DNA of 64,000 nucleotides from an uncultured Eubacteriales bacterium. GTDB taxonomy: Bacteria; Bacillota; Clostridia; Christensenellales; UBA1242. How positions within the stretch are numbered: the first letter of the stretch is position 1; each line of letters starts with the position of its first letter. Below, one piece after another: positions 1 through 64,000 of this stretch. The translations under genes were made by a program, and so were the position numbers. Where the stretch lies: positions 1,799 through 65,798 of the forward strand of contig CAPERS010000006.1 in NCBI GenBank assembly GCA_948607205.1, given 5' to 3'. The notes under the pieces are model-generated. The model made no database searches. It worked only from the letters and a program-made list of their open reading frames with translations, and was not told where the DNA came from.

Positions 1-1
1 A

Positions 2-580
2 AAATTCGTATTCGACTTTTTGCCAAGAATGAACAAAAACAAAGAACTTATCATTGTGCAAAACTATGGTGGAATGGTTGGCGGTGCAGACTATTATGCT
101 TATTCGTATTGCAAAAATCATGGCTTAAACATCAGAAGCGTGTTTGTCCTCAAAATGCCTGAAAGTTTCACAACAACTTTCACTGTTCCAAAATTTTATA
201 TTAAGTCAACTCTCAAAAAAGCGGACGGTGCAATTGATAAGGTCATAAGTGATATAAAGAATGAGAAATTCTCAATTCCAAAACAAAAGAAAACAAAAGA
301 GAAAAAATATTTGACTAATATGTCTAACTGGAATAAGATTGCCAAATCATTTTGCGTAAGTGAAGACTGTGTTAGGTGTGGAAAATGCGTGAACGTTTGT
401 CCAGTGAAAAATATATCAATCGAAAACAATAAAGTTGTTTTTAGCGACAAATGCATTGCCTGTCTTGGATGTTATCATCGCTGTCCACAAAAGGCAATTA
501 GATATAAAAATCATAAAAAGAAAGATAGATATTTTAATCCAAATGTTGACGAAAATGAAATAGGAAAAGATTTAAAATAG
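2..580 (+). CDS. EFR1-family ferredoxin (4Fe-4S dicluster); N-terminus outside the window
   Basis: Two CxxCxxCxxxCP motifs (CVRCGKCVNVCP, CIACLGCYHRCP). The frame is open back to the window edge, so the TTG at 20 is probably not the true start. Confidence 0.7.
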   Translation, partial: KFVFDFLPRMNKNKELIIVQNYGGMVGGADYYAYSYCKNHGLNIRSVFVLKMPESFTTTFTVPKFYIKSTLKKADGAIDKVISDIKNEKFSIPKQKKTKEKKYLTNMSNWNKIAKSFCVSEDCVRCGKCVNVCPVKNISIENNKVVFSDKCIACLGCYHRCPQKAIRYKNHKKKDRYFNPNVDENEIGKDLK

Positions 581-584
581 AAAA

Positions 585-615
585 AATAACAGGTTCATCC
601 TGTTATTTTTGTTTT
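585..615. terminator. Rho-independent terminator, possibly bidirectional
   Basis: AATAACAGG-ttcat-CCTGTTATT stem-loop, preceded by an A run and followed by TTTGTTTT, between convergent genes. Confidence 0.7.
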
Positions 616-695
616 AGTAAATTTTTATTTTTGTTTTTTATAAAGTTGTATTTAGAAAAACTTTTCTTAGTTTAGTTTCAGGCAATGTCAGTCGA

Positions 696-1346
696 CTAAC
701 CTTTATATTTTGTCTTATATCCACTGTTTGTTTCAGGGCGGAGGTCGTTTGGAAATTCGATGTCTGTCTTGATGTCGACAACAATTTGTTGCAAGCGGTT
801 GACAAGAAGATAAGGGTCATGTAGATCTTCAAGAACATGAGTTTTGCTACTGCTTGTGTAGATAACAATGTCACCAACATGGAACATTCTGTCAAGAAAA
901 CCAATATGCAAATTCACTGATGAGATTTCTGAATACATAATATTTGTTAAATTTGCGAAAAAACCTTCTTTAATAATAATGCGCTTGTTTGTGAAAGCAT
1001 ATTCAGTGTTTTTAAGACGTCTGCGCGCAGTTAATATATGAGAAAGCCAAATCCAAACTGGCATGAGGTGAATTGCAAAGAAAATAACAAAAAAGATTAT
1101 CAAAGCAATCGGAATTCCACCTGAAATAATTCCATAAATGATTCCGCCTATAAAAAGTCCGTCAAAGCAAAGCCATAAAAAAGCAATCGGGAACATTTTG
1201 AAAAATTGTTCAAGCATAAAAACTTTTTTGTCTGGCTTGCCAGTCCATAAAAGTTGCTCATCTTCACTCAGTGCAACCATATCTTTTAGACTCTGAGAGC
1301 CATTTTCATTTTGCTTAGGTTTGAAAAAATCTTCGTTAAGATCCAT
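696..1346 (-). CDS. PH-domain (bPH_2 / YdbS-like) membrane protein
   Basis: LLWTGKPDKK motif, two hydrophobic helices, then TEYAFTNKRIIIKEG typical of bacterial PH domains. GGAGG Shine-Dalgarno (SD) upstream of the ATG. Confidence 0.6.
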   Translation of the reverse strand: MDLNEDFFKPKQNENGSQSLKDMVALSEDEQLLWTGKPDKKVFMLEQFFKMFPIAFLWLCFDGLFIGGIIYGIISGGIPIALIIFFVIFFAIHLMPVWIWLSHILTARRRLKNTEYAFTNKRIIIKEGFFANLTNIMYSEISSVNLHIGFLDRMFHVGDIVIYTSSSKTHVLEDLHDPYLLVNRLQQIVVDIKTDIEFPNDLRPETNSGYKTKYKG

Positions 1347-1397
1347 GTTTAACCTCCAAATATAATATACCAGAATAAAATTAATTTTGCAAGAGAT

Positions 1398-1853
1398 TTA
1401 GTTGTGGAGGAGGGCAACCTCGCGAAGAATTGCATCTTCTGCGAAGAAAGCCTCAGTAATATCTTCGGCGGATTTTTCCAGTTTTGATTGCAAAAGCATC
1501 AATTTTTTGGAAAACTTAAATAGAATTGAGTTGGCTTCATTGTTGAACTTGGATTTGGCGAGGATGTTTTCTTTGGTGCTTTCATCTTTGATAAGATTGC
1601 TGATTAGTGCTGAAAATGCCATAACTTTGATTCCTCTAAGTTGAAGATATTCGACATTAAATAATTTATCAATAAGTTCTTGTGCAAGTTCGGGCGTTGT
1701 AACTAAATTAAGGTCGTCAACCATTTCGTCAAAAATTTGAAAAGGTTGTTTTTTAAGTTTTGCAAGCCTCAAACAAGTGTTGACTTTGAGTTTGTATAAA
1801 TTGTTATATTTTTTATAAACAGTATTGAAATATTTTAAAATTCCTTTTTCCAT
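1398..1853 (-). CDS. hypothetical protein (151 aa)
   Basis: Clean ORF with an AGGAG SD. No domain recognised. Confidence 0.55.
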   Translation of the reverse strand: MEKGILKYFNTVYKKYNNLYKLKVNTCLRLAKLKKQPFQIFDEMVDDLNLVTTPELAQELIDKLFNVEYLQLRGIKVMAFSALISNLIKDESTKENILAKSKFNNEANSILFKFSKKLMLLQSKLEKSAEDITEAFFAEDAILREVALLHN

Positions 1854-1974
1854 TAAAGCTCCTTTTTTAGGGAATAACTTTCAAAGTATATACTTTTTTT
1901 TAACTTTTGTCTACCAAAATTAAGGAATTTCAAAAAAAGCAAACAATTTTTAATATGCAACATATTCAAATTTC

Positions 1975-2004
1975 TTGCAACTGGACATAAAAATGTGATA
2001 TAAT
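1975..2004 (+). promoter_or_regulatory. promoter of aspS-asnS
   Basis: TTGCAA (1975-1980), 18-bp spacer, extended -10 TGaTATAAT (1996-2004). AGGAGA SD at 2015-2020. Confidence 0.6.
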
Positions 2005-2026
2005 CTTGAAATATAGGAGAAGATAT

Positions 2027-3313
2027 ATGACGACTCAAATTTCAAAACTCGAAGTTGGAAAAGTTAAATTTCAAGGCATGATTGAAACTGTTCGTGACAA
2101 AAAAAACATTCAGTTTGTTGTTTTGAAAGACTTTTCAGGAAAAATTCAAGTGACAGTTGATAAGGTTGCACATCCAGAAGTGGGTGAGGTTTTTGCAAAA
2201 CTTTTGACAGGCTCAACAGTTATGGTCGAAGGCGAACTTGTTAAAAGCGAATATGTCAAGATGGGCGGTCAAGAAGTGCTCGTTGAAAGCGTTATTGTCA
2301 CAAGTGAGGCAAAAGAGCCATATCCAATCGGCCCTGAAAGCAATATTGACCAGCGCATTGATTATCGCTGGCTTGACCTTAGACAAGACAAAAACTTGCT
2401 TATTTTCAAAGTTCAAACATGTTTCACTGAGGCTATGAGAGAGTTCCTTGAAAAGCGTGACTTTGTTGAAATTCATTCACCAAAACTTATTGGAACGGCA
2501 TCTGAAAGTGGCTCGGAAGTTTTTGAAGTGAAATATTTTGACGGAAAAGCATATCTTGCACAAAGTCCACAATTTTATAAACAACTTGCCATTTCGGCAG
2601 GATTTGGAAGAGTTTTTGAATGCGGACCAGTTTTTCGTGCTGAGAAGTCACATTCAAGAAAACATGCGACTGAGTTCACTGGTTTTGACCTCGAATTCAC
2701 AGGAATTGAAAGTTGCGAAGATGTTATGAAAATGGAAGAAGAACTTGTAACCTATGCTCTTCAAAAAGTAAGTGAAAAGTATGGCGAGGCAATAAAGGCA
2801 ACTTTTGGCGTCGAAGTTAAAGTTCCAACTCTTCCTTTCCCAAGAATTGAACTTGGTGACCTCTATGATGAACTTGAAAAGCGTTACGGTTATACAATTG
2901 AAGAAAGTGAAAAAGATGACCTTTCAACCGAAGGAGAAAAACTTTGCAAACAATTTGCAATGGATTTTTACGGACATGAATTTTTGTTTATCACCGGTTA
3001 TGGTCCAAGAAAAAGAGCGTTCTATCATTTGCGCAAGAACGGAATCCCACAAGGTTATGACCTCATTTGGAAGGGCGTTGAAATCACAACAGGCGCGCAG
3101 AGAGAGCATAGATATGATATTCTTAAAGCGCAAGCCGAAGAAAAAGGTCTTGCAAAAGATGTTGAGTTCTATCTTCAATTCTTTAAATATGGTTGTCCTC
3201 AACATGGCGGATTTGGGCTTGGTCTTGACAGAATTATTATGAACCTTTTGGAACTTGCAAATATAAAAGAAGCCATGTTTATATTCCGTGGTCCTGAAAG
3301 AATCAGCCCTTAA
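2027..3313 (+). CDS. aspS: aspartate--tRNA ligase, short archaeal/eukaryal type (no GAD insertion)
   Basis: About 428 aa. N-terminal OB fold, class II motifs (FRAEKSHSRKHATEF, GGFGLGLDRIIM). Start moved from the track TTG (2006) to the ATG at 2027, which has an SD. Confidence 0.9.
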   Translation: MTTQISKLEVGKVKFQGMIETVRDKKNIQFVVLKDFSGKIQVTVDKVAHPEVGEVFAKLLTGSTVMVEGELVKSEYVKMGGQEVLVESVIVTSEAKEPYPIGPESNIDQRIDYRWLDLRQDKNLLIFKVQTCFTEAMREFLEKRDFVEIHSPKLIGTASESGSEVFEVKYFDGKAYLAQSPQFYKQLAISAGFGRVFECGPVFRAEKSHSRKHATEFTGFDLEFTGIESCEDVMKMEEELVTYALQKVSEKYGEAIKATFGVEVKVPTLPFPRIELGDLYDELEKRYGYTIEESEKDDLSTEGEKLCKQFAMDFYGHEFLFITGYGPRKRAFYHLRKNGIPQGYDLIWKGVEITTGAQREHRYDILKAQAEEKGLAKDVEFYLQFFKYGCPQHGGFGLGLDRIIMNLLELANIKEAMFIFRGPERISP

Positions 3314-3360
3314 AAAATATAAAAAGGAATAATCAATCTTTCAAAAAATTAGGAGCAAAT

Positions 3361-4740
3361 ATGAAAAAAATTGATATTGTAAAATTAAGAAAAGAGCCTC
3401 AAAAGTTTACTGATAAGTCTTTCACTATCGGTGGCTGGGTGCGCTCAGTTCGTGACATGAAAACATTTGGTTTTATTGACCTCAATGACGGAACCTCTTT
3501 CAAAGGCATTCAAGTGGTTTTGAATGCTGAGAAAATTGCTAACTATCAAGAAGTTTCACACCTCAATACTGGAAGCAGTGTGCTTTGTGAGGGAACACTT
3601 AAATTGACACCAGAGGCAAAACAGCCATTCGAGTTTGTTGCAGACAAAGTTGAAATCCTTTCTGCGACTGATGAAAGTTATCCAATTCAAAAAAAGAAAA
3701 CTTCGCTTGAAGTTTTGCGTGAACAGGCATATCTTCGCCCAAGAACAAATCTTTTCAATGCTGTTTTCAGAGTGAGAAGTGAAAGTTCGTTCGCTCTTCA
3801 TAAGTTTTTTAATGAGCAAGGCTTTGTTTATCTTCATGCACCAATCTTGACTTCTTCTGACTGCGAAGGAGCAGGAGAACTTTTCAGAGTCAGCACGCAA
3901 GATATCTATGCTGGAAAAAAACTCAATCCGGAAGACGAACTTCTTGGCAAGAAAGCCTTCCTTTCACCATCTTGTCAACTTGAAGGCGAGGCTTTTGCGC
4001 TTGCATTTGGCAATATTTACACTTTTGGTCCTTCTTTCCGTGCGGAAAACAGCAACACTGTCAAACACGTAAATGAGTTTTGGCATATTGAGCCTGAAAT
4101 GGCATTTGCCGAACTTTTTGATGATATGGACGTTATGGAAAGCATGGTTAAATATGTTATCAACTATCTCTTTGATAAATGCAAAGACGAACTTGAATTT
4201 TTCGATAGTTTCGTTGAAACTGGACTTATTGCAAAACTTAAAAATGTGACTGACAATGAGTTTGCACGTGTGTCATACACAGAAGCAATCGAAATTTTGA
4301 AGAAAAATAACGATAAGTTTGATTATAAAGTTGAATGGGGTAGTGATATTCAAACAGAACACGAAAAATATCTCACCGAAGTGGTTTACAAAAAACCTGT
4401 TTTCGTTTATGACTATCCAAAGGAAATTAAAGCATTCTATATGCGCGTCAACGAAGATGGCAAAACAGTTCGTGCAACCGACCTTCTTGTTCCAGGCATT
4501 GGCGAACTTTGTGGAGCAAGCGAAAGAGAGGAGCGATATGAAGTCTTGAAAGCACGTATTGACGAACTTGGACTCAGAGAAGAAGACTATTGGTGGTTTA
4601 TGAACCTTCGCAAATTCGGAAGCGTGAAGCACAGCGGATTTGGCATGGGCTTTGACCGTTTCCTTATGTATGTGACAGGAATGAAAAACATTCGTGACGT
4701 CCTTCCTTTCCCAAGAACACCAAACAACTGCGAATACTAA
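3361..4740 (+). CDS. asnS: asparagine--tRNA ligase
   Basis: Class IIb synthetase: FRAENSNTVKHVNEFWHIEPE, GELCGASEREERYE, HSGFGMGFDRFLMY. AGGAG SD. Confidence 0.93.
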   Translation: MKKIDIVKLRKEPQKFTDKSFTIGGWVRSVRDMKTFGFIDLNDGTSFKGIQVVLNAEKIANYQEVSHLNTGSSVLCEGTLKLTPEAKQPFEFVADKVEILSATDESYPIQKKKTSLEVLREQAYLRPRTNLFNAVFRVRSESSFALHKFFNEQGFVYLHAPILTSSDCEGAGELFRVSTQDIYAGKKLNPEDELLGKKAFLSPSCQLEGEAFALAFGNIYTFGPSFRAENSNTVKHVNEFWHIEPEMAFAELFDDMDVMESMVKYVINYLFDKCKDELEFFDSFVETGLIAKLKNVTDNEFARVSYTEAIEILKKNNDKFDYKVEWGSDIQTEHEKYLTEVVYKKPVFVYDYPKEIKAFYMRVNEDGKTVRATDLLVPGIGELCGASEREERYEVLKARIDELGLREEDYWWFMNLRKFGSVKHSGFGMGFDRFLMYVTGMKNIRDVLPFPRTPNNCEY

Positions 4741-4884
4741 GCCTTAGGCTCTTTATATCTATCAACTTCATTCAAAGTTGATATTTTATTCGGTCATGTG
4801 CATTATGCACTTTTCATCTTTTGACTAAATTCGAAATTTTCACTTAATCCGTTCTTATGCATTATGCTTTTACTTTAAATTATA
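4741..4884 (+). repeat. three tandem ~59-bp units, each centred on a short palindrome (repeat family locus A)
   Basis: GCCTTAGGC 4741-4749, GTGCATTATGCAC 4798-4810, GCATTATGC 4859-4867; the centres are 59 bp apart. Related arrays at 29985-30097 and 55418-55585. Confidence 0.7.
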
Positions 4885-4912
4885 AAAAGACAGAAATTCC
4901 TGTCTTTTTTTT
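4884..4912 (+). terminator. Rho-independent terminator
   Basis: AGACAG-aaattc-CTGTCT followed by T8. Same stem type as the terminators at 8557 and 14595. Confidence 0.75.
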
Positions 4913-4976
4913 GTTAAAAATTTTATAATTATCATTAAAAAGTGCAAATCAAAAACTAAAAAACTATCTTTTTATT

Positions 4977-5004
4977 TTGTATTTACTCAATTTTTGAGTA
5001 TAAT
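4977..5004 (+). promoter_or_regulatory. promoter P1 with embedded 17-bp palindrome TACTCAA-TTT-TTGAGTA
   Basis: TTGTAT (4977-4982), 16-bp spacer, TATAAT (4999-5004). Perfect 7-bp inverted repeat at 4984-5000 overlaps the -10. Duplicated at 13562-13590. Confidence 0.55.
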
Positions 5005-5089
5005 AATATATATTTAAAAATAACTCTCAGCATAGCCACGCTTTCGAAACGGAAACGCAAAAATGGCGTGAGTTTCCTGTCGGATTTTG

Positions 5090-5121
5090 TTGACATGGGG
5101 GGGGGGATTTTGAGGTATAAT
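5090..5121 (+). promoter_or_regulatory. promoter P2 with a G10 tract in a 20-bp spacer (candidate phase-variable promoter)
   Basis: TTGACA 5090-5095 and TATAAT 5116-5121. The spacer is 20 bp, of which 5097-5106 is GGGGGGGGGG. Confidence 0.6.
5097..5106. repeat. G10 homopolymer
   Basis: Read directly from the sequence. It is the longest G/C run I noticed in this AT-rich window. Confidence 0.95.
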
Positions 5122-5153
5122 TATTTAAAGAATAAATATAAAAAGGATAAAGT

Positions 5154-8100
5154 ATGAAAAAAATACATAAGATTTTGTTAACAGTTTCTTTTGTCTTTGC
5201 GGTGTGCTTTTCAGCAGGCTTGTTTTTCACTTATTCTGATTTTAAAAGCGGTAATTATCAAGACACAGAAACTTATGCATGGGAAAGTAAATCAATTCAT
5301 AGTTTTGTTGTCTATTGTTTGCAAAAGCCGGTAACAAAAACTGCTTTAGGCACATTTACTGTTAAAGATTTAGGTTTTAAAGTGACATACACATCACAAG
5401 ACGGATGGGAAGATGGAAGTGTAGGAAATTTTTCAATAGGTTATTCAGATAAGTCAGGCGTTGATTTTGCTTCTTATTCAACTGGAAGTGGCAAAATTGG
5501 AGATGGAGGTATTGGTGGAAGTGTGACATTATCTAAAACGTGGTTTGCAGGTGACCAAGTTGCAAACTATAAGGTTAACTATTATGTTAGCGCACCAGGA
5601 TATGAGGTTTATACTCTTTCACAAACTTTTAATGCGTTGTATGCAGAAAAATACTTTGACAAAATTTTATCAGGGGATGTAACTTTGAGTTCTGTGAGTG
5701 ATGCATGGGGTGCTTCCAGTTACACTGCTTCCATTGAAAGGACAACCACTTTGAAGACGGCAACCAATTCAAGTGAAAATGTATGGTTTTTCAGTTATGT
5801 TGCCCCAAGAAGATATAAAGTTACATTTGATGCCAATGGCGGAAGTGGTGGTGGAGATTCTACAATAACTTATGGTAATAAATACCGTTGTCCAACTCCA
5901 ACACGTGAGGGTTTCACATTTGAGGGATGGTATCGTTCAAATGGTGAACGTGTTTATTATGATACTTTTAAAACTTCTCCAGATAATGAAACTTTAACTG
6001 CGCGTTGGACAGATTCTCAAGCGCCAACTGTTCATAGAGCAACATGGCAACAAAATGGCGCAACTGGATATTATGCTTATGCTTATGTCACTGACAATGA
6101 TGCTGTTGCAAGAGTTCAATTTCCAACATGGACGGAATTGAATGGTCAAGATGACATACAAGGAAATTGGTCAACAAGCAGTGCCGCTAGTGGAAGTTAT
6201 GGTTCTTGGACAGTGGACGGACAAAGTTATAATTATCGCTATGAAGTCAAAGTTGCAGACCATAATAATGAATATGGGCTTTACCATACTCATATTTACG
6301 CTTACGACCCAACTGGAAATCGAAGTTCAGGAAGTTCAGTAGGAAGTGTCACATTTAGTTTTGAATTTGATATCAATCAGTTTGTTAATGGTGTTAACAA
6401 TGGAACAGACCCAGCAACTTTTTCAGTTAAAATTGATGGTGTTGTCGAAGTTTCAAATGTTCATGATTTTTGTCAGCCTGTGCTTTATGGTGCAAAAGTT
6501 GAAATATATGACATAAAATATCCATCAAATTATCATTATACAGGCTATAAACTTGCATCTTCTTATACAAGTAACATTGATGACCTAGCAAACCTAAAAG
6601 GTTCAGGCAGTTCAAAAACAAATATAATTGTCACTGTTCCAAATTATAGGTCAAACGTCAATCTTCAAATAATAACAAATCACCAGTTGACAATCAATGA
6701 TGGTTTAATCACTCAGGTTAAGAGAGTTTTTGATAAATCTCTTTATGCACTTTCTCTTCCAACAAGACCGGGATATATTTTCACCGGTTGGACAGTTTCA
6801 GGAAGTGGAAAAATGATTGAATCACAATATCTAAAAGACGGCAAAACTTTCAATGGCACAAGTGATTATGTAAGTCTTGGAAGAACTCACATGTATACTG
6901 ATAAATTTTTGTTCAGTGTTTGGGCGAGCATGGACGACTGGAGTGAATTTAAAGATTCAAGAATTTTGAGCTGCACTGAAGGTGGCGGATGGAACATGCA
7001 GGGCGCTGATGTTATTGATTTCATTGCATATCAAAATGGAGTGGGCTATGTGGAAGCATTTTCAGATAAGAAATGGAGTTCATTGTCATCAGGCTGGCAC
7101 AATTTTGTTGGCACATTCACTGGCAACGAGTTGGCACTTTATATTGACGGCGAATTGGTTGCCCTTTCAAAAACGTTCACAAATAAGGCTGTTTCATATC
7201 ACCCAACAAATTCAATCATTATTGGTGCTGAGCCAGGTGGCGGAACTGATATTGAGGGTAAATATTTTAAAGGTCAAATTGCCAATGTGATTTTGTATAA
7301 TGATTTTGTCAACACTGTTGATGGAATGACTTCTTTTGACCAAGAATACTATTTCCTCGCAGGCAACAGTGACACCACAATAACTGCAAACTGGATTGAA
7401 ACCTGGGCAGGAGCGGGTAAAGACGTTGAACTTACAACCGACGCAAGCGGAGCATATCTCATTTCGAGTGCAGAGGAACTTGGGAAAATTGCATACGAAG
7501 TTAGTTGTTTGGGTAACACGCAATCTGGGAATAAATTCAAACTTGTTAACAATATTGACCTTGCAGGCAAATATTGGATGCCGATTGGAACGCATGAGTC
7601 AAGATTTAAAGGTGAATTTGATGGAAACAATTTCACGATATCAAATGTTAAAAGTGATTACTTTAATGACATAGGACTTTTCGGAAAAATTTTAGACACT
7701 TCGATTTCAAATTTGATCTTATCACAAATTGATATTAAAGGTGGAGATTATGCCGGAGGACTTGTTGGCGTTGCGACAAATTCACAAATTAAAAATTGTA
7801 AAATTTTAAGCGGAAGTGTTATTGGTAGAACATGGGTAACTGGTGGAATTTGCGGATGCGCTGAAAATTCAACTATTATTGAAAATTGTGTTAACTCAGC
7901 AAAAGTTGAATCAAGATATCATGGTGGAATTTGCGGACTTGTTAACACTTCGAGAATTATTGGATGCATAAACTATGGAACAATTGAAAACTATGACGAA
8001 GGCTCAGATTACTATTATGGTGGAATCGCAGGCAAAACGTATGGCAATGGTGTTATCATAGAAAAATGCATCAATTATGGAGAAGTTTCCAACAAAAAAG

Positions 8101-8558
8101 GTGTGGACGGAATTGCAGGCATACTTGGTTCGAACGAGGGTGAAAACACAGCTATTTCTGCTTGTGCAAACTATGGGAATATCATTTCAAAAAGTGGTTC
8201 AACTCGTTTCAGTGGTGCAATTGTTGGAAGAAACGATAGAAATGACCTGCTTATTGAAAATTGTTCTTCAAATTGCGAAATGTCAGGAAAAGGCAGTGCC
8301 GCAACGTGGGTTAGTGTTCTCTGTGGAGGTGAAGGCAGAGCATATGTCAAATCAAGTTATGCTTCAATGACAGTTGCTGGAGAAAGTGTAAAGCATGCCT
8401 ATGGAAATGCTGAAGATTTTAACAAAGGATTTCGATTTGTATCTGGCATGAACAATGACCTTCCAATGCAAGTTGATTTATTTGAATACGCGAGTCAAAT
8501 TCCAATGCAGTCAGATGTGCTTTCGGTTGGTCTTACTGGATTTGAACTTATTGGATAA
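5154..8558 (+). CDS. large surface protein: signal anchor, Listeria-Bacteroides (Flg_new) repeats, GBS Bsp-like repeat, LamG-like domain, GLUG-motif repeats
   Basis: N-terminal hydrophobic anchor ILLTVSFVFAVCFSAGLFF. YKVTFDANGGSGG..GFTFEGW and RPGYIFTGW (Flg_new). FPTWTELNGQDDI..YHTHIY (Bsp-like). WHNFVGTFTGNELALYIDGELV..FKGQIANVILYN (LamG). Repeated GGLVG/GGICG..NC motifs (GLUG). Confidence 0.8.
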   Translation: MKKIHKILLTVSFVFAVCFSAGLFFTYSDFKSGNYQDTETYAWESKSIHSFVVYCLQKPVTKTALGTFTVKDLGFKVTYTSQDGWEDGSVGNFSIGYSDKSGVDFASYSTGSGKIGDGGIGGSVTLSKTWFAGDQVANYKVNYYVSAPGYEVYTLSQTFNALYAEKYFDKILSGDVTLSSVSDAWGASSYTASIERTTTLKTATNSSENVWFFSYVAPRRYKVTFDANGGSGGGDSTITYGNKYRCPTPTREGFTFEGWYRSNGERVYYDTFKTSPDNETLTARWTDSQAPTVHRATWQQNGATGYYAYAYVTDNDAVARVQFPTWTELNGQDDIQGNWSTSSAASGSYGSWTVDGQSYNYRYEVKVADHNNEYGLYHTHIYAYDPTGNRSSGSSVGSVTFSFEFDINQFVNGVNNGTDPATFSVKIDGVVEVSNVHDFCQPVLYGAKVEIYDIKYPSNYHYTGYKLASSYTSNIDDLANLKGSGSSKTNIIVTVPNYRSNVNLQIITNHQLTINDGLITQVKRVFDKSLYALSLPTRPGYIFTGWTVSGSGKMIESQYLKDGKTFNGTSDYVSLGRTHMYTDKFLFSVWASMDDWSEFKDSRILSCTEGGGWNMQGADVIDFIAYQNGVGYVEAFSDKKWSSLSSGWHNFVGTFTGNELALYIDGELVALSKTFTNKAVSYHPTNSIIIGAEPGGGTDIEGKYFKGQIANVILYNDFVNTVDGMTSFDQEYYFLAGNSDTTITANWIETWAGAGKDVELTTDASGAYLISSAEELGKIAYEVSCLGNTQSGNKFKLVNNIDLAGKYWMPIGTHESRFKGEFDGNNFTISNVKSDYFNDIGLFGKILDTSISNLILSQIDIKGGDYAGGLVGVATNSQIKNCKILSGSVIGRTWVTGGICGCAENSTIIENCVNSAKVESRYHGGICGLVNTSRIIGCINYGTIENYDEGSDYYYGGIAGKTYGNGVIIEKCINYGEVSNKKGVDGIAGILGSNEGENTAISACANYGNIISKSGSTRFSGAIVGRNDRNDLLIENCSSNCEMSGKGSAATWVSVLCGGEGRAYVKSSYASMTVAGESVKHAYGNAEDFNKGFRFVSGMNNDLPMQVDLFEYASQIPMQSDVLSVGLTGFELIG

Positions 8559-8585
8559 AAAAGACAGATAATCTGTCTTTTTTTG
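8557..8585 (+). terminator. Rho-independent terminator
   Basis: AAGACAGAT-a-ATCTGTCTT followed by a T run. Near-identical to the one at 14595-14623. Confidence 0.8.
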
Positions 8586-8743
8586 TATGCAAGAATAAAA
8601 AATCAAAAGAATTTTTAATTAAAAAACAAATTATAAAGAAAAATAGAATATAAAACTTTTTCAAAAAAAAATACGAACATTTCACAAAATTTTCTTTATA
8701 TTGATAATAGGACAAATGCGGTCAAATTACTAAGGAGAAAATT

Positions 8744-9514
8744 GTGAGTTTTGCAACTATAACCATACTTGGAATTTTGTTTATATTCGTTATGACAACT
8801 CTTGGCTCGGCAGTTGTGTTTTTATTTAAAAAAGATGTAAGCGACAGATGCAATTGTTTGTTTTTTGGCTTTGCATCAGGGCTTATGATTGCTGCGTCCA
8901 TTTGGTCTTTGATTTTGCCTGCTATTGATGGCAGTGAGAGTTTTGGAAAATGGGCTTTCATGCCAGCACTTGTCGGCATAATCCTTGGCGGTGGATTTTT
9001 GGTGCTTATTGATAAAACTTTGGCGGTGATTAACAAGAAAAAAGAACCCTATCTGTCAAAGCACTCAAAGATATTTTTGGCAGTGACACTTCACAATCTG
9101 CCAGAAGGCTTGGCGGTGGGACTTTCATTTGGCAGTGCTTTTGTGATTGGCACGCAGTCGGCACTTATGGGCGCACTTGGTCTTGCGATTGGCATTGGCG
9201 TGCAAAATTTTCCAGAAGGTGCGGGGATAAGTTTGCCAATGCTCAGAAAAACAGGCAACAAGTGGAAATCATTTTTGTTTGGTATGCTCAGCGGTGTTGT
9301 TGAGCCAGTTATGGCAGTTCTTGGATTTTTCCTTTCAACAAGTTTAACTTCGCTTATGCCTTGGTTTTTGTCTTTTTCGGCAGGAGCAATGTTGTTCGTT
9401 GTTGCCGAGGAATTGATTCCCGAAGCAAAACTTTCAGACAAGTCAAGCATTGGCGCATGGGGATTTTTGATAGGATTTGTGATTATGATGGCTCTTGATG
9501 TTGCACTTGGATGA
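8744..9514 (+). CDS. zupT: ZIP-family metal (zinc) transporter, ZupT-like
   Basis: 256 aa, polytopic, HNLPEGLAVG and QNFPEGAG motifs. GTG start with an AAGGAGA SD. Confidence 0.75.
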   Translation: MSFATITILGILFIFVMTTLGSAVVFLFKKDVSDRCNCLFFGFASGLMIAASIWSLILPAIDGSESFGKWAFMPALVGIILGGGFLVLIDKTLAVINKKKEPYLSKHSKIFLAVTLHNLPEGLAVGLSFGSAFVIGTQSALMGALGLAIGIGVQNFPEGAGISLPMLRKTGNKWKSFLFGMLSGVVEPVMAVLGFFLSTSLTSLMPWFLSFSAGAMLFVVAEELIPEAKLSDKSSIGAWGFLIGFVIMMALDVALG

Positions 9515-9547
9515 TGTTTTGTGCTACAATAGGCTAAGGAGAAACCT

Positions 9548-11749
9548 ATGCAAAAAAGTTCAAGTGAAAATTGGAAGGAAAAGTTAGAGATTCTTGCGCC
9601 TGCTGGCAACAAAGAAAGTTTTTTTGTTGCTCTTTCTGCTGGTGCTGACGCAATTTATCTTGGCGTTAATGATTTCAATGCACGTGGCAACATTGAAAAT
9701 ATTTCACTTGAAAATTTGGCAGAACTTGTTAGGAAAGCCCATCTTTTTGGCGTTAAAGTCTATTTAACACTCAACACACTTATTCATGACAGCGAAATTG
9801 AAAATGTTTTGGCAGTTGTTCGTCAAGCCATAAGCGCTAAGGTCGATGCGTTCATAGTTCAAGATATCGGTCTTGCATATCTGCTTAGGCAAAAGTTTGA
9901 GAAAATTGAACTTCACGCAAGCACACAAATGGGTATTGAAAATCTTGAAGGTGCGTCATTTTTGAGTCCTATTGGATTCAAGCGAATTGTGCTTGCAAGA
10001 GAAACTCCGCTTGCAGAAATTTCCAGAATAAAAAAAGAACTTGGAATTGATATTGAATATTTCGTTCAAGGCGCGCTTTGCGTTGGCTATTCAGGCAATT
10101 GCTATCTTTGTTCTCTTCTTGCGTCAGCAAGTGGCAACAGAGGCAAGTGCAAACAGTTTTGTCGTTTGCCATATCAGGCTAAAATGGGCAATATAGAAAA
10201 ACAGGGCTATCTTCTCAGCACTAAAGATTTTTGCATGTTGCCAAAACTTAAAGAACTTGTTCAAAGTGGTGTGACAAGTTTGAAGATTGAAGGAAGAGCG
10301 CGAAGACCTGCCTATGTCGGACAAGTCGTTACGACATATCGTAAAGCCATTGACAACAATTTTCACTTTGACCAAGAAGATTTAAATGACCTCAAAAAAG
10401 TTTTCAATAGAGGTGATTATACAGCAGGCTATTTTGAAAACACTTCAATCATATATCCTAAAACGCAAAATCATATTGGTCTTGAGATTGGAAAGGTTTT
10501 TGAAGTTAAAAACGGCAATCGTTTCAACGAGGTCACTCTAAAAATTTCGCATGAACTTATAAAAGGTGACAGCCTGAAGTTTTTTGTTAATGAAAAAGAA
10601 GTTGCCTCAGTTTCAGTTCAAGACGTCAAAAAAGTTGGCAGTGACAAATTTATCTTCACAACTACGGCAAAAATTCCAAACAATGCAAAAGTAAGTTTGA
10701 TTTCAAGTAAGGCGCAAGAAAATCAAATCTTTTCGATGAAAAGGCAGATAAAAGTCAATGGCACACTTTTTTGCCGAGTTGGAAAGAGGGCAAAGTTGAC
10801 CTTGAACTATGGTGATGTTTTTGCTGTTGGCGAAAGTGAAAGCTTGCTTGAGGCAAGCAAGAACAGCCCGCTAATAAAAGAGGAGTGTTTTTCTCAAATT
10901 TGCAAATTGGGAGAAAATTTTGTTCTTGCAAATCTTGAAGTTGAACTTGATGATGTGTTTATGAGAAAGGCAGAACTTAACGAACTCAGGCGAAAGACAA
11001 TTGCACTTTTGGAAGAAAAAATAATTGCAAAATATATTGAAATACACAAACTAAATGAAATAACTGAAAAAAACTTTGTTTTTTCATCAAAAAGAGAGGA
11101 AAATAAAGAAAAAATCATCTCTGTTGATAATTTTGATAAACTGAAAAAAATATGTCAAAGTGATAAAAATTCACTCATTGTTTACAGCCCAAAAGTTTTC
11201 AATAAAGATGAAATTGTAAGTTTTGCAAACAGCCAAAAACGAATGGTTTATCTCGACCTTCCAGTCATTGCAACTCATGAAGATGTGGAACTTTATAGGG
11301 AAATAATCAGTTTAAGTTCATTTATTGGCGTGCTTGCGAACAATTATTATGCTCTCACATTGACAGATAAAGAAAAGACGATTGTTGGAAGCGAAATGAA
11401 TGTTTTCAATTCTCTTTCTGTTGAGTTTTATAAAAAACAAGGGTTTGATAAAATTGTTCTTTCAAAAGAAAGCGTTGACGTTGAAAATATCGTGGGAGAA
11501 GGCGTTAAACTTTTTGTTCCAACTTCGGTAAGACATAAACTTATCTATTTTAAACACTGTCCAATCAAAGAGCATTTTGGTGGCAATTGTGCAAATTGCA
11601 AATATAAAGAGGGTGTTAAATATCTTCTCAAAGGTCAAGGTTCATTCACTCTTGAACGTGTCAAATCACGAACTTGCCAGTTCTTTTTGAGAAATGAGAA
11701 ATTGACAACAAAAGAAAGTTTTGGCTTTGGCGAATTTGTTGAAGAATAA
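9548..11749 (+). CDS. U32-family peptidase (long form with C-terminal extension)
   Basis: N-terminal LEILAPAGNKESFFVALSAGADAIYLG, and E..ELHASTQM, GALC..SGNCYLCS motifs typical of U32. AAGGAGA SD. Confidence 0.85.
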   Translation: MQKSSSENWKEKLEILAPAGNKESFFVALSAGADAIYLGVNDFNARGNIENISLENLAELVRKAHLFGVKVYLTLNTLIHDSEIENVLAVVRQAISAKVDAFIVQDIGLAYLLRQKFEKIELHASTQMGIENLEGASFLSPIGFKRIVLARETPLAEISRIKKELGIDIEYFVQGALCVGYSGNCYLCSLLASASGNRGKCKQFCRLPYQAKMGNIEKQGYLLSTKDFCMLPKLKELVQSGVTSLKIEGRARRPAYVGQVVTTYRKAIDNNFHFDQEDLNDLKKVFNRGDYTAGYFENTSIIYPKTQNHIGLEIGKVFEVKNGNRFNEVTLKISHELIKGDSLKFFVNEKEVASVSVQDVKKVGSDKFIFTTTAKIPNNAKVSLISSKAQENQIFSMKRQIKVNGTLFCRVGKRAKLTLNYGDVFAVGESESLLEASKNSPLIKEECFSQICKLGENFVLANLEVELDDVFMRKAELNELRRKTIALLEEKIIAKYIEIHKLNEITEKNFVFSSKREENKEKIISVDNFDKLKKICQSDKNSLIVYSPKVFNKDEIVSFANSQKRMVYLDLPVIATHEDVELYREIISLSSFIGVLANNYYALTLTDKEKTIVGSEMNVFNSLSVEFYKKQGFDKIVLSKESVDVENIVGEGVKLFVPTSVRHKLIYFKHCPIKEHFGGNCANCKYKEGVKYLLKGQGSFTLERVKSRTCQFFLRNEKLTTKESFGFGEFVEE

Positions 11750-11787
11750 TTCTTCACGCTAGTGAAAGTTATGTCATATATACTAAC

Positions 11788-12822
11788 ATGCTTTCAAAAA
11801 TAGTTTTAGATAGTCAAAATTTATCACATAATATTTCCTACCTTCTCGAGCAAGCAGAAGGAAGAGAGGTCTGCCTTATGATTAAGGCTGACGCCTATGG
11901 TCATGGCATGGAAGAAATTATTGCTCTTGTTGACGGAAAAATCACAACTTTTGGTGTTTCCAATTTGCAAGAGGCTTTGCGCGCAAGAGAATATACCTCA
12001 CATAAAGTTATCATATTTGGCGACTGTGAAGACCCACTTCTTTGCATGATGAACAATATTTCAATGTCACTTTTGTCGGTTGACCAGTTGAAAAAGATTT
12101 TGAAAATTGCAAAGAAGGAAAATTTGAAACCAAAACTTCACTTGAACGTCAATACAGGTATGAACAGGTTTGGAATTCAAAGCAAGAAAGATTTAAAGAA
12201 AATAATCGAACTGTGCGTCAAAAATAATATTGAACTTGAAGGTATTTTCACACATTTTTCATCTTTGACAACTGATGAGGAATATTCCCAAATGCAAGAA
12301 AACAAGTTTGCACAGTTTGCTGACATGTTGCCACAAGAGTGGAACACGATTGTGCATGTTGGTGGCGGAAACAGCCTTTTTGAAAACCTTGATTGTGATA
12401 TGATTCGCGTCGGTCTTCTTGCTTATGGCTATGGAAACGAGCACGTTTTACCTGTCATGAAAATAAAGTCAAAAGTCAGCGACCTTCAACTTGTTCATAA
12501 AGGTGAACATGTTGGTTATCTTTGCGGTTTTACTGCAGAAGAAGATATGATTGTTGCAACCATACCTCTTGGTTATGCCGACGGCTTGCCACGAAAACTT
12601 TCCAACATTTTGAAAGTGAAAATCAGAGGCAGGTTTTGCCAAAGCACTGGCAACATTTGCATGGATTCATTCATGGTCGATGTTTCAAATGTCAACGTCA
12701 AAGTTGGCGACGAAGTGGAAATTTTAAACAACGCCAATGACATATCAGAAATTCTTGGCACAACTGCCTATGAAGTTTGCACCAATTTTATTAAACTTAG
12801 GGGAGAAAGAATAATCAAGTGA
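11788..12822 (+). CDS. alr: alanine racemase
   Basis: PLP-lysine motif MIKADAYGHG, LHLNVNTGMNRFG, C-terminal YEVCTN. No SD seen upstream of the ATG. Confidence 0.88.
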   Translation: MLSKIVLDSQNLSHNISYLLEQAEGREVCLMIKADAYGHGMEEIIALVDGKITTFGVSNLQEALRAREYTSHKVIIFGDCEDPLLCMMNNISMSLLSVDQLKKILKIAKKENLKPKLHLNVNTGMNRFGIQSKKDLKKIIELCVKNNIELEGIFTHFSSLTTDEEYSQMQENKFAQFADMLPQEWNTIVHVGGGNSLFENLDCDMIRVGLLAYGYGNEHVLPVMKIKSKVSDLQLVHKGEHVGYLCGFTAEEDMIVATIPLGYADGLPRKLSNILKVKIRGRFCQSTGNICMDSFMVDVSNVNVKVGDEVEILNNANDISEILGTTAYEVCTNFIKLRGERIIK

Positions 12823-12876
12823 TTTTGCTTGATTATTTTTTTTGTTTTGTTTATAATATTTTTAAAGAGGTGAACT

Positions 12877-13410
12877 ATGACAGAAAATAAACGAAACATT
12901 TGGTTCTATGTTAGCGGTGTTATAAGCGCAATTATGGCAGGTTTATCATATTTCGGAACAATTTTATCTATCATTTTAGCCATCATTCTTTATTCAACAG
13001 GAGGGCTTGAAGAAATTATTGGCAAACTTCCTGAAGAATCTCAAGTGCCAGTTTCTGTTATAACTTTTGTGACAATTATTTTGATTATCACTTGTCTTGT
13101 TGTTGCAATCGTTAACACCATTTGCGCAAAAAAGTGTTTTGATTTTGCGAAACTTGAAAAAGATGAACTCCTCAAAGAAAAATCAAAACTTATCACTGTT
13201 ATTGTTTTGCAGTTTATCTTGGGTTCAGTGATAACAGGCGTGTTCTCTTTGGTTGGCTTTTTGTCTGTCACCGAAACGTTAACTGCACCACGCGTAGAAA
13301 ACAATTCAATTGAACAGAAACTCACAAACGCAAAAAATTTATATGAAAATGGTGCAATAACTGAAGAAGAATATAAAGCGCTCAGAGAAGAAATTCTTAA
13401 ATCTTTATAA
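12877..13410 (+). CDS. membrane protein with C-terminal SHOCT domain
   Basis: Four hydrophobic segments, then LYENGAITEEEYKALREEIL (SHOCT-like). AGAGGTG SD. Confidence 0.6.
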   Translation: MTENKRNIWFYVSGVISAIMAGLSYFGTILSIILAIILYSTGGLEEIIGKLPEESQVPVSVITFVTIILIITCLVVAIVNTICAKKCFDFAKLEKDELLKEKSKLITVIVLQFILGSVITGVFSLVGFLSVTETLTAPRVENNSIEQKLTNAKNLYENGAITEEEYKALREEILKSL

Positions 13411-13485
13411 ATTCAAAAATTGAATTGAAAAATTGAAATTTTTAATTTTAAAATATAATAAACATATTTAATAATCATTAAAATT

Positions 13486-13517
13486 AATCCAAATAAATCT
13501 TTTGTTTGGATTTTTTT
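13486..13517 (+). terminator. Rho-independent terminator
   Basis: AATCCAAA ... TTTGGATT stem followed by T7. Confidence 0.6.
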
Positions 13518-13551
13518 ATTTATTATAAAATCATTCGAATATTAAATATAA

Positions 13552-14595
13552 TCTCTTTCACTTGGTAAATACTCAAAAATTGAGTATAATAAGACTATAT
13601 GTTCTTCAACATGGAAACTAAATCATTTTTATGATAATGTTTTTGATGGGCAAGGATTCGTCATCTCTGGCTTAAAAATTGGTGATTTTTATGAATATGC
13701 CGGGTTGTTTGGTGGAATAAGTCATAACGCTATTGTTGAAAATTTGATTCTAGATAATGTCAAAATCGTAAATTCTCAAAAAAATGGAGAAGTTGGAGCA
13801 ATTGCTGGTAATGTGTCATATGAGAGCGTGGTTCGAAATTGTGAAGTTCGTTCTGGAACTGTTAAAAGCAAAAATGCCGGCGGTGTTGTTGGCACTGTAA
13901 ATTTAAGTGGCAAAGTTTACAATTGTGTAAACATGGCAGAAGTTAATGGCACTAATGCTGGAGGAATTTTTTATTCATTAGCACTTTCTGTAAATTATAC
14001 AGATTCACTGGTTTATGGTTGTTTCAACTATGGGAAAGTTCAAGGGACAAGAAATTGTGGTGGAATTGGAGCAGAACTAAATCTCAACACAATCCTTAAA
14101 AACTGCGTTAACTATGGTGATGTTGTGTGTGGCTCTACTGTTGGTGGCATTATTGGTTATACCTATGGCAATGCAAGCATAACATCTTGTGCTAACTATG
14201 GTTCATTAACAGATTCCATTGGAGGCAGGATAGGTGGAATTCTTGGCAGTTGCAGTTCTTCAAATGATGTGATTACAATTATGTATTGCTCATCAGTTGG
14301 ACTATGGAGCGGTTTCACAAGCGGAACTAACTATATATATGGCGGAACTGCAAATGGTTTGATTTCAGGGTGCTATGTTAAAGCAATCCTTGAAAGTAGT
14401 GTTGGAAGTGGTGCTTTGGTTATGTATAAATATGCATATGGCACAGCTGAAGATTTTAATAAAGGATTTCGATTTGTATCCGGCATGAACAACAACCTGC
14501 CAATGCAAGTTGATTTGTTCGAATACGCTAAACAAATTCCAATACAGAGTGATGTGCTTTTAACTGGGCTTGCCGGATTTCAACTTGTTGGATGA
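13552..14595 (+). pseudogene. 5'-truncated paralog of the GLUG-repeat surface protein (possible silent cassette or pseudogene)
   Basis: Homology to 5154-8558 (FDGQGFVISGL vs FDGNNFTISNV) starts in frame at about 13620, upstream of the only candidate start (TTG 13705, no SD). No in-frame ATG, no signal peptide. The last ~50 aa and the terminator are about 85% identical to 8400-8585. Confidence 0.5.
13562..13590 (+). promoter_or_regulatory. second copy of the palindrome-bearing promoter (TACTCAA-AAA-TTGAGTA)
   Basis: TTGGTA (13562-13567), 17-bp spacer, TATAAT (13585-13590). The palindrome at 13570-13586 is the exact reverse complement of 4984-5000. Confidence 0.55.
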
Positions 14596-14623
14596 AAAAA
14601 GACAGATTATCTGTCTTTTTTTT
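14595..14623. terminator. bidirectional Rho-independent terminator
   Basis: A6-GACAGAT-t-ATCTGTC-T9, between convergent genes. Confidence 0.8.
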
Positions 14624-14665
14624 GTATGCAATAATAATTTAAATCACATGTAAGTTTTTCAATTT

Positions 14666-15328
14666 TTATTTTTGAATAAGTTTTTTTTCAAATGTCTGTT
14701 TGATTTCTTGCTGTATCTCTTCAATGCTTTTTCTGGCATCGATTATGTGAAAGCGTTCACTTTCAAGATTTGCGATGTAGTCATAGCCATCACAAACTTT
14801 TTGATGAAAGTCAATTTCAGCCATCTCTTCCATTTCCATTCGGTCAAGTTCTTGTCCTGCATTGTTGAGCATTTTTAGTTTTCGCGCACGCGCATCTTCT
14901 GCGCCGAGTTTGAGATAGAAGGTAAGGTCAGGGGTGATATTTCCTAAAATTGACCTGTTGAGATTTAATATTTCTTCTGGCGACATAATTCCTCTTGCCA
15001 TGCCTTGATATGCTATTGTTGAGTCATAAAAACGGTCAGCGATGACAATTTTTCCTTCTTTCAAAGCAGGAACAATCACTTTTTCACATATTTGAGCGCG
15101 TGAGGCAAGAAAAAGCATAAGTTCAGCTTTTGGAACTGGTGCATCAAGTGTATAGTTCAACACAAGTTTTCTTATTTCTTCGCCAAGAACAGTTCCGCCT
15201 GGTTCGCGAATGAAAATAAATTTATCTTTTAAAGGATGAAGATTTGCATATTCTTTAAAAAGTTTAACCTGTGTGGATTTTCCGCAAGCATCTCCGCCTT
15301 CAAAAGTGATAAAAAGCCCCTTATTCAT
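14666..15328 (-). CDS. tmk: thymidylate (dTMP) kinase
   Basis: FITFEGGDACGKSTQ P-loop, REPGGT, DRFYDST motifs. GGAGAA SD. Confidence 0.92.
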   Translation of the reverse strand: MNKGLFITFEGGDACGKSTQVKLFKEYANLHPLKDKFIFIREPGGTVLGEEIRKLVLNYTLDAPVPKAELMLFLASRAQICEKVIVPALKEGKIVIADRFYDSTIAYQGMARGIMSPEEILNLNRSILGNITPDLTFYLKLGAEDARARKLKMLNNAGQELDRMEMEEMAEIDFHQKVCDGYDYIANLESERFHIIDARKSIEEIQQEIKQTFEKKLIQK

Positions 15329-15395
15329 TTGTGTTCTCCTTTAAAAATATTATATATAATTCAAAATTTTAAGTCAATGAAAGTTCAATCTTAGG

Positions 15396-15420
15396 CCAAA
15401 AAAAAGGCTTAAAGCCTTTC
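15396..15420 (-). terminator. Rho-independent terminator
   Basis: Minus strand: AAAGGC-tttaa-GCCTTT followed by T run. Confidence 0.7.
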
Positions 15421-15440
15421 TTGGTTGTCAATTTAAGATT

Positions 15441-16586
15441 TTAGTGTTTGCAATCTCCATTGCATGAGCCGTGACAGTCATCATGGCAATCTTCACAATC
15501 GCAACATCCAACTTCTTCGATATATTTGTGAAGTGGTTGAGATTTATAGAAGTTCTCAGGCATATATTCAGTTGTTGTGTAGCCAGCAGGTGCGCAGAGA
15601 AGTTCAGGTATGCGGTTGATAACTGTTGCGCAGGTGAGTTCAACTGTTGCAGGGCGTTCAATCACCACGCGTGTGTTTGGCTCGCCTTCAATTGTCCAGT
15701 CGTTGCAGTCAAAGTCATTTTTGCCATAAACTTTGCCAATGCATTCAGCGATGATTGTGATGCCTTCCTTTGTTTCGGTGGTCACAACAGCGCTCATGCC
15801 TGTGCATTGACCTTTCTTGATTGTCATGCCAAGTGTTGTTGACTCAATGTCTTCGCTTGCAATTTGAGGCACGCATTTTTGAGTTTGACGTTTAACAGTC
15901 AGTCCAAGTTTTGAGCAAAGCCAGCCGTTGACATTCCACATATAACTTGGTGCAAATTTGCCGGCGTTGATAAGTTTCTTTCTCTCTTCATCGCTTATGT
16001 CGTCAGCTGATGCAATTTCTTTTGCAAATGCTTGTTTTGTAAGTCCTGCACCATGAACCTTGGCAAGAGAAATGCCGTAGTCCTCAACATTGTAGCTTGA
16101 CTTTCCGCGAATGGTTGTTATCTTGTGAGTTGCTCCAGCAAGCACGCTGATAAGGTTGCCCCAGAAAACATCTTGATAACCGCTTCCGCAAATTGTGCAT
16201 CCGCTTTCCTTTGCAAGCTTGTCAATCTTTTTTGTAACCTTTGGGTTTGAGTTTTGTGGGTAGAAAGCCTCTTCGCAAGTGGTGATGGCGTTCACTCCAT
16301 ATTTAGCGCAAATTTCCATTGCAGGTGCGTTTTCAGAAATAAGGCTGGTTGTTGTGATGATAGCAACGTCAACATCATTTTCTTTCAAAAATGCCTCAAG
16401 TTCGCTTGCATTTTGAATTTTGACATTTTGCTTTTTTCCTCCCATAACAACAGAAATGTCCTTGCCGATGATGTCAGGGTTGATGTCAAAAGCTCCAACA
16501 ATCTTAATTCCTTTTTCGAGTGCATATCTCATTGTGTAGGCACTCATTTTTCCGCATCCGTATTGGATCATTGTGATTTTGTTCAT
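15441..16586 (-). CDS. NAD(P)-dependent amine dehydrogenase / DapB-N-like oxidoreductase with Cys/His/Asp-rich C-terminal tail
   Basis: N-terminal Rossmann-like MIQYGCGKMS. Overall resemblance to the 2,4-diaminopentanoate dehydrogenase family. The tail is GCCDCEDCHDDCHGSCNGDCKH. GGAGGA SD. Confidence 0.55.
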   Translation of the reverse strand: MNKITMIQYGCGKMSAYTMRYALEKGIKIVGAFDINPDIIGKDISVVMGGKKQNVKIQNASELEAFLKENDVDVAIITTTSLISENAPAMEICAKYGVNAITTCEEAFYPQNSNPKVTKKIDKLAKESGCTICGSGYQDVFWGNLISVLAGATHKITTIRGKSSYNVEDYGISLAKVHGAGLTKQAFAKEIASADDISDEERKKLINAGKFAPSYMWNVNGWLCSKLGLTVKRQTQKCVPQIASEDIESTTLGMTIKKGQCTGMSAVVTTETKEGITIIAECIGKVYGKNDFDCNDWTIEGEPNTRVVIERPATVELTCATVINRIPELLCAPAGYTTTEYMPENFYKSQPLHKYIEEVGCCDCEDCHDDCHGSCNGDCKH

Positions 16587-16740
16587 TTAATTCCTCCTAT
16601 AAGACATTATATAACTTTTGCCAGAATTTGTAAAATAAATTTGCAGATATTAAAGATTTAGCGGGTTTTTTACTGAAAATTAGCAGTATTTCATAAAAAC
16701 AGCTTAAATTTAATGAAAATAAAAATGTTTTTTGAATATA

Positions 16741-18555
16741 TTATTTTTTGCCGTTAAAATGTTCGTGAATTTTTACAGCGAGTGAAAAAGGTATCTCTTT
16801 GACAGAAGCAAGTTCATCAATGCTTGCTTTTGCAATTTCATCACTTGTTCCAAAAGCTTTGAGGAGAGCATCCCGTTTCTTTGGCCCAACGCCAGAGATT
16901 GAATCAAGTTCACTTTCTGTCTGCTTTTTGGTGCGAATTTGTCTGTGAAATGTTATTGCAAAGCGGTGGGCTTCATCTCGAATGCGCTGAAGAAGACGCA
17001 GTTCCGCACTGCCAGGTTTTAAGAGTATTGGAGTGCTGTTTTCTGGCTTAAAGACCTCTTCAATACGCTTTGCAAGGCTGACCATTTCAATGCCTTCCAC
17101 TCCTGAATTTTGCAAGATTTCATATGTCGATGAAAGTTGACCTTTTCCGCCGTCGATAATAATAAGGTCAGGCTTTTCTTTGAATGACTCTCCATCTTCA
17201 TTTTTGAGCCGTTTAAGCCTGCGAGTCAATGCTTCGGCAAGGGATGCAAAGTCGTTTGAGCCTTTCACCGTTTTGATTTTAAATTTGCGATATTCCTTTT
17301 TTGCTGGCTCTCCACCGATAAACACAACCATTGAGCAGACTTTGTTTGTTCCGCTTATGTTGGAAATGTCATAACATTCCATTCGCATAGGCAGGTTTTT
17401 AAGCCCAAGTTTTTCTTTCAAAACTTTAAGTGCGCCAAGGGTATTGTTGTATTTTAATTTTTCTTTTTCAATATGCTTTTCAAGATATTCGCGTGCGTTG
17501 TCTTTTGCCATTTCAAGCAGAGTCTTGTTGACACCTTTTGGATTTGAAATTATGCTTGCCTTTTTGCCAAGATATTCAAATAAAAGTTCTTGGTCTGGTA
17601 TTGCGTGACTGAGAATAAGTTCATGAGGCAAAATCATATTGCCATAGTATTGCACAAGAAAGTTGAAAAGCGTTTGGCTTTCTTCAAGTTCGCCGTCCGA
17701 GCAAGGATAGTTCATCACGCCAAGAATTTTTCCGCCACGCACCACCATGGCTGTGATAACGCCAGATAGCCCATCTGTTTGATAAGCAAAAACATCTTTA
17801 TTAACATTTTTTGGCAGATTGGCAACAATGCGTTGTTTGAGTTTTGAAATCATTTTCAGTCTGTCGCGAAGCAGAATGGCGTGTTCAAAGTTTTCATTGT
17901 TTGAGGCTTTTTCCATTTTATTTTGAAGTATTTCTTCAATTTCTTCATCGTTACCGTTAAGAAAGTTGATAACCTTGTCAATCTCTTTGCGATAATCAGC
18001 CACATCAATCCTCTTTGTGCAAGGCGCAGAGCAAAGTCCGAGCGAGAAATTAAGGCACTCTCTCTTTGCAACAGAGGTTGATGAAATTTTGTTGTTGCAA
18101 GTGCGAATTTTGAAGGCAGTGTTGACGGTTTTGACAATCTCTCTTGCGTCAAGACCAGCAAAGTAAGGTCCAAAATATTTCGCTCCATCATTTTTAACCT
18201 TTCTCACAATTTCAAGTTTAGGGAAAGGGTCTTTGAGGTTTATTTTGATGTAGGGGAACTGCTTGCCGTCTTTCAACAAAATATTATAAAAAGGTTGGTA
18301 TTTTTTGATAAGATTGCTTTCAAGCGCAAGAGCGTCCATTTCAGACATTGTGATAAAATATTCAAAGTCATCAACGCTGTTGACCATTGCTTGCACTTTG
18401 CTTGGTTTTGGTGAGTTGCGGAAGTATTGACTTACGCGGTTTTTAAGGTTCTTAGCCTTGCCAACATATATGACAATGCCGTCCTTGTCACGCATAACAT
18501 AGACGCCACTGCGGGTTGTTAAAACTTTCAGTTTGTCACGAATTCGCTCATTCAT
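16741..18555 (-). CDS. uvrC: excinuclease ABC subunit C
   Basis: GIY-YIG (GVYVMRDKDGIVIYVGKAKNLKNRVSQY), UVR domain, RNase H-like endonuclease domain, C-terminal HhH. Confidence 0.95.
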   Translation of the reverse strand: MNERIRDKLKVLTTRSGVYVMRDKDGIVIYVGKAKNLKNRVSQYFRNSPKPSKVQAMVNSVDDFEYFITMSEMDALALESNLIKKYQPFYNILLKDGKQFPYIKINLKDPFPKLEIVRKVKNDGAKYFGPYFAGLDAREIVKTVNTAFKIRTCNNKISSTSVAKRECLNFSLGLCSAPCTKRIDVADYRKEIDKVINFLNGNDEEIEEILQNKMEKASNNENFEHAILLRDRLKMISKLKQRIVANLPKNVNKDVFAYQTDGLSGVITAMVVRGGKILGVMNYPCSDGELEESQTLFNFLVQYYGNMILPHELILSHAIPDQELLFEYLGKKASIISNPKGVNKTLLEMAKDNAREYLEKHIEKEKLKYNNTLGALKVLKEKLGLKNLPMRMECYDISNISGTNKVCSMVVFIGGEPAKKEYRKFKIKTVKGSNDFASLAEALTRRLKRLKNEDGESFKEKPDLIIIDGGKGQLSSTYEILQNSGVEGIEMVSLAKRIEEVFKPENSTPILLKPGSAELRLLQRIRDEAHRFAITFHRQIRTKKQTESELDSISGVGPKKRDALLKAFGTSDEIAKASIDELASVKEIPFSLAVKIHEHFNGKK

Positions 18556-18561
18556 AGCCTA

Positions 18562-18590
18562 ATTATACCCCAAAACGACCAAAATTCCAA
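18562..18590 (-). promoter_or_regulatory. uvrC promoter abutting the ATG (leaderless candidate)
   Basis: Minus strand: TTGGAA, 17-bp spacer, TATAAT, then TAGGCT, then ATG (18555). No SD. Confidence 0.55.
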
Positions 18591-18620
18591 CAAAAAAAGA
18601 TATCTTGGCTTAGATATCTT
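18591..18620 (-). terminator. Rho-independent terminator overlapping the 3' end of the WG-repeat gene
   Basis: AGATATCT-loop-AGATATCT stem followed by T7 on the minus strand. Confidence 0.65.
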
Positions 18621-19677
18621 TTATTTCTTCAAAGTCGTTTTTGCATAAAACTTCAACATTTTTGCTTGGACTTATTTTATGAGTTGATAAAAATTTTGGT
18701 GAAACAATAATTTTGTTCTTCTCCAAAACAAATTCTTCACCATTGAATTTGGCTTTTGCTGTTTTTTTCTCATCAAAGTCGCTTATTTCGTCGAAAATGC
18801 AAGGGATGTATTCAGTGCCGTCTGTGTTAATGTATCCATATTTGCCGTTTAATTTCGCCTTTGCAATCCAGTGATAAATATCTATATTTTGAAATTTTCC
18901 TATTGATTCATATATACAAGTGTTTTTATAAGCCGATTTATCTGGTTTATATAAATTAATAAGTCCCCATTTTCCAGTTCCTATGTTTTTTAGTCGACCA
19001 ATTTCAATTTCATCTTGCCATTCCAGTTTTTCTCCTCGAAATACTCTATCTTTGCCTTCAAAAGCTTCTGAGCTAAGGCGCCTGAGTTTATAACCTTCAA
19101 CACAACCTTTTTCACGTCTAATTAACATTCCACTTTTTGTAATGCATTGAAGCTTTCCTTTTTTAAGTGGGAGCATTTGTGTTAGTCCGTAATGGAAACT
19201 GTAACCAAGTAGTCCTTCTTTCTTGTTTTTAGAAACAATAAATTGGCGATAACCTGGAATTCTTTCAATTTTGTCATAATAATCAGAATGTCTGTTATTG
19301 TCAGTGTTAAGGAAATAACAGCGCTCTAAGTTGTCTTTTATGACGACCATATTTTCTTTACTTTTCAGATTTTCTATTTCAATCCCTGAAAATTGTTTTC
19401 TTCCATAGTTTGTGTTGAAAACATCATACTTGGAGGAAGCTGTTGGTATAAACAAATAAGAACCTTTTTTTAAGTAATCCTTGTGGACTTCTTCCATTTC
19501 GCAAATTATTCTGTCTGGAAGTTTTTTGCTTAGGATATGCTCGCCAGAAAGCATAATGCCGACGGCGTTAGGATTCTTTTTATCCCAAACTGCGTAAAAG
19601 TTAATTCCTTCATAGCCACTTGCAATAAATTTTCTTTGGTATTTAAGTTTTTTTTCTTTCTTTTTTATAATTCCCAT
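18610..19677 (-). CDS. WG-repeat protein
   Basis: GKWGLIN and GKYGYINTDGTEYIPCIFDEI motifs (KWG/WG repeats). AGGAG SD. No signal peptide. Confidence 0.7.
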   Translation of the reverse strand: MGIIKKKEKKLKYQRKFIASGYEGINFYAVWDKKNPNAVGIMLSGEHILSKKLPDRIICEMEEVHKDYLKKGSYLFIPTASSKYDVFNTNYGRKQFSGIEIENLKSKENMVVIKDNLERCYFLNTDNNRHSDYYDKIERIPGYRQFIVSKNKKEGLLGYSFHYGLTQMLPLKKGKLQCITKSGMLIRREKGCVEGYKLRRLSSEAFEGKDRVFRGEKLEWQDEIEIGRLKNIGTGKWGLINLYKPDKSAYKNTCIYESIGKFQNIDIYHWIAKAKLNGKYGYINTDGTEYIPCIFDEISDFDEKKTAKAKFNGEEFVLEKNKIIVSPKFLSTHKISPSKNVEVLCKNDFEEIKDI

Positions 19678-19701
19678 ATTTTCTCCTGTTGTTTATGAAA
19701 A

Positions 19702-19730
19702 ATTATAACATGAAATAAGGCTTTTGTCAA
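19702..19730 (-). promoter_or_regulatory. promoter of WG-repeat gene 1
   Basis: Minus strand: TTGACA, 17-bp spacer, TGtTATAAT. Confidence 0.6.
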
Positions 19731-19782
19731 TAGGGCAAAAAAAGAAAACACTCACTTTCGTTCGTGTTATTCTTGCGTTCCT

Positions 19783-19810
19783 AAAAAAATGCCACTTAGT
19801 TAAGTGACAT
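19783..19810 (-). terminator. Rho-independent terminator
   Basis: ATGTCACTTA / TAAGTGGCAT stem (one G-U pair) followed by T7 on the minus strand. Confidence 0.65.
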
Positions 19811-19844
19811 TTAATTTTTCCAAACATTTTTCTTTTTTTTTGTT

Positions 19845-20972
19845 TTAAGAAAGTTGGAAAGGAAGAATTCTGTATTCTTTCATTTCATTATCTTGCTTTT
19901 CAGGTTTTGAATTTTCCCAAGCGTGAATTTTTTTCATGCAATCTTCAACATTGACTGCGCTTACAAGTTCTGGTGCTGAAATAATGCTTTCAATAATTGA
20001 AGCAAAGTTTCTATTGTTAAGCACAAATGTTTTGCCTAAAATTTCAACTTCAATATTGTCGTAATCAACTTCAATATCGTCAAAGATGCAAGGTATAATT
20101 TCTGTTCCGTTTTCATTAATGCATCCATACAGTCCATTTCCTTTAACTACTGCCAAATATTTGCTGTAATCAACTTGATAACTTGTAGTATATCCATAGC
20201 TACTTTTACTAGTGCGATATTGATAATTCTTATCAAAATTTTTAAATTTTTTGATTTTTGTGTAATTACAATCGACAAAATATTTTCCGTTGATATCCAT
20301 AAGTCCAACTCTTCCGCCTGTAAACACACGGAAATAATTATTAAAGAAAAATTTATTGTCGACAGCATAAAATGCATCCTCAGTAAGTTTTTTGCCAGTG
20401 TTTTTATATAACTCAATTACTTTATATAAATTACTTTTGTCATTCTTTTGTGCTAAAACAATTTCTGGTGTTGCACCTTCTTCAATATTATCAAATTCAT
20501 AAGGCAAAACATTCTGATTATTTTTTAATAAGGCAAATTTTCCATCTTTTTTGGCGATAAAATATGCATTATTTTTGCTATCACAATTTAAATAAGATAG
20601 TTCTTCAAATTCATATTGTGGCCCTTGTGAATTATTATTTTCTGTGTTAAATAAAGCTTTTTTATCACCATTGTCTAAAATAAGCCATGGAGCTGATTTT
20701 TGGATAGTATCATTATCTATTTGTATATCTGAAACAACTTCTTTGTTTGCTGAAATGTCATAAATTGTGTAAGCATCATCTTTATATAATAAAATGTAAT
20801 TATCTTTAACATAGAGTTCATTATAAATAGCATCCATTAATATTTCGCCATTTTTATTTAATAGTCCGCACTTTTTTTCATTTTTACGATTTGAAATTCT
20901 ATATATATCATTGCCTAAATAGGATTTTACATATTTCATTAATTTCAATTTTTTACTAATTCTTTTTAACAT
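19845..20972 (-). CDS. WG-repeat protein (paralog of 18610-19677)
   Basis: GRVGLMDINGKYFV and GLYGCINENGTEIIPCIFDDI motifs. Start trimmed from the track start (21056) to the ATG at 20972, preceded by an AAAGGAG SD. Confidence 0.7.
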   Translation of the reverse strand: MLKRISKKLKLMKYVKSYLGNDIYRISNRKNEKKCGLLNKNGEILMDAIYNELYVKDNYILLYKDDAYTIYDISANKEVVSDIQIDNDTIQKSAPWLILDNGDKKALFNTENNNSQGPQYEFEELSYLNCDSKNNAYFIAKKDGKFALLKNNQNVLPYEFDNIEEGATPEIVLAQKNDKSNLYKVIELYKNTGKKLTEDAFYAVDNKFFFNNYFRVFTGGRVGLMDINGKYFVDCNYTKIKKFKNFDKNYQYRTSKSSYGYTTSYQVDYSKYLAVVKGNGLYGCINENGTEIIPCIFDDIEVDYDNIEVEILGKTFVLNNRNFASIIESIISAPELVSAVNVEDCMKKIHAWENSKPEKQDNEMKEYRILPFQLS

Positions 20973-21002
20973 TGTTTGCTCCTTTTTATGCTTTACAATA
21001 TA

Positions 21003-21031
21003 ATTATACTTCGGGGGAGGGGATTTGTCAA
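21003..21031 (-). promoter_or_regulatory. promoter of WG-repeat gene 2 with an interrupted C tract in the spacer
   Basis: Minus strand: TTGACA, 17-bp spacer (aatCCCCTCCCCCgaag), TATAAT. Confidence 0.6.
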
Positions 21032-21040
21032 TGGCAAAAT

Positions 21041-21072
21041 AAAAAAAGTGCAACATTGTTACACTTTTTTTT
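21041..21072. terminator. bidirectional terminator after hisS
   Basis: A7-GTGCAAC-att-GTTACAC-T8. Confidence 0.7.
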
Positions 21073-21075
21073 GAG

Positions 21076-22380
21076 TTATTTCAATCTTTCAAGGCAAGAT
21101 TCTTTTGATAAAGTTTCTTGCTCGCCAGTTTGCATATTTTTAAGGTTGTATTTTCCGCTTGCGACTTCGTTTTCACCAACAATCAAAATGAATGGTATTT
21201 CTCGCTTGTTTGCATCTTTGAGTTTGGCTTTGAATGAGCGGTCAGAGTAGTTTACTTCGCAGTTTATGCCGTTATCTTTAAAATAAGCACAAAGTTCAAA
21301 GCAGTGATTGAGGGTTTCGCCAAGTGGAATAATGCAAAGTTTGGTTGTTGAAAGAGGGTGAGGTGGAAGCATGTCGTTGTTGTCCAGAAGGTCGAAAAGG
21401 CGAGTGAGTCCAATGCTCATTCCAACACCAGGAAGTTTCTTTTCTGTGAAATAACCTGCAAGGTTGTCATAACGCCCGCCAGCACTGACAACTCCAAACT
21501 CAGTGTGAGCAGGGCAGACAGCCTCAAAAACTGTGCCAGTATAGTAGTTCTGACCACGAATGACACCTAGGTCCAGCGCGCAGTTGTCAATCTTCATAAC
21601 TTTAATAAGAGAAGAAAGTTCTTTAAGTTCATTGATTCCTTTTTGATAGCACTCGTTGTCAGTCAAAGATTCAACTTCTTTTAAAATTTGATTAAAGTCA
21701 CCGCACTTGAGAGTGATTTCTGTGAGTGTCAATGCGTTCTCTTCGTTGACTCCAAGTTTAATAAGTTCAGCCTTTGCGTTATCTCTGCCGATTTTATTTA
21801 TCTTATCCAGAATGATAAGAATTTCAGAGGTTTTCTCAGTAAGTCCAAGTGCCTCGCAAAGTCCAAACAAAACATTCCTGTTGGAAACGTGGGTTACAAC
21901 ATCAATGCTAAGTTCTTTGAATACTTTATCAATAAGGTTCAAACATTCAGCGTCGGCAGGAATAGGCAGATTTTCATTTCCGATTATGTCTGCGTCGCAT
22001 TGATAGAATTCTCTAAAACGTCCTTTTTGAGCGCGTTCTCCGCGATAAACTTTGCCAATTTGATAACGCTTGAAAGGAAATGAAAGGTTTTCGCTATTCA
22101 TTGCAACATAACGCGCAAGAGGAACGGTGAGGTCATAACGCATACAAATGTCAGTGTCGCCTTTTTTGAAGTGATAAAGTTCTTTGTCAATTTCACCGCC
22201 ACTCTTTGCAAGCAGGATTTCACTTAGTTCCAAAACAGGTGTGTCAATAGGAACAAAACAATTCCTTTTGAACACATTTTTGATTTTATCCATCATTTCA
22301 TCAAACACAATCTGCTTGTCAGGCGTAAGTTCCATAAAACCCGACAATTTTCGTGGTGTAACCAGTCTATCTTTGCTCAT
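21076..22380 (-). CDS. hisS: histidine--tRNA ligase
   Basis: Class IIa motifs: RYDLTVPLARY, FKRYQIGKVYRGERAQKGRFREFYQCD, AGGRYDNL, GVGMSIGLTRL. AAGGAG SD. Confidence 0.93.
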   Translation of the reverse strand: MSKDRLVTPRKLSGFMELTPDKQIVFDEMMDKIKNVFKRNCFVPIDTPVLELSEILLAKSGGEIDKELYHFKKGDTDICMRYDLTVPLARYVAMNSENLSFPFKRYQIGKVYRGERAQKGRFREFYQCDADIIGNENLPIPADAECLNLIDKVFKELSIDVVTHVSNRNVLFGLCEALGLTEKTSEILIILDKINKIGRDNAKAELIKLGVNEENALTLTEITLKCGDFNQILKEVESLTDNECYQKGINELKELSSLIKVMKIDNCALDLGVIRGQNYYTGTVFEAVCPAHTEFGVVSAGGRYDNLAGYFTEKKLPGVGMSIGLTRLFDLLDNNDMLPPHPLSTTKLCIIPLGETLNHCFELCAYFKDNGINCEVNYSDRSFKAKLKDANKREIPFILIVGENEVASGKYNLKNMQTGEQETLSKESCLERLK

Positions 22381-22402
22381 AAAATCTCCTTACTGTAAGT
22401 AA

Positions 22403-22431
22403 ATTATATTGTAAAACAGCCAAAAAGTCAA
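22403..22431 (-). promoter_or_regulatory. hisS promoter
   Basis: Minus strand: TTGACT, 17-bp spacer, TATAAT. The -35 context ATGTTTGACTTTT is repeated at 22712-22724. Confidence 0.6.
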
Positions 22432-22456
22432 ACATATATAGCAAAAAGCTGTGAAT

Positions 22457-22487
22457 TTACCCACAGAGAGTTATCCACATTTCCACA
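22457..22487 (+). promoter_or_regulatory. DnaA-box cluster, part 1
   Basis: TTACCCACA (22457-22465, 1 mismatch), TTATCCACA (22471-22479, perfect), ATTTCCACA (22479-22487, 2 mismatches). Confidence 0.6.
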
Positions 22488-22528
22488 ATTAAATATTTAT
22501 ACAAAACTGCTTATTTTTATACATTTTT

Positions 22529-22560
22529 AGGTTTTTTGTCTTAAATCTAAGACAAAACCT
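22529..22560. other. long imperfect hairpin between the two DnaA-box groups
   Basis: AGGTTTTttGTCTTA-aatc-TAAGACAAAACCT. No U tract on the minus (gene) strand, only a short interrupted T run on the plus strand, so not called a terminator. Confidence 0.6.
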
Positions 22561-22565
22561 TTAAG

Positions 22566-22582
22566 TTATCCACATTTCCACA
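22566..22582 (+). promoter_or_regulatory. DnaA-box cluster, part 2
   Basis: TTATCCACA (22566-22574, perfect) and ATTTCCACA (22574-22582). Same 17-mer as 22471-22487. Confidence 0.6.
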
Positions 22583-22691
22583 TCATTTTTAATTCAAAAT
22601 GGTGTGTTTTTGATATTGAGTAACGCAATTAAAGGGTAATGTTTATAAAAATATAACTAATTATTTTGGCGTTTATTTTTGCGCCTTAATA

Positions 22692-22720
22692 TATATAATC
22701 ATTTGCGACAGAAAAGTCAA
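22692..22720 (-). promoter_or_regulatory. second, upstream promoter-like element facing hisS
   Basis: Minus strand: TTGACT, 17-bp spacer, TATATA. Confidence 0.4.
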
Positions 22721-22772
22721 ACATTTGACAAATATTTTTAAAAATATTTCAAGATTTTTTGAACTTTTTGCC

Positions 22773-24833
22773 TTAATTTTTATAGAAAGAAAGAAAACTT
22801 GTTTTCTCTTTTGCATAAATAAAGAATAATTTATGCAAAGCGCGTGTTGAAGAAACATATAAAATATTTTTTTCTAGGCTGTTTTTATAGTTATCTTTGT
22901 CAGCATTTGGCACGATAACGCAGTCAAACTCTATGCCTTTTGCAGTTGCGCAGGTTGTGAGAAGAACTTTGTTGTTATAATCTTCTTGTTGTTTGATAAC
23001 TTTGAAATCAAGCATGCCTTTCAATTCTTTTGCAAGTTCGTCACGCTCTTTTTTGCATTTGCAAACGATTGCTATGTGGTCAAACTGTGTGTTTTCTTTG
23101 ACAATCTTGACAATTTCTTCTGCTTGATTTTCCGCTTTGATTATTTGAGGTTTTTCACCACTGCGGTTGACATATTCAATATCTTTAAGCCCAATCATTT
23201 CATGCGCGAAGGTTGCAATTTCGCGTGTTGAGCGATAGGTTTTTTTCAGTTCAATAAGTTCGGTTTGCAAGAATGACGACATCTCGTTGAGATAATCCAT
23301 TCCAAGACACTTTTCAATGCACTGGTTTATATCGCCAAGAATTATGCTTGGACATGACCAAAGTTTTTTGAAAAGATATAAGTCAACTGGCGTGAAATCT
23401 TGCATTTCGTCAATGATGAGATATTTGGCAGAGAAGTCGTGGTCAAAACCATATAGGAAATGCTTGATAAGAAGCAGGGCGCCTTTGTCCATGTAGGAAA
23501 CAACTTTTCCTTTTGGCAAAGTGATGTCATTGCGCGTTAAAAAGATTTCAAAAATCTTATCAATATCTTTGATAGGCAGGAAGTTATATAGGATAAACTT
23601 AAAGCGGTCGCGAAGACCTTTGAACTGTTCTTTGGTATACTTGCGTCGCTCAGTGAACACCATGGCATATTGCCAAGCAAGTTTGTTTATGCGCTCATAT
23701 AGTGGTAAATCTTTGTAGGTATCAAAGAAAAGCTCACGAGTTTTTTCTTCTGGAAAGGCGATTTCTTCTTTTTCATTGTTTTCATTGATGCCAAGAATGT
23801 ATGACAAAGTTTTAGGAGTAAAAGTTTGACTGAAATCTCCATACAAAAATTTTAACAGTTCGTCGAGATATTCAAATGATGACTTGTATGAAATCTCATT
23901 CAATTTCTCTTGCTTTGGAAGTGTTGCAATTTCATCAAGCATATCTTCGCGAGATTGCAAAGGTTTTTTCAGTTCAACATGAGCGATGTTATCAAAAGTT
24001 GTTTCAGCCATGTTGTTTTCTCCAAGCTCTGGCAAAACATTTGAAATGTAACTCGAGAAAATGTTGTTCGGCGAAATGATGATGATGTCACTGCTTTTAA
24101 GAGTTTTGCGATGCTTGTAAAGAAGGTATGCCACGCGGTGCAGTGCAATTGAGGTCTTGCCTGAGCCAGCAACGCCTTGAACGAGAATGTTGTCATACTT
24201 CTCAGTTCTCACAATTTCATTCTGCTCTTTTTGAATGCTCGCAACAATCTGCTTCATCTTGCTTGACGAATTTTTTGACAAAACATCCTTCAAAATGTCG
24301 TCATTTATTGTGAGGTCGGTGTCAAAATATGATTCAAGCGCTTTGTTTTCAATTTTGTATTGCCTCTTTAAAGAAATTTCTCCGATAACTTTTCTCTTGT
24401 CGGCTGTATATGACGCCTGTCCGAGAGGATAGTCATAATACATTGAAGATATTGGCGCGCGCCAGTCGGCAACAAGCACCTTTGTGCCGTCAAAGACATT
24501 GTTTATTCCTATATATATCTTTTGCGTTGTCTTATTCGACTTTGGAGTGAAATCTATGCGTGCAAAATATGGACTTTTAAGTTGGTTCAACAGTCTGCTT
24601 TTTTGAAGACTGAGATTTTGAGTGCTTTCTTCAAGCATGGAAATGTCGCTGAACCTTTTGCCTAAACTTCCTTCCTTATCGATATAATAATAATCGTCGC
24701 TAAGCGCTTTCTTTTCTTTGTCAAATTCGGCTTGCACGCTTGCAAGCCTAACTTCAATATCGTCTATCTTTTTGAGAACGAGTTTAATCGTCCTTGCGAG
24801 GTAATCTATTTCCTTTTGGTCAATGTTTGCCAT
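22773..24833 (-). CDS. superfamily-1 UvrD/Rep-type helicase, HelD / helicase IV-like
   Basis: Walker A VQGVAGSGKTSIALHRVAYLLY, IIDEMQDF, C-terminal KGIEFDCVIV and YVSSTRALHKL, N-terminal coiled coil. Start trimmed from 24959 to the ATG at 24833, which has a GGAGGG SD. Confidence 0.75.
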   Translation of the reverse strand: MANIDQKEIDYLARTIKLVLKKIDDIEVRLASVQAEFDKEKKALSDDYYYIDKEGSLGKRFSDISMLEESTQNLSLQKSRLLNQLKSPYFARIDFTPKSNKTTQKIYIGINNVFDGTKVLVADWRAPISSMYYDYPLGQASYTADKRKVIGEISLKRQYKIENKALESYFDTDLTINDDILKDVLSKNSSSKMKQIVASIQKEQNEIVRTEKYDNILVQGVAGSGKTSIALHRVAYLLYKHRKTLKSSDIIIISPNNIFSSYISNVLPELGENNMAETTFDNIAHVELKKPLQSREDMLDEIATLPKQEKLNEISYKSSFEYLDELLKFLYGDFSQTFTPKTLSYILGINENNEKEEIAFPEEKTRELFFDTYKDLPLYERINKLAWQYAMVFTERRKYTKEQFKGLRDRFKFILYNFLPIKDIDKIFEIFLTRNDITLPKGKVVSYMDKGALLLIKHFLYGFDHDFSAKYLIIDEMQDFTPVDLYLFKKLWSCPSIILGDINQCIEKCLGMDYLNEMSSFLQTELIELKKTYRSTREIATFAHEMIGLKDIEYVNRSGEKPQIIKAENQAEEIVKIVKENTQFDHIAIVCKCKKERDELAKELKGMLDFKVIKQQEDYNNKVLLTTCATAKGIEFDCVIVPNADKDNYKNSLEKNILYVSSTRALHKLFFIYAKEKTSFLSFYKN

Positions 24834-24863
24834 AAAAGTCCCTCCTAAAATTCTAGTGGCTAT

Positions 24864-24892
24864 ATTATACTCTTTTTTAAAGTAAATTTCAA
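24864..24892 (-). promoter_or_regulatory. helicase promoter
   Basis: Minus strand: TTGAAA, 17-bp spacer, TATAAT. Confidence 0.55.
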
Positions 24893-24922
24893 TAGTTTTT
24901 GAAAAGAAAAAAGAAAAATGTC

Positions 24923-24951
24923 TTGAAAGGGAGATTTTTATGTGATATAAT
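24923..24951 (+). promoter_or_regulatory. promoter abutting the ATG at 24958 (leaderless candidate)
   Basis: TTGAAA, 17-bp spacer, TGaTATAAT, then ATTTGC, then ATG. No SD. Confidence 0.55.
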
Positions 24952-24957
24952 ATTTGC

Positions 24958-26580
24958 ATGGAATGGAAAAATAACTATTCAAAAGAAAAATATTATCAAG
25001 TTTTAACAAAAGGATTACTGAAAGAAGAAGGTCATAAAAGGTTTGCAGAGCGTGAATTTTTTAAAGAGAAAAAGGCAGACCTTACTTTGTCTATTGGGCA
25101 GAATATTAAAAAAGGATACAGCGAACTGAGCGATTGGGAGAAACTTTTTGTTGCAAATTTCTATAAACAAGGTCAAATTCCAAAAGGAGAAGAAAGATAT
25201 AAGAAAGTTAGGGAAGATATAGAGCAAGAGCTTGATAGACTTTATGCTCTTGCAGATGAAATTGAGTATTTTAAAATAGACATAGATGATAATCAATACC
25301 TTGACAGATATTTTGAAGGTGAACTTAAAGCTTTGGAGGCAAGAGGGAAAAAGCAATCTGCTGAATATTATCGTAATTACGAGAGTGAAGCCAAAGATTA
25401 TATTGCAAAACAATTTGAAGAGATGCAGCAGGCAGAATATAAGCACATTGTTGACTTTATCATATCGACATCTTATGAGCCAGCTTTCAAAGCACTTATG
25501 CTTAGAGAAACGCTTTCGAAAGTTTATCGCACAGTTAAAAATGGTAACGAGTATAAAAAGATTGTTGAAAATCGAGTGCTTCATAAAACTATTGAAAGTC
25601 ACATAACCCTTAACAGTGATGTTTTAGAAGTTATATATAATGGAACAAAAGATTATAGCAATTTTGCAAATCTCTATTTTGCAGGTCTTGAAAAATCTAA
25701 CAAAAGGACAGCAGAGAAAAACACAGTTAATATTGAGGGGCTTAATACATTTGGTAAAGGCATTTGGCTTAAATTTGAAGGCAAGAAATCAAATAAAGCA
25801 GAATATATGCAAAATGCAAAAAAACTTGCTGCACTTGTGAAAAATACTCCATGGTGCACAAGTCATCTTGCCTCTTCTCAACTTAAGCAAGGCGACTTTT
25901 ATGTGTTTGTTGATAATGGCAATAATCCACACATTGCAGTCAAAATGTCAGGAAACACTGTTGATGAATTGAGAGGAATAAGAAAAGGGCAAGAACTTGA
26001 AGAAGAATATCGTGAGATAGCAATGGAATTTCTTAAAAAGAATAAAAGTGTCAGAGACGGCAAAAGGTGGCTAAAAAAAGAAGAGTGGAACAAACGTCTT
26101 ATTATGTGGAATAAAAAGATCGAAGAATCTGCTTTGAAACAAGAAGATGTTGAACTGATTATGAATGATATTTTTGATAAGTCATGTGAATATAAATCAC
26201 ATATACAAAATTCAAATCTTATAAGTTTAAAAGAGAATCTTCAAAAAGTTTCAAAAATGATCGCAAATTATTTTAACTGTGCTGAAGAGCAGATTGCATT
26301 CGGTAATGTTTCATTTAAAGCTCAAGATAGATGTCCGTATATATGTTGTTTAGGAAGTGTTATTTTTAAAAAAGGTGGAACTCCTGATTTTGGAAATCTT
26401 AAATATGTTGCAGATGACTTAATATTTTCTAAAAATTGTCGACGTAAAAAGAAACCTTATCATGAATTTAGAAAACTTGAATGTGGCGGATATGAACGCT
26501 TGCCAGAATATCTTAAAGAAGATACAAGTGAAAATAATCAAAATAAAAATAATATACAAGACAAAGAAAAAGACCTATAA
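24958..26580 (+). CDS. hypothetical 540-aa protein, possible PcfJ-like core
   Basis: Long uninterrupted ORF. Segment NTPWCTSHLASSQLKQGDFYVFVDNGNNPHIAVKMSGNTVDELRGI recalls the PcfJ-family motif order; this is from memory only. Confidence 0.55.
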   Translation: MEWKNNYSKEKYYQVLTKGLLKEEGHKRFAEREFFKEKKADLTLSIGQNIKKGYSELSDWEKLFVANFYKQGQIPKGEERYKKVREDIEQELDRLYALADEIEYFKIDIDDNQYLDRYFEGELKALEARGKKQSAEYYRNYESEAKDYIAKQFEEMQQAEYKHIVDFIISTSYEPAFKALMLRETLSKVYRTVKNGNEYKKIVENRVLHKTIESHITLNSDVLEVIYNGTKDYSNFANLYFAGLEKSNKRTAEKNTVNIEGLNTFGKGIWLKFEGKKSNKAEYMQNAKKLAALVKNTPWCTSHLASSQLKQGDFYVFVDNGNNPHIAVKMSGNTVDELRGIRKGQELEEEYREIAMEFLKKNKSVRDGKRWLKKEEWNKRLIMWNKKIEESALKQEDVELIMNDIFDKSCEYKSHIQNSNLISLKENLQKVSKMIANYFNCAEEQIAFGNVSFKAQDRCPYICCLGSVIFKKGGTPDFGNLKYVADDLIFSKNCRRKKKPYHEFRKLECGGYERLPEYLKEDTSENNQNKNNIQDKEKDL

Positions 26581-26598
26581 ATCTAGGTCTTTTTTTTC
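26566..26598. terminator. bidirectional terminator between convergent genes
   Basis: A5-AGACCTA-taaatc-TAGGTCT-T8. The stop codon of the plus-strand gene lies in the loop. Confidence 0.75.
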
Positions 26599-26599
26599 G

Positions 26600-29149
26600 T
26601 TATTCTTCACTTGTTGGATTTTCGTTTGCTTCAAAGGTTTGGTTTTCTGAAATGTTTTCAGTTGCGTTTTCACTGTCTTCAAAGTTTTCCTCTTCCTCGG
26701 CTTTCTCTGCAAGGGCAACACTGACAATTTTTGCGTCATCTTTAAGTTTCATAACTTTAACGCCTTGGCTGACACGTGAAAGACTGCTGATTTGGTCAAC
26801 TGGTGTTCTGATGATAACACCGTTATCGGCAATGAGCAAGATGTCATTATCTTCAAATGATTGTTTGAGTGCAACGAGTGCGCCAGTTTTGTCATTGAAT
26901 ACGCCTGCTTTGACGCCCATTCCGCCACGGCCTTGCAAGCGGTATTCTTCAACATTAGAGCGTTTGCCATAGCCTTTTTCAGAGATTGTCACAATTTGGC
27001 TGTTTTCTTTGACAACGCACATATCAACAATATAGTCGTCTTCTGATATCTTCATAGAGCGAACGCCTTGGCTTGATCTTCCAACTTCACGAACATCTTC
27101 CTCAGCGAAACGGATACATTTTCCGCTGTGAGACGCCACGAGAATATCGTCGTTTCCGCTTGAAACTTCAACTCCGATAAGTTCGTCGCCTTCAAGCAGT
27201 CTGATTGCGATTTTGCCCACTTTTCTGATAAGAACAAATTCTGAAAGTGGTGTCTTTTTGATAAGGCCTTTCTTGGTCGCCATGATAAGATTGCCTTTGT
27301 CATCATCATGTCTTGCAATGATTGTTGTAACCTTTTCCTCAGGTGAGAGTTGAAGAAGATTGATAATTGCTCTGCCTTTGGCTGTTCTTTGCGCTTCTGG
27401 CACTTCATATGCTTTAATGCAGTAAACCTTGCCAAAGTTTGTGAAGAAGAGAAGGTCGTCATGAGTGCAAGTCACAAACATATTCTTGACAAAGTCTTCT
27501 TCCTTGGTCTTGTGTGCTGTCACGCCCACGCCACCGCGGTTTTGTGCTTTGTATTCCTTGGTTGACATGCGCTTGATATAGCCTTGATTTGTCATAGAAA
27601 TAACAACGTCTTCTTTTTCAATAAGGTCAGCAATATCAATTCCGCCACTGTCAAGAGAAATTTCTGATTTTCTTGCGTCGCCATAGGCTTGTTTGATTTC
27701 TTCAAAGTTGTCGCGCAAAATTTGAAGAACGCGCTCAGGGCGGGCAAGGATGTCTTTATAGTCAGCAATCATTTCTTCAAGATTTTTGAGCTCTTCGTTT
27801 AGTTTTTCAACTTCCAAACTTGTGAGTTTTGAAAGTCTCATGTCAAGGATTGCATTCGCTTGAATTTCGTCAAGTTCAAAGTTTTGAGTAAGTTTTGAAA
27901 TGGCATCTTGTCTGTCGTCTGCTGATTTGATAATTTTGATAACTTCGTCAATGTTTGCAAGTGCGATAACAAGTCCGCGAACAATGTGCTCACGCTCTTC
28001 GGCTTTTGCAAGATTGAATTTGGTGCGTCTGACAAGAACTTCTTTCTGGTGTTCGAGATAGTAGTAGAGCATCTCTTTGAGATTGAGTATTCTTGGTTGA
28101 TTTTCAACAAGGGCAAGGAAAATTATTCCTGAACCTTTTTGAAGTTGAGTGTGTTTGTATAGAGAATTTAAAACCACTTGTGCGTTAAAATCTTTCTTGA
28201 CTTCAACCACAACCCGCATACCTTGTCGGTCAGATTCTTCTTTAATATCACTGATTCCTTCAAGGCGCTTGTTCTTGACAAGGTCTGCCATTTGAATGAT
28301 AAACTGTGCTTTGTTGACTTGATAAGGAAGCTCTGTGATAATAATTCTGCTTTTGCCGTTTGGCATTTCTTCGATGTCGGTTTTACCGCGAACGATTATT
28401 CCGCCACGACCTGTTTTATAGGCGTGCTTAATCGCCGTTCTGCCCATGATGATACCGCCAGTTGGGAAATCAGGCGCTGGAATAATCTTGATAAGTTCGT
28501 CAATGTCGATGTCAGGGTTGTCTATCATCGCTTGTAAGCCGTTTAAAACTTCGGTAAGATTGTGAGGTGGAATATTTGTCGCCATGCCGACAGCAATGCC
28601 GTCTGAGCCGTTTACAAGGAGATTTGGAATCTTTGCAGGAAGTACAACTGGCTGAACTTCGGTGTTGTCGAAGTTTGGAATAAAGTCAACAGTGTCTTTG
28701 TCGATGTCTTCAAGCATAAGCCCAGCGATTTTAGAAAGGCGTGCCTCGGTGTAACGCATAGCAGCAGGTGGGTCGCCGTCAACAGAGCCAAAGTTACCTT
28801 GACCGTCAACGAGAGGGTAGCGAATAGAGAAATCTTGAGCAAGGCGAACCATAGCGTCGTAAACAGAACTGTCGCCGTGTGGGTGATATTTACCCATAAC
28901 GTCACCGACAATACGCGCACATTTCTTGGTTGGCTTGTCGTAGAAATTGTTCATTTCGCCCATTGCGTAAAGTATGCGTCTGTGAACCGGTTTAAGTCCG
29001 TCACGCACATCAGGAATGGCACGCGAAACATTGACAGCCATTGCGTATGAAATGAATGACTTTTTGAGGTTGTCGACTGTGTCAACCTTTTCAATTTTCG
29101 TGTCCTTTAAAATTTCTTCGAGAGGCTTTTTACTTTCAAATTTACTCAT
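26600..29149 (-). CDS. gyrA: DNA gyrase subunit A
   Basis: [46 protein letters not shown], six beta-pinwheel repeats, acidic tail. Start trimmed to the ATG at 29149, after a GGAGAAAAAAA SD. Confidence 0.97.
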
Positions 29150-29168
29150 TTTTTTTCTCCTTGCTCTA

Positions 29169-29453
29169 TCAGTTTTCATGATAGATAATTTCTTTCCCAT
29201 GCTCTTTTGCATAGGCTATTTCTTTTTTAACGCTTTCTCCAATGTATCCGCCAATATTGACAACATAAATTCCATCTGAAATGTCGATTTTTTTATAGTG
29301 CAATCGCGCCAGCTTTGATATTTCTTCTTCACTAAGGTTTTTAAAACCATAAACGCACTGCAAAACACAAATATCTTTCATTTCAAGTTCTCTGGAAATT
29401 TCCATCATTTCCTTTTCAAAGCGCATGCTTCCGCAAATGGTGACAACTTTCAT
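29169..29453 (-). CDS. small nucleoside 2-deoxyribosyltransferase-like protein (94 aa)
   Basis: ICGSMRF N-terminus and [24 protein letters not shown] (conserved Glu) match the NDT/Rcl-like fold pattern. AAGGAG SD. 4-nt ATGA overlap with the upstream gene. Confidence 0.55.
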
Positions 29454-29956
29454 TCGAACTCCTTATCTTTTGTTTTTTCAATCACAGATTTTAGTTTTTC
29501 TTTTAAGTGTTCTTTGTTTGCTTTAACAGCAATATCGTTTTCAAATCCAAGTTCGTCTATTTCAACGCCGAGTTCCATTTCAAGCCAACTTGCAACCAAG
29601 AACCGATGGCAAAATTCGGTTGGCTTTTCAAAACATAAGAGGACTGCATTATCGCCAAGAAAATTATAAATTTCGGCAGGGTCAAGAGGTTTTAAAACTT
29701 TGTTGTAAAATTTTTCTATATAGTCGTCTTGATTTTCTTCTTTAAGTCTTTTGTATTCGTTTTGCGAAATGTAATCTTTCATTTCCTCAATTTCATTTTC
29801 TCTTGCTTTCCAACTTTTAAAGAATGAATAGGGGGAAAGTTTCCTTTCAGCTCGACCTTGAAAGCCAACAAGTTTGCCTTCATCGCCAGAAATTGCGATT
29901 GGAAGATATTTTGTTGTGTCAATATTTTTTAATTTTGCATAATATGATGTTTTCAT
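29450..29956 (-). CDS. DUF488-family protein
   Basis: MKTSYYAK..IAIS..KLSP N-terminus and LLCFEKPTEFCHRFLVASWLE signature. Start set at the second ATG (29956), which follows a GGAGAA SD. Confidence 0.65.
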   Translation of the reverse strand: MKTSYYAKLKNIDTTKYLPIAISGDEGKLVGFQGRAERKLSPYSFFKSWKARENEIEEMKDYISQNEYKRLKEENQDDYIEKFYNKVLKPLDPAEIYNFLGDNAVLLCFEKPTEFCHRFLVASWLEMELGVEIDELGFENDIAVKANKEHLKEKLKSVIEKTKDKEFE

Positions 29957-29984
29957 TTGTTCTCCATTCACTAACAGTCAATGT

Positions 29985-30097
29985 TCGACGAATTGTTTTA
30001 ATCGAAGTATTTATTATGTCCGTCCGGAAAGTGCTTTTCGACTGAATTATATCAATCGAAGCATTTTTATGTTTCGTCCAAGATGTGCATAATGCAC
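29985..30097 (-). repeat. repeat family locus B (2-3 units of 52-56 bp) directly after the gyrB stop
   Basis: GTGCATTATGCAC (minus-strand reading of 30085-30097) abuts the gyrB stop codon. TTCGAC(t)GAATT..ATCGAAG..TCC units at 29985 and 30037. Confidence 0.6.
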
Positions 30098-32071
30098 TTA
30101 GACGTCAAGGTCGGTAACGAGAGTTGCGTTTGCTTCGATGAATTGACGACGCAGGTTAGGGTCTTCACCCATGAGGTCATTGAACATCTTTTCAGCCTCA
30201 ACTGCATCGTCCATTGTCAACTGAATGAGTATGCGGTGCTCAGGGTTCATGGTTGTTTCCCAAAGTTGTTCAGCATTCATTTCACCAAGACCTTTGTAGC
30301 GCTGTTGCGCACAGCCTTTTCGTCCGTTTTCATTATACCATGTTTCAAGTTCATCGTCTGAATAGAAATAGTAGTCTTCTTTGTTCTTTGTCACTTTATA
30401 AAGAGGTGGCTTGGCTGCATAGACATGTCCGTGTTCAAGGAGTGGTTTCATAAAACGATAGAAGAATGTGAGAAGAAGAATTCTGATATGCGCTCCGTCA
30501 ACGTCGGCATCGGTCATGCAAATGATTTTGTCATAGCGCAGTTTTTCTTCGTTGAATTCGCTTCCAATTCCAGTTCCAAAAGCGGTTATCATACTTTTAA
30601 TTTCTGCATTTTCAAGCACGCGATTAAGTCTTGCCTTTTCAACGTTTAAGATTTTTCCTCTAAGTGGCAATATTGCTTGGAAACGTCTGTCACGGCCTGT
30701 CTTGGCAGTTCCGCCAGCGGAATCTCCCTCAACAATGTAAATTTCACAAACCTTGCGGTCTTTTTCAGAGCAGTCTGCAAGTTTGCCGGGGAGGGTAGTG
30801 TTCTCAAGAACCCCTTTGCGCCTTGTTAAATCTCTGGCGTTTCTTGCAGCGTCACGAGCCTTTCGTGCGTTCACGCTTTTTAAAACCAGGTTTCGCGCTT
30901 CTGTTGGGTGATTGTCAAGATAGTCAGCGAATGCCTCTTGCATTGCCTTGTTGACAATTGCCCTCATTTCACTGTTGCCAAGTTTGGTTTTGGTCTGACC
31001 TTCAAACTGAGGGTTTCTGAGTTTGACTGAAATGATTGCAGTGATACCTTCACGGCAGTCTTCGCCAGAAAGTTTTTCGTTGTCTTTTATGATTTTGTTT
31101 GAAATGGCATAGTCGTTTATAACTTTGGTTAAGCCATTTTTGAAACCTTCAAGATGAGTTCCGCCTTCTTGTGTGTTTATGTTGTTTGCGTATGCATTGA
31201 TTGTTTCGGCATAGCCGTCATTAAATTGGAAACAAACTTCAACTTCGTTTTCAATGTCGCCTTTTGAGTTGCGATTGAATTTGTTGAAATATACAGGCTC
31301 TGAAAGAATGGTTTCGCGGTTCTTGTTGAGATAGTCAACAAACTCAACAATACCGCCTTTAAATTCAAATCTTTCACTCTTTTCTTGACCCTCGCGCTTG
31401 TCTTCAAGAGTGATAACAAGACCTTTGTTAAGGAATGCAATCTCACGAAACCTGTTTTTCATTGTGTCATACTTAAATTCAACAGTTTCGAAAATCTCAT
31501 CGTCTGGAAGGAAGGTGATAACAGTTCCGCGCTTGTCAGTGTTGCCGACAATTTTAAGTTGGCTTGTAACCTTTCCGCGAGAAAATTCAATTTGATGATG
31601 CTTGCCATTTTGATAAACATCGGCTCTCATATATTTTGAAAGGGCATTAACGCAGGATACACCAACGCCGTGAAGACCGCCAGAAATCTTATAGCCTTCT
31701 CCGCCGAACTTTCCGCCTGCGTGGAGTTTTGTGAGCACAACTTCAACAGCGCTTTTACCTTCCTTTGCAATCATGCCGGTTGGAATTCCACGTCCATTAT
31801 CAGTCACAGAACAAGAGCCATCGTTATTTATGCAAACATCAATCTGAGTGCAGTAGCCAGCAAGAGATTCGTCAATAGAGTTGTCAACAACCTCAGTCAC
31901 AAGATGATGAAGACCATGCTCGTCAGTTGAACCGATATACATGCCCGGTCTTTTGCGAACTGGTTCGAGTCCTTCAAGAACTTGAATATCAGTTGCGTCA
32001 TACTTGACAGATTTTCCGATTTCGAGTTCTTCATTCATTTCATCAGTTCCGCCAATTCTATTTTCTTCCAT
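30098..32071 (-). CDS. gyrB: DNA gyrase subunit B
   Basis: LEGLEPVRKRPGMYIG, GGLHGVG, EIYIVEGDSAGG, PLRGKILNVE, DADVDGAHI, YKGLGEM. Start trimmed to the ATG at 32071, which has an AAGGGG SD. Confidence 0.97.
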   Translation of the reverse strand: MEENRIGGTDEMNEELEIGKSVKYDATDIQVLEGLEPVRKRPGMYIGSTDEHGLHHLVTEVVDNSIDESLAGYCTQIDVCINNDGSCSVTDNGRGIPTGMIAKEGKSAVEVVLTKLHAGGKFGGEGYKISGGLHGVGVSCVNALSKYMRADVYQNGKHHQIEFSRGKVTSQLKIVGNTDKRGTVITFLPDDEIFETVEFKYDTMKNRFREIAFLNKGLVITLEDKREGQEKSERFEFKGGIVEFVDYLNKNRETILSEPVYFNKFNRNSKGDIENEVEVCFQFNDGYAETINAYANNINTQEGGTHLEGFKNGLTKVINDYAISNKIIKDNEKLSGEDCREGITAIISVKLRNPQFEGQTKTKLGNSEMRAIVNKAMQEAFADYLDNHPTEARNLVLKSVNARKARDAARNARDLTRRKGVLENTTLPGKLADCSEKDRKVCEIYIVEGDSAGGTAKTGRDRRFQAILPLRGKILNVEKARLNRVLENAEIKSMITAFGTGIGSEFNEEKLRYDKIICMTDADVDGAHIRILLLTFFYRFMKPLLEHGHVYAAKPPLYKVTKNKEDYYFYSDDELETWYNENGRKGCAQQRYKGLGEMNAEQLWETTMNPEHRILIQLTMDDAVEAEKMFNDLMGEDPNLRRQFIEANATLVTDLDV

Positions 32072-32104
32072 ATTAAACCCCTTATATATATTAATATATA
32101 TTGT

Positions 32105-32133
32105 ATTATAATATAATAATAAGGAAAAAGCAA
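32105..32133 (-). promoter_or_regulatory. gyrB promoter
   Basis: Minus strand: TTGCTT, 17-bp spacer, TATAAT. Confidence 0.5.
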
Positions 32134-32337
32134 CCTTTTTGAGAAAATAACAGCACAAATTAACTCGTTTTTTGACAAAAGGTAAATTTAAAAGACGATA
32201 TTTGATTTAAAATTTTTGATTTATCAATATTTTTTGTTTTTTTTGCCTCTTTGCCTTTATTTTAAAGGATTGTAGCGTTTGTAAAATACAAAAAAATTGT
32301 TGAAAACAAAAAAAATTAAATTTTTTTTAATTTTATT

Positions 32338-32366
32338 TTGAAATTTTGCATTAAATGTTGTATACT
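32338..32366 (+). promoter_or_regulatory. promoter of the GtrA-like gene
   Basis: TTGAAA, 17-bp spacer, TATACT. Confidence 0.5.
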
Positions 32367-32401
32367 CACACTTGTAAATTAGCATGGGGGAAAGATTAAT
32401 T

Positions 32402-32995
32402 ATGGAAGATGAGAAAAAGAAATTTAATAAAGAAGAATTTTTTAGAATTCTTAAATTCACAGCCTTTTCAATCTCAGCAGGCGTTATTCAATTTGCAACA
32501 ACTTCACTTTTGAATGAAGTTATTCATCTAAGTTATTGGCCTTCATATTTAATAGGTCTTGTTTTATCTGTTATTTGGAATTTTACTTTCAATCGAAAGT
32601 TCACATTCAAATCGGCAAATAATGTTCCGATTGCAATGTTACTTGTGCTTGCTTATTATTGTGTATTTACGCCAATTTCAACATTTGGCGCTGAGGCAAT
32701 AGAAGCGAGCGGATGGCCTGGAATGCTTGTTACAGTGCTTATGATGCTTCTCAACTTTGTCACCGAATTTATTTGGCAAAGATTTGTGGTTTTCAGAAAT
32801 TCAATCAACACAAATGTCAAAGAGGAAGAAGTGACAATTGAAGGTGAGAGCAAGGAAGAAAAAGCCGAAAGAAAACAAACTGAGAAAAAAGCTAAGAAGG
32901 AGAGCAAAGGTCAACTTGGCAAGATCAATTATGATGTGATCGCCAAAGAAATGGCCGAACTTGAAGAAATGAGAAAGAATCAACAGAATAAATAA
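32402..32995 (+). CDS. GtrA-family membrane protein with Lys/Glu-rich C-terminal extension
   Basis: FLKFTAFSISAGVIQ...NFTFNRKFTF...FIWQRFVVF pattern of GtrA. The ATG at 32402 follows a GGGGGAAAG SD; the track start is 32384. Confidence 0.7.
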   Translation: MEDEKKKFNKEEFFRILKFTAFSISAGVIQFATTSLLNEVIHLSYWPSYLIGLVLSVIWNFTFNRKFTFKSANNVPIAMLLVLAYYCVFTPISTFGAEAIEASGWPGMLVTVLMMLLNFVTEFIWQRFVVFRNSINTNVKEEEVTIEGESKEEKAERKQTEKKAKKESKGQLGKINYDVIAKEMAELEEMRKNQQNK

Positions 32996-33022
32996 AAAAG
33001 CGGGGATTAATCCTCGCTTTTT
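32994..33022. terminator. bidirectional terminator
   Basis: AGCGGGGA-ttaa-TCCTCGCT flanked by A and T runs. Confidence 0.7.
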
Positions 33023-33032
33023 AAATTAAAAT

Positions 33033-33710
33033 TTATTGAAGTTGTGATTCTATAATTGCTTCAATCTCATTGTCTGCTAAATTATAAGCAGATTCTGCCA
33101 AAACTTCATATTTGTCTTGTCCATTGTTTACAATAGTATTCATGAGAACATCATCAACAATTCTAAGTTTTGTTTCTTCGTCAAGTTCAATTCCATACAT
33201 TGAATCAGATAAAAATGAAGCAAATTCTACGCAACCCAAGACATACAATTCTTCATTAATTTCTTCCATAGATTGCTTACTACTCCAATCAGAAAAGAAT
33301 TGTTTGAAAGAAACACCTTGATATTTTGCTTTTTCCTTATTGTCCTTAGAGTTTAAATTTTCAAGTTCTTTTTTTGCTCTATCAAAGATTCGACTATCTT
33401 TACTTTTAAGGTAATTATAAACATAAGATTCTCTTGAACGAGTCATTTTTCCATCTTTTCTTTTTTCAGTTTTAACAAGATCTTTAATCTCAAAATTTTC
33501 TTGGCTCTTCTTTGCAACTTGTCTTGGTGTTGGTGCAGTTTTTATTAGTTTTGATTGAAGTTCTCTTGCTTTTTGGTCAGTTTCTTTGTTTTCGAATTGC
33601 ACGTTTTCTACAACTTTGTTGTTCTTTGCCTTTGTATCATTTGTTAAAACTTTGCGATTAAAACTTTGTTGTTGTGCAGGTTTTACACTTGTTTTTGTAT
33701 TTTTTACCAT
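33033..33710 (-). CDS. hypothetical protein (225 aa, basic N-terminal half)
   Basis: ORF with an AGGAG SD and its own consensus promoter. No domain recognised. Confidence 0.6.
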   Translation of the reverse strand: MVKNTKTSVKPAQQQSFNRKVLTNDTKAKNNKVVENVQFENKETDQKARELQSKLIKTAPTPRQVAKKSQENFEIKDLVKTEKRKDGKMTRSRESYVYNYLKSKDSRIFDRAKKELENLNSKDNKEKAKYQGVSFKQFFSDWSSKQSMEEINEELYVLGCVEFASFLSDSMYGIELDEETKLRIVDDVLMNTIVNNGQDKYEVLAESAYNLADNEIEAIIESQLQ

Positions 33711-33743
33711 TGTTTTTTCTCCTTTGATTTTTGATATGTTTGC

Positions 33744-33772
33744 ATTATACCATACAACATGTGGTGTGTCAA
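33744..33772 (-). promoter_or_regulatory. promoter of 33033-33710
   Basis: Minus strand: TTGACA, 17-bp spacer, TGgTATAAT. Confidence 0.6.
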
Positions 33773-33832
33773 GGGGTAATTTTAAAATTTTTTCGACTTT
33801 TTTTAACTTTTTTTTGAGTCGATTTTTTACTA

Positions 33833-33861
33833 TAAAAAACCATAGTTTTCACTATGGTTTT
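33833..33861 (-). terminator. Rho-independent terminator
   Basis: Minus strand: AAACCATAG-tgaaaa-CTATGGTTT followed by T run. Confidence 0.75.
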
Positions 33862-33864
33862 CGT

Positions 33865-34068
33865 TTAAAAATTCATATCAAGTTCGCCGTTTTTGATTCT
33901 ATTATTAACGCTTTTTGTAAGTTCTTCTTTGCTAGGTGCGCTAAAAGTCAAGGTGCTAGCGTTTTCTCTCTTTCGTTGACTATATGGTCTAAATGGTCGT
34001 GTAACGCTTGCCTTTGCCATGCAAAGTTGGCGTCTGTTTATTGAATTATCTCTTGTTACAAGTGGCAT
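33865..34068 (-). CDS. small basic protein (67 aa), unknown function
   Basis: Very strong AAGGAGGG SD, its own consensus promoter and its own terminator. No family recognised. Confidence 0.6.
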   Translation of the reverse strand: MPLVTRDNSINRRQLCMAKASVTRPFRPYSQRKRENASTLTFSAPSKEELTKSVNNRIKNGELDMNF

Positions 34069-34092
34069 TATTCCCTCCTTTATGCTTAAAGT

Positions 34093-34121
34093 ATTTTAGC
34101 ACATAAAAGTATGAATGTCAA
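34093..34121 (-). promoter_or_regulatory. promoter of the 67-aa gene
   Basis: Minus strand: TTGACA, 17-bp spacer, TGcTAAAAT. Confidence 0.6.
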
Positions 34122-34131
34122 GACCTAAATT

Positions 34132-34704
34132 TTAAACCTTTTTATGCTTTTTGTCAATAAAAGTGAAATTGGTGTTTTTAAGTTTTGCAAAGCAAGGATT
34201 GCCGTTGAGTTCGAGTTTGCCTTTATAGAACATTTTGGCTTGCCGTGTTTGATTTTTGCCGACTTCTTTGAAAGTAATGTCATAAAAGTTATAGCCAAGA
34301 ATGTTGAGCAGTGGATTAATGTAATATAGACCATTATTGATGTATACAATGCCTATTAAAATGAGAATAATCACATAGATGAAATATCCGCTCATGTAGG
34401 ACAGATCAATGGGAATGGCAAAAAAGACAAACAGTGAAAAATAGCCCAAAAAGTGTTGGTCGGTGATGTTTTTGCTTGATAGTATGATGATTTCTTCTGA
34501 TTTTTCGGTGTTGAGAAAAACATTCCAAACAAGTCCCCAAATTCCCAAGGCAATAAGAATCAGCAAGGTTGCAAAGTTGATTGAATTGAGAATGTTGAAT
34601 GAAAGGTTATTGTTTGCAATCTCCACCACAAGTTTGATAAAGATAAGCCAATACATTGGCACGAAAGCAGAGATATATAACAGAAGGTTTTTAAAAAATT
34701 GCAT
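34132..34704 (-). CDS. polytopic membrane protein (190 aa), unknown function
   Basis: Four to five hydrophobic helices. No SD seen, so the start is uncertain. Confidence 0.5.
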   Translation of the reverse strand: MQFFKNLLLYISAFVPMYWLIFIKLVVEIANNNLSFNILNSINFATLLILIALGIWGLVWNVFLNTEKSEEIIILSSKNITDQHFLGYFSLFVFFAIPIDLSYMSGYFIYVIILILIGIVYINNGLYYINPLLNILGYNFYDITFKEVGKNQTRQAKMFYKGKLELNGNPCFAKLKNTNFTFIDKKHKKV

Positions 34705-34744
34705 ATTTTATTTTGTGTAAACACATAAAAAGTATTAAAAAATT

Positions 34745-34772
34745 TTGCATTTTTGTAGCAATATGATATATT
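34745..34772 (+). promoter_or_regulatory. aminopeptidase promoter
   Basis: TTGCAT, 16-bp spacer, TGaTATATT. Confidence 0.5.
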
Positions 34773-34795
34773 AAGAAAAATGAGGAGGCGTTGTT

Positions 34796-36154
34796 ATGAA
34801 AAAGTCTTGGCAAAACAAGGATAAGAAAAAGATATTTGAATTTGCAGAGGGTTATAAATCTTTCATTTCTGAAAACAAAACTGAAAGAGAGTGCGTTATT
34901 TCAATCAGAAAAATGGCAGAAAAGCATGGCTTTATCAATCTCAATGATGCAATAAAAGAGAACAAGAAACTGAGTGCAGGTGATAAGGTCTATGCAATCA
35001 ATATCGACAAGTGCATTATGCTTTTCACAGTTGGCAAACAGCCTATGCAAAGTGGCTTGAGGCTTTTATGCGCGCATATTGACTCGCCAAGAATTGACTT
35101 TAAGCCAATTCCGCTTTATGAAAGTGCAGACCTTGCAATGATTGACACTCACTATTATGGAGGAATCAAAAAATATCAATGGACAGCAATTCCACTTGCT
35201 CTTCATGGCGTTGTTTGCAAGAAAGACGGCTCAAAAGTTTATCTTAATATCGGTGAAAAAGATGACGATCCAGTTTTCTGCATTTCTGACCTTTTGCCAC
35301 ACCTAGACCCTAAATTTGCTGAAGAAGGAAAGCACATGGTAAATGGCGAGAACCTTGATATGCTCATTGGCGGAATTCCTCTTGAAAATGAGGAAAAAGA
35401 GCCTGTAAAAAAGAATGTTTTGAAAATACTTTCTGGCTACGGTATCGAAGAGGACGATTTCATTTCAGCAGAAATCGAAATTGTGCCTGCCGGCAAGGCA
35501 CGCGATATGGGGCTTGACCGCAGTTTCGTGCTTGGCTATGGTCAAGATGACCGCATATGCGCCTACACAGCGCTAACTGCCATAATAGAAACTGAAAATC
35601 CGAAGTTCACGACTGGCGCAATTTTTGTGGATAAGGAGGAGATAGGCTCGGTTGGTGCAAGCGGTATGCAGAGTAGATTTTTTGAGGACACTGTTGCTGA
35701 GATTATTGCTCTCACTGGTGATAATTCAATTTTGGCTATCAGAAGATGCCTTAGAAACTCTCTCATGCTTTCAAATGACGTTACTGCTGGTTTTGACCCA
35801 AATTATGAGTCGGTCTACAATAAGAATAATGATGCCCATCTTGGCAAAGGCGTTGCATTTTGCAAATATACTGGCTCAAAAGGCAAAAGTGATGCAAATG
35901 ACGCGAGTCCAGAATACATTGCAAAACTGCGACAAACTTTTGATAAAGAAGATATAGGCTATCAATTCACCGAGATGGGCAAGATTGACCAAGGTGGTGG
36001 CGGAACAATCGCATACATTGCGGGAAATTATGGCATGAATGTTATTGATGGCGGTTGTGCACTTCTCAATATGCACGCACCATGGGAAATATCTTCCAAA
36101 GTGGATATATATGAGGCGCATCGCGCAAACAAAGCATTTTTGGTTATGGAGTAG
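34796..36154 (+). CDS. M18-family aminopeptidase
   Basis: FAEGYKSFISENKTERECV N-terminus, LLCAHIDSPRIDFKP, DDRICAY, DKEEIGS, C-terminal GGGGTIA..MHAPWE. GAGGAGG SD. Confidence 0.8.
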   Translation: MKKSWQNKDKKKIFEFAEGYKSFISENKTERECVISIRKMAEKHGFINLNDAIKENKKLSAGDKVYAINIDKCIMLFTVGKQPMQSGLRLLCAHIDSPRIDFKPIPLYESADLAMIDTHYYGGIKKYQWTAIPLALHGVVCKKDGSKVYLNIGEKDDDPVFCISDLLPHLDPKFAEEGKHMVNGENLDMLIGGIPLENEEKEPVKKNVLKILSGYGIEEDDFISAEIEIVPAGKARDMGLDRSFVLGYGQDDRICAYTALTAIIETENPKFTTGAIFVDKEEIGSVGASGMQSRFFEDTVAEIIALTGDNSILAIRRCLRNSLMLSNDVTAGFDPNYESVYNKNNDAHLGKGVAFCKYTGSKGKSDANDASPEYIAKLRQTFDKEDIGYQFTEMGKIDQGGGGTIAYIAGNYGMNVIDGGCALLNMHAPWEISSKVDIYEAHRANKAFLVME

Positions 36155-36184
36155 AAAACTAGGCTAATTGCCTAGTTTTAATTT
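36155..36184 (+). terminator. Rho-independent terminator
   Basis: AAAACTAGGC-taatt-GCCTAGTTTT. Confidence 0.75.
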
Positions 36185-36223
36185 ATTATTGACAAAACTA
36201 GAATCTTTTAAAAGGAGGTAAAA

Positions 36224-36400
36224 ATGCAAGGAAATTATATGCTGGACTACATAGATATTATGCAGATGTTTCATTGTGGCGAAAGTAAGGCACGTGGAAT
36301 TATAATAGCAATTAAAACAATCTCTGATATCACTGGTTTTGCTGGAAGAGTTACTGAAACAGACTTTCAAGCATGGTTTAACAGTCCTTTAAAAAAATAA
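36224..36400 (+). CDS. 58-aa helix-turn-helix protein, excisionase (Xis/AlpA)-like; absent from the ORF track
   Basis: AAAGGAGGT SD 5 nt before the ATG. MQGNYMLDYIDIMQMFHCGESKARGIIIAIKTISDITGFAGRVTETDFQAWFNSPLKK. HTH followed by a GRV...F..WF tail, as in small Xis-type proteins. Confidence 0.45.
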   Translation: MQGNYMLDYIDIMQMFHCGESKARGIIIAIKTISDITGFAGRVTETDFQAWFNSPLKK

Positions 36401-36504
36401 GACAACGCCACTGTTGCGGAAGCTTTTATTGAATCACTTCTAAAATGAGTTATATCTTTAAAATTTAATCCTAAATTGTTCAAATTAGTTTGCCTCTTTA
36501 TCTT

Positions 36505-36558
36505 TAAAAAAGTCACGACCAATTCGCCAACGAAGTGCGAATTGCGTTTGGTCGTGAA
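36505..36558 (-). terminator. second of two tandem terminators after the tRNA
   Basis: Minus strand: TCACGACCAA..GCGAA / TTCGC..TTGGTCGTGA long stem followed by T6. Confidence 0.7.
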
Positions 36559-36561
36559 ATG

Positions 36562-36599
36562 AAAAAACAAGCTCAAAAGCGATGCTTTTTGAACTTGTT
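36562..36599 (-). terminator. first terminator after the tRNA
   Basis: Minus strand: AACAAGTTCAAAA-loop-TTTTGAGCTTGTT followed by T6. Confidence 0.7.
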
Positions 36600-36631
36600 C
36601 AAAAACGAGCACAGAGTGCAGTTTTTTCATT

Positions 36632-36708
36632 TGGTTGCGGGAGTTGGATTTGAACCAACGACCTTCGGGTTATGAGCCCGACGAGCTTCCGAGCTGCTCT
36701 ATCCCGCG
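36632..36708 (-). tRNA. initiator tRNA-fMet (anticodon CAT), CCA encoded
   Basis: Minus strand: CGCGGGATAGAGCAGCTCGGAAGCTCGTCGGGCTCATAACCCGAAGGTCGTTGGTTCAAATCCAACTCCCGCAACCA. C1-A72 mismatch and three G-C pairs in the anticodon stem. Close to E. coli tRNA-fMet. Confidence 0.9.
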
Positions 36709-36720
36709 TCAACAATATTA

Positions 36721-36749
36721 AGTATATGCATGTTTCTCTCGTTTGTCAA
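36721..36749 (-). promoter_or_regulatory. tRNA-fMet promoter
   Basis: Minus strand: TTGACA, 17-bp spacer, TATACT, 12 nt before the tRNA 5' end. Confidence 0.6.
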
Positions 36750-36764
36750 GAGTTTTTTGCAAAT

Positions 36765-37424
36765 TTATACAAAATAAATTGACGCAGATAAAATTAACAG
36801 TGATAAAATCCTTAAAATGTTTGAAATAATGGTTGTCGTTTTGTTTTTTGTGGCAAATATTTCCAGAAGTGTATGCACGCTCATAAAGAGTGCAGAGAAC
36901 AGATAGAGTATTGCAGGAACAATTGTTTTTGTTGTCAATATGACAGCAACCGATTGCATGAAGAACGCAAGAAGAAGAGAAAGGTTGAAGCTAATCATAA
37001 GATTGGTTTGCCAAGTAAAGTCTTTTTTGACAATTTTGACAATGAAAGCAATCCCTGCGCCAAAGAATAATCCTGAAAGTAGCGCCCAAAGAGAGAAGTT
37101 TGTTTGGCTTACGCCAGCGCAAAGGAAAAGAAGAAGGGCAACTAAGTTTGCGCTTGGCAAAATATAAACGCTCGCTTTGCCAGCGGTTGTGCATTTGAAT
37201 GCCTCAAAGCATATGAGAACTGCCATGCCAAGAGAGATAAGAAGGGTGTAAGCGCCATATGCAGAATTGAGATTTGCCGAAGTTAAAGCAAGCGCAAGAC
37301 ATGACAAAAGTGCCAAACACTTCACAAGAATGTTTTGCCATTTTGAATCCCATTTTGTCAGCGTATAGAAAGCTCCTAGAATGACACTGACGATTGTCAT
37401 AAGAATAAATGCGACAAGTATCAT
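36765..37424 (-). CDS. polytopic membrane protein (219 aa; YhhN-like is only a guess)
   Basis: Seven to eight hydrophobic helices. No SD; the promoter abuts the ATG. Confidence 0.55.
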   Translation of the reverse strand: MILVAFILMTIVSVILGAFYTLTKWDSKWQNILVKCLALLSCLALALTSANLNSAYGAYTLLISLGMAVLICFEAFKCTTAGKASVYILPSANLVALLLFLCAGVSQTNFSLWALLSGLFFGAGIAFIVKIVKKDFTWQTNLMISFNLSLLLAFFMQSVAVILTTKTIVPAILYLFSALFMSVHTLLEIFATKNKTTTIISNILRILSLLILSASIYFV

Positions 37425-37430
37425 GAATAT

Positions 37431-37458
37431 ATTTTAACCTAAAATTAAAAAATATCAA
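37431..37458 (-). promoter_or_regulatory. promoter abutting the ATG at 37424 (leaderless candidate)
   Basis: Minus strand: TTGATA, 16-bp spacer, TAAAAT, then ATATTC, then ATG. Confidence 0.5.
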
Positions 37459-37469
37459 AGCGAATTGTT

Positions 37470-37500
37470 TAAAAAAAGATAGAATTCTCTATCTTATTTT
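37470..37500. terminator. bidirectional terminator after metG
   Basis: A7-AGATAGA-attc-TCTATCT-T run. Confidence 0.7.
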
Positions 37501-37511
37501 TAATTAATATT

Positions 37512-39527
37512 TCAATCTTTTTTTTCATTATTACGCTTTTCAAGTTCTTCAAGTTGAACTTTGTGACGTTTGAAAAAGTCTTCTTTTTCATAAAGAGTTT
37601 TAAGTTTTCGGTCAACGTTTTTTAAAACGCTGTAAAATTCGTTAAAAATATTTTTCCAATCAAAGCATTTTTCTAGGTCGAAACCAAAATACTTAGCCAC
37701 ATTTTCTGTTCCAGAAGGCGCGATAGGGTGAAGTAGAGTGTTTGCAACAAAAATCATTTGTGCAGTGTTGGCGGTGAGTTTTTCAAGTTTTTCTTTGTCA
37801 GTTGCAAGCGCAATTTCTTTAACCCAATATTTATTGATATTTCTCACAAACACATCAAGTGCGTTGTAAACTTGGTGAAATTTTTTGTCAAACATAAAGC
37901 GTTCAACATCAAGGATAACCTTTTCGCAATCTTTCATAACGCTCTCGTCAATTTTAACCTTTGGCAAGATACCTTGGAAATTGTTTTGAGTTGAGTAGAA
38001 AAGTGTTCTCAAAATTCGGTTAAAGACGTTCGTCAAAAGGTTGCCTTCTTTGACCATTGGGTCTATGGCTTCGCTGTCAGCATTTGGGTCAAATGCTTTT
38101 GGTGAAAGGCTGACATTGTTATTTGCAAGATTCATGCCAAGGAAGTGCATGCGGAACTGCTCAGGTGTGTAAAACTTCAAAAATTCTTCTGCCATAGGTG
38201 GCTTAACTGCACCTGATGAACTTGCTTTTGAATTCATATACAAAATTGACTTGATAGGGCAAATGCGAGTTATCTGCAATGCATTTTTCTTTTTAAGTTC
38301 AGGATTTTTGCCTTGCATTGAAAGAAAAAGTGCTTGCTGTGCTGGGCCATAAAAATAGAGGTTATCTTCGCCCATAAATTGATAAACTTGCGCGTCTGGC
38401 GAACACCAATATTTTTTCCACTCGTTTTCATCTTTTCCAATGCTTTCAAGATATGTTTTTGTGAATGTAATAGGCGCCCAAAGGCTTTCAGGCCAAACAT
38501 AGAAAGTTTGATTTTTAAGCCCCTGAATTTCAGGACAAGGCACGCCCCAAGCAATATCACCAGTAAGACGGAAAGGTGTGAGCGTTTTGCCAGTGCGATA
38601 ACGTATTCCATTTTGTGCCAGAATCTCACATGCCTTTTCGCGCTCTTCAAGTTTATCAAAAGTTATGGTCATACTTGGTGCTTTTTCATGTCTTTCAAGT
38701 TCGGTGAATTTTGGTAAGGTGCCTTTAATATCATTAAATTTTTCAAAGAATTCTCTTTTTATATACAGTTCTGGTTTTTTAAAAAATTCTTTTATCTCTT
38801 TCACCATGAAAGAAGGGGTGTCACTGCGTCTTTCAATTGAAGATATCCATTCAGAGAGAATTTCATTGCAATCTTCAAGTTTGAAATATAGGTTTTCAAT
38901 TTTGACAAGTTCTGGTTTTTTTCCACTAAGTGTGCTGACTGGGTCGATAAGGTCTTGTGGCAAATATTGATGACCAAGGTCGCATTCGTCAGCATAACCT
39001 TTTTCACTTTGACATCCTTCAACAGGACATTTTCCAATCACCTGACGTCCGTTCAATAGGCAACCATGTGCTTTATCATAAAATTGCCATGATGCGCGTT
39101 TTGAAACCATGCCCACTTCGTTCAGCTTTTCGATAAATTCACGGCTGACATCTTTGTGAATTTCGCCAGACCTTCCAAAAGCAGATGCAGAAAAAAGATT
39201 GAAGCCAATTTCAAAATTTTCAAAGATTTCCTTTTGTTTTAAGTGATTTGATTTGACATAATCTTCAATCTTTGAATTTTTGTCAAGCGTGCCTTTTTCT
39301 TGAAGTGCGCGAAAAGACTCATAGGCAGGTGAGCCATAACAGTCAGTTCCAGAAACGAAAATAACATTTTCTTTGCCAATTCGGTCACGCATAAAACGTG
39401 CAAAAAAGTCAGCACGAACGGTCATTCCAACATGACCATAGTGCAAAAGTTTGTTTCCATAAGGCATTCCGCTTGTTATAATTGCTTTTTTGGGACATTC
39501 AGGTCTTGGTCTTACAAAATTTTCCAT
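37512..39527 (-). CDS. metG: methionine--tRNA ligase (variant KASSS in place of KMSKS)
   Basis: HIGH region PYGNKLLHYGHVG, zinc knuckle CPVEGCQSEKGYADECDLGH. The KMSKS position reads NSKASSSG (nt 38214-38228). Confidence 0.88.
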   Translation of the reverse strand: MENFVRPRPECPKKAIITSGMPYGNKLLHYGHVGMTVRADFFARFMRDRIGKENVIFVSGTDCYGSPAYESFRALQEKGTLDKNSKIEDYVKSNHLKQKEIFENFEIGFNLFSASAFGRSGEIHKDVSREFIEKLNEVGMVSKRASWQFYDKAHGCLLNGRQVIGKCPVEGCQSEKGYADECDLGHQYLPQDLIDPVSTLSGKKPELVKIENLYFKLEDCNEILSEWISSIERRSDTPSFMVKEIKEFFKKPELYIKREFFEKFNDIKGTLPKFTELERHEKAPSMTITFDKLEEREKACEILAQNGIRYRTGKTLTPFRLTGDIAWGVPCPEIQGLKNQTFYVWPESLWAPITFTKTYLESIGKDENEWKKYWCSPDAQVYQFMGEDNLYFYGPAQQALFLSMQGKNPELKKKNALQITRICPIKSILYMNSKASSSGAVKPPMAEEFLKFYTPEQFRMHFLGMNLANNNVSLSPKAFDPNADSEAIDPMVKEGNLLTNVFNRILRTLFYSTQNNFQGILPKVKIDESVMKDCEKVILDVERFMFDKKFHQVYNALDVFVRNINKYWVKEIALATDKEKLEKLTANTAQMIFVANTLLHPIAPSGTENVAKYFGFDLEKCFDWKNIFNEFYSVLKNVDRKLKTLYEKEDFFKRHKVQLEELEKRNNEKKD

Positions 39528-39559
39528 AAATTTAATTCCTTTATTTTATAAGTTAATGT

Positions 39560-40141
39560 TTAAGAATTTTTAATAAATTGCAGTTTGCTTTTTATTCGGG
39601 TTAGGGCGTTGTCAATGCTTTTTTTTGACATGTTTGCTTTTTCCGATATTTCATTATATGAAAAGCCTTTAAGATAAAGCGATAACACTTTGATTTCAAG
39701 TGCGCTCAATGTTTTTTTGATTTTCTCTTGAAGTTCTGCTATGCTCTCTTTTTCAAAAACTGTTTGGTCTGGTTGTGGCAGAGAGGAAGGCAAGATGATT
39801 TCAAGAGAGTCATCTTCCTCATCATTTTGCTCAGAGATTGGTAATGCACTTGACAACACCATGTTTTTTTGCGAAGAAGCAACTTTGATTGCTGAAATAA
39901 TCTGATGTTTTATGCACATGCTCGCAAAAGTCTTGAAAGATGCATTTTTATTATCTGAGAAGTTTTGAATTGCTTTATATAAGCCAATCATTCCTTCTTG
40001 GATTATGTCTTCAAATTCACCACCAAGAAGAAAATAACTTCGAGAAATTTTGTTGACAATGTTTTTGTATTTGCCGAAAATGTCATTGAGTGCCTTTGTG
40101 TCGCCTTGTCTGGCTTGTAGCGCCAATTCTTCATCTGTCAT
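39560..40141 (-). CDS. sigH: RNA polymerase sigma factor, SigH-like
   Basis: Sigma-70 region 2 (DIIQEGMIGLYKAIQNF) and region 4 HTH (GFSYNEISEKANMSKKSIDNALTRIK). Lies downstream of mrnC-rlmB as in Bacillus. AAGGAGG SD. Confidence 0.75.
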   Translation of the reverse strand: MTDEELALQARQGDTKALNDIFGKYKNIVNKISRSYFLLGGEFEDIIQEGMIGLYKAIQNFSDNKNASFKTFASMCIKHQIISAIKVASSQKNMVLSSALPISEQNDEEDDSLEIILPSSLPQPDQTVFEKESIAELQEKIKKTLSALEIKVLSLYLKGFSYNEISEKANMSKKSIDNALTRIKSKLQFIKNS

Positions 40142-40152
40142 TTCATGCCTCC

Positions 40153-40872
40153 TTATCTTTTTCCTCTCAAAATTTCAAAAAGGATAATTCCGCATGCAAC
40201 GCTTGCGTTTAGCGAATTGACTTTGCCTTTCATTGATAGGGCAAGCACACTGTCGCATTCGGTAAGAATGCTTGGCTTGATTCCTTTGCCTTCTGAACCA
40301 ATTATGACAGCAGTTCCACCGCAGAAAGTTTTGTTGAAAATGTTTTCGCCTGATGCTTCTGCACCATAAATCCAAACGCCATTGTCTTTTAAAACAGAAA
40401 TTGCGTCTTTAAGATTTGTCACTTTTGCTATCATCATATTGCTTATTGCGCCGGTGCTTGAACGAATGACAGTTTCGTTAACTTGACAGGCGCGGTTTTT
40501 TGGAATGATAATTCCATGCACGCCTGCACATTCGCATGAACGAATGATTGCGCCAAAATTGTGAGGGTCTTCAATGCCATCGAGAAGAACAATGAAAGGG
40601 TCTTCATGTTTTTCTTTGGCTTTTGCCAAAATTTCATCAACCGACGCATAGACAAAATCAACACATTCGGCAATATAGCCTTGATGATGTGCTGTTTTTG
40701 ATTTTTTGTCTAGAATTTGCCTTGGGAGATATTCAACTTTAACCTTGTTAAAACTTGCAAGTGCCAAGATTTCATCACGTCTTCCTTGAAAGTTTTTGTC
40801 AACCATGATTTTGTTTATGGTTGTGTTGCTTTTAAAAGCCTCCCTTATTGCATTTTTGCCTTCAATTAACAT
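40153..40872 (-). CDS. rlmB: 23S rRNA 2'-O-methyltransferase, TrmH/SpoU family (RlmB-like)
   Basis: SpoU substrate-binding N-terminus, DGIEDPHNFGAIIRS, IGSEGKGI, SLNASVACGIILFE. Confidence 0.85.
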   Translation of the reverse strand: MLIEGKNAIREAFKSNTTINKIMVDKNFQGRRDEILALASFNKVKVEYLPRQILDKKSKTAHHQGYIAECVDFVYASVDEILAKAKEKHEDPFIVLLDGIEDPHNFGAIIRSCECAGVHGIIIPKNRACQVNETVIRSSTGAISNMMIAKVTNLKDAISVLKDNGVWIYGAEASGENIFNKTFCGGTAVIIGSEGKGIKPSILTECDSVLALSMKGKVNSLNASVACGIILFEILRGKR

Positions 40873-40923
40873 TTATTTTTGCCTTTTAAATTTGGTTGTG
40901 TATTGATTTTATGTAAAAAATCA

Positions 40924-41316
40924 TTAATCTTTTTTCACTGAGAATTCGAGAATTTCATTGAGTCTCTCAGTATTTTCACTCAGGTATAGAAAACCAATAA
41001 GTGCTTCAAACGCTGTTGCATAGGAGTAGTCCTTTATGCTTGCATTTTTTGCCTGATGTTTTGGCTTTGCATTGCGTGCTCGGCGAACGATTTCACTTTC
41101 CTCTTCACTGAGAGAGGGGAGAAGTCTTTCCAAAACTTTTGCCTGCGCAGAGGCTTTGCATAGCGCAGATGCTTTTCCATGGAAATCGTCCATCTTGCCA
41201 CAATATTGCATCAAAACATATTCACGAACAAAGTTGGTGTGAATGCTGTCACCAAGAAAGGCAAGCGAGAGAAGATTTTCTAATTTGAGTTTTTGAAGAA
41301 GTTCTTGTTTTGTCAC
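40924..41316 (-). CDS. mrnC: Mini-ribonuclease 3
   Basis: LAFLGDSIHTNFVREY catalytic motif, 130 aa, GTG start after a GAGG SD. Confidence 0.85.
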   Translation of the reverse strand: MTKQELLQKLKLENLLSLAFLGDSIHTNFVREYVLMQYCGKMDDFHGKASALCKASAQAKVLERLLPSLSEEESEIVRRARNAKPKHQAKNASIKDYSYATAFEALIGFLYLSENTERLNEILEFSVKKD

Positions 41317-41328
41317 AAATGCCTCGCT

Positions 41329-42420
41329 TTAAACGTTAAAACGGAACAAAACAACATCGCCGTCAACAAAAACATAGTCCTTTCCTTCAATGCGCACTTT
41401 GCCTTTTTCTTTTGCTTTGACAAAACTTCCGCACTCAACAAGGTCACCATAAGAAACTATTTCTGCTTTTATGAAACCTTTTTCGAAATCGGAGTGAATT
41501 TTTCCGGCAGCCTGAGGTGCTTTTGTGCCTTTTTTGATTGTCCAAGCACGCACTTCTTTTTCGCCGGCTGTTAAATAACTCATAAGGCCAAGCAGGTCAT
41601 AACTTGCTGAAACCAATTTTTCAAGTCCGCTTTCTTTGATGCCGAGTTCATCTTTGAAAACTTGACGCTCTTCTTCTGGAAGAGAAATAAGTTCTTCTTC
41701 AATCTTTGCGCAAAGAGAGATAACTTTTGCATTTTCTTTTGAAGCATAATCTCTAACGCGTTTGACATGTTCGTTTTCGCTTTTGCCAAGGTCATCTTCG
41801 CCAACGTTTGCCACGTAAATAAGTGGTTTTGCTGTGAGAAGTTGAAGATTTTTAAGTATCAATTTTTCTTCTTCATCATATTCAAGCGTTCTTGCCATTT
41901 GATTGTTTTCAAGCGCCTCTTTAACCTTTTTCATAAGTTCCACGCTTGCAATCAAACTTTTATCGCCTGTTTTAACAAGTTTTGCATCTTTTTCAAGTTT
42001 TTTTGTCACTTGTTCAAGGTCTGCAAGCGCCAGTTCAAGATTGATAACTTCAATATCAGCAATTGGGTCAATTTTGCCACTTACATGAATGATTTTTTCA
42101 TTTTCAAAGCATCTGACCACATGCACAATGGCATCAACTTCGCGAATATGGCTTAAAAATTTGTTTCCAAGCCCTTCGCCTTTGCTTGCGCCTGCGACAA
42201 GCCCTGCGATATCCACAAATTCAATGGATGCAGGTGTGATTTTTTGTGTGTTATACATTTTTCCAAGCACAATGAGTCTTTCATCTGGCACATCAACAAT
42301 GCCAACATTTGGTTCAATTGTGCAAAATGGATAGTTGGCACTCTCTGCGCCTGCTTCTGTGATAGCATTAAAGAGAGTGCTTTTTCCAACGTTTGGGAGT
42401 CCTACTACGCCAATTTTCAT
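41329..42420 (-). CDS. ychF: ribosome-binding ATPase YchF
   Basis: [39 protein letters not shown]-terminal TGS-like [13 protein letters not shown]. Confidence 0.95.
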
Positions 42421-42431
42421 ATTATTTCCTT

Positions 42432-45400
42432 TTATTGTTTTCCGTCTTCATTTTCATTTTTTTCTGTTTTAATTTGAGGTATTTCGTTGTTTTGCAAGAG
42501 TTCTTCGAAAGCTTTTTTCTCTTCCTCATTTAAAATGCCTTGTTCTTTCTTGCGTTCAAGTTCCTTTTTCTTTTCTTCATCAAGTTGTTTCTTTTTCTCG
42601 TCCTCATCTTTTTCTTTGACATCTTTGCTTTTGATTCTAAAAACGAAAGTTGAGTTTGTTTTGCCTTTATCGGTCACATTCTTTGAAAATTTTGAAATAA
42701 CTTTTTTGAAGGCTTTTTCGCTCTTAGACGACTTCACGCTCTTTTCATTTGACATTTTGCCAATTGATGCATTGAACGATTCAATTGAAAAGTCTTTGTT
42801 TGAACTTGCAAAAGTTTTTGGGTCAACATTGAGCGCTTTAAGGCATGCTTGAAATTTCTCACTCTTTGTCAGTTCGAAAAGTTTATCTCTAAGAAGGCCT
42901 TCATCTCCTGTCTGGAAGTTTTGGGCGGAAAATTCTTTGTTGACTTTGTTTATCATATCAGTCATTTCTTGAAGCGCTGAATTTTTGGTGTAAGCGGTTA
43001 TCGCTTTGTTTTCTTTATCTGAGATATTTTGCTCAGTTGAAGACTTTTTGAGTGTTTCTCTTCCAGCCCTGAAATGTGCCTTAGCACTTTCTTTAGTCAC
43101 TTTTTGTTCAAGCGCTCTGAGGTTTCTTGTTGTGTCTTGAAGTCCTGCAATTTCACTGCCTTTAATCATTTTTTTGATGTCTTTTTCATCAAGAGTTGTG
43201 CATGCAATCAAGAATTCATCAGTGAGAATCTTGTCAAATGCATTAACATAAGTCAAATTTTCCATTGCTATTTCATTTTTCATTGTTTTAAATTTGTCAA
43301 AAATTGCTTGTCTTAAAATAGGGGTCATATCTTTTGTTGAACTATCATTTTTGAGGTTTGCTTTCACTTGAAGCACAATGTCTGCAAAAATTTGTGTATC
43401 AGTTTCAAAGATAGGTGTGTTTCTATCTTGCTTTTTCACTTCATTATTGACAATTGATATAATTGAATTTAACTTTTCTTCAAGTCTTGGGTCGTCTGGT
43501 GAAAACTTGGTTGATTCAATCATCTTTTTGATTGCGTCTTCGCCAAGGTTTCTGCCATCAAGGCGTTTGCTTGACTTGCAGTGTTCAATCAATTTTTCTT
43601 GAAGTTCGCTTGCATTTTGAATGTCACCATTTTTAACATCGTTCTTGATTTTGTCACAAATTACAGGAGCAAATTTTTCAAGAGCAGGAGTGATAATTTT
43701 TTTAATAAATTCATTTTGTTGAGCGTAAGCATTTTCGATTCCGTGCTTTGCACTTACAGCATATTCTTTTGCAGAGAAATCATCTTCTTCACTTTCAGTT
43801 TGAAGTTCGTCAAGGTTTTTGACTTGATTCATATACATATCGTTCAAAATATTAAATTTAATATAACTTCTGATTTCGCCATTTGCAAGAGCGTTTGCAA
43901 GTGTAAGAATTTTTGTGCTGTTATCTTCGCTTAGAGTATCATCGTTTGAAAGCGTAACAAGGTTGATAAGCAGTTTTTCTTGCTCTGCGTTCACTTCCAT
44001 ATTGTTTGACTTAAGAATGTTTTTAACATTCTTTTCATAATCTTTGACATCTTTTGGGTCAAAATTTTTGTTTTTGATAAGTTCTGCTGTCTTTTTAGGA
44101 AGTTGCTTGAAGAGAGTTTCAACTTGTTTGTCAATATTTTCTTCAATATTTTTGTTTGCATCATGAAGAGAAATCAAAGTTTTGATTTCATTATCATCAG
44201 ATAAATTGTCACCCGTTAAAGCCATAATTTCTTTGTTTTTAAGGATTTCATCAAGTTCAAGTTTGCTTAGCATTTCCTTATTTGCTTGGCTCTTGACTTT
44301 TGAAATGAGGACTTGTCTGATATATTTTTCAATTTCTCTTTCAAAGTTCATGATTGGCTCAGTGAGTTTTGCAGAGAATGGAACGATTGAGAAATTTGAT
44401 TTCAATGCAGTTGGATTGAATTGTTGTGAAAGTGATTCAAAGAAATCAGTTTGCTCAAGGAGATGATTTCGCTTTTGCAAGAGTTCTTTAATGTTGTTGC
44501 TTTTTGCATGACTTTGCACTGACATAAGTTCGGTTGTGAAAACTTTTCTGCCGAAAATAAAGCCGTTGTCGCCACCATTTCCAAACATGCTTGTTTCTGC
44601 TCCGTCTGTTATTTGAGATAATGAATTTTCAGTTGCTCCTGCAAACTTGCCATATTTTTCAAAATAGTTTTCGGCGTCTTGAAGATTTGCCACTGCGCTT
44701 GCATAGGCATATTGTTTTGTCATGTTGACAATATCTTGTTTAGTAGGGCAGACTGGCTGATTTTCAGTTGCCATAACTTTTGTTGTGAAGTTCATTGCTT
44801 CTGCAAAGGCTTCACGTTGCTGGCTGTCGATATCACGTTTTTTCTGATATTGTCCAAGTTCGTATGCTCGTTGTTGTGCACTTTCAATGTCTTTCACGCC
44901 ATCTGCAACCAATGAGCAAACTTGGCCGTGAATGTTTTCTGAAAAGATAGAATAGAAATTGTCAACAACTTGAGGATTGTGTTGTTCCGAAAAAGCATAG
45001 TGTTGAGCAATCGCATTTTTATGCTTTTCAACCATTTGGAGAATTTGAGCATCGTTGAAAGTTGCTTCTCTTTTTCCGTTTTCGCTAAGGTTTTCACCTG
45101 TCAAGATGCGTTTAACAAAAATTTCACTTCCGTTGATTATCATTTCGTCGTTTGCTTTTTTTGCTTGTTGAACTTTGGCTTGTGAGCCGTTATATTGGCT
45201 GAGTTTGTCAAGAGTATTTTTTGTTCTTGCATGAGCGCCAAGTTGTTCACTGAGTTTTGCTTTTATCTCACTGTTTGCTTCTGAGAAATGCTTATTGATA
45301 ATTTCATCAATATCTTTTTGGTTGCTGTGGTCATTGATTTTTTTGATATCTTCAATAATCTTAGCATTCTTGTTGTTTCCGTTTGCGCCATAAACTTTGA

Positions 45401-48071
45401 TATATTCTTTCTGAAGTTCTTGTGCGTTTGAAAATTTTGTAGGGTCAATTTCAGGGAAAGCGCCATTTGCAATTGCAAAATTAACAAAGTTTGTTGCGCT
45501 AGGGCAGAAAGATTTGACGCCATTCATAACTTTTTTGCGTTGTTCATCGTTAAGCAAAATATCTTTTGAGATAAGTTTGTTATTTTCGTCAAATGATGAT
45601 GTGCGGAAATATTTATCAACGAATTCATTTTGAATTTCGGCTGTAACACCAAAGCTGTTCATTTTTCTCATGTCTGAAAGCATGTCCATGCGAAGTTCCA
45701 TGTGCTGTTCATCCATAAACTGTTCCATTGAGTTCACTTCTGGAATCATTCCATCCTCAATTGCTTGCATGATAAATTCATTATAGAATGGGTCAGTTTG
45801 AACATTCTCAGCCATTTCATTTTCCACTTTTGCGTGGTTTTCAATTGCAGTGTCAAGATTTTTTTCTTGTTCCCAGAATTGTTCTTGTTGATTTTCAATT
45901 TCGCGTTCAAGTTCAGTGAGTGGGTCAAGATAGCGAGTGTATGTTTTGATAAGTGGATTTTTGAGTTTGTCAATGCTTGCAGCATAAGCCATACCGCCAA
46001 CTGTGGAAGCAACGGCAACTGCGCTGACAACAACGGCAGCAACTGCGCCAAGTCCAAGCAGTGGGGCAATCAACAAAAGTGCAAGGCCGAAAATTATCAT
46101 AATATCGGCAGGAGTTTCTTGAAATTTTCTTTTTGTGCGGTCAATCTCTTCGGTTTCGCGCTCGGTTTGAGTGAAATTGTCAACAATAGGCTTCAGTGCT
46201 TTTTCTTCGTTTTGAGGTTGCTCCTCTTGTTCCTTTTTGTCGTTCCCATTGTTTCCGTCACCTCCATCACCAGCAGGAGTTTCAGTTTCTTCTGGTTGTT
46301 CAATATCTTCTTGCTCTTGTGGCTTTTCATCAACTTGTTCTTCTTGTGCCTGTGGCTTAGAAGCAATGTTGAAGGTGATAGGCTTAATTTCTTGAGGAGT
46401 AAAATCGTGAAGGTCACGAGAATCAGCATCTTCAACAACAAAATTGAAGTTTTCAAGCGTTCCATAACTGTTTGTTGATTGAAGTGCGGTGATGTTTGGA
46501 TTGCCCAAAAAATCTTCAAATGATTTAAAGACTTTAAGTCTTGCCTCATCAAATTTAAAATCTTTTAAGTCAGCAGTTCTTTCTTGTTTTGACTTTGAAG
46601 ACCAGTTTTCAATTTTGCCAATTGGGATTGAGTATTGAGTTTTGTTTGCTTGGAAAACAAGGCTGAAAACTCCATCTCTGAACATGCGTTTATAATCCTT
46701 TAACTCTGCCCAAGAACCTTGCTTTGCACTATCTTTTGCGCCCAAGTTAATATAACATTTGCCATTGGTCTTTGTAAGAAAATATTTTTGAATATCTCCA
46801 TTGGCGTCTGCAATATTAAGAACTGAAATGGAAGAAGTGGCTTGTCCAGCTTTGTTTGAAGTGATTGCAAACTCTTGCAAAAATTCTTGTTCTTTTGTTT
46901 CTTCTTTTTCATTGTTTTTGATATTTGCATAAAGAAGAACAAGTTGATTTAAATATGCATCTCTAAGTCCGCTTCCATTTGTTCCCATATTTAAAGATTT
47001 AGTGGCAACATAACTGTCGTTTTTTGAGAACAGCCTTTCAACAAGACCTGTTGAAACGGTTGGATTCAATATTGCTTGTGAACCATCCATATTTTGTGCA
47101 ACGAAAGAATATTCCTTGCCTTCGCAAGAAAGTTTTGCGCCGAGTGGTCCAACTTCAAGGGTGTATTCCTTAACAGTTCCGTCAGACGATTCCACATTTA
47201 AGGTGAGTGAATTGTTTGTTGAGGTGAGTGTTATTGGAGATTTAGCATCGTTAGGCTTTACTTCAAGTTTTGCAATGCCATTTTCTGATTGAATATCAAG
47301 ACCTTCAAAAAGTGCTTTTGGAAATTTAACAAAAACATTATCGCCTTCTTGCTCTAAACGGAATAAATCCTTGTCATCTTGTGAAAAGGCAATCAAAAGG
47401 TTGTTATCATTGACCATAGCCAAAGTTTGTTTATGATTAACTTCGCCGACATTAACGTTGTTGTTAATTGACTGAGTTTGAGCACCTGAAAGCCTTTCAA
47501 GTTTAGGCAAGGTCCGTGCTTTTGCTTGCGCCTCTGCCTGTGCCAGCAACTGTTCGAGATTGTTGTTAAAATTTTCTGACGCCTTTTTCAATTCGTTTGG
47601 GTTTCTTTCAGGTTCAGATGAAGGCTGTTCTTGCGATTCTTCAAGTTCTCTGAATTTTTTCATTGCTAATTCCATTGCTTCAAGTTTTATCTTTTCTTGT
47701 TCCAATGGCTCTATTTTTTCAGTAGGCTTTTCTTGGGCTTTCTTTTTGCTCTCTTTTATTTGCTTTTGTATATATTCTCGGTATATATCTTTTGAAGCAT
47801 CATCAAGAAGAGAATTCATTTCTCCTTTTGATTTTGAAATTTTGTAGCGAGTGGCTTCATCAACGTCTACACGATTTAGTGCATTTTTTCCAGCGCTATA
47901 AATGTAGTTCTCTTGTTGAGACTCTTTTTTGTTCTTAAATTCATCAAGTTCAGTTGCTTCTTGCATTGCTTGATAAATTTTAGCAAAGATTTCTTTACCT
48001 TTTTCGCTAAGAAAATTAAATTTAACACTAAACTTTTCTTCAAAATAACTTTTATCTTTTCTTTCCAACAT
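42432..48071 (-). CDS. giant orphan protein (1879 aa) with a central double-helix membrane segment
   Basis: Uninterrupted 5.6-kb ORF, GAGGTG SD, its own consensus promoter. No signal peptide. A single hydrophobic block IMIIFGLALLLIAPLLGLGAVAAVVVSAVAVASTVGGMAYAAS near aa 645-690. The rest is K/E/N-rich and helical. Confidence 0.75.
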   Translation of the reverse strand: MLERKDKSYFEEKFSVKFNFLSEKGKEIFAKIYQAMQEATELDEFKNKKESQQENYIYSAGKNALNRVDVDEATRYKISKSKGEMNSLLDDASKDIYREYIQKQIKESKKKAQEKPTEKIEPLEQEKIKLEAMELAMKKFRELEESQEQPSSEPERNPNELKKASENFNNNLEQLLAQAEAQAKARTLPKLERLSGAQTQSINNNVNVGEVNHKQTLAMVNDNNLLIAFSQDDKDLFRLEQEGDNVFVKFPKALFEGLDIQSENGIAKLEVKPNDAKSPITLTSTNNSLTLNVESSDGTVKEYTLEVGPLGAKLSCEGKEYSFVAQNMDGSQAILNPTVSTGLVERLFSKNDSYVATKSLNMGTNGSGLRDAYLNQLVLLYANIKNNEKEETKEQEFLQEFAITSNKAGQATSSISVLNIADANGDIQKYFLTKTNGKCYINLGAKDSAKQGSWAELKDYKRMFRDGVFSLVFQANKTQYSIPIGKIENWSSKSKQERTADLKDFKFDEARLKVFKSFEDFLGNPNITALQSTNSYGTLENFNFVVEDADSRDLHDFTPQEIKPITFNIASKPQAQEEQVDEKPQEQEDIEQPEETETPAGDGGDGNNGNDKKEQEEQPQNEEKALKPIVDNFTQTERETEEIDRTKRKFQETPADIMIIFGLALLLIAPLLGLGAVAAVVVSAVAVASTVGGMAYAASIDKLKNPLIKTYTRYLDPLTELEREIENQQEQFWEQEKNLDTAIENHAKVENEMAENVQTDPFYNEFIMQAIEDGMIPEVNSMEQFMDEQHMELRMDMLSDMRKMNSFGVTAEIQNEFVDKYFRTSSFDENNKLISKDILLNDEQRKKVMNGVKSFCPSATNFVNFAIANGAFPEIDPTKFSNAQELQKEYIKVYGANGNNKNAKIIEDIKKINDHSNQKDIDEIINKHFSEANSEIKAKLSEQLGAHARTKNTLDKLSQYNGSQAKVQQAKKANDEMIINGSEIFVKRILTGENLSENGKREATFNDAQILQMVEKHKNAIAQHYAFSEQHNPQVVDNFYSIFSENIHGQVCSLVADGVKDIESAQQRAYELGQYQKKRDIDSQQREAFAEAMNFTTKVMATENQPVCPTKQDIVNMTKQYAYASAVANLQDAENYFEKYGKFAGATENSLSQITDGAETSMFGNGGDNGFIFGRKVFTTELMSVQSHAKSNNIKELLQKRNHLLEQTDFFESLSQQFNPTALKSNFSIVPFSAKLTEPIMNFEREIEKYIRQVLISKVKSQANKEMLSKLELDEILKNKEIMALTGDNLSDDNEIKTLISLHDANKNIEENIDKQVETLFKQLPKKTAELIKNKNFDPKDVKDYEKNVKNILKSNNMEVNAEQEKLLINLVTLSNDDTLSEDNSTKILTLANALANGEIRSYIKFNILNDMYMNQVKNLDELQTESEEDDFSAKEYAVSAKHGIENAYAQQNEFIKKIITPALEKFAPVICDKIKNDVKNGDIQNASELQEKLIEHCKSSKRLDGRNLGEDAIKKMIESTKFSPDDPRLEEKLNSIISIVNNEVKKQDRNTPIFETDTQIFADIVLQVKANLKNDSSTKDMTPILRQAIFDKFKTMKNEIAMENLTYVNAFDKILTDEFLIACTTLDEKDIKKMIKGSEIAGLQDTTRNLRALEQKVTKESAKAHFRAGRETLKKSSTEQNISDKENKAITAYTKNSALQEMTDMINKVNKEFSAQNFQTGDEGLLRDKLFELTKSEKFQACLKALNVDPKTFASSNKDFSIESFNASIGKMSNEKSVKSSKSEKAFKKVISKFSKNVTDKGKTNSTFVFRIKSKDVKEKDEDEKKKQLDEEKKKELERKKEQGILNEEEKKAFEELLQNNEIPQIKTEKNENEDGKQ

Positions 48072-48106
48072 AAAAATTTCACCTCGTTATAATTTAATAT
48101 AAATAT

Positions 48107-48135
48107 ATAATAGCATATATTTATCTTATTGTCAA
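48107..48135 (-). promoter_or_regulatory. promoter of the giant gene
   Basis: Minus strand: TTGACA, 17-bp spacer, TGcTATTAT. Confidence 0.6.
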
Positions 48136-48254
48136 GGGAGTGGGGTTTTAGTCATAAATTTTTTGTGCAAAATTATATGGTGAGTTATTTGCCGAAAAAT
48201 GTTGATAAAATTCTCCAAAATGGCTATATTTCGCATATAATTTGTCCAAAAAAT

Positions 48255-48283
48255 TTGTAATTTTGTTTAAAGTTTGCTAGAAT
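48255..48283 (+). promoter_or_regulatory. secA promoter
   Basis: TTGTAA, 17-bp spacer, TGcTAGAAT. Confidence 0.55.
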
Positions 48284-48303
48284 AGAGAAAAATAGGAGTG
48301 AAA

Positions 48304-51027
48304 ATGGGACTTTTTGGAAGCGATAACGCAAGTCAAGTTAAAAAACTTAAAAAAATTGCAGACAAGGTCATTGCGCTCGAAGACCGCTTTGCTGGATACT
48401 CAAACGAGCAACTTCGTGCTTGCACTGATGAATTTAAAAATAGATATAAAACTGGGGAAAGTTTAAATTCACTTTTGCCAGAGGCTTTTGCTGTTGTAAG
48501 AGAGGCGTCAACAAGAGTTTTGAATATGAGGCACTACTACGTTCAAATTTTGGGCGGAATTGCTCTTCATCAAGGTCGTATCGCAGAAATGGCAACAGGT
48601 GAAGGTAAAACACTTGTTGAAACCTTGCCAGCATATTTAAATGCGCTCACTGGCGAAGGCGTGCATATCGTGACTGTCAATGAATATCTTGCTAAGCGTG
48701 ACGCTGAGTGGATGGGAAAGATTTTCAAGTTTTTGGGACTGACTGTTGGAGTGACTCTTTCAGGTCAGAACGAAAGACTCAAAAAAATGGCTTATGACGC
48801 AGACATCACTTATTGCACAAACAACGAACTTGGCTTTGACTATCTTCGTGATAACATGGCAGTCAATAAAAATCAACGCGTTCAAAGAGGGCGCAATTTT
48901 GCAATCGTTGACGAAGTGGATAGTATTCTCATTGACGAGGCAAGAACGCCACTTATCATCAGTGGTCGAGGAAACAAATCAAGCGAAGGCTATGTTAAAG
49001 CGCAAAAGTTTGTTAAAGGCTTGAATCGTGAAAAAGATGTTGAAATTGATGAAAAAACCAAGCAACTCAACCTTACCGAAAGCGGAATTGAAAAGGCTGA
49101 GAAGTTTTTTGGCGTTGAAAGCCTTTCTGATATTTCAAATATTGAACTTAACCACTATATCAATAATGCAATAAGAGCAAACTACATTATGCACAAAGAT
49201 GACAACTATATCATCAAAGACGGTGAAATTTTGATTGTTGATGAGTTCACTGGTCGTGTTATGCCTGGCAGACGCTTTAACGCTGGTCTTCATCAAGCGA
49301 TTGAAGCCAAAGAGGGCGTTGAAATCAAGGATGAAAACCAAACGCTTGCAACAATAACTTTCCAAAACTATTTCAGACTTTATAAAAAACTTTCAGGCAT
49401 GACAGGAACTGCCAAAACCGAAGAGGGTGAGTTCAGAACGATATACAACCTTGACGTTGTAACCATTCCAGTCAATCTGCCAAAGAAGAGAATTGACGAA
49501 CCGGACATTGTTTATGTGACGGAAGAGGGCAAGATTAAGGCTATCGTTGAAGAAATCAAGGAATGCGCAAAAACAGGACAACCTGTGCTTGTGGGCACTG
49601 TGACAATTGAGAAGAGTGAACTTATCTCCAAAGCGCTTAAAGGCGCAAAGATTGCTCACACCGTTTTGAACGCCAAAAATCATGAACAAGAAAGTGAAAT
49701 CGTGGCTCAGGCGGGCAGAAAAGGCTCGGTCACAATTGCAACCAATATGGCAGGTCGTGGAACTGACATTCTTCTTGGCGGTAACCCAGAATTTATGGCA
49801 ACAAAACGCATGAGAGCGGAAAACTTCACAGAGGAAGAAATTTCCTATGCAACCGCTTTCAACACTGTTGATGATGAAAGGCTTAATAAGGCAAGAGAGA
49901 GATTCAATGAACTTTACAAGGACTATAAAGTTGTAACCGATAAAGAAAAAGCAGAGGTCAAAGCGCTTGGCGGACTTCATATTGTTGGAACTGAGCGTCA
50001 TGAATCAAGACGTATCGACAATCAGCTTCGCGGTCGTGCAGGGCGTCAAGGCGACCCGGGAAGTTCAGTTTTCTTCCTTTCGCTTGAAGATGACCTCATT
50101 AGACGCTTTGGTGGCGACAGACTCAAAAAAATTGCCACAATGTTCAAACTTGACGACTCAACTCCAATTCAACTTGGCATACTTTCAAAGCAAATTGAAA
50201 GCGCGCAAAAGAAAATCGAACTGCAAAACTTCTCTCAAAGAAAAACAGTTATTAAATTCGACGACGTTCTCAACAAGCAAAGAGAGATTATCTATGAAGA
50301 GCGAAATAAAGTGCTTGAAGGTCTTCCAGTCCATGACCAGATTGAGCGTATGATTCCAGAGCAAGTTGAAAAGATAGTATACAAGTGTGTGGACGACGAC
50401 AAACCATTCTTTGAATGGGATATTTCAGAAATCAATTCAGCACTTGAAAAAGGACTTATCGAAAAAGGCACAAACCTTGTTGACGAAAAATTTATCGAAG
50501 GCTGTGACGCAAGTGAACTTGCCGAAAAGATTTTGAAAGTTGTTGATGAAAGACTTAAAAATCAAATGAAGACAATTGAAGAAAGTGGCTATCCTTTTGA
50601 AAATCTCGAAAGAGCCGTTCTTCTCCGAATGGTTGACCTCAACTGGATGGGGCATATCGAAGATATGCAAATCATGAAAAATGAAATTTTTGCTCGTGGA
50701 TTTGGCAATCAAGACCCTGTTCTTGCTTACAAAAAAGACGGCTTTGAAATGTTTGACAGCATGATTGACAAGATAAAGGAAATGACTGTCAATGTGCTGT
50801 TAAGCGTTAAGGTTGAAGCGCCACCAAAGCCACAAGCACAACCAACATATAACGTGGTTGTCACTGGCAAAGAACTCACGCCAGAGGAACGCGCAAAACA
50901 AAAAACAAAACCTTTTGTTCAAAAAACCGATGTTCGCACCGAAAGAAAGGTTGGACGCAATGAAGCCTGCCCATGCGGAAGCGGACTTAAATACAAAAAT
51001 TGCTGTGGGAAAGAAAAGGCAGAATAA
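48304..51027 (+). CDS. secA: preprotein translocase ATPase SecA
   Basis: MATGEGKTLV Walker A, DEVDSILIDEARTPLIISG, GTERHESRRIDNQLRGRAGRQGDPG, C-terminal zinc finger CPCGSGLKYKNCCG. The ATG at 48304 follows an AGGAG SD; the track start is GTG 48298. Confidence 0.97.
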   Translation: MGLFGSDNASQVKKLKKIADKVIALEDRFAGYSNEQLRACTDEFKNRYKTGESLNSLLPEAFAVVREASTRVLNMRHYYVQILGGIALHQGRIAEMATGEGKTLVETLPAYLNALTGEGVHIVTVNEYLAKRDAEWMGKIFKFLGLTVGVTLSGQNERLKKMAYDADITYCTNNELGFDYLRDNMAVNKNQRVQRGRNFAIVDEVDSILIDEARTPLIISGRGNKSSEGYVKAQKFVKGLNREKDVEIDEKTKQLNLTESGIEKAEKFFGVESLSDISNIELNHYINNAIRANYIMHKDDNYIIKDGEILIVDEFTGRVMPGRRFNAGLHQAIEAKEGVEIKDENQTLATITFQNYFRLYKKLSGMTGTAKTEEGEFRTIYNLDVVTIPVNLPKKRIDEPDIVYVTEEGKIKAIVEEIKECAKTGQPVLVGTVTIEKSELISKALKGAKIAHTVLNAKNHEQESEIVAQAGRKGSVTIATNMAGRGTDILLGGNPEFMATKRMRAENFTEEEISYATAFNTVDDERLNKARERFNELYKDYKVVTDKEKAEVKALGGLHIVGTERHESRRIDNQLRGRAGRQGDPGSSVFFLSLEDDLIRRFGGDRLKKIATMFKLDDSTPIQLGILSKQIESAQKKIELQNFSQRKTVIKFDDVLNKQREIIYEERNKVLEGLPVHDQIERMIPEQVEKIVYKCVDDDKPFFEWDISEINSALEKGLIEKGTNLVDEKFIEGCDASELAEKILKVVDERLKNQMKTIEESGYPFENLERAVLLRMVDLNWMGHIEDMQIMKNEIFARGFGNQDPVLAYKKDGFEMFDSMIDKIKEMTVNVLLSVKVEAPPKPQAQPTYNVVVTGKELTPEERAKQKTKPFVQKTDVRTERKVGRNEACPCGSGLKYKNCCGKEKAE

Positions 51028-51028
51028 C

Positions 51029-51058
51029 AAAAAACATCACAAATTTGTGATGTTTTTT
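51029..51058 (+). terminator. Rho-independent terminator
   Basis: ACATCACAAA/TTTGTGATGT perfect palindrome flanked by A and T runs. Confidence 0.8.
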
Positions 51059-51083
51059 ATCTTGTATGCCAAAAATATAGGGA

Positions 51084-51107
51084 ATAATATACAAGATAAT
51101 ATACAAG
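51084..51107. repeat. tandem 12-mer ATAATATACAAG x2
   Basis: Read directly from the sequence, between the secA terminator and the 3' end of the SLOG gene. Confidence 0.8.
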
Positions 51108-51128
51108 ATGCTTGACTTTTTGAGGGAT

Positions 51129-51581
51129 TTAATCTTTAAAATAGGAGGCGATATTTATAACCCTCTTATTTTTTTTGTAAGCATAATTAAGCGTTTTGCT
51201 TGCTCCACCCCATGAGTGCTCAACAAAAGCAATAACTAAGTCCGCTTGGTCTACCATCCATCGATTTCGTTCAAGGACACCGAACTTTTTAAAACACTTT
51301 AAGTCAGGTATAATTGATGAATCATATCCTTCGATATAATACAAGCGGTGTTTGATATAATTTCTATCGTTATAAGGCGAAACAAAATAAAGTTTACAAT
51401 TAGGATGGGTCTTTTTATATTGATAACATACAGATTTTGAAAATCTGTCGAAACCTCCATAGTCGCCAAAATAAAAATGTGTGGCATTATCTCCCACTTC
51501 TTTTTCTAATATTTCAATAAACTTTTTCTTTATTCCGTCATCACTATCGAAATTGGAATGACCACAAAATGTAACAACCAT
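51129..51581 (-). CDS. SLOG-family protein (DUF1273 / YpsA-like)
   Basis: MVVTFCGHSNF, FYFGDYGGFDRF, YFVSPYN, ERNRWMVDQADLVIAFV..WGGASKT. This follows the DUF1273 motif order. Confidence 0.7.
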   Translation of the reverse strand: MVVTFCGHSNFDSDDGIKKKFIEILEKEVGDNATHFYFGDYGGFDRFSKSVCYQYKKTHPNCKLYFVSPYNDRNYIKHRLYYIEGYDSSIIPDLKCFKKFGVLERNRWMVDQADLVIAFVEHSWGGASKTLNYAYKKNKRVINIASYFKD

Positions 51582-51582
51582 A

Positions 51583-51596
51583 TGCTAAGTTTAGCA
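51583..51596. promoter_or_regulatory. operator O1, TGCTAA-gt-TTAGCA
   Basis: Perfect 6-bp inverted repeat overlapping the -10 and transcription start (TSS) of the SLOG gene. Confidence 0.6.
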
Positions 51597-51616
51597 TATT
51601 TTTTAAATAAAATCAA
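51588..51616 (-). promoter_or_regulatory. SLOG-gene promoter abutting the ATG (leaderless candidate)
   Basis: Minus strand: TTGATT, 17-bp spacer, TAAACT, then TAGCAT, then ATG (51581). No SD. Confidence 0.5.
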
Positions 51617-51621
51617 TTAAA

Positions 51622-51635
51622 TGCTAAACTTAGCA
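51622..51635. promoter_or_regulatory. operator O2, TGCTAA-ac-TTAGCA
   Basis: Same palindrome, centre 39 bp from O1, between the divergent SLOG and XRE genes. Confidence 0.6.
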
Positions 51636-51685
51636 GTAAAAATATTTTTTAAAATTATATACTCTCCACAAATCAGGAGGTATAT

Positions 51686-51925
51686 ATGAATTTACAAGAA
51701 GCAATAATCATCAAGATAGAAAGTTTAAGAAAGGTGAAAAATTGGTCAAAATATAAATTATCGATGAAAAGCGGAGTGCCTCAAAGCACATTAACTTCAA
51801 TTTATAAGAAAAGATGTAAATCACTTAAAGTAATAACTTTATTTGAAATTTGTGAAGGGTTCAATATTAGTCTTCAAGAATTTTTTTCAGATCCAATTTT
51901 TGACAGGGATCAAATTTTTGAATAA
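51686..51925 (+). CDS. XRE-family HTH transcriptional regulator (79 aa)
   Basis: WSKYKLSMKSGVPQSTLTSI HTH. AGGAGG SD. Paralog of 52011-52250. Confidence 0.75.
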   Translation: MNLQEAIIIKIESLRKVKNWSKYKLSMKSGVPQSTLTSIYKKRCKSLKVITLFEICEGFNISLQEFFSDPIFDRDQIFE

Positions 51926-51944
51926 TTTATCTATTTTTTAAAAA

Positions 51945-51958
51945 TGCTAAACTTAGCA
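51945..51958. promoter_or_regulatory. operator O3, TGCTAA-ac-TTAGCA
   Basis: Third copy, upstream of the second XRE gene. The flank AAATGCTAAACTTAGCAGTA is identical to O2. Confidence 0.6.
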
Positions 51959-52010
51959 GTATTTTGATTTTTGTAATTTATATACTGGCTCTAACAATGA
52001 GAGGTGATAA

Positions 52011-52250
52011 ATGAAACTTGAAGACGCAATAATTTTGCGTATTGAACAGCTTTGCCTAGACAAAAAGATGACTAAGTATGATTTATTCAAAGCTAGCGGT
52101 GTTCCGCAAACAACTTTGACATCTATAAAAAAGAAAAGGAGTGGGTCGATTAAGCTTATAACATTATATTGGATATGTGAAGGCTTTGAAATAAGTTTAG
52201 AGGAATTTTTCGCTTCTCCACTTTTCAAAAGAGAAAATATTTTAGAATGA
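52011..52250 (+). CDS. XRE-family HTH transcriptional regulator (79 aa), tandem paralog
   Basis: MTKYDLFKASGVPQTTLTSI HTH. Roughly half the residues are identical to 51686-51925, estimated by eye. Confidence 0.75.
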   Translation: MKLEDAIILRIEQLCLDKKMTKYDLFKASGVPQTTLTSIKKKRSGSIKLITLYWICEGFEISLEEFFASPLFKRENILE

Positions 52251-52297
52251 ATTTTATCAAAAATAGCAAAATTCTGTAAAAACACCTCATTTTTGTT

Positions 52298-52325
52298 TTG
52301 AAATGATGTTTTTTTGTGATAAAAT
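52298..52325 (+). promoter_or_regulatory. promoter of the HicB-like gene
   Basis: TTGAAA, 16-bp spacer, TGaTAAAAT. Confidence 0.5.
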
Positions 52326-52349
52326 AAATCTATAAATTTAGGAGTTGAA

Positions 52350-52622
52350 ATGCAAAGACACATCTATCCAGCGATTTTCTTTAAAGATGATGATATGGTC
52401 AAAGTGCTTTTTCCAGATCTTGAACTCACAACAGATGGTTTTTTCATGGAAGAGGCTTTCCTTTATGCAAAAGAGGCACTGAAAGGTTATTTCATACAAA
52501 CTGAGAAATATGATTTTGATTATAACTTCCCTTCTTCATTTGAAAAAGTTAAAGGCTCTTGCCGAAAGGACGACGTTGTTATGCTCGTTGACGCCATTTT
52601 GACAAAAAAAGACTTAAAATAA
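52350..52622 (+). CDS. HicB-like (UPF0150) antitoxin-fold protein; no HicA partner visible
   Basis: YPAIFFKDDD..VLFPDL..TTDG..EEAFLYAKEAL matches the HicB N-terminal domain pattern. AGGAG SD. Confidence 0.6.
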   Translation: MQRHIYPAIFFKDDDMVKVLFPDLELTTDGFFMEEAFLYAKEALKGYFIQTEKYDFDYNFPSSFEKVKGSCRKDDVVMLVDAILTKKDLK

Positions 52623-52652
52623 AATATTTTTTGCGAAAGTAAAACAAAATTG

Positions 52653-52681
52653 TTGACAATATAGATGCAATATGTTAGAAT
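52653..52681 (+). promoter_or_regulatory. rpmG-secE-nusG promoter
   Basis: TTGACA, 17-bp spacer, TAGAAT. Confidence 0.6.
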
Positions 52682-52733
52682 AAACTAACACTTCCACTTG
52701 GGGTGTTAGTTTTTATGTTAGGAGAAATGAATT

Positions 52734-52895
52734 ATGGCAGCACCAAAACGCAAAAACATCACTCTTGCTTGCACTGAATGCCAAGAGAGAAATTATGCAA
52801 CAAGCAAAAACTCAACAGCAAATCCAGAAAGAATTGAAATCACAAAATTCTGTGCTCGTTGCGGAAAGAGAACTGTTCACAAAGAAACAAAATAA
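52734..52895 (+). CDS. rpmG: 50S ribosomal protein L33 (53 aa; absent from the ORF track)
   Basis: [53 protein letters not shown], with a CxxC...CxxC zinc ribbon. AGGAG SD. Confidence 0.9.
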
Positions 52896-52915
52896 TCAAA
52901 TTTTCGGGGGAATCA

Positions 52916-53257
52916 ATGTCAAAGAAAAACAAAGAGTCACAAGTTGTGACAGAAGAGAAAAAAGTCCCTACACAAGAAGAAAAAGTTTCAAACAATTCAG
53001 ACAAGAAGGCTGATAAAAAAGCCGACAAGAATGCTGACAAAAACAAAAAGTTTAAAAAGAAGAAAGAAAAGAAGAATAAACTCAATATCAAAGAGAATGC
53101 AAAAGGCACAGCGTCTGAACTTAAAAAAGTGACATGGCCAAGTTTCTCTGAGGTCGTTCGCAGAACTGGTGTCGTTCTTGCAGTTGTTCTTATCTTCGCG
53201 GTTATTCTTTTTGGAATTGATGTTTTGTTTGAATTTATTTTTGGATTCTTTAAATAA
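52916..53257 (+). CDS. secE: preprotein translocase subunit SecE with Lys-rich N-terminal extension
   Basis: C-terminal ELKKVTWPS...VVLAVVLIFAVILFGIDVLF is the SecE core. The ATG at 52916 follows a GGGGG SD. Lies between rpmG and nusG. Confidence 0.8.
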   Translation: MSKKNKESQVVTEEKKVPTQEEKVSNNSDKKADKKADKNADKNKKFKKKKEKKNKLNIKENAKGTASELKKVTWPSFSEVVRRTGVVLAVVLIFAVILFGIDVLFEFIFGFFK

Positions 53258-53266
53258 AGGTGGATT

Positions 53267-53863
53267 ATGGAAGAAAATTTTAATAGTGAAAATTCTCAGG
53301 TTATACCAGAAGAGTCAAAGCGCAAAAATGTTGATGTTTCAAAACTTGAAGAAAAATGGTATGTGCTTCACACATTTTCAGGATATGAAAATGTAGCAAA
53401 AGAAAATCTTGAAACGGTTGTGGATAAGTTTAATCTTCACGACAGAATTTTTGATATTGTCATTCCAATGGAAGATGTGGTTGAAGAGAAAAATGGCAAG
53501 AAAAAACTTGTTCAAAGAAAGGCTATGCCTTGCTATATCCTTGTCAAAATGAAATACGCTGATGACCTCTGGCACAATGTGACTCTCACACGCGGAATCA
53601 CTGGCTTTGTTGGTCCAAAAGGTAGACCACTTGCACTTACTGAAGAAGAAGTTATCAAACTTCGCCTTGAAAAAATCAAAGTTGAAGTTGACCTTGCTGT
53701 TGGTGACACAATCGAAGTTATCGAAGGCGCACTCAATGGCATGATTGGCAAAATTCAATCAGTTGACAGCGAAAACGGAACTCTTACTGCACTTGTTGAA
53801 ATGTTTGGAAGAGAAACTGCGGTTGACCTTCAATTTGCACAAGTTCGCAAGGTAAATAATTAA
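53267..53863 (+). CDS. nusG: transcription termination/antitermination factor NusG
   Basis: WYVLHTFSGYENVAKENL (NGN) and C-terminal KOW GDTIEVIEGALNGMIGKIQSVD. Confidence 0.93.
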   Translation: MEENFNSENSQVIPEESKRKNVDVSKLEEKWYVLHTFSGYENVAKENLETVVDKFNLHDRIFDIVIPMEDVVEEKNGKKKLVQRKAMPCYILVKMKYADDLWHNVTLTRGITGFVGPKGRPLALTEEEVIKLRLEKIKVEVDLAVGDTIEVIEGALNGMIGKIQSVDSENGTLTALVEMFGRETAVDLQFAQVRKVNN

Positions 53864-53874
53864 ATTAAAAAAGT

Positions 53875-53910
53875 TGAGTCAATATCAAAAATAGGGTATT
53901 GACTTTTTTG
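53875..53910 (+). terminator. terminator after nusG
   Basis: AGTCAATA-12 nt-TATTGACT followed by T6. The 3' arm overlaps the next -35. Confidence 0.6.
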
Positions 53911-53927
53911 ATTAAGTGTGATAAAAT
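53899..53927 (+). promoter_or_regulatory. promoter of the 52-aa gene
   Basis: TTGACT, 17-bp spacer, TGaTAAAAT. Confidence 0.55.
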
Positions 53928-53953
53928 ATAGTCATCAAAGGAGGAATAAAATT

Positions 53954-54112
53954 ATGTCAAACACATTTGAAGTAAAAAAATCAGTTGAAGAGGAAGTAAA
54001 CAAGAGAACAGAAATTAATGAGCAGGCTGAAAAAGCTGGTTTTGTTTACATGAACGGAAAATATGTTCGTGCTGACCGCAAGGAAATTGCTGTTGAGGAA
54101 ATGGGAAGATAA
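53954..54112 (+). CDS. small acidic protein (52 aa) inserted between nusG and rplK
   Basis: AAAGGAGGA SD. MSNTFEVKKSVEEEVNKRTEINEQAEKAGFVYMNGKYVRADRKEIAVEEMGR. No family recognised. Confidence 0.5.
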   Translation: MSNTFEVKKSVEEEVNKRTEINEQAEKAGFVYMNGKYVRADRKEIAVEEMGR

Positions 54113-54134
54113 TCAAAAATTTCTTCAATAATGC

Positions 54135-54163
54135 TTGACAATTAAGGTTAAAGCGAGTATAAT
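54135..54163 (+). promoter_or_regulatory. rplK-rplA promoter
   Basis: TTGACA, 17-bp spacer, TATAAT. Confidence 0.6.
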
Positions 54164-54249
54164 AAAAGCGTTGAAACTATGTTTCGGCGTTTTTTTGTGG
54201 GAGATGGGAACTGCAACCCGTCAATGCACCACTTAATAAGGAGGAAAAA

Positions 54250-54681
54250 ATGGCAGAGAAAAAAGTTGCTGCAATGGTTAAACTCCAATTGCCAGCAGGT
54301 AAAGCCACACCAGGACCACCAGTTGGTTCATCACTTGGACCTCACGGTATCAATATCGCTGGTTTTACCAAAGAATTCAATGAGAAGACAGCTTCTCAAG
54401 CAGGGCTTATCATCCCTGTTGTGATAACTATCTATGCAGATAGAAGTTTCACATTCGTGCTGAAAACTCCACCAGCAGCCGTTCTTATCAAGAAGGCAAT
54501 CGGTTTGGAAACAGGTTCAGCCGCACCAAACAAAACAAAAGTCGGAAAAATCACAAAATCGCAAATTAAACAAATTGCTGAAACAAAATTGCCAGACCTC
54601 AACTGCACATCAATTGAGTCTGCAATGTCTATGATTGAAGGCGCAGCAAGAAGTATGGGCGTTACAGTTGTGGAAGACTAA
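54250..54681 (+). CDS. rplK: 50S ribosomal protein L11
   Basis: [27 protein letters not shown], and the rest matches L11 throughout. Confidence 0.96.
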
Positions 54682-54692
54682 GGAGGGCAAGC

Positions 54693-55373
54693 ATGAAACA
54701 AACTAAGAAACAAAAACAAACTCTCTCAATGCTCACACCTGGCGCTAAAGACATCGCTAGTGGCGTTGAATCACTTCTCGCACTTCCTAAAGCCAAGTTT
54801 GACGAAACAGTTGAACTTCACGTTCGTCTTGGCGTTGACGGAAGAAATGCTGACCAACAAGTTCGTGGCGTATGTATTTTGCCTCACGGAACTGGTAAGA
54901 GCCTTAAAGTTTTGGTTATTGCCAAAGGTGACAAGGCTGATGACGCTGTTAAAGCTGGTGCTGACTATGTTGGCGCAGAAGACATCGTTGCAAAAATCCA
55001 AGGCGGATGGATTGACTTTGACGTTTGTATCACAACTCCTGACATGATGGGCGTTGTAGGAAGAGTTGCAAGAGTTCTCGGACCAAAAGGTTTGATGCCA
55101 AACCCAAAGAGCGGAACTGTTACAATGGACGTTAAAAAGGCAATCAGTGATGCTAAGGCTGGTAAAGTTGAATACAGACTTGACAAGAACAACAATGTTC
55201 ACGTTATTATCGGAAAGGTATCTTTCGGAAAAGACAAACTTGTTGACAACTTCAACACTGTTATTGAAGCACTTGTTAAGGCTAAGCCTGCAGCTGCAAA
55301 GGGAACATACTTAAAGAGCGTGACAATCGCATCTTCTATGGGACCTGGAATAAAGATTTCAGTTAATGCGTAA
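54693..55373 (+). CDS. rplA: 50S ribosomal protein L1
   Basis: [40 protein letters not shown]. Confidence 0.96.
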
Positions 55374-55389
55374 ATAAATATCTAAATCA

Positions 55390-55417
55390 AAACACCGACA
55401 TTTTTGGTCGGTGTTTT
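55390..55417 (+). terminator. Rho-independent terminator after rplA
   Basis: ACACCGAC-attttt-GTCGGTGT followed by TTTT. Confidence 0.75.
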
Positions 55418-55585
55418 GTGCTTTAAGCACTTTTTATCAACAAGCACAATTTGAAAATAATCTATATTCGTTCATGTGCCTTAGGCACTCATTATCATCA
55501 ATTTTTATCAAAACTTAAATTATAACCGTTCATGTGCCTTAGTCACTTTTTATCAACAACTCGAATTAAAACCAAAAATTTTTAT
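55418..55585 (+). repeat. repeat family locus C: three tandem 58-bp units
   Basis: GTGCTTTAAGCAC 55418-55430, GTGCCTTAGGCAC 55476-55488, GTGCCTTAGTCAC 55534-55546. The units share CGTTCATGTGCC..CACT..TTATCA. Confidence 0.75.
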
Positions 55586-55618
55586 TTAAGATAATAAGAA
55601 TAGGCGAAAAAAATTATC

Positions 55619-55647
55619 TTGACAAAGTGCAATTTTTAAGTTATTAT
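55619..55647 (+). promoter_or_regulatory. promoter abutting the ATG at 55653 (leaderless candidate)
   Basis: TTGACA, 17-bp spacer, TATTAT, then TAATT, then ATG. No SD. Confidence 0.55.
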
Positions 55648-55652
55648 TAATT

Positions 55653-57011
55653 ATGAACGATATGAAAAATAAAGATATTTCAATAACTGAAGTAAAGTTT
55701 TTCAATAACAAACAGAAAAATCAAGATGTTTGTGATTTTTTGTTGAGATGTTGTAACACGCTTGGCGAACTTTATGTTTTGATAAATAAACCAAATTTTG
55801 AAAAGTTGTGGATGAGTAAGTTTGACATAAAGGATTTAAATAAAATTTATAAAGCCTTAGAACTTAATGGATTTCATGTTTATTTTTCGCCTTCAGACAA
55901 AATAAAGGAACCTGAAAATATTTCTGTTATGCGAGTGAATTTCACGCCGAATGTTCCTAAGGATACTTTTATTAAAAACGCAATTTTTTCAAGAGCCTCT
56001 AATTTAGGCGACCTCAGCAAGTTAAGTAAAGAAACAATTTTAAGTTTTCAAAAATTAGGCAATATATGCGTTAAAGATATAAATGATACCTTAAAGAGTT
56101 TTGGACTTAATGAACTTATAGAAGAGTGCCCAATGATTTCCCCAACTGATAATTATCAAGACGCAAAAGAAATTTTATATAAACAAGTTAAGTTTGGAGA
56201 AGGTGTAGTTAATTATAACATCCAAAAAGTGTTAAAGGAAAATTCAATCTTAGGTAAAAAACTTGGTGATTTAACCAGTTTGAAAAAGTCACAACTTTTG
56301 ACTTGTTTCAATTTGGCTGATAAACAAGTGTCCGTTATATCAGACACTTTGAAGAGTTATGGCTTGTCTATCATTGATGATTCTGATAAATTTAGTGTTG
56401 TTGAGCCAGAAGATTGTGAGAATCCAAAGGCTTTGCTTGTTAATCAAGTCAGATTCAGCGATTCTCCAACGATTGACACTCTGGCAAGAAAAATGGTTTA
56501 TAGCATTATATACCAAGCCTACGATAAAAGATTTTCATTAGACAAGAATGTAAGACAAAAATTCTTAAATAGTATGTCACAAATTACACTTGGTGAATTG
56601 TATGAGAAGATTAACAACATAAATTTCCTTTCATACTACAAAAACACAAAAAAAGTTTTGGCAATCAAAGAAACATTAATTCGATATGGCTTTGATGTAG
56701 AAATGCCTAAGCATGAGCAAAAGAAACTCAAATATGGATTTAAAATTTTCAGACCTGAGGAATTAAAATTCAAACTTTATAGGATTTCGCCAGATTCAGA
56801 ATTCAATTTTATTATTCATAAAATATTGCGCTATATTCTTTGCGATGGCAATAAAGAAAGATATGATAATTTCACTCTTTGTGAATTTCTGCAGTTAGAC
56901 CATGATGAACTTGCTATGAAAGTTGGCAGTGTGATAATGAAAGAAATTGACCAATCTCTTAGTGTTCACAACTTGGCATTCAATTCGGCTATTGAAAAAG
57001 AAAAAGATTAG
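55653..57011 (+). CDS. protein built of five RNA polymerase alpha-CTD-like (helix-hairpin-helix) modules
   Basis: Five repeats of the pattern LG(D/E)L..(14-20 aa)..I...L...G(F/L), for example NLGDLSKLSKETILSFQKLGNICVKDINDTLKSFGLNE and KLGDLTSLKKSQLLTCFNLADKQVSVISDTLKSYGLS. Confidence 0.55.
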   Translation: MNDMKNKDISITEVKFFNNKQKNQDVCDFLLRCCNTLGELYVLINKPNFEKLWMSKFDIKDLNKIYKALELNGFHVYFSPSDKIKEPENISVMRVNFTPNVPKDTFIKNAIFSRASNLGDLSKLSKETILSFQKLGNICVKDINDTLKSFGLNELIEECPMISPTDNYQDAKEILYKQVKFGEGVVNYNIQKVLKENSILGKKLGDLTSLKKSQLLTCFNLADKQVSVISDTLKSYGLSIIDDSDKFSVVEPEDCENPKALLVNQVRFSDSPTIDTLARKMVYSIIYQAYDKRFSLDKNVRQKFLNSMSQITLGELYEKINNINFLSYYKNTKKVLAIKETLIRYGFDVEMPKHEQKKLKYGFKIFRPEELKFKLYRISPDSEFNFIIHKILRYILCDGNKERYDNFTLCEFLQLDHDELAMKVGSVIMKEIDQSLSVHNLAFNSAIEKEKD

Positions 57012-57032
57012 GAAAATTCCTAATCTTTTTTT
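57001..57032. terminator. bidirectional terminator between convergent genes
   Basis: AGATTAGGA-aaa-TTCCTAATCT flanked by A and T runs. Confidence 0.75.
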
Positions 57033-57096
57033 AATGCAAGAGTCAAAACTAAGTATTTGTTATCACATAAACTATTATAAGTCTTACTTTTGTTTT

Positions 57097-60000
57097 TTAC
57101 TTAACTTTTGGTTTCTTTCGAAGTTTAATTGTGATGATAATTATTGCAACAGCAGCCATAACTGCAATCACAATTGCAATGATTGCCCAAGCGTTAAGAG
57201 GTGTTGTTTTGGTCACTTTGTAGGAGTAGAGAAGGACTCCGCTTTGAGTGAACACCTGAATGTAGTAAGTTCCAGATTCAGTTATGCTCAAGCCACCGCC
57301 ATAGTTTTCAAGTGTTTCTTCATTGATGTCAAATCTTGAAGAGCCAATTTGAATGTAGCAGTCGCCGATTGTTTCATAGATATTTTTTGCATTGAAATCA
57401 ATGTTAATGATTCCGTCCGTGCTTCCGCCATCAGCGATTGAAACAGCAATAGGTGGAACTTGTGAATTTATCCAAAGCATGAAAGTGAATTTGCTTTCGG
57501 TGATTGGACTGTAAGATTTATCATTTGTGTTTATTGTGATAATATATCTGCCTTGACCAGTCAACTCATCCGAGAATGAAAGAAGAACTCTTGTTAAATA
57601 ATCTTTATCATTGATTGTCAAAAGGTTATTGCCAATAATTTTAACAAGTTCGTCAGTTATGTCAACTCTTTCTTCAATCTTAGAATTGTATTTCTCAATT
57701 TTTTCGATGTAGTAGTTTTTGTAAGGTGTGATTTCATATGAGAGAACTGATTCTTTTGGATTTAAAATAGTGAAAACATATTCCTCTTCGCGAATTGCAG
57801 TTGAGCTTGACTTATCCTGTGCTGAGAATGTGACTTTGTAGTAGCCCGGTTCAGTGAAAGTGTAAACATAGTTTGCAAGAGTGAAACCAGTGTATTCTTT
57901 TCCATTTTTTGTCACGTGGATTTGAGGATAGCCCGCTGTCGTGAAGTAGGTGTTAAGGTCAACAAGTGAAAGTTGAACAGCACCGTTATAAATTGCATGA
58001 TTGATTGGCTCAGTCGTTTTGGCTTCAAGCGAAATTGGGTCGGTGTAGGTGACAACAAAAGGTGAAGTGTTGAGGAAGATAAGTGAGAAATAATCTCCGC
58101 TTCCAAACTTATGAACATTGTTTTCTGGCTCGGTTGAGTCGTGGAATTTGATTTGATAACTTCCTGCACGAGTCAAGTAAACATAATTTGTGTCACTTGC
58201 TTGGTCATAATAAACAGGCATGTCTTCAAGCAGAACATATCTGCCTTGATAAAGTTTTGAAATTTCAATCTCAATTTTGTTTTCTTTGATTCCATAATGA
58301 CTTGTCCAAGAAAGTTTCACTTCAGAGAAGTTTGATTTGTTTTTCTCAACGATGATACTTTCTGAATTTTTGTCAATCAGTTCCTTGCGAACACCTGATT
58401 CATTGGTGTAATATAGTTGTTTGAGGAATGAAGAACTTTTTGGAATATATATGATTGTGAAATATCCGCTTGAAACATCACTTCTATATTGATAGATATC
58501 AATCATAACATCTGTTCCAGTTGCAATTCCCTCTTCCACCAATGTTATTTGCACACCAAGTTCGTCATTTGGAATGATGTTAGGCTTTGGAATAACACTG
58601 CTGTCGCCTGGCTTTGCAGGAACTTTGTCTGAATAGCGCATGTTGACCATATAGTTTGTGTCATATTGCTTGCCGTTTGGAGCAGTGTAGACAATGTCTG
58701 ATTTTTCAACTTTTTTGCCATCAACATAAATTGTGTAGAAGACTTTTGATGAATCATTGATTTGAAGAATGAAAAGAGAACATTCGTTAGTCAAAACATC
58801 TTCACTATCATATTTGGCGAGAATTAAATAGTCGCCAACGCCTGAAATAATGTAACTATTTGGATTTTTTATTTCTTCCCAAGTTTTTCCATCATCTTTT
58901 GAAATATGCAAAGAATATTTATATTGATTGAGATAAGGTTTTTGTTCATTTGTGTTTGCGCTCACGCTTGGATATGCTGAAAGCACAACATTGTTTGAGA
59001 AAGTTGAAATCACTGATGCATTGGCCATATATGTTTTTCCGTCAAATTCAACTCTAAGGTTTTGTTGTGTGTCAGCAAGACCAATATATTCAGAACTTGC
59101 ATCTTTGAAAGTTATATAATTGCCAGTTTTCTTGTCGCTGAATTTTGGCAGTTTGTCATAGACTTTGATATACATTGTTTTTGCAATTGTGTTTGTGTCA
59201 ACTTTATCAACAAGTTGAACTCTGTAAACAATGTCCGACCTATCAAATCTGATTGTGAACAGGTCTTTTGAATTTGGCTTAGATTCAGATTTCAATGTGA
59301 CAGGTTCCCAAGTGTCATTATTGTTATATTGAGATATTCTGACATTGAAGAGAGAATCTTGATAGGTGAGGATTATCGATTTGCTCGAAATGTAGGTGAT
59401 GTCGCCAAGCGAGTCAACCTTTTGATAAATGTTTGCATCGCCAGTTATTTCGTCAAAGTTTTCACTGTTTGCCTTTTGATGAACAATGGTTTTGTTTCCA
59501 AAGTTATCGATGATTGTGTATCTGATTGGCTGATTGTTTGCGCCAAGTCTGATGTAGATATACAGATACCCGTTCGCGCTATAGTTGAAGATGACTGTTT
59601 CAGTTGATTCCCAACCGTTTGGATTGCCACTTGCGTTTGTGAACGCTTTAAGTGTGCTCCACTCGCTTTTGGTTGAATCAATTTGAGTGAGTTGTTCAAT
59701 TGTGATTGCAACTGGGAAGATATGGCTTTGCTCATTGCTTTCAACTTGTTCATTTGTTGGATGAGCTATTTTAAGATAAGGGTCACCATTATCGTTTCCA
59801 GTTTCTGTTCTGAGGCTTGCATTCATGATTGAAACTTTGACATTGCTGTTTTTGCCTTCAAGTCTGTTTGCAATTTGCAAGTTGTGTTTAACATTTGATG
59901 ACGCTACGCCAAAGAATAGTGTTTCAATGCCAACTTCTTCAAAGCCAAGAGTGCCATTTGAAAGGATTGAAATTTTATAAATTCGTCCTTTGTCGAGGTT

Positions 60001-63000
60001 AGGGCTTGTCATAAATGCTACAGTATTGTTTTGAGCGGTTGTGATATAAACTGCCCAGTCATCGTTTAAAAATTGAAGTGATTGGAATTTAAGGCCTGTG
60101 GAAGAATAGATATTTACGCCTTTGATAGCCTCCTCATTTGTGAGTGATTTGCTTTTTTCTTCATCAGTTAAACTTTCCAAAAGGTCGTTTGTGTAAGTGA
60201 TTGCTTTTTCTGATGCAATTGCATTTGAATCAATCAGTTTAACCAGATAAACGACCATGTTGCCTGCCATGTCGCGTTCAACGATTTCATAGTATTTGTT
60301 ATTTTCAAGAGAATTTAAATACAAAAATTCAAAACTTGTATGACTTGATGAATTGTTTGAGAAGTTGTCTTTTGTCACTTGAACATAAGTTGTCAAATCT
60401 TCTATTTTGCGATAGAAGGCAAACTTTGTCCCAAAGTTGTCATTCTGAGAAATTTTTTGTTTCATGTCTGAGAAGAAGTTTATATTAACCATGTAAGAAT
60501 AGTTCTTAAACTGACCTTCATTTTTGGTGTAAGAATAACTTACGGTGTTCATGTCAGTGTGTTCAACTTTTTCATTTTGAGCATTATAGAGGTCACGAGT
60601 ATAACTTTCAAGGAATGCTTTGGTGAAATTTGGAACTGCATTTGTCACATTGTTCATAAGTGAAGAAAGTGTTTGGGTTGGTGCAGTGAAGTCAATATAC
60701 ACACGTTTTGTTGTTGTGCTGTAGTATTCTTCGTTGCCTTCGTGTCCTTCAAATTGCATTGTGATGTCAACATAATTGCCGTTCTGCCAATAGTCTTTAA
60801 GGTCAATGTCAAAAGTGTTGACTTTATTGTTTGAATTAATTTTAGTGACTGTTTCTCTATGTAAAGTTCCGCCACTTGCGCTGTAAATTGAATATCGAAT
60901 TGCTTCTTTGTCAATATTTGCCAAGTATTTGTTATCAGTGTCTGTCCATCTTATCACAAGTGTTTGTGAATTTGTGAAATGGTTTCCTGTTTCTTCTTGG
61001 TTACTGTTTTTTTCTGATTCCAGTTTCATGTTTCTTGAATCAAGAATATCAAATTCAGGTTTGTTGCTTTCAATTTCAAATGAAAACTTATATGACTTTC
61101 TGATGCTGTCATCCACGCTGTTTGATGCTTGGAAAAGTTCAACAACATAACTTCCTGGTGAAGTGAATTGAACAGGTTGAGCATTTTGGTCAACATCTTT
61201 GTCAAAAGCAGAAACTTGATAAATGCTTAAATATCCATTAACTGAATTTCCATTTGTTTTATAAAGTTTTTTGTTTCCAAAAGCATCTGTGAAAGTTATT
61301 TGAGCATAAAGTTTATATTCGGCAATGGAAGCTCTTTGAATAAATTCTCTTGCCTCTTGTTCGTTTTTGCAAGAAATTTCAACGTCATTAATATATGCTG
61401 TTATTTTGCCTTCCTTATCAATTGTATATTTCGCACCGCCATAGTTTGAAAGTTCACTGTTGCTATAAACAGTGTAAGTGTTTGTTTTTGCGTCGTAGGA
61501 ATAGTGAGTTGTGTATTTATCAGTTGGAATGTTGAGGGTGAGTGGAAGTTTGTTTGTTTCAACAGAGAAAGTTGGAGTATCGCCATTTTGTTGTTTATAG
61601 AATGAACCTTGGTTTAAACCTTCAGCATTATATCTTGGGAATGATATTTCAAGTGATGACTGACCAGGATTGCTATACATTGAAAGCAGGATATCGCCAC
61701 CAACATAACTTTCGGCTGAACTATAAGTGTCTCCATCGACTTTATTTGAAACTTGTTCTTGCGAAGAAATAACATTGAAGTTGTCAACAATCATGGTTAT
61801 TTGGCGTTCAAAGTAGTCATACTTGTTGCTGTTCGGCATAGTGCGATATCTTCTTGTGAAGATATACTTGCCAGGTTCGGCATATTTGCCAACAGTTGAA
61901 ATTGGAAGTTCGATGATGTCGTCATAGTGAACTTGTGCGTCATATTTGAACACATTGTGATTGTTTATTGAAGGCTCTTCTTCAAGAGTGTAGAAGTGAG
62001 CAATGTTGTTTAAGTCGTTGTTTTCATCTTTTTTTCCAACGTTTCCTTCAAAAGTATCACTCTTTTTGGTGAAAGCATAATAAGTCATTGAAACGCTTTC
62101 AACAATTGCGCCTTCATTTGCAGGCTTAAATGAGAGAAGAATTTGCTTTTCATTAACTGAAATAGGTGTCAAAAAGCTGAGTTTATAGTTAAGATTGCTT
62201 GAAAGGTCAAAGCCATCTTGTTTGTTTGTTGAAGTTTGTGTTCCATCTTCGTTAACATACAATAAGCCAGTGTATTCAAAGTTTGACTTGTTGAGTTCTT
62301 GGTCTTTATTGTCTGCGTAAACAATTTTTAATGCAGAAGAGTCTGATGTGACATTGATTGTCACAAATGCACTTGGTGCATTGAGATAGCCATAAACAGA
62401 ATCGGCAGAGAGAAGTGTGTTTGACATATCTCTCAAAATAACTTGGTGAGTGCCTTCGCTTGCAACTGTTTCGCCGTTATCAATTTTGAATAAGTCGATA
62501 TAATATTCATTCTTCTGTTGATTTGAATCTGTGCCTTTCAGTTTGAATTGACTTTCCGTTGCTTCTTTAACGTAAACATCGTCCAAAATTTTTACTGTAA
62601 TATAGTCTGATGAATAACTTGAAATTTCTGGATTTGGTGGAGTTGCTGTGGTTGTGAGTTTCTTTGAATTTTCGCTGAAGAAAGTTCTGAGCACTGAGTC
62701 AAGTTTGTCACTCTCGTTGAAAGCATTCTGTTTGACATTTTCAAAGAAATCTTCCATTCCACTTCCAGATGGATATTTAACATAAATTGCCTTGTTCTCA
62801 GCCCATTGAACGTGATAGTCATATACCTCGTTCACTGAAAGCGAATAGTTGGCAGTGAGAACTGATTTTGAATTTACGCCCGATTCTTTGTTATATGAGT
62901 TGAGAACAAAAGTTGGTTTTGTGTTGTCAATGAAGTAAGCGTCAAAATTCACATTCCCTGCTTGGTCGTAAACTTCGAAGATATAAAGCCCTGCAGAACT

Positions 63001-64000
63001 TCTGACATAACTTGCATCAATTGTTTGATTGAAGTCAACTGAGTTTGAGTAAGAAGTCCAGTCAGATGCACCAGTTTGGCTAGAAAGGTCAAGCATAGCA
63101 TTTGTTGGAAGCATTTGTTTTTCAATCAACTCAGTCAAAAAGCCTGTTTGAGAAGTTTCTGAAAAATATGTTAATTCTTTGATAGGGAAGAATTTATAAT
63201 AACCATAAGTTTGAGCGCCACTGTCTTTGTTTTGCCAAGAGAAGATAAGTGGCTGATTTGTCAATGGGGTTGAAAGGGCGGTGTTTGCAATGTCATATCT
63301 GGTTGAACTTTCAGCGCTGACATTTCTGGCTGAAATTTTTCCAATTTCAGTTGTGTCAATTGTGAAAGTTCGAACGTTTGGCTCATTTGAAGAGGCAGAA
63401 TAAATTTCGATTGTCACATGTGAGTTTTTGTATCTGCCCGCATTTGAGATATAAACTTTTCTTGTGCCGTCTATGTTCTCAATGCGTATATCATTTCTTT
63501 CGCTTGCTGGCAAATTGTTGATGTTTGTTTTTTCAAGCAAAATTTGACCTTGAGCGTTTGTTTGACGAATTGTCAAGTTGATTGTCACATTCGCATCAAA
63601 TGCAGAAACTGAAGAAAGGTCAGTGATAACAACCGACTTGTTTGTGAAGTCTTTTGCGTAAACATCTTTGCCATTTTCGCCTTCATCTGTTTTAACGTTG
63701 ACAGCAGGCGTGGTGTTTTCAATTGTGAAATATAAAACTTGAAGGTTATAGAAAGTTGATTGTCCTGAGCCAGAACCTGAAACAAGGTTTTCAAATTGAT
63801 ATTGCAAAATATACAAATAAGTTCCTGTGCTGTTTTGGTTAAATCCGTTGAATTTGCTTAAGTGTTCAAGTTTGATTTCGCCGTTAACTTTGGTCACTTG
63901 CAAAATTGCACTGCGTTCATTGTCAACCTTTGCAAGATTTAAAAATTTAATCGGTGGTTGATTGGTCTTAACTGGAGTGAGGCTATTTATTTGAGTTTTA
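57097..64000 (-). CDS. giant surface/adhesin-like protein with C-terminal transmembrane tail anchor; N-terminus outside the window
   Basis: The frame is open to the window edge (no stop upstream of the track TTG at 63903), so the protein exceeds 2300 aa. T/S/N/Y-rich, beta-rich repeat texture. The C-terminus is AWAIIAIVIAVMAAVAIIIITIKLRKKPKVK, with no LPXTG. Confidence 0.8.
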   Translation of the reverse strand, partial: KTQINSLTPVKTNQPPIKFLNLAKVDNERSAILQVTKVNGEIKLEHLSKFNGFNQNSTGTYLYILQYQFENLVSGSGSGQSTFYNLQVLYFTIENTTPAVNVKTDEGENGKDVYAKDFTNKSVVITDLSSVSAFDANVTINLTIRQTNAQGQILLEKTNINNLPASERNDIRIENIDGTRKVYISNAGRYKNSHVTIEIYSASSNEPNVRTFTIDTTEIGKISARNVSAESSTRYDIANTALSTPLTNQPLIFSWQNKDSGAQTYGYYKFFPIKELTYFSETSQTGFLTELIEKQMLPTNAMLDLSSQTGASDWTSYSNSVDFNQTIDASYVRSSAGLYIFEVYDQAGNVNFDAYFIDNTKPTFVLNSYNKESGVNSKSVLTANYSLSVNEVYDYHVQWAENKAIYVKYPSGSGMEDFFENVKQNAFNESDKLDSVLRTFFSENSKKLTTTATPPNPEISSYSSDYITVKILDDVYVKEATESQFKLKGTDSNQQKNEYYIDLFKIDNGETVASEGTHQVILRDMSNTLLSADSVYGYLNAPSAFVTINVTSDSSALKIVYADNKDQELNKSNFEYTGLLYVNEDGTQTSTNKQDGFDLSSNLNYKLSFLTPISVNEKQILLSFKPANEGAIVESVSMTYYAFTKKSDTFEGNVGKKDENNDLNNIAHFYTLEEEPSINNHNVFKYDAQVHYDDIIELPISTVGKYAEPGKYIFTRRYRTMPNSNKYDYFERQITMIVDNFNVISSQEQVSNKVDGDTYSSAESYVGGDILLSMYSNPGQSSLEISFPRYNAEGLNQGSFYKQQNGDTPTFSVETNKLPLTLNIPTDKYTTHYSYDAKTNTYTVYSNSELSNYGGAKYTIDKEGKITAYINDVEISCKNEQEAREFIQRASIAEYKLYAQITFTDAFGNKKLYKTNGNSVNGYLSIYQVSAFDKDVDQNAQPVQFTSPGSYVVELFQASNSVDDSIRKSYKFSFEIESNKPEFDILDSRNMKLESEKNSNQEETGNHFTNSQTLVIRWTDTDNKYLANIDKEAIRYSIYSASGGTLHRETVTKINSNNKVNTFDIDLKDYWQNGNYVDITMQFEGHEGNEEYYSTTTKRVYIDFTAPTQTLSSLMNNVTNAVPNFTKAFLESYTRDLYNAQNEKVEHTDMNTVSYSYTKNEGQFKNYSYMVNINFFSDMKQKISQNDNFGTKFAFYRKIEDLTTYVQVTKDNFSNNSSSHTSFEFLYLNSLENNKYYEIVERDMAGNMVVYLVKLIDSNAIASEKAITYTNDLLESLTDEEKSKSLTNEEAIKGVNIYSSTGLKFQSLQFLNDDWAVYITTAQNNTVAFMTSPNLDKGRIYKISILSNGTLGFEEVGIETLFFGVASSNVKHNLQIANRLEGKNSNVKVSIMNASLRTETGNDNGDPYLKIAHPTNEQVESNEQSHIFPVAITIEQLTQIDSTKSEWSTLKAFTNASGNPNGWESTETVIFNYSANGYLYIYIRLGANNQPIRYTIIDNFGNKTIVHQKANSENFDEITGDANIYQKVDSLGDITYISSKSIILTYQDSLFNVRISQYNNNDTWEPVTLKSESKPNSKDLFTIRFDRSDIVYRVQLVDKVDTNTIAKTMYIKVYDKLPKFSDKKTGNYITFKDASSEYIGLADTQQNLRVEFDGKTYMANASVISTFSNNVVLSAYPSVSANTNEQKPYLNQYKYSLHISKDDGKTWEEIKNPNSYIISGVGDYLILAKYDSEDVLTNECSLFILQINDSSKVFYTIYVDGKKVEKSDIVYTAPNGKQYDTNYMVNMRYSDKVPAKPGDSSVIPKPNIIPNDELGVQITLVEEGIATGTDVMIDIYQYRSDVSSGYFTIIYIPKSSSFLKQLYYTNESGVRKELIDKNSESIIVEKNKSNFSEVKLSWTSHYGIKENKIEIEISKLYQGRYVLLEDMPVYYDQASDTNYVYLTRAGSYQIKFHDSTEPENNVHKFGSGDYFSLIFLNTSPFVVTYTDPISLEAKTTEPINHAIYNGAVQLSLVDLNTYFTTAGYPQIHVTKNGKEYTGFTLANYVYTFTEPGYYKVTFSAQDKSSSTAIREEEYVFTILNPKESVLSYEITPYKNYYIEKIEKYNSKIEERVDITDELVKIIGNNLLTINDKDYLTRVLLSFSDELTGQGRYIITINTNDKSYSPITESKFTFMLWINSQVPPIAVSIADGGSTDGIINIDFNAKNIYETIGDCYIQIGSSRFDINEETLENYGGGLSITESGTYYIQVFTQSGVLLYSYKVTKTTPLNAWAIIAIVIAVMAAVAIIIITIKLRKKPKVK

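Follow-up and report, generated by a model that had tools for sequence, protein, structure and literature searches.

A poly-G tract in a promoter spacer as a candidate slippage-driven switch of a large surface protein in uncultured gut Clostridia

Promoters, G tract and target gene

The window analysed here (the whole 64 kb stretch of DNA, with a GC content of 36%) is ordinary chromosome and carries genes for tRNA synthetases, UvrC, ParC/ParE-like proteins, SecA and YchF. An asnS-like ORF ends at 4740 and is closed by an intrinsic terminator on the forward strand (4884..4909, a 10-pair stem followed by a T run), hence the surface-protein gene that follows has its own regulatory region, of which the terminator is the 5' limit. 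This target gene (5154..8558, forward strand) is an ORF of 1134 aa with a hydrophobic N-terminal signal/anchor, and a ribosome-binding site, AAGGA (5143..5147, forward strand), lies 6 nt 5' of its ATG.

Upstream of the gene, on the same strand, is a putative promoter termed P2, read from the sequence as a TTGACA −35 hexamer (5090-5095) and a TATAAT −10 hexamer (5116-5121), the latter 32 nt 5' of the ATG at 5154. The spacer between the two hexamers is 20 bp long (TGGGGGGGGGGATTTTGAGG) and consists of a T at 5096, which separates TTGACA from the G run, an uninterrupted run of ten Gs (5097-5106, forward strand) and ATTTTGAGG (5107-5115). This arrangement places a homopolymer, our candidate hypermutable element, between the predicted −35 and −10 of the target gene's promoter, and G10 lies within the range of lengths (~7 or more G/C) sufficient for hypermutability. 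The hexamers, tract and spacing had been described in an initial annotation of this DNA and all coordinates were correct on re-reading, as was its account of a signal-anchored protein of 1134 aa encoded 32 nt downstream. The TTGACA/TATAAT pair was not reported by a promoter scan restricted to 16-18-bp spacers, because its own spacer is 20 bp, and no substitute −35 was found 16-18 bp before TATAAT, the hexamers there being GACATG, ACATGG and CATGGG. A minus-strand ORF running through the tract (5027-5230, 67 aa) was rejected as a gene; the G9 allele described below alters its frame and C-terminus.

The tract is exceptional in its surroundings. It was claimed to be the longest G/C homopolymer of the window, which we can confirm, and it is also the sole G/C run of ≥6 nt in the 64 kb. 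When the window was shuffled 300 times with dinucleotide composition preserved, G/C runs of ≥8 nt averaged 0.033 per shuffle and a length of 10 was reached in 0.3% of shuffles (P ~0.003).

A second promoter-like module, P1, lies 90 bp upstream of P2 (4977..5004, forward strand). The initial annotation had mentioned an upstream promoter, and one is indeed present, with TTGTAT (4977-4982) and TATAAT (4999-5004) separated by 16 bp. P1 has no homopolymer tract and is kept in paralogs and in other species; a P1-type copy also occurs elsewhere in the window (13563-13591), and in two homologous loci (L005 and L011) the P1-type module lies downstream of the G-tract promoter, reversing the order seen in the window. 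P1 could provide tract-independent transcription, in which case the effect of the tract would be graded or small.

Immediately 5' of the −35 is a conserved block, GGAAACGCAA-N16-CTGTC (5051..5081, forward strand), which forms invariant columns in the alignment, shows no RNA covariation and is a candidate activator or UP-type site. The GGAAACGCAA...CTGTC pattern, searched as GGAAACGCAA-N15-17-CTGTC-N7-GTTGAC, had a single match in the window, where 0 were expected, and occurred in 8 of the 13 loci. There were 0 matches in public metagenome contigs and 0 in viral contigs, and the scanned metagenome and viral sets evidently do not contain this lineage. A JGI contig with the same locus (L012) was reached by protein look-up, not by the DNA pattern scan.

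P1, the upstream block, P2 with its G tract, the 5' UTR and the first ~29 codons, which encode the signal/anchor, together form a conserved 5' cassette (4965..5241, forward strand). Compared with a paralogous locus B, described below, the cassette showed 95% nucleotide identity in L013 and 91% in L009 (blastn, ~200-277 bp). The gene bodies of the paralogs that share it align only in patches, local protein alignments being 34-42% identical, with best segments of 44-46%. These comparisons show several paralogs with a common homopolymer-bearing promoter, leader and signal-peptide cassette and divergent mature regions. On one contig (L002), locus-B upstream sequence is joined to the gene of the window locus exactly at the cassette; the junction reflects either genuine recombination or a chimera that arose when the repeat was assembled.

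Domains detected in the target protein include a Listeria-Bacteroides repeat (Flg_new), a GBS_Bsp-like repeat, Laminin_G_3 and a C-terminal GLUG-motif region. HExxH and LPxTG motifs were sought and neither is present in the protein, which also has no convincing lipobox (...VFAVC...) and no internal tandem repeats. Residues 740-1134 were modelled by AlphaFold as a parallel beta-helix (pLDDT 83.8, pTM 0.87), for which the best fold matches in the PDB were the beta-helix of 3n6z (a putative Bacteroides IgA1 protease) and those of IgA1 proteases from streptococci and Gemella. The adhesins PfbA and L. reuteri SRRP came next. TM scores ranged from 0.45 to 0.49, therefore the likeness of the beta-helix is at the level of fold only, and a sequence search of the PDB gave no matches. 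We rejected an identity as IgA1 metalloprotease, as the beta-helix alone matches and HExxH is absent. From its sequence and model the target is best described as a putative surface-exposed protein of binding type and not a protease; signal/anchor, domains and fold likeness all point to a surface or host-interaction determinant.

Tract length in near-identical genomes, paralogs and other species

Two NCBI MAGs (GCA_948664835.1 and GCA_948877975.1) have contigs that encode a protein identical to the target. Near-identical proteins are encoded in ENA assembly ERZ14864678 and JGI metagenome 3300038382. A protein scan of genome contigs returned cross-species homologs only, not the window's own species. 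These homologs belong to MAGs titled uncultured Clostridia, Eubacteriales or Firmicutes, some of them from the mouse gut catalogue MGBC, and sporulation genes (SpoVA, YunB, GerA, YtfJ) are among the neighbours in related loci.

The initial annotation had suggested comparing tract lengths in related strains or MAGs, and at the window locus (locus A) both G9 and G10 were found, hence it is not invariant at G10. The tract is G10 in the window, L002 and L012, and G9 in L001 and L008. These lengths are those of short-read MAG consensus sequences, where consensus or sequencing errors may account for part of the one-base differences. None of the five assemblies carries G7 or G8, and all have 19-20 bp spacing. 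An alignment of the window with L001 covers 9,406 columns with 0 substitutions and 1 indel, and that indel is the G tract.

The same species carries the paralog at locus B, a second chromosomal site located after groEL (locus A is located after asnS). Its promoter reads TTGACT-A-Gn-ATTTTGAGG-TATAAT in L009 and L014, with G8 and G9 respectively, and begins TTGACA-T-G9 in L013; the G8 allele of L009 gives an 18-bp spacer. L009 and L014 differ over 23,325 columns by 1 SNP and 2 indels, both of which fall in promoter-spacer tracts, one before paralog B (G8/G9) and one before a methyltransferase gene (C9/C8). The latter promoter, TTGACA-AGT-Cn-ATGC-TAGTAT, has a TGn extended −10 and precedes a class-I SAM methyltransferase gene located between gyrB and gyrA. 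Tract length is thus polymorphic between close genomes with unchanged flanks at three tracts. In the near-clonal pairs, some of which may be assemblies from related samples, all three G/C tracts differ in length, whereas the six A/T runs of 8-9 nt in that DNA are all unchanged (Fisher p = 0.012). Variation confined to G/C tracts is the pattern expected of hypermutable tracts.

Homologs with ~30-50% amino-acid identity in three other MAG species have promoters of the same design. These read TTGACG-C-G10-ATTTTGAAG-TATAAT in L003 (spacer 20 bp), TTGACG-CAC-G9-ATTTGA-TAAAAT in L004 (18 bp), TTGACG-C-G9-ATTTGC-TATACT in L005 (16 bp) and TTGACG-C-G10-AATTTGG-TATACT in L011 (18 bp). An unrelated gene of 499 aa in L015 is preceded by TTGACA-AAT-C9-GAT-TATAAT (15 bp). 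When eight cassettes were aligned across species, GTTGAC, the G run and TA.AAT proved invariant while the bases beside them varied, and TTGAC is constant across the cassettes of three species. Altogether, eight distinct promoter tracts from four or five MAG species follow the form TTGAC(A/T/G)-1..3 nt-(G or C)8-10-3..9 nt-TAnnnT, with spacers of 15-20 bp, each at most two single-base slips from 16-18 bp.

In more distant homologs the G tract is located in the coding sequence, immediately 3' of the signal peptide. In L016, L017 and L018 a G10 tract ends the frame after 36 codons and G9 restores an ORF of 918 aa; the homolog in L015 is likewise truncated by G10, with G9 restoring 940 aa. Gene callers annotated these OFF alleles (L015 and L016-18) from a downstream start, without the signal peptide. 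A tract of G9 is in frame in L019, which comes from the same sample as L015, and also in L020, where it is placed after a lipobox; the homolog in L021 has no tract. The intragenic G8 of L011 (21063-21070) belongs to a gene that has probably decayed, since no tract length was found that restores a long ORF. Control of one gene family by tracts through two mechanistically different routes argues that mutability itself, and not a particular DNA-binding site, may be the selected property.

The ~260 kb of non-redundant DNA available for the group holds 13 G/C runs of ≥8 nt. Every one of them fell in one of these two positions, eight in a −35/−10 spacer and five just after a signal peptide, in loci that were found via homologs of the target protein and are hence not an unbiased genome sample. 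Three of the tracts (the methyltransferase tract, L015:2037 and L011:21063) came from flanks not selected for tracts.

A proposed slippage-driven switch and its alternatives

Because genomes that are otherwise identical differ by one G in the tract, and because a paralog and related species have the same design, we consider it likely that the G tract is a slippage-driven modulator of P2, the putative promoter of the large surface protein. A slipped-strand phase switch acting on −35/−10 spacing had been proposed in the initial annotation, and the length polymorphism, the conservation of the promoter layout and the in-frame tracts of homologs all lend it support. In this proposal, a hypermutable G run (a contingency locus) would be built into the spacer of a sigma-A-type promoter from which a large multi-domain surface protein, secreted or anchored, is expressed. 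Slipped-strand mispairing during replication would gain or lose single Gs, setting the −35/−10 distance at locus A to n+10 bp, with P2 predicted to be strong at G7 or G8 (17 or 18 bp) and weak or silent at G9 or G10 (19 or 20 bp). A population would hence be a mixture of cells with different levels of the target protein, and host pressures such as IgA, phage or niche could select among the expression variants. At least two divergent paralogs of the same genome carry the ~280-bp cassette, which would allow them to vary independently of each other.

The anatomy of the locus, the non-randomness of the tract, its length polymorphism and its conservation across paralogs and species are the observations from which this proposal starts. 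That tract length sets transcription we infer from the 17 ± 1 bp rule and from precedents in other bacteria; switching would presumably be frequent and reversible, with surface variation as its payoff. The earlier description of the assembled promoter as weak or OFF holds in its first part, G10 predicting a weak P2. The second part needs qualifying, since a conserved tract-free P1 sits 90 bp upstream and may add basal expression, and output is therefore perhaps graded and not fully OFF.

The most serious rival explanation, which we nonetheless regard as unlikely, gives P1 the whole of transcription (with a start near 5011) and treats the tract as passive, the G9/G10 differences being consensus errors or neutral drift. 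P1 is conserved in all members of the family, as such a reading would have it, the 19-20 bp alleles of locus A would leave P2 weak in every assembly, and MAG consensus can err at homopolymers. However, a pure G/C run of 8-10 nt is strongly disfavoured by chance at 36% GC, yet it has been kept between conserved boxes across species; indels occur at G/C tracts only, with none at A/T runs or elsewhere, and related genes carry the same tract in frame, where its length decides between ON and OFF. A less probable alternative is that P2 is activator-dependent and the 19-20-bp spacer its working state, through MerR-like twisting or a factor bound at GGAAACGCAA...CTGTC, with the G run serving as a structural or binding element. 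Locus A and L003 always have 19-20-bp spacers, a length typical of MerR-type promoters, and a conserved block immediately precedes the −35. The resemblance at locus A ends with length, however, as the spacer TGGGGGGGGGGATTTTGAGG is without dyad symmetry or a significant inverted repeat that could serve as operator and no regulator gene is adjacent, where a merR-family gene would usually be found. Other cassettes of the family, moreover, have 15-18-bp spacers, and near-clonal genomes are not uniform in tract length. A slippage switch could in any case coexist with an activator site, judging from B. pertussis fim and from T. pallidum tpr and CRP.

Two further readings were rejected. The conserved sequence from 5011 to 5153 might be a structured 5' leader RNA (a riboswitch or attenuator) transcribed from P1, with the G run as part of the structure, which we hold to be very improbable. 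Sequence is conserved from P1 to the ATG, and the RNA of the window could pair as a GGAAAC...GUUUCC hairpin, yet there was no Rfam match at E ≤1 in 4700-5300 and none at the locus at gathering threshold in a search of the whole window. RNAalifold found 0 compensatory pairs and an unfavourable covariation term (+0.92), and the fold was no better than those of shuffled sequences (z = −1.28). The tract is not constant in length, and its module precedes P1 in L005 and L011, hence lies outside any P1 transcript. Least credible of all, to the point of being nearly negligible, is a promoter on an invertible DNA segment in which the G run is incidental; this is the usual switch mechanism described in Clostridioides difficile and gut Bacteroidales (PMC11868660), but here the flanking inverted repeats are weak, AT-rich and 77-80% complementary, no recombinase gene is nearby, and a single orientation was found in all assemblies.

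Beyond the single locus, a slippage-driven switch at P2 could be part of a lineage-wide phasome in these uncultured, spore-forming, low-GC mouse-gut Clostridia, a reading for and against which we find the case evenly balanced. Nearly every long G/C homopolymer would then be a contingency locus, placed in a −35/−10 spacer or after a signal peptide, and the GLUG beta-helix family would vary combinatorially via a gene-converted, vlp-like cassette, with at least one non-surface target, the SAM-dependent methyltransferase. Phase variation in gut commensals is now discussed almost wholly in terms of invertible promoters (Bacteroidales, Clostridioides). This Clostridia-group lineage appears to use homopolymer slippage, with transcription affected in some species and translation in others, and its targets appear to be very large surface proteins with a C-terminal beta-helix that resembles that of IgA1 proteases and beta-solenoid adhesins. 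If this is true, MAG consensus sequences conceal surface heterogeneity relevant to IgA coating, phage resistance and colonisation, and gene callers mis-annotate such genes.

Comparison with known phase-variable systems

By comparison with porA, T. pallidum tp0126 and Mycoplasma vlp, the proposed switch is of an already known kind and would involve no new principle; its new elements are the organism group, the use of tracts at two levels within one gene family and the vlp-like cassette. Searches of open-access literature on phase variation by simple sequence repeats (SSRs) in gut commensals of the Clostridia or Firmicutes found no description of this system, nor of any SSR-based multi-gene phase variation in Clostridia, for which only invertons are described there. 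A 2025 review likewise lists only inversion switches for Clostridioides (PMC11868660).

In T. pallidum, tp0126 (an OmpW homolog) has a poly-G between −35 and −10 and is best transcribed at 17-bp spacing; tprL is active at G8 and near background at G10, G9 being the commonest length in vivo, and at the tprE, tprG and tprJ promoters a CRP homolog acts jointly with tract length (PMC7864442). As in our dataset, poly-G tracts of ~7-11 nt are located in surface-protein promoters and paralogs each have their own tract. T. pallidum is, however, a spirochaete pathogen with outer-membrane targets, whereas the organism here is an uncultured spore-forming gut commensal of the Clostridia group, which unlike T. 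pallidum has a second, tract-free promoter in tandem.

A poly-C at the −35 is found in N. meningitidis opc. The spacer homopolymer of N. meningitidis porA is a poly-G with a 17-bp optimum and gives high, intermediate or no antigen expression, in the summary that PMC7864442 provides. Intergenic tracts made up about half of the variable repeats in a meningococcal survey and form a large part of the phasome (PMC5084427). As in our promoters, the porA homopolymer between −35 and −10 sets spacing, but Neisseria is a Gram-negative pathogen and porA is single-copy, whereas we find a paralog family with a common 5' cassette.

In gene architecture the system resembles the vlp genes of M. hyorhinis, which reportedly (Yogev, Citti, Wise and colleagues) are paralogs with a conserved promoter, leader and signal peptide, a spacer homopolymer and divergent mature regions, and are said to switch independently. 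The corresponding figures here are a 277-bp cassette that is 91-95% identical and bodies with 34-42% amino-acid identity. The vlp tract is a poly-A, and the vlp products are lipoproteins with size-variable internal repeats, encoded by clustered genes; here the tract is poly-G, there is no convincing lipobox (FAVC) and no tandem-repeat size variation, and the paralogs are at separate sites. With lipoprotein, repeats and clustering all lacking, the system here is an analogue of the vlp type and not a member of it.

In B. pertussis fim2 and fim3, a poly-C lies between the BvgA activator site and the −10, so that how activator, RNA polymerase and −10 are placed relative to one another depends on its length. 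The GGAAACGCAA...CTGTC block beside our −35 could act as a comparable candidate activator site; unlike fim2 and fim3, the promoter here has a good −35 hexamer, and its activator is only hypothetical.

Intragenic poly-G contingency loci occur in Campylobacter jejuni. Intragenic G tracts of 8-11 nt switch the translation of surface-structure genes, including those of a Gram-positive gut commensal (PMC9187656, PMC8355987), namely the pilus genes of Bifidobacterium breve, for which such a switch was shown (PMC9187656). The intragenic design of C. jejuni and B. breve is that of the homologs of the window gene with a tract after the signal peptide. The tract at the window locus would act, if at all, on transcription, whereas those of C. 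jejuni and B. breve act on the reading frame.

Homopolymer tracts beyond the surface-protein promoter

In related MAG species, homologous surface-protein genes carry a G9 or G10 tract directly 3' of the signal-peptide codons (L015:9961–9970, L016:9894–9903, L017:6059–6068, L018:1452–1461, L019:10084–10092 and L020:10109–10117). The G10 alleles of these intragenic tracts are out of frame and encode 36-aa stubs, while G9 restores ORFs of 918 and 940 aa. For the OFF alleles, the gene-caller annotation begins at a downstream start and omits the signal peptide. Directly 3' of almost all G tracts, in promoters and coding sequence alike, lies A(A)TTT (for example G10ATTTTGAGG, G9ATTTGA, G10ATTTTTAAC and G8ATTTTTAAC), a common context which could reflect shared descent of the tract together with its flank, or one that favours slippage.

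The L005/L011 species contains a copy of the conserved upstream block (L005:2560–2640, L011:9726–9790), about 100 bp 5' of the intact G-tract promoter. The last hexamer of this copy is TTAACG or TTGACG; next come a C-rich stretch with interruptions (CCCTCTCGCGCAGGCCC or ACCCCCTCGCACAAGCCC) and then TAGTAG or TAGTAA. From its sequence it looks like a former homopolymer promoter that has decayed.

The window's species also has a poly-C tract within a promoter spacer (TTGACA-AGT-Cn-ATGC-TAGTAT; L009:1565–1612). This promoter looks strong, and its -10 is extended by a TGn motif. The gene behind it encodes a 261-aa class-I SAM methyltransferase, flanked by gyrB/gyrA, in which no DNA-methyltransferase signature was found. 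Tract length differs between near-clonal contigs, C9 in L009 (1586–1594) vs C8 in L014 (1586–1593), and the methyltransferase is a possible candidate for phase variation.

Joined, split and partial family members

In CAQSGA010000016.1 (L002:700–1000, compared with the window from 4965 onward), sequence from downstream of groEL, the upstream region of the paralogous locus B, is joined to the locus-A surface-protein gene, and the junction falls exactly at the 5' cassette shared by the two loci. Another contig, L010, breaks within this cassette. Either short-read assembly produced a chimera across the ~280-bp repeat, or the paralog promoters have really undergone recombination or gene conversion with each other.

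The locus-A gene of ERZ14864678 is interrupted by a TCA-to-TAA nonsense change (L008:3970–3976, equivalent to about 6444–6446 in the window) which is not repeat-associated and leaves ORFs of 430 and 692 aa. The locus-B paralog from the same sample has the shortest of the observed tracts, G8, giving an 18-bp spacer.

A third family member, consisting of the C-terminal GLUG beta-helix only, lies at 13563–14595 in the window. Its ORF (13705–14595) shares 41% identity with residues 842–1134 of the locus-A protein; upstream of the ORF, homology extends to about 13600 without a start codon, directly preceded by a P1-like promoter, TTGGTA...TATAAT (13563–13591). Neither a signal peptide nor a G tract was found in this member. 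Its 3' end and terminator (14432–14664) show 83% identity to 8390–8620, and it is a remnant that has lost its 5' part, or else a silent cassette.

Genomic surroundings

Two very large minus-strand ORFs occur elsewhere in the window, at 42432–48071 (1879 aa) and 57097–63903 (2268 aa). Neither had a Pfam match at E ≤ 0.001, and no G/C tract was found near their start regions.

Directly 5' of locus A, two class-II tRNA-synthetase genes of Asp/Asn/Lys type (2006–3313, 435 aa; 3361–4740, 459 aa) lie in tandem, an arrangement kept in all of this species' assemblies. The intergenic region between asnS and the surface-protein gene contains a ~60-bp unit with the hairpin GTGCATTATGCAC, present once in the window (4770–4830) and in 1.9 copies (87% match) in the JGI strain (L012:2569–2684); judged by these copy counts, the unit is a copy-number-variable repeat.

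What the first reader, a model, noticed from the sequence alone, without database searches (positions are those of the whole stretch)
51129..52622. Compact island: leaderless YpsA-like SLOG gene, two tandem XRE repressors, an orphan HicB-like protein and three identical palindromic operators
A 1.5-kb accessory block sits between secA and rpmG. (i) It contains a DUF1273/SLOG protein. The B. subtilis relative YpsA blocks cell division when overproduced, and SLOG domains are nucleotide-ligand sensors in conflict systems. (ii) Two 79-aa XRE paralogs are encoded divergently from it. (iii) A HicB-fold protein is present without HicA and without a DNA-binding tail. The palindrome TGCTAA-N2-TTAGCA occurs three times. 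O1 (51583-51596) covers the -10 and transcription start of the SLOG gene. O2 (51622-51635) lies 39 bp away, just upstream of its -35 and facing XRE-1. O3 (51945-51958) lies in front of XRE-2 with an identical flank. This is the wiring of a phage-type immunity switch or a toxin-antitoxin-like module in which XRE proteins hold a potentially growth-arresting SLOG effector off. I know of no described system with this composition.
Basis: partly seen in the sequence, partly recalled or inferred. Interest (0 to 1): 0.62.

Follow-up and report, generated by a model that had tools for sequence, protein, structure and literature searches.

The report
Repressor-locked SLOG gene cassette
A 1.2-kb insert next to secA is a portable cassette in which two small repressor genes appear to keep a leaderless YpsA-like (SLOG) gene switched off through three identical DNA sites. 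The neighbouring HicB-like gene is a fixed core gene of this bacterial family and does not belong to the cassette.

Summary
The 14-mer occurs nowhere else in the 1.09-Mb genome.

Structure models confirm a YpsA-type SLOG fold and a HicB N-domain fold.

- **XRE-SLOG pair:** it is a real, conserved, self-contained module. A divergent ~80-aa XRE sits beside the SLOG gene in 53 of 74 species-level homologue loci, with no third conserved gene.
- **Promoter and operators:** two other species keep the same promoter and operator layout. The SLOG promoter is TTGATT-14-TGcTAAACT, followed by 6 nt and then ATG. It lies inside operator O1 and has no ribosome-binding site. The leaderless, repressor-occluded reading is therefore well supported by sequence, but not by experiment.
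- **Recurrence:** the genome holds a second cassette with its own duplicated XRE. Cultured Monoglobus pectinilyticus has the same two-XRE + SLOG layout.
- **HicB-like gene:** it is not part of the island. It is single-copy in 61 of 61 genomes of the genus and always lies directly upstream of rpmG.

SLOG toxicity and its function remain untested.

This scan has already reported the XRE-SLOG cassette on other DNA several times. I found no paper that describes it.

The parts
51029..51058 (.). Perfect 15+15 palindromic hairpin with an A-run before and a T-run after. Likely a bidirectional terminator serving secA (+) and the SLOG gene (-). Marks the left edge of the insert.
   Evidence: I6.
51084..51107 (.). 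Exact tandem 12-mer ATAATATACAAG x2 between the terminator and the SLOG stop codon. Meaning unknown.
   Evidence: Sequence. Partial inverted match to 51051-51067 (I7).
51129..51581 (-). YpsA/YoqJ-family SLOG protein gene, 150 aa, with no Shine-Dalgarno sequence.
   Evidence: phrog_289, E = 9e-11. Invariant residues: G7, H8, G39, G42, F44, D45, P69, Y70, D87, R105, N106, G125, G126, A127.
51583..51596 (.). Operator O1, TGCTAAGTTTAGCA. It contains the extended -10 of the SLOG promoter and ends one base before the ATG.
   Evidence: Same arrangement in L026 and L102.
51588..51616 (-). Predicted SLOG promoter: -35 TTGATT (51616-51611), 17-nt spacer ending in TGc, -10 TAAACT (51593-51588). Six more bases follow, then A51581 serves as both +1 and the A of ATG, giving a leaderless mRNA.
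   Evidence: Read. Geometry conserved in L026 (TTGATT-17-TATACT-6-ATG) and L102 (TTGAAA-17-TAAACT-6-ATG). No transcript data.
51622..51635 (.). Operator O2, TGCTAAACTTAGCA, 39 bp centre-to-centre from O1. It lies 5 nt upstream of the SLOG -35. Its centre is at about -41.5 relative to the predicted XRE1 transcription start.
   Evidence: D1, I9.
51658..51663 (+). Predicted -10 (TATACT) of XRE1, exactly 22 nt after O2. No recognisable -35.
   Evidence: The same 22-nt spacing holds in 5 of 5 operator-XRE units (window x2, L026 x2, L102).
51686..51925 (+). XRE1, 79-aa HTH_26/HTH_3 protein. It is the SLOG-proximal and faster-evolving paralogue.
51945..51958 (.). Operator O3, identical to O2. It is part of a 45-nt operator-plus-promoter duplication (51619-51663 versus 51942-51986, 82% identical).
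   Evidence: D1.
51981..51986 (+). Predicted -10 (TATACT) of XRE2, 22 nt after O3.
52011..52250 (+). XRE2, 79-aa HTH_26 protein. It is the distal, slowly evolving paralogue (86% identical to its L026 orthologue).
52350..52622 (+). NOT part of the cassette. HicB N-domain-only protein, a core gene of the genus, with its own promoter-like site (TTGAAA-16-TAAAAT, 52298-52325). Always lies directly upstream of rpmG.

Best explanation
The region 51,060-52,300 is a self-contained, horizontally acquired 'repressor-locked SLOG' cassette. It is inserted into the short secA / hicB-like intergenic spacer.

**Cargo**
- The cargo is a 150-aa YpsA/YoqJ-family SLOG protein, that is, a nucleotide-binding or nucleotide-processing Rossmannoid fold with the GxD motif kept.
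- It is transcribed as a leaderless mRNA from an extended -10 promoter that lies entirely inside operator O1.

**Repression of SLOG (inferred from geometry and conservation, not measured)**
- An XRE dimer bound at O1 would exclude RNA polymerase and keep SLOG off.
- O2 lies 39 bp upstream, next to the -35.

**Autoregulation of the XRE genes (inferred)**
- Each XRE gene carries its own copy of the operator, centred at about -41.5 from a -35-less TATACT promoter.
- The repressors therefore regulate themselves. This is probably positive at low occupancy, as with lambda CI at PRM or restriction-modification controller proteins.

**Origin of XRE2 (shown by sequence)**
- XRE2 arose by tandem duplication of the operator-promoter-gene unit.

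**When SLOG is made (inferred)**
- SLOG is made in a burst only when repressor is absent or inactivated. Examples are arrival of the DNA in a naive cell, repressor loss or dilution, or an unknown trigger.

**What SLOG then does is unknown.** My ranking:
- a conflict-type role: growth or division interference like overproduced YpsA, or processing of NAD/ADP-ribose-type nucleotides, as proposed for viral YpsA-clade SLOGs; about 60% together;
- ordinary metabolism: lower.

The HicB-like gene next door is an unrelated core gene.
For: **The operators are real**
- Three exact copies, unique in the genome.

**Fold and motif**
-.

**The module is conserved**
- A divergent ~80-aa XRE is present in 53 of 74 homologue loci. 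No third gene is shared.
- The same pairing is seen for ~30%-identical SLOGs in the genus and order.
- It is seen in 7 of 13 IMG/VR contigs, beside integrases or serine recombinases.

**Phylogenetic footprint**
- L026 has SLOG at 54% identity. L102 has SLOG at 39% and XRE at 62-76%.
- Both keep the O1-O2 spacing, the -35/17/-10/6/ATG layout with no SD, and TATACT 22 nt after each XRE operator.
- In L026 all three operators carry the same half-site change, TTAGCA to ATAGCA.

**Most other family members**
- They place a palindrome, TATGTAGGTAnACCTACATA, about 35 nt upstream of the start codon, just before an SD.

**The architecture recurs**
- A second cassette lies in the same genome (C1:65489-66693). 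It has an independently duplicated XRE pair and three CGCTATTTAGAA repeats.
- Monoglobus pectinilyticus has two HTH genes plus a 'SLOG family protein', with GTGCGTATACGCAC-type sites.

**It is an insert**
- In 15 genus relatives secA ends about 105-300 bp before the hicB-like gene. In the window the gap is 1322 bp.
- The cassette genes are 26-33% GC; the neighbouring core genes are 35-41%.

**Selection**
- All three genes are intact in both species. dN is 0.10-0.35 and dS is saturated.

**Conflict flavour**
- Sister SLOGs in the genus lie beside AbiL and restriction genes.
- YpsA overproduction blocks cell division (PMC6459960).
- Viral SLOGs are mainly of the YpsA-like clade (PMC9503650).
Against: - There are no transcript, binding or phenotype data.
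- Promoter calls rest on hexamer reading in AT-rich DNA. The generic promoter scan did not list them.
- The operator centre at -41.5 is also compatible with simple autorepression.
- The 79-aa XREs have no sensor domain, so no inducing signal can be named.
- About a quarter of homologue loci (18 of 74) show no adjacent small regulator. SLOG is therefore not obligatorily repressor-gated.
- The genome has no TIR-domain protein that could supply cADPR-type signals.
- The window's cassette has no mobility genes. It has been kept since the split from the L026 species. That fits a burst-on-entry role less well than a standing cellular function.
Confidence: 0.7

Rival explanations
1. A type II toxin-antitoxin pair. 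SLOG is a toxin neutralised by direct binding of the XRE protein(s), perhaps through their conserved C-terminal F-F-x-x-P-x-F tail. The operators serve only for conditional autoregulation.
For: - The module is small, mobile and patchily distributed. It is present twice in a 1.09-Mb genome.
- YpsA overproduction is growth-inhibitory.
- SLOG-fold proteins take part in the ShosTA toxin-antitoxin/defence system. ShosA (8zva) is the second-best structural match.
- The XREs carry a short conserved tail beyond the HTH (sequences).
Against: - The genes are divergent, not co-transcribed, so stoichiometric coupling is absent.
- The same XRE family is paired with a small membrane protein elsewhere in this genome.
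- RHH proteins replace XRE in some loci, and about 24% of loci have no regulator.
- In ShosTA the SLOG-like protein is the antitoxin, not the toxin.
- There was no PADLOC or TA-family hit for the SLOG protein.
Confidence: 0.12
2. A decaying remnant of a prophage or ICE lysogeny region, made of a CI-like repressor plus the first early gene, with no present function.
For: - In IMG/VR contigs the pair sits next to integrases or serine recombinases.
- The SLOG protein matches phrog_289 and the XREs match phage repressor PHROGs.
- YoqJ is an SP-beta prophage protein.
Against: - No phage or mobility gene lies within the window region.
- The same three genes are intact in a second species, with dN 0.10-0.35 against saturated dS.
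- The bare two-gene unit recurs in more than 50 species, with no third conserved gene.
- The operators are perfectly kept.
Confidence: 0.08
3. An ordinary nucleotide-metabolism gene (LOG-like hydrolase or salvage enzyme) with a local transcriptional repressor, unrelated to genetic conflict.
For: - The SLOG superfamily includes metabolic LOG enzymes. One YpsA branch associates with NAD salvage.
- Many strictly invariant polar residues (H8, D45, D87, R105, N106) suggest catalysis.
- The cassette is kept long-term in a reduced genome.
Against: - Patchy presence: 9 of 24 genus genomes.
- Variable insertion sites and neighbours.
- Lower GC than the core genes.
- Association with phage, ICE and defence-island contexts.
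- The SLOG protein evolves faster than its neighbours.
Confidence: 0.08
4. The three palindromes are chance AT-rich matches with no regulatory role.
For: AT-rich intergenic DNA is prone to short palindromes.
Against: - 0 of 100 shuffles gave three matches.
- The 14-mer is unique in 1.09 Mb.
- Position and spacing are conserved in two other species, with a co-ordinated half-site change in one.
Confidence: 0.01

Closest known systems
YpsA (B. subtilis, PDB 2NX2) and its SP-beta prophage paralogue YoqJ; Pfam PF06908/DUF1273, YpsA clade of the SLOG superfamily
   Same: - Best structural match (TM 0.72).
- The GxD/E motif is kept.
- Homologues at 40-45% identity are annotated PF06908, and one is named 'phage-like protein YoqJ'.
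- Stand-alone single-domain protein of about 150-180 aa.
   Different: - Only about 14% identical to YpsA. The window protein scores below Pfam's gathering cut-off (19.4 versus 27.7 bits).
- No gpsB neighbour, which is the hallmark of the YpsA-proper clade. A divergent XRE repressor is there instead.
- The gene is leaderless.
- Function not tested.
Lambdoid immunity region (CI at OR, PRM/PR; leaderless cI mRNA), from textbook knowledge
   Same: - Back-to-back promoters share palindromic operators.
- A repressor site is centred at about -42 of the repressor's own -35-poor promoter.
- One of the two divergent transcripts is leaderless.
- The repressor holds an early gene off.
   Different: - Here the leaderless transcript is the cargo, not the repressor.
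- There is no Cro-like antagonist: both XREs are co-directional paralogues.
- No RecA-cleavable or other sensor domain.
- No phage genes.
Restriction-modification controller (C) proteins such as C.PvuII and C.Esp1396I
   Same: - Small XRE-type HTH dimers (~80 aa) bind paired palindromic boxes at their own promoter, giving feedback that times expression of a potentially harmful gene after DNA transfer.
- Weak PADLOC 'Control_protein' hits (E = 0.0016-0.0095).
   Different: - No restriction-modification genes adjacent.
- The controlled gene is divergent and is predicted to be repressed, not activated.
- The matches are far below any membership level.
ShosTA (ShosA, DprA-like SLOG protein, PDB 8ZVA)
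   Same: - Second-best structural match.
- A SLOG-fold protein inside a two-gene toxin-antitoxin/defence module.
   Different: - ShosA is about 300 aa and is paired with a PRTase toxin.
- There is no PRTase here, and the partner is a DNA-binding repressor.
HicAB toxin-antitoxin system (for the 52350-52622 gene only)
   Same: The fold equals the HicB N-terminal domain (TM 0.75-0.80). phrog_497 'HicB-like' scores E = 2e-9.
   Different: - No HicA in the genome.
- No C-terminal DNA-binding domain (90 aa).
- Single-copy core gene in 61 of 61 genomes of the genus, fixed upstream of rpmG.

Membership tests
YpsA/YoqJ family (PF06908, SLOG superfamily) | Match to the Pfam model above its gathering score | tested here: not met
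   The window protein scores 19.4 bits against a cut-off of 27.7. Homologues at 40-45% identity do carry precomputed PF06908. A profile of the family reaches 2nx2 only at E = 0.049.
YpsA/YoqJ family (PF06908, SLOG superfamily) | SLOG Rossmannoid fold closest to YpsA | tested here: met
   Model pLDDT 90.7. Foldseek top hit is 2nx2 (E = 2e-6, TMq 0.72), followed by ShosA, DprA, TM1055 and the TRPM SLOG domains.
YpsA/YoqJ family (PF06908, SLOG superfamily) | Glycine-rich loop with the GxD/E motif needed for YpsA function | tested here: met
   G42, F44 and D45 are invariant, within G42-G43-F44-D45 of the window protein, across 18 homologues. The motif aligns with G-V-E of YpsA. Its role in YpsA is from PMC6459960.
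YpsA-proper clade | Conserved neighbourhood with gpsB | tested here: not met
   The neighbours are secA and XRE genes. No recurrent third gene was found in 80 loci.
YpsA-proper clade | Cell-division inhibition on overproduction | not testable with these tools
   Needs expression experiments.
XRE / Cro-C1 HTH repressors | HTH_26 or HTH_3 domain above the gathering score | tested here: met
   XRE1 HTH_26 scores 27.4 bits and XRE2 scores 35.9 bits, against a cut-off of 22.
XRE / Cro-C1 HTH repressors | Palindromic operator at its own and/or the target promoter, conserved with the protein | tested here: met
   Binding itself was not tested.
Type II toxin-antitoxin module (XRE antitoxin + toxin) | Co-transcribed bicistronic operon with the antitoxin adjacent to the toxin | tested here: not met
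   The genes are divergent, with separate promoters. The same holds in 53 of 74 loci.
Type II toxin-antitoxin module (XRE antitoxin + toxin) | Toxicity of one partner, neutralised by protein-protein binding | not testable with these tools
   No complex prediction or experiment was available.
HicAB toxin-antitoxin system | HicB N-terminal (partial RNase H-like) fold | tested here: met
HicAB toxin-antitoxin system | Adjacent HicA toxin gene | tested here: not met
   No PF07927 match anywhere in the 99%-complete genome. The control genomes did give matches.
HicAB toxin-antitoxin system | C-terminal RHH or HTH DNA-binding domain in HicB | tested here: not met
   The 90-aa protein consists of the N-domain only.
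Known anti-phage defence systems (PADLOC 2.0) | Match of the effector to a catalogued defence protein model | tested here: not met
   No PADLOC family matched the SLOG or HicB-like proteins. The XREs gave only weak HTH and control-protein hits.

The most novel reading that the evidence does not exclude
The XRE-SLOG cassette is a previously unrecognised, very widespread class of stand-alone conflict module in gut Clostridia.

- A nucleotide-acting SLOG effector is held silent purely at the level of transcription. It could arrest growth or division, or it could destroy or sequester NAD/ADP-ribose-derived signals.
- It is fired as a leaderless burst when the repressor fails.
- Repeated, independent tandem duplication of the repressor produces one conserved 'keeper' copy and one fast-evolving copy next to the effector. 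The fast copy may tune or sense the trigger.
Probability: 0.25. Interest if true: 0.75.

Novelty: new variant of a known kind. Interest (0 to 1): 0.5.

Why it matters
- **Scale of the family.** YpsA/YoqJ-type SLOG proteins form a very large family with essentially unknown biochemistry. A profile search found 6,903 clusters at 50% identity. The only phenotype on record is division arrest when B. subtilis YpsA is overproduced.
- **What the cassette suggests.** A large branch of the family travels with a dedicated repressor and an occluded, leaderless promoter. That implies expression is normally harmful or only transiently useful.
- **A simple experimental handle.** One could remove the repressor or mutate one 14-bp site and observe the result.
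- **A tractable host.** The same layout exists in cultured Monoglobus pectinilyticus.
- **A corrected annotation.** The HicB-like gene is not an orphan antitoxin on an island. It is a domesticated core gene tied to the rpmG-secE-nusG operon in a family of bacteria with about 1-Mb genomes. That raises a separate question of its own.

Tried and rejected
- **Sequence-only family calls.** Pfam and NCBIfam were too weak for the SLOG and HicB-like proteins. I replaced them with homologue profiles and structure models.
- **Burroughs et al. 2015** (PMC4678834, the SLOG classification paper) is not held. I could not check its supplementary neighbourhoods for an HTH association.
- **Cultured phage and plasmid collections** gave one partial hit each. 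The plasmid hit led to the Monoglobus example.
- **dN/dS between the window and L026.** dS is saturated, so only dN values are usable.
- **Rfam scan of 50900-52900.** Nothing above noise.
- **Insertion scars.**
  - An 11-nt direct repeat TGATGTTTTTT flanks the insert (51048-51058 and 52304-52314). Both copies are T-rich terminator tails, so I do not claim a target-site duplication.
  - In L026 the gene to the left of SLOG is not secA, so only the right junction is shared.
- **HicB-like gene as a cassette member.** Rejected.
- **SLOG as a sensor of endogenous TIR-made signals.** No TIR_2 or ThsB_TIR protein in the genome.
- **A third conserved cassette gene.** None found. The 147-aa gene after the SLOG gene in L015 has no Pfam or PADLOC match and does not recur.
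Full report
**1. The observation**

| Gene | Coordinates | Strand | Length |
|---|---|---|---|
| SLOG | 51129-51581 | - | 150 aa |
| XRE1 | 51686-51925 | + | 79 aa |
| XRE2 | 52011-52250 | + | 79 aa |
| HicB-like | 52350-52622 | + | 90 aa |

- The block lies between secA (48298-51027) and rpmG-secE-nusG-rplK-rplA.
- XRE1 and XRE2 are 58% identical.
- TGCTAA-N2-TTAGCA occurs exactly three times, at 51583, 51622 and 51945, with no mismatch. Chance expectation is 0.27, and 0 of 100 shuffles reached three.
- These are the only exact copies in the whole 1.09-Mb, 99%-complete genome.
- The three sites are one and the same 14-mer. O1 is inverted relative to O2 and O3.
- O2 and O3 sit inside a 45-nt duplicated block, 51619-51663 versus 51942-51986, 82% identical. 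XRE2 therefore arose by tandem duplication of a whole operator-promoter-gene unit.

**2. What the proteins are**

*SLOG protein*
- Sequence models alone are weak: YpsA PF06908 scores E = 1e-3, below the cut-off, and NCBIfam finds nothing.
- 22 homologues at 37-50% identity exist. Several carry PF06908, and one is named 'phage-like protein YoqJ'.
- Invariant residues are F5, G7, H8, G39, G42, F44, D45, P69, Y70, D87, P92, R105, N106, M109, G125, G126, A127 and A134.
- The AlphaFold model (pLDDT 90.7) matches YpsA 2nx2 best (TM 0.72). ShosA 8zva, DprA and the TRPM SLOG domains follow.
- It also matches phage family phrog_289 (E = 9e-11).
- It is a member of a very large family: 6,903 clusters at 50% identity at E <= 1e-3.

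*XRE proteins*
- Both pass Pfam HTH_26.

*HicB-like protein*
- The model (pLDDT 95.8) matches HicB N-terminal domains at TM 0.75-0.80.
- The genome has no HicA.

**3. The HicB-like gene is not part of the island**

- Its 90-92-aa homologues at 55-84% identity are common.
- In every contig I examined they lie directly upstream of rpmG-secE-nusG-rplK-rplA, with different genes on the other side.
- In the genus, 61 of 61 genomes have exactly one copy.
- In all 35 loci checked it is followed by rpmG. In 15 genus relatives secA ends only about 105-300 bp upstream of it. That is the empty site, and none of these carries SLOG or XRE genes.
- Outside the family, only weak and sporadic HicB matches appear (9 of 81 genomes in the order).
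- So this is a lineage-specific core gene. The accessory insert is only SLOG + XRE1 + XRE2, about 1.2 kb, and it is AT-richer than its neighbours (26-33% versus 35-41% GC).

**4. The XRE-SLOG pair is a conserved module**

- I took the 80 best species-level homologue loci. Of these, 74 have enough upstream sequence.
- 53 of the 74 carry an ~80-aa XRE homologue divergently, 100-170 bp upstream of the SLOG gene.
- Two more have an RHH protein there, and two have a convergent HTH gene.
- Clustering all neighbours found no third recurrent gene. The surrounding genes differ from locus to locus, and a few are recombinases.
- The pairing persists for SLOGs only about 30% identical:
  - L013 and L015;
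  - the genus relatives L008 to L011, including three tandem HTH genes in L010;
  - 7 of 13 IMG/VR contigs, where the pair sits beside integrases or serine recombinases.
- Two genus relatives have XRE-less sister SLOGs. One (L007) lies next to AbiL genes and the other (L006) between restriction-enzyme genes.

**5. Wiring**

*SLOG promoter (minus strand)*
- It reads TTGATT (51616-51611), a 17-nt spacer ending in TGc, TAAACT (51593-51588), six bases, then A51581 of the ATG.
- This is an extended -10 promoter whose predicted +1 is the first base of the start codon. There is no Shine-Dalgarno sequence.
- The TG and the -10 hexamer lie inside O1.
- The same layout is present in two other species:
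  - L026: SLOG 54% identical, two XREs, same hicB-like/rpmG junction; TTGATT-17-TATACT-6-ATG.
  - L102: SLOG only 39% identical, one XRE at 62-76%, a different genomic site; TTGAAA-17-TAAACT-6-ATG.
- In both, O1 and O2 are 39 bp apart.
- In L026 all three operators carry the same change (TTAGCA to ATAGCA), as expected if sites and repressor co-evolve.
- Most other members of the family instead have a TATGTAGGTAnACCTACATA palindrome about 35 nt upstream of the start, followed by an SD. The leaderless form is therefore a lineage variant of a common design.

*XRE promoters*
- In all five operator-XRE units (window x2, L026 x2, L102) a TATACT hexamer lies exactly 22 nt after the operator, with no -35 match.
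- This puts the operator centre at about -41.5.
- That is the position of lambda OR2 at PRM and of class II activators (textbook knowledge). It suggests positive autoregulation. Simple autorepression is not excluded. This step is inference.

**6. The architecture recurs**

- The genome has a second SLOG gene (C1:66205-66693, 30% identical). It too has two tandem 77-aa XRE genes divergent from it, and three CGCTATTTAGAA repeats in the intergenic region.
- In a tree of the XREs, the window's pair groups with L026 and L102 (99/98 support). The C1 pair forms its own clade (100/96). The two duplications are therefore independent.
- In both, the SLOG-proximal copy has a roughly ten-fold longer branch (0.79 versus 0.07, and 1.04 versus 0.09).
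- Cultured Monoglobus pectinilyticus carries two 80-aa HTH genes divergent from an annotated 'SLOG family protein'. GTGCGTATACGCAC-type sites lie before each HTH gene, and a related palindrome lies at the SLOG promoter.
- XREs of the same family also face non-SLOG cargo in this genome. An example is a small membrane protein at C4, with AGGTTAAATTTAACC sites. This favours a generic local repressor over a SLOG-specific antitoxin.

**7. Function**

*Shown*
- The fold, the conserved nucleotide-binding motif, the conserved repressor pairing and the conserved operator-promoter overlap.

*Inferred*
- XRE represses SLOG, SLOG mRNA is leaderless, and the XREs autoregulate.

*Unknown*
- What SLOG does and what lifts repression. 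The XREs have no sensor domain beyond a short conserved C-terminal tail.

*Leads*
- YpsA overproduction blocks division in B. subtilis and S. aureus and needs the GxD/E motif (PMC6459960).
- Viral SLOGs are mostly of the YpsA-like clade and were proposed to degrade cADPR-type immune signals (PMC9503650).
- The genome has no TIR protein. A role as sensor of an endogenous TIR signal is therefore unlikely.
- All three cassette genes are intact in two species, with dN 0.10-0.35 and dS saturated. The cassette is therefore maintained, not decaying.

**8. Prior knowledge**

- I found no paper describing an XRE-SLOG unit. The key SLOG classification paper is not held.
- Earlier agents of this scan have reported the same cassette on other genomes several times. 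Their reports include tandem XRE arrays and a burst-on-entry idea. Those are unchecked notes.
- The points I tested myself are the pairing frequency, the defence-island sister branch, and the RHH substitution.
- New here are:
  - the exclusion of the HicB-like gene;
  - the leaderless, operator-embedded extended -10 promoter conserved in three species;
  - the fixed -41.5 geometry at the XRE promoters;
  - the second cassette, with an independent and asymmetric repressor duplication;
  - the Monoglobus example.

**9. Verdict**

- This is a new variant, unpublished as far as I could search, of a known kind of arrangement: a repressor-gated accessory gene with phage-immunity-like wiring, built around a YpsA/YoqJ-family SLOG protein.
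- Interest is moderate (0.5). The wiring is clear and testable. The biology of the cargo is the open and potentially valuable part.

Noticed in passing
window 52350-52622 (promoter-like site at 52298-52325): A HicB N-domain-only protein, with no HicA in the genome and no DNA-binding tail, is a single-copy core gene in 61 of 61 genomes of this ~1-Mb-genome genus. It lies directly upstream of rpmG-(secE)-nusG in all 35 loci examined. Outside the family only sporadic weak HicB matches occur. It looks like a domesticated antitoxin fold tied to a ribosomal/secretion operon. Its function is unknown.
   Followed up: partly
own genome, G000 contig C1:65489-66693: A second XRE-XRE-SLOG cassette: two 77-aa XRE genes and a 162-aa SLOG gene that has an SD. 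Three CGCTATTTAGAA repeats lie in the intergenic region. The XRE duplication is independent of the window's. In both cassettes the SLOG-proximal XRE copy has a roughly ten-fold longer branch than the distal copy.
   Followed up: partly
own genome, G000 contig C4:1-663 and C19:67-318: XREs of the same family, with the same C-terminal F-x-x-x-P/E-x-F tail, face non-SLOG cargo. At C4 the partner is a small membrane protein, and two AGGTTAAATTTAACC palindromes lie between the genes.
   Followed up: no
window 51048-51058 and 52304-52314: An exact 11-nt direct repeat, TGATGTTTTTT, brackets the 1.2-kb insert (D4). The left copy is the 3' arm and tail of the secA terminator. The right copy lies in the spacer of the hicB-like promoter. 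It may be a duplicated target or chance similarity between T-rich tails.
   Followed up: no
window 51084-51107: Exact tandem 12-mer ATAATATACAAG x2 between the secA terminator and the SLOG stop codon. It partly pairs with 51051-51067 (I7). No counterpart could be checked in L026, where the left neighbour is not secA.
   Followed up: partly
L007 (G016:C1) 169-1950 and L006 (G010:C20) 59-3361: XRE-less SLOG genes, about 33% identical to the window's, lie in defence-gene settings. In L007 the SLOG gene is immediately beside AbiLi/AbiLii (AAA_21 + RloB). In L006 it lies between type II/IIG restriction-enzyme-like genes.
   Followed up: partly
L149 = Monoglobus pectinilyticus NZ_OY725739.1, 93211-94350: A cultured organism carries the same layout: two tandem 80-aa HTH regulators divergent from an annotated 'SLOG family protein'. 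The operators are of the GTGCGTATACGCAC type. Two more small HTH genes lie 1.2 kb downstream. It is a possible experimental system.
   Followed up: partly
L102 versus window: The XRE (62-76% identical) and the operator 14-mer (identical) are far better conserved than the SLOG protein they control (39%). This suggests either fast evolution of the SLOG gene or its exchange against a fixed regulatory unit.
   Followed up: no
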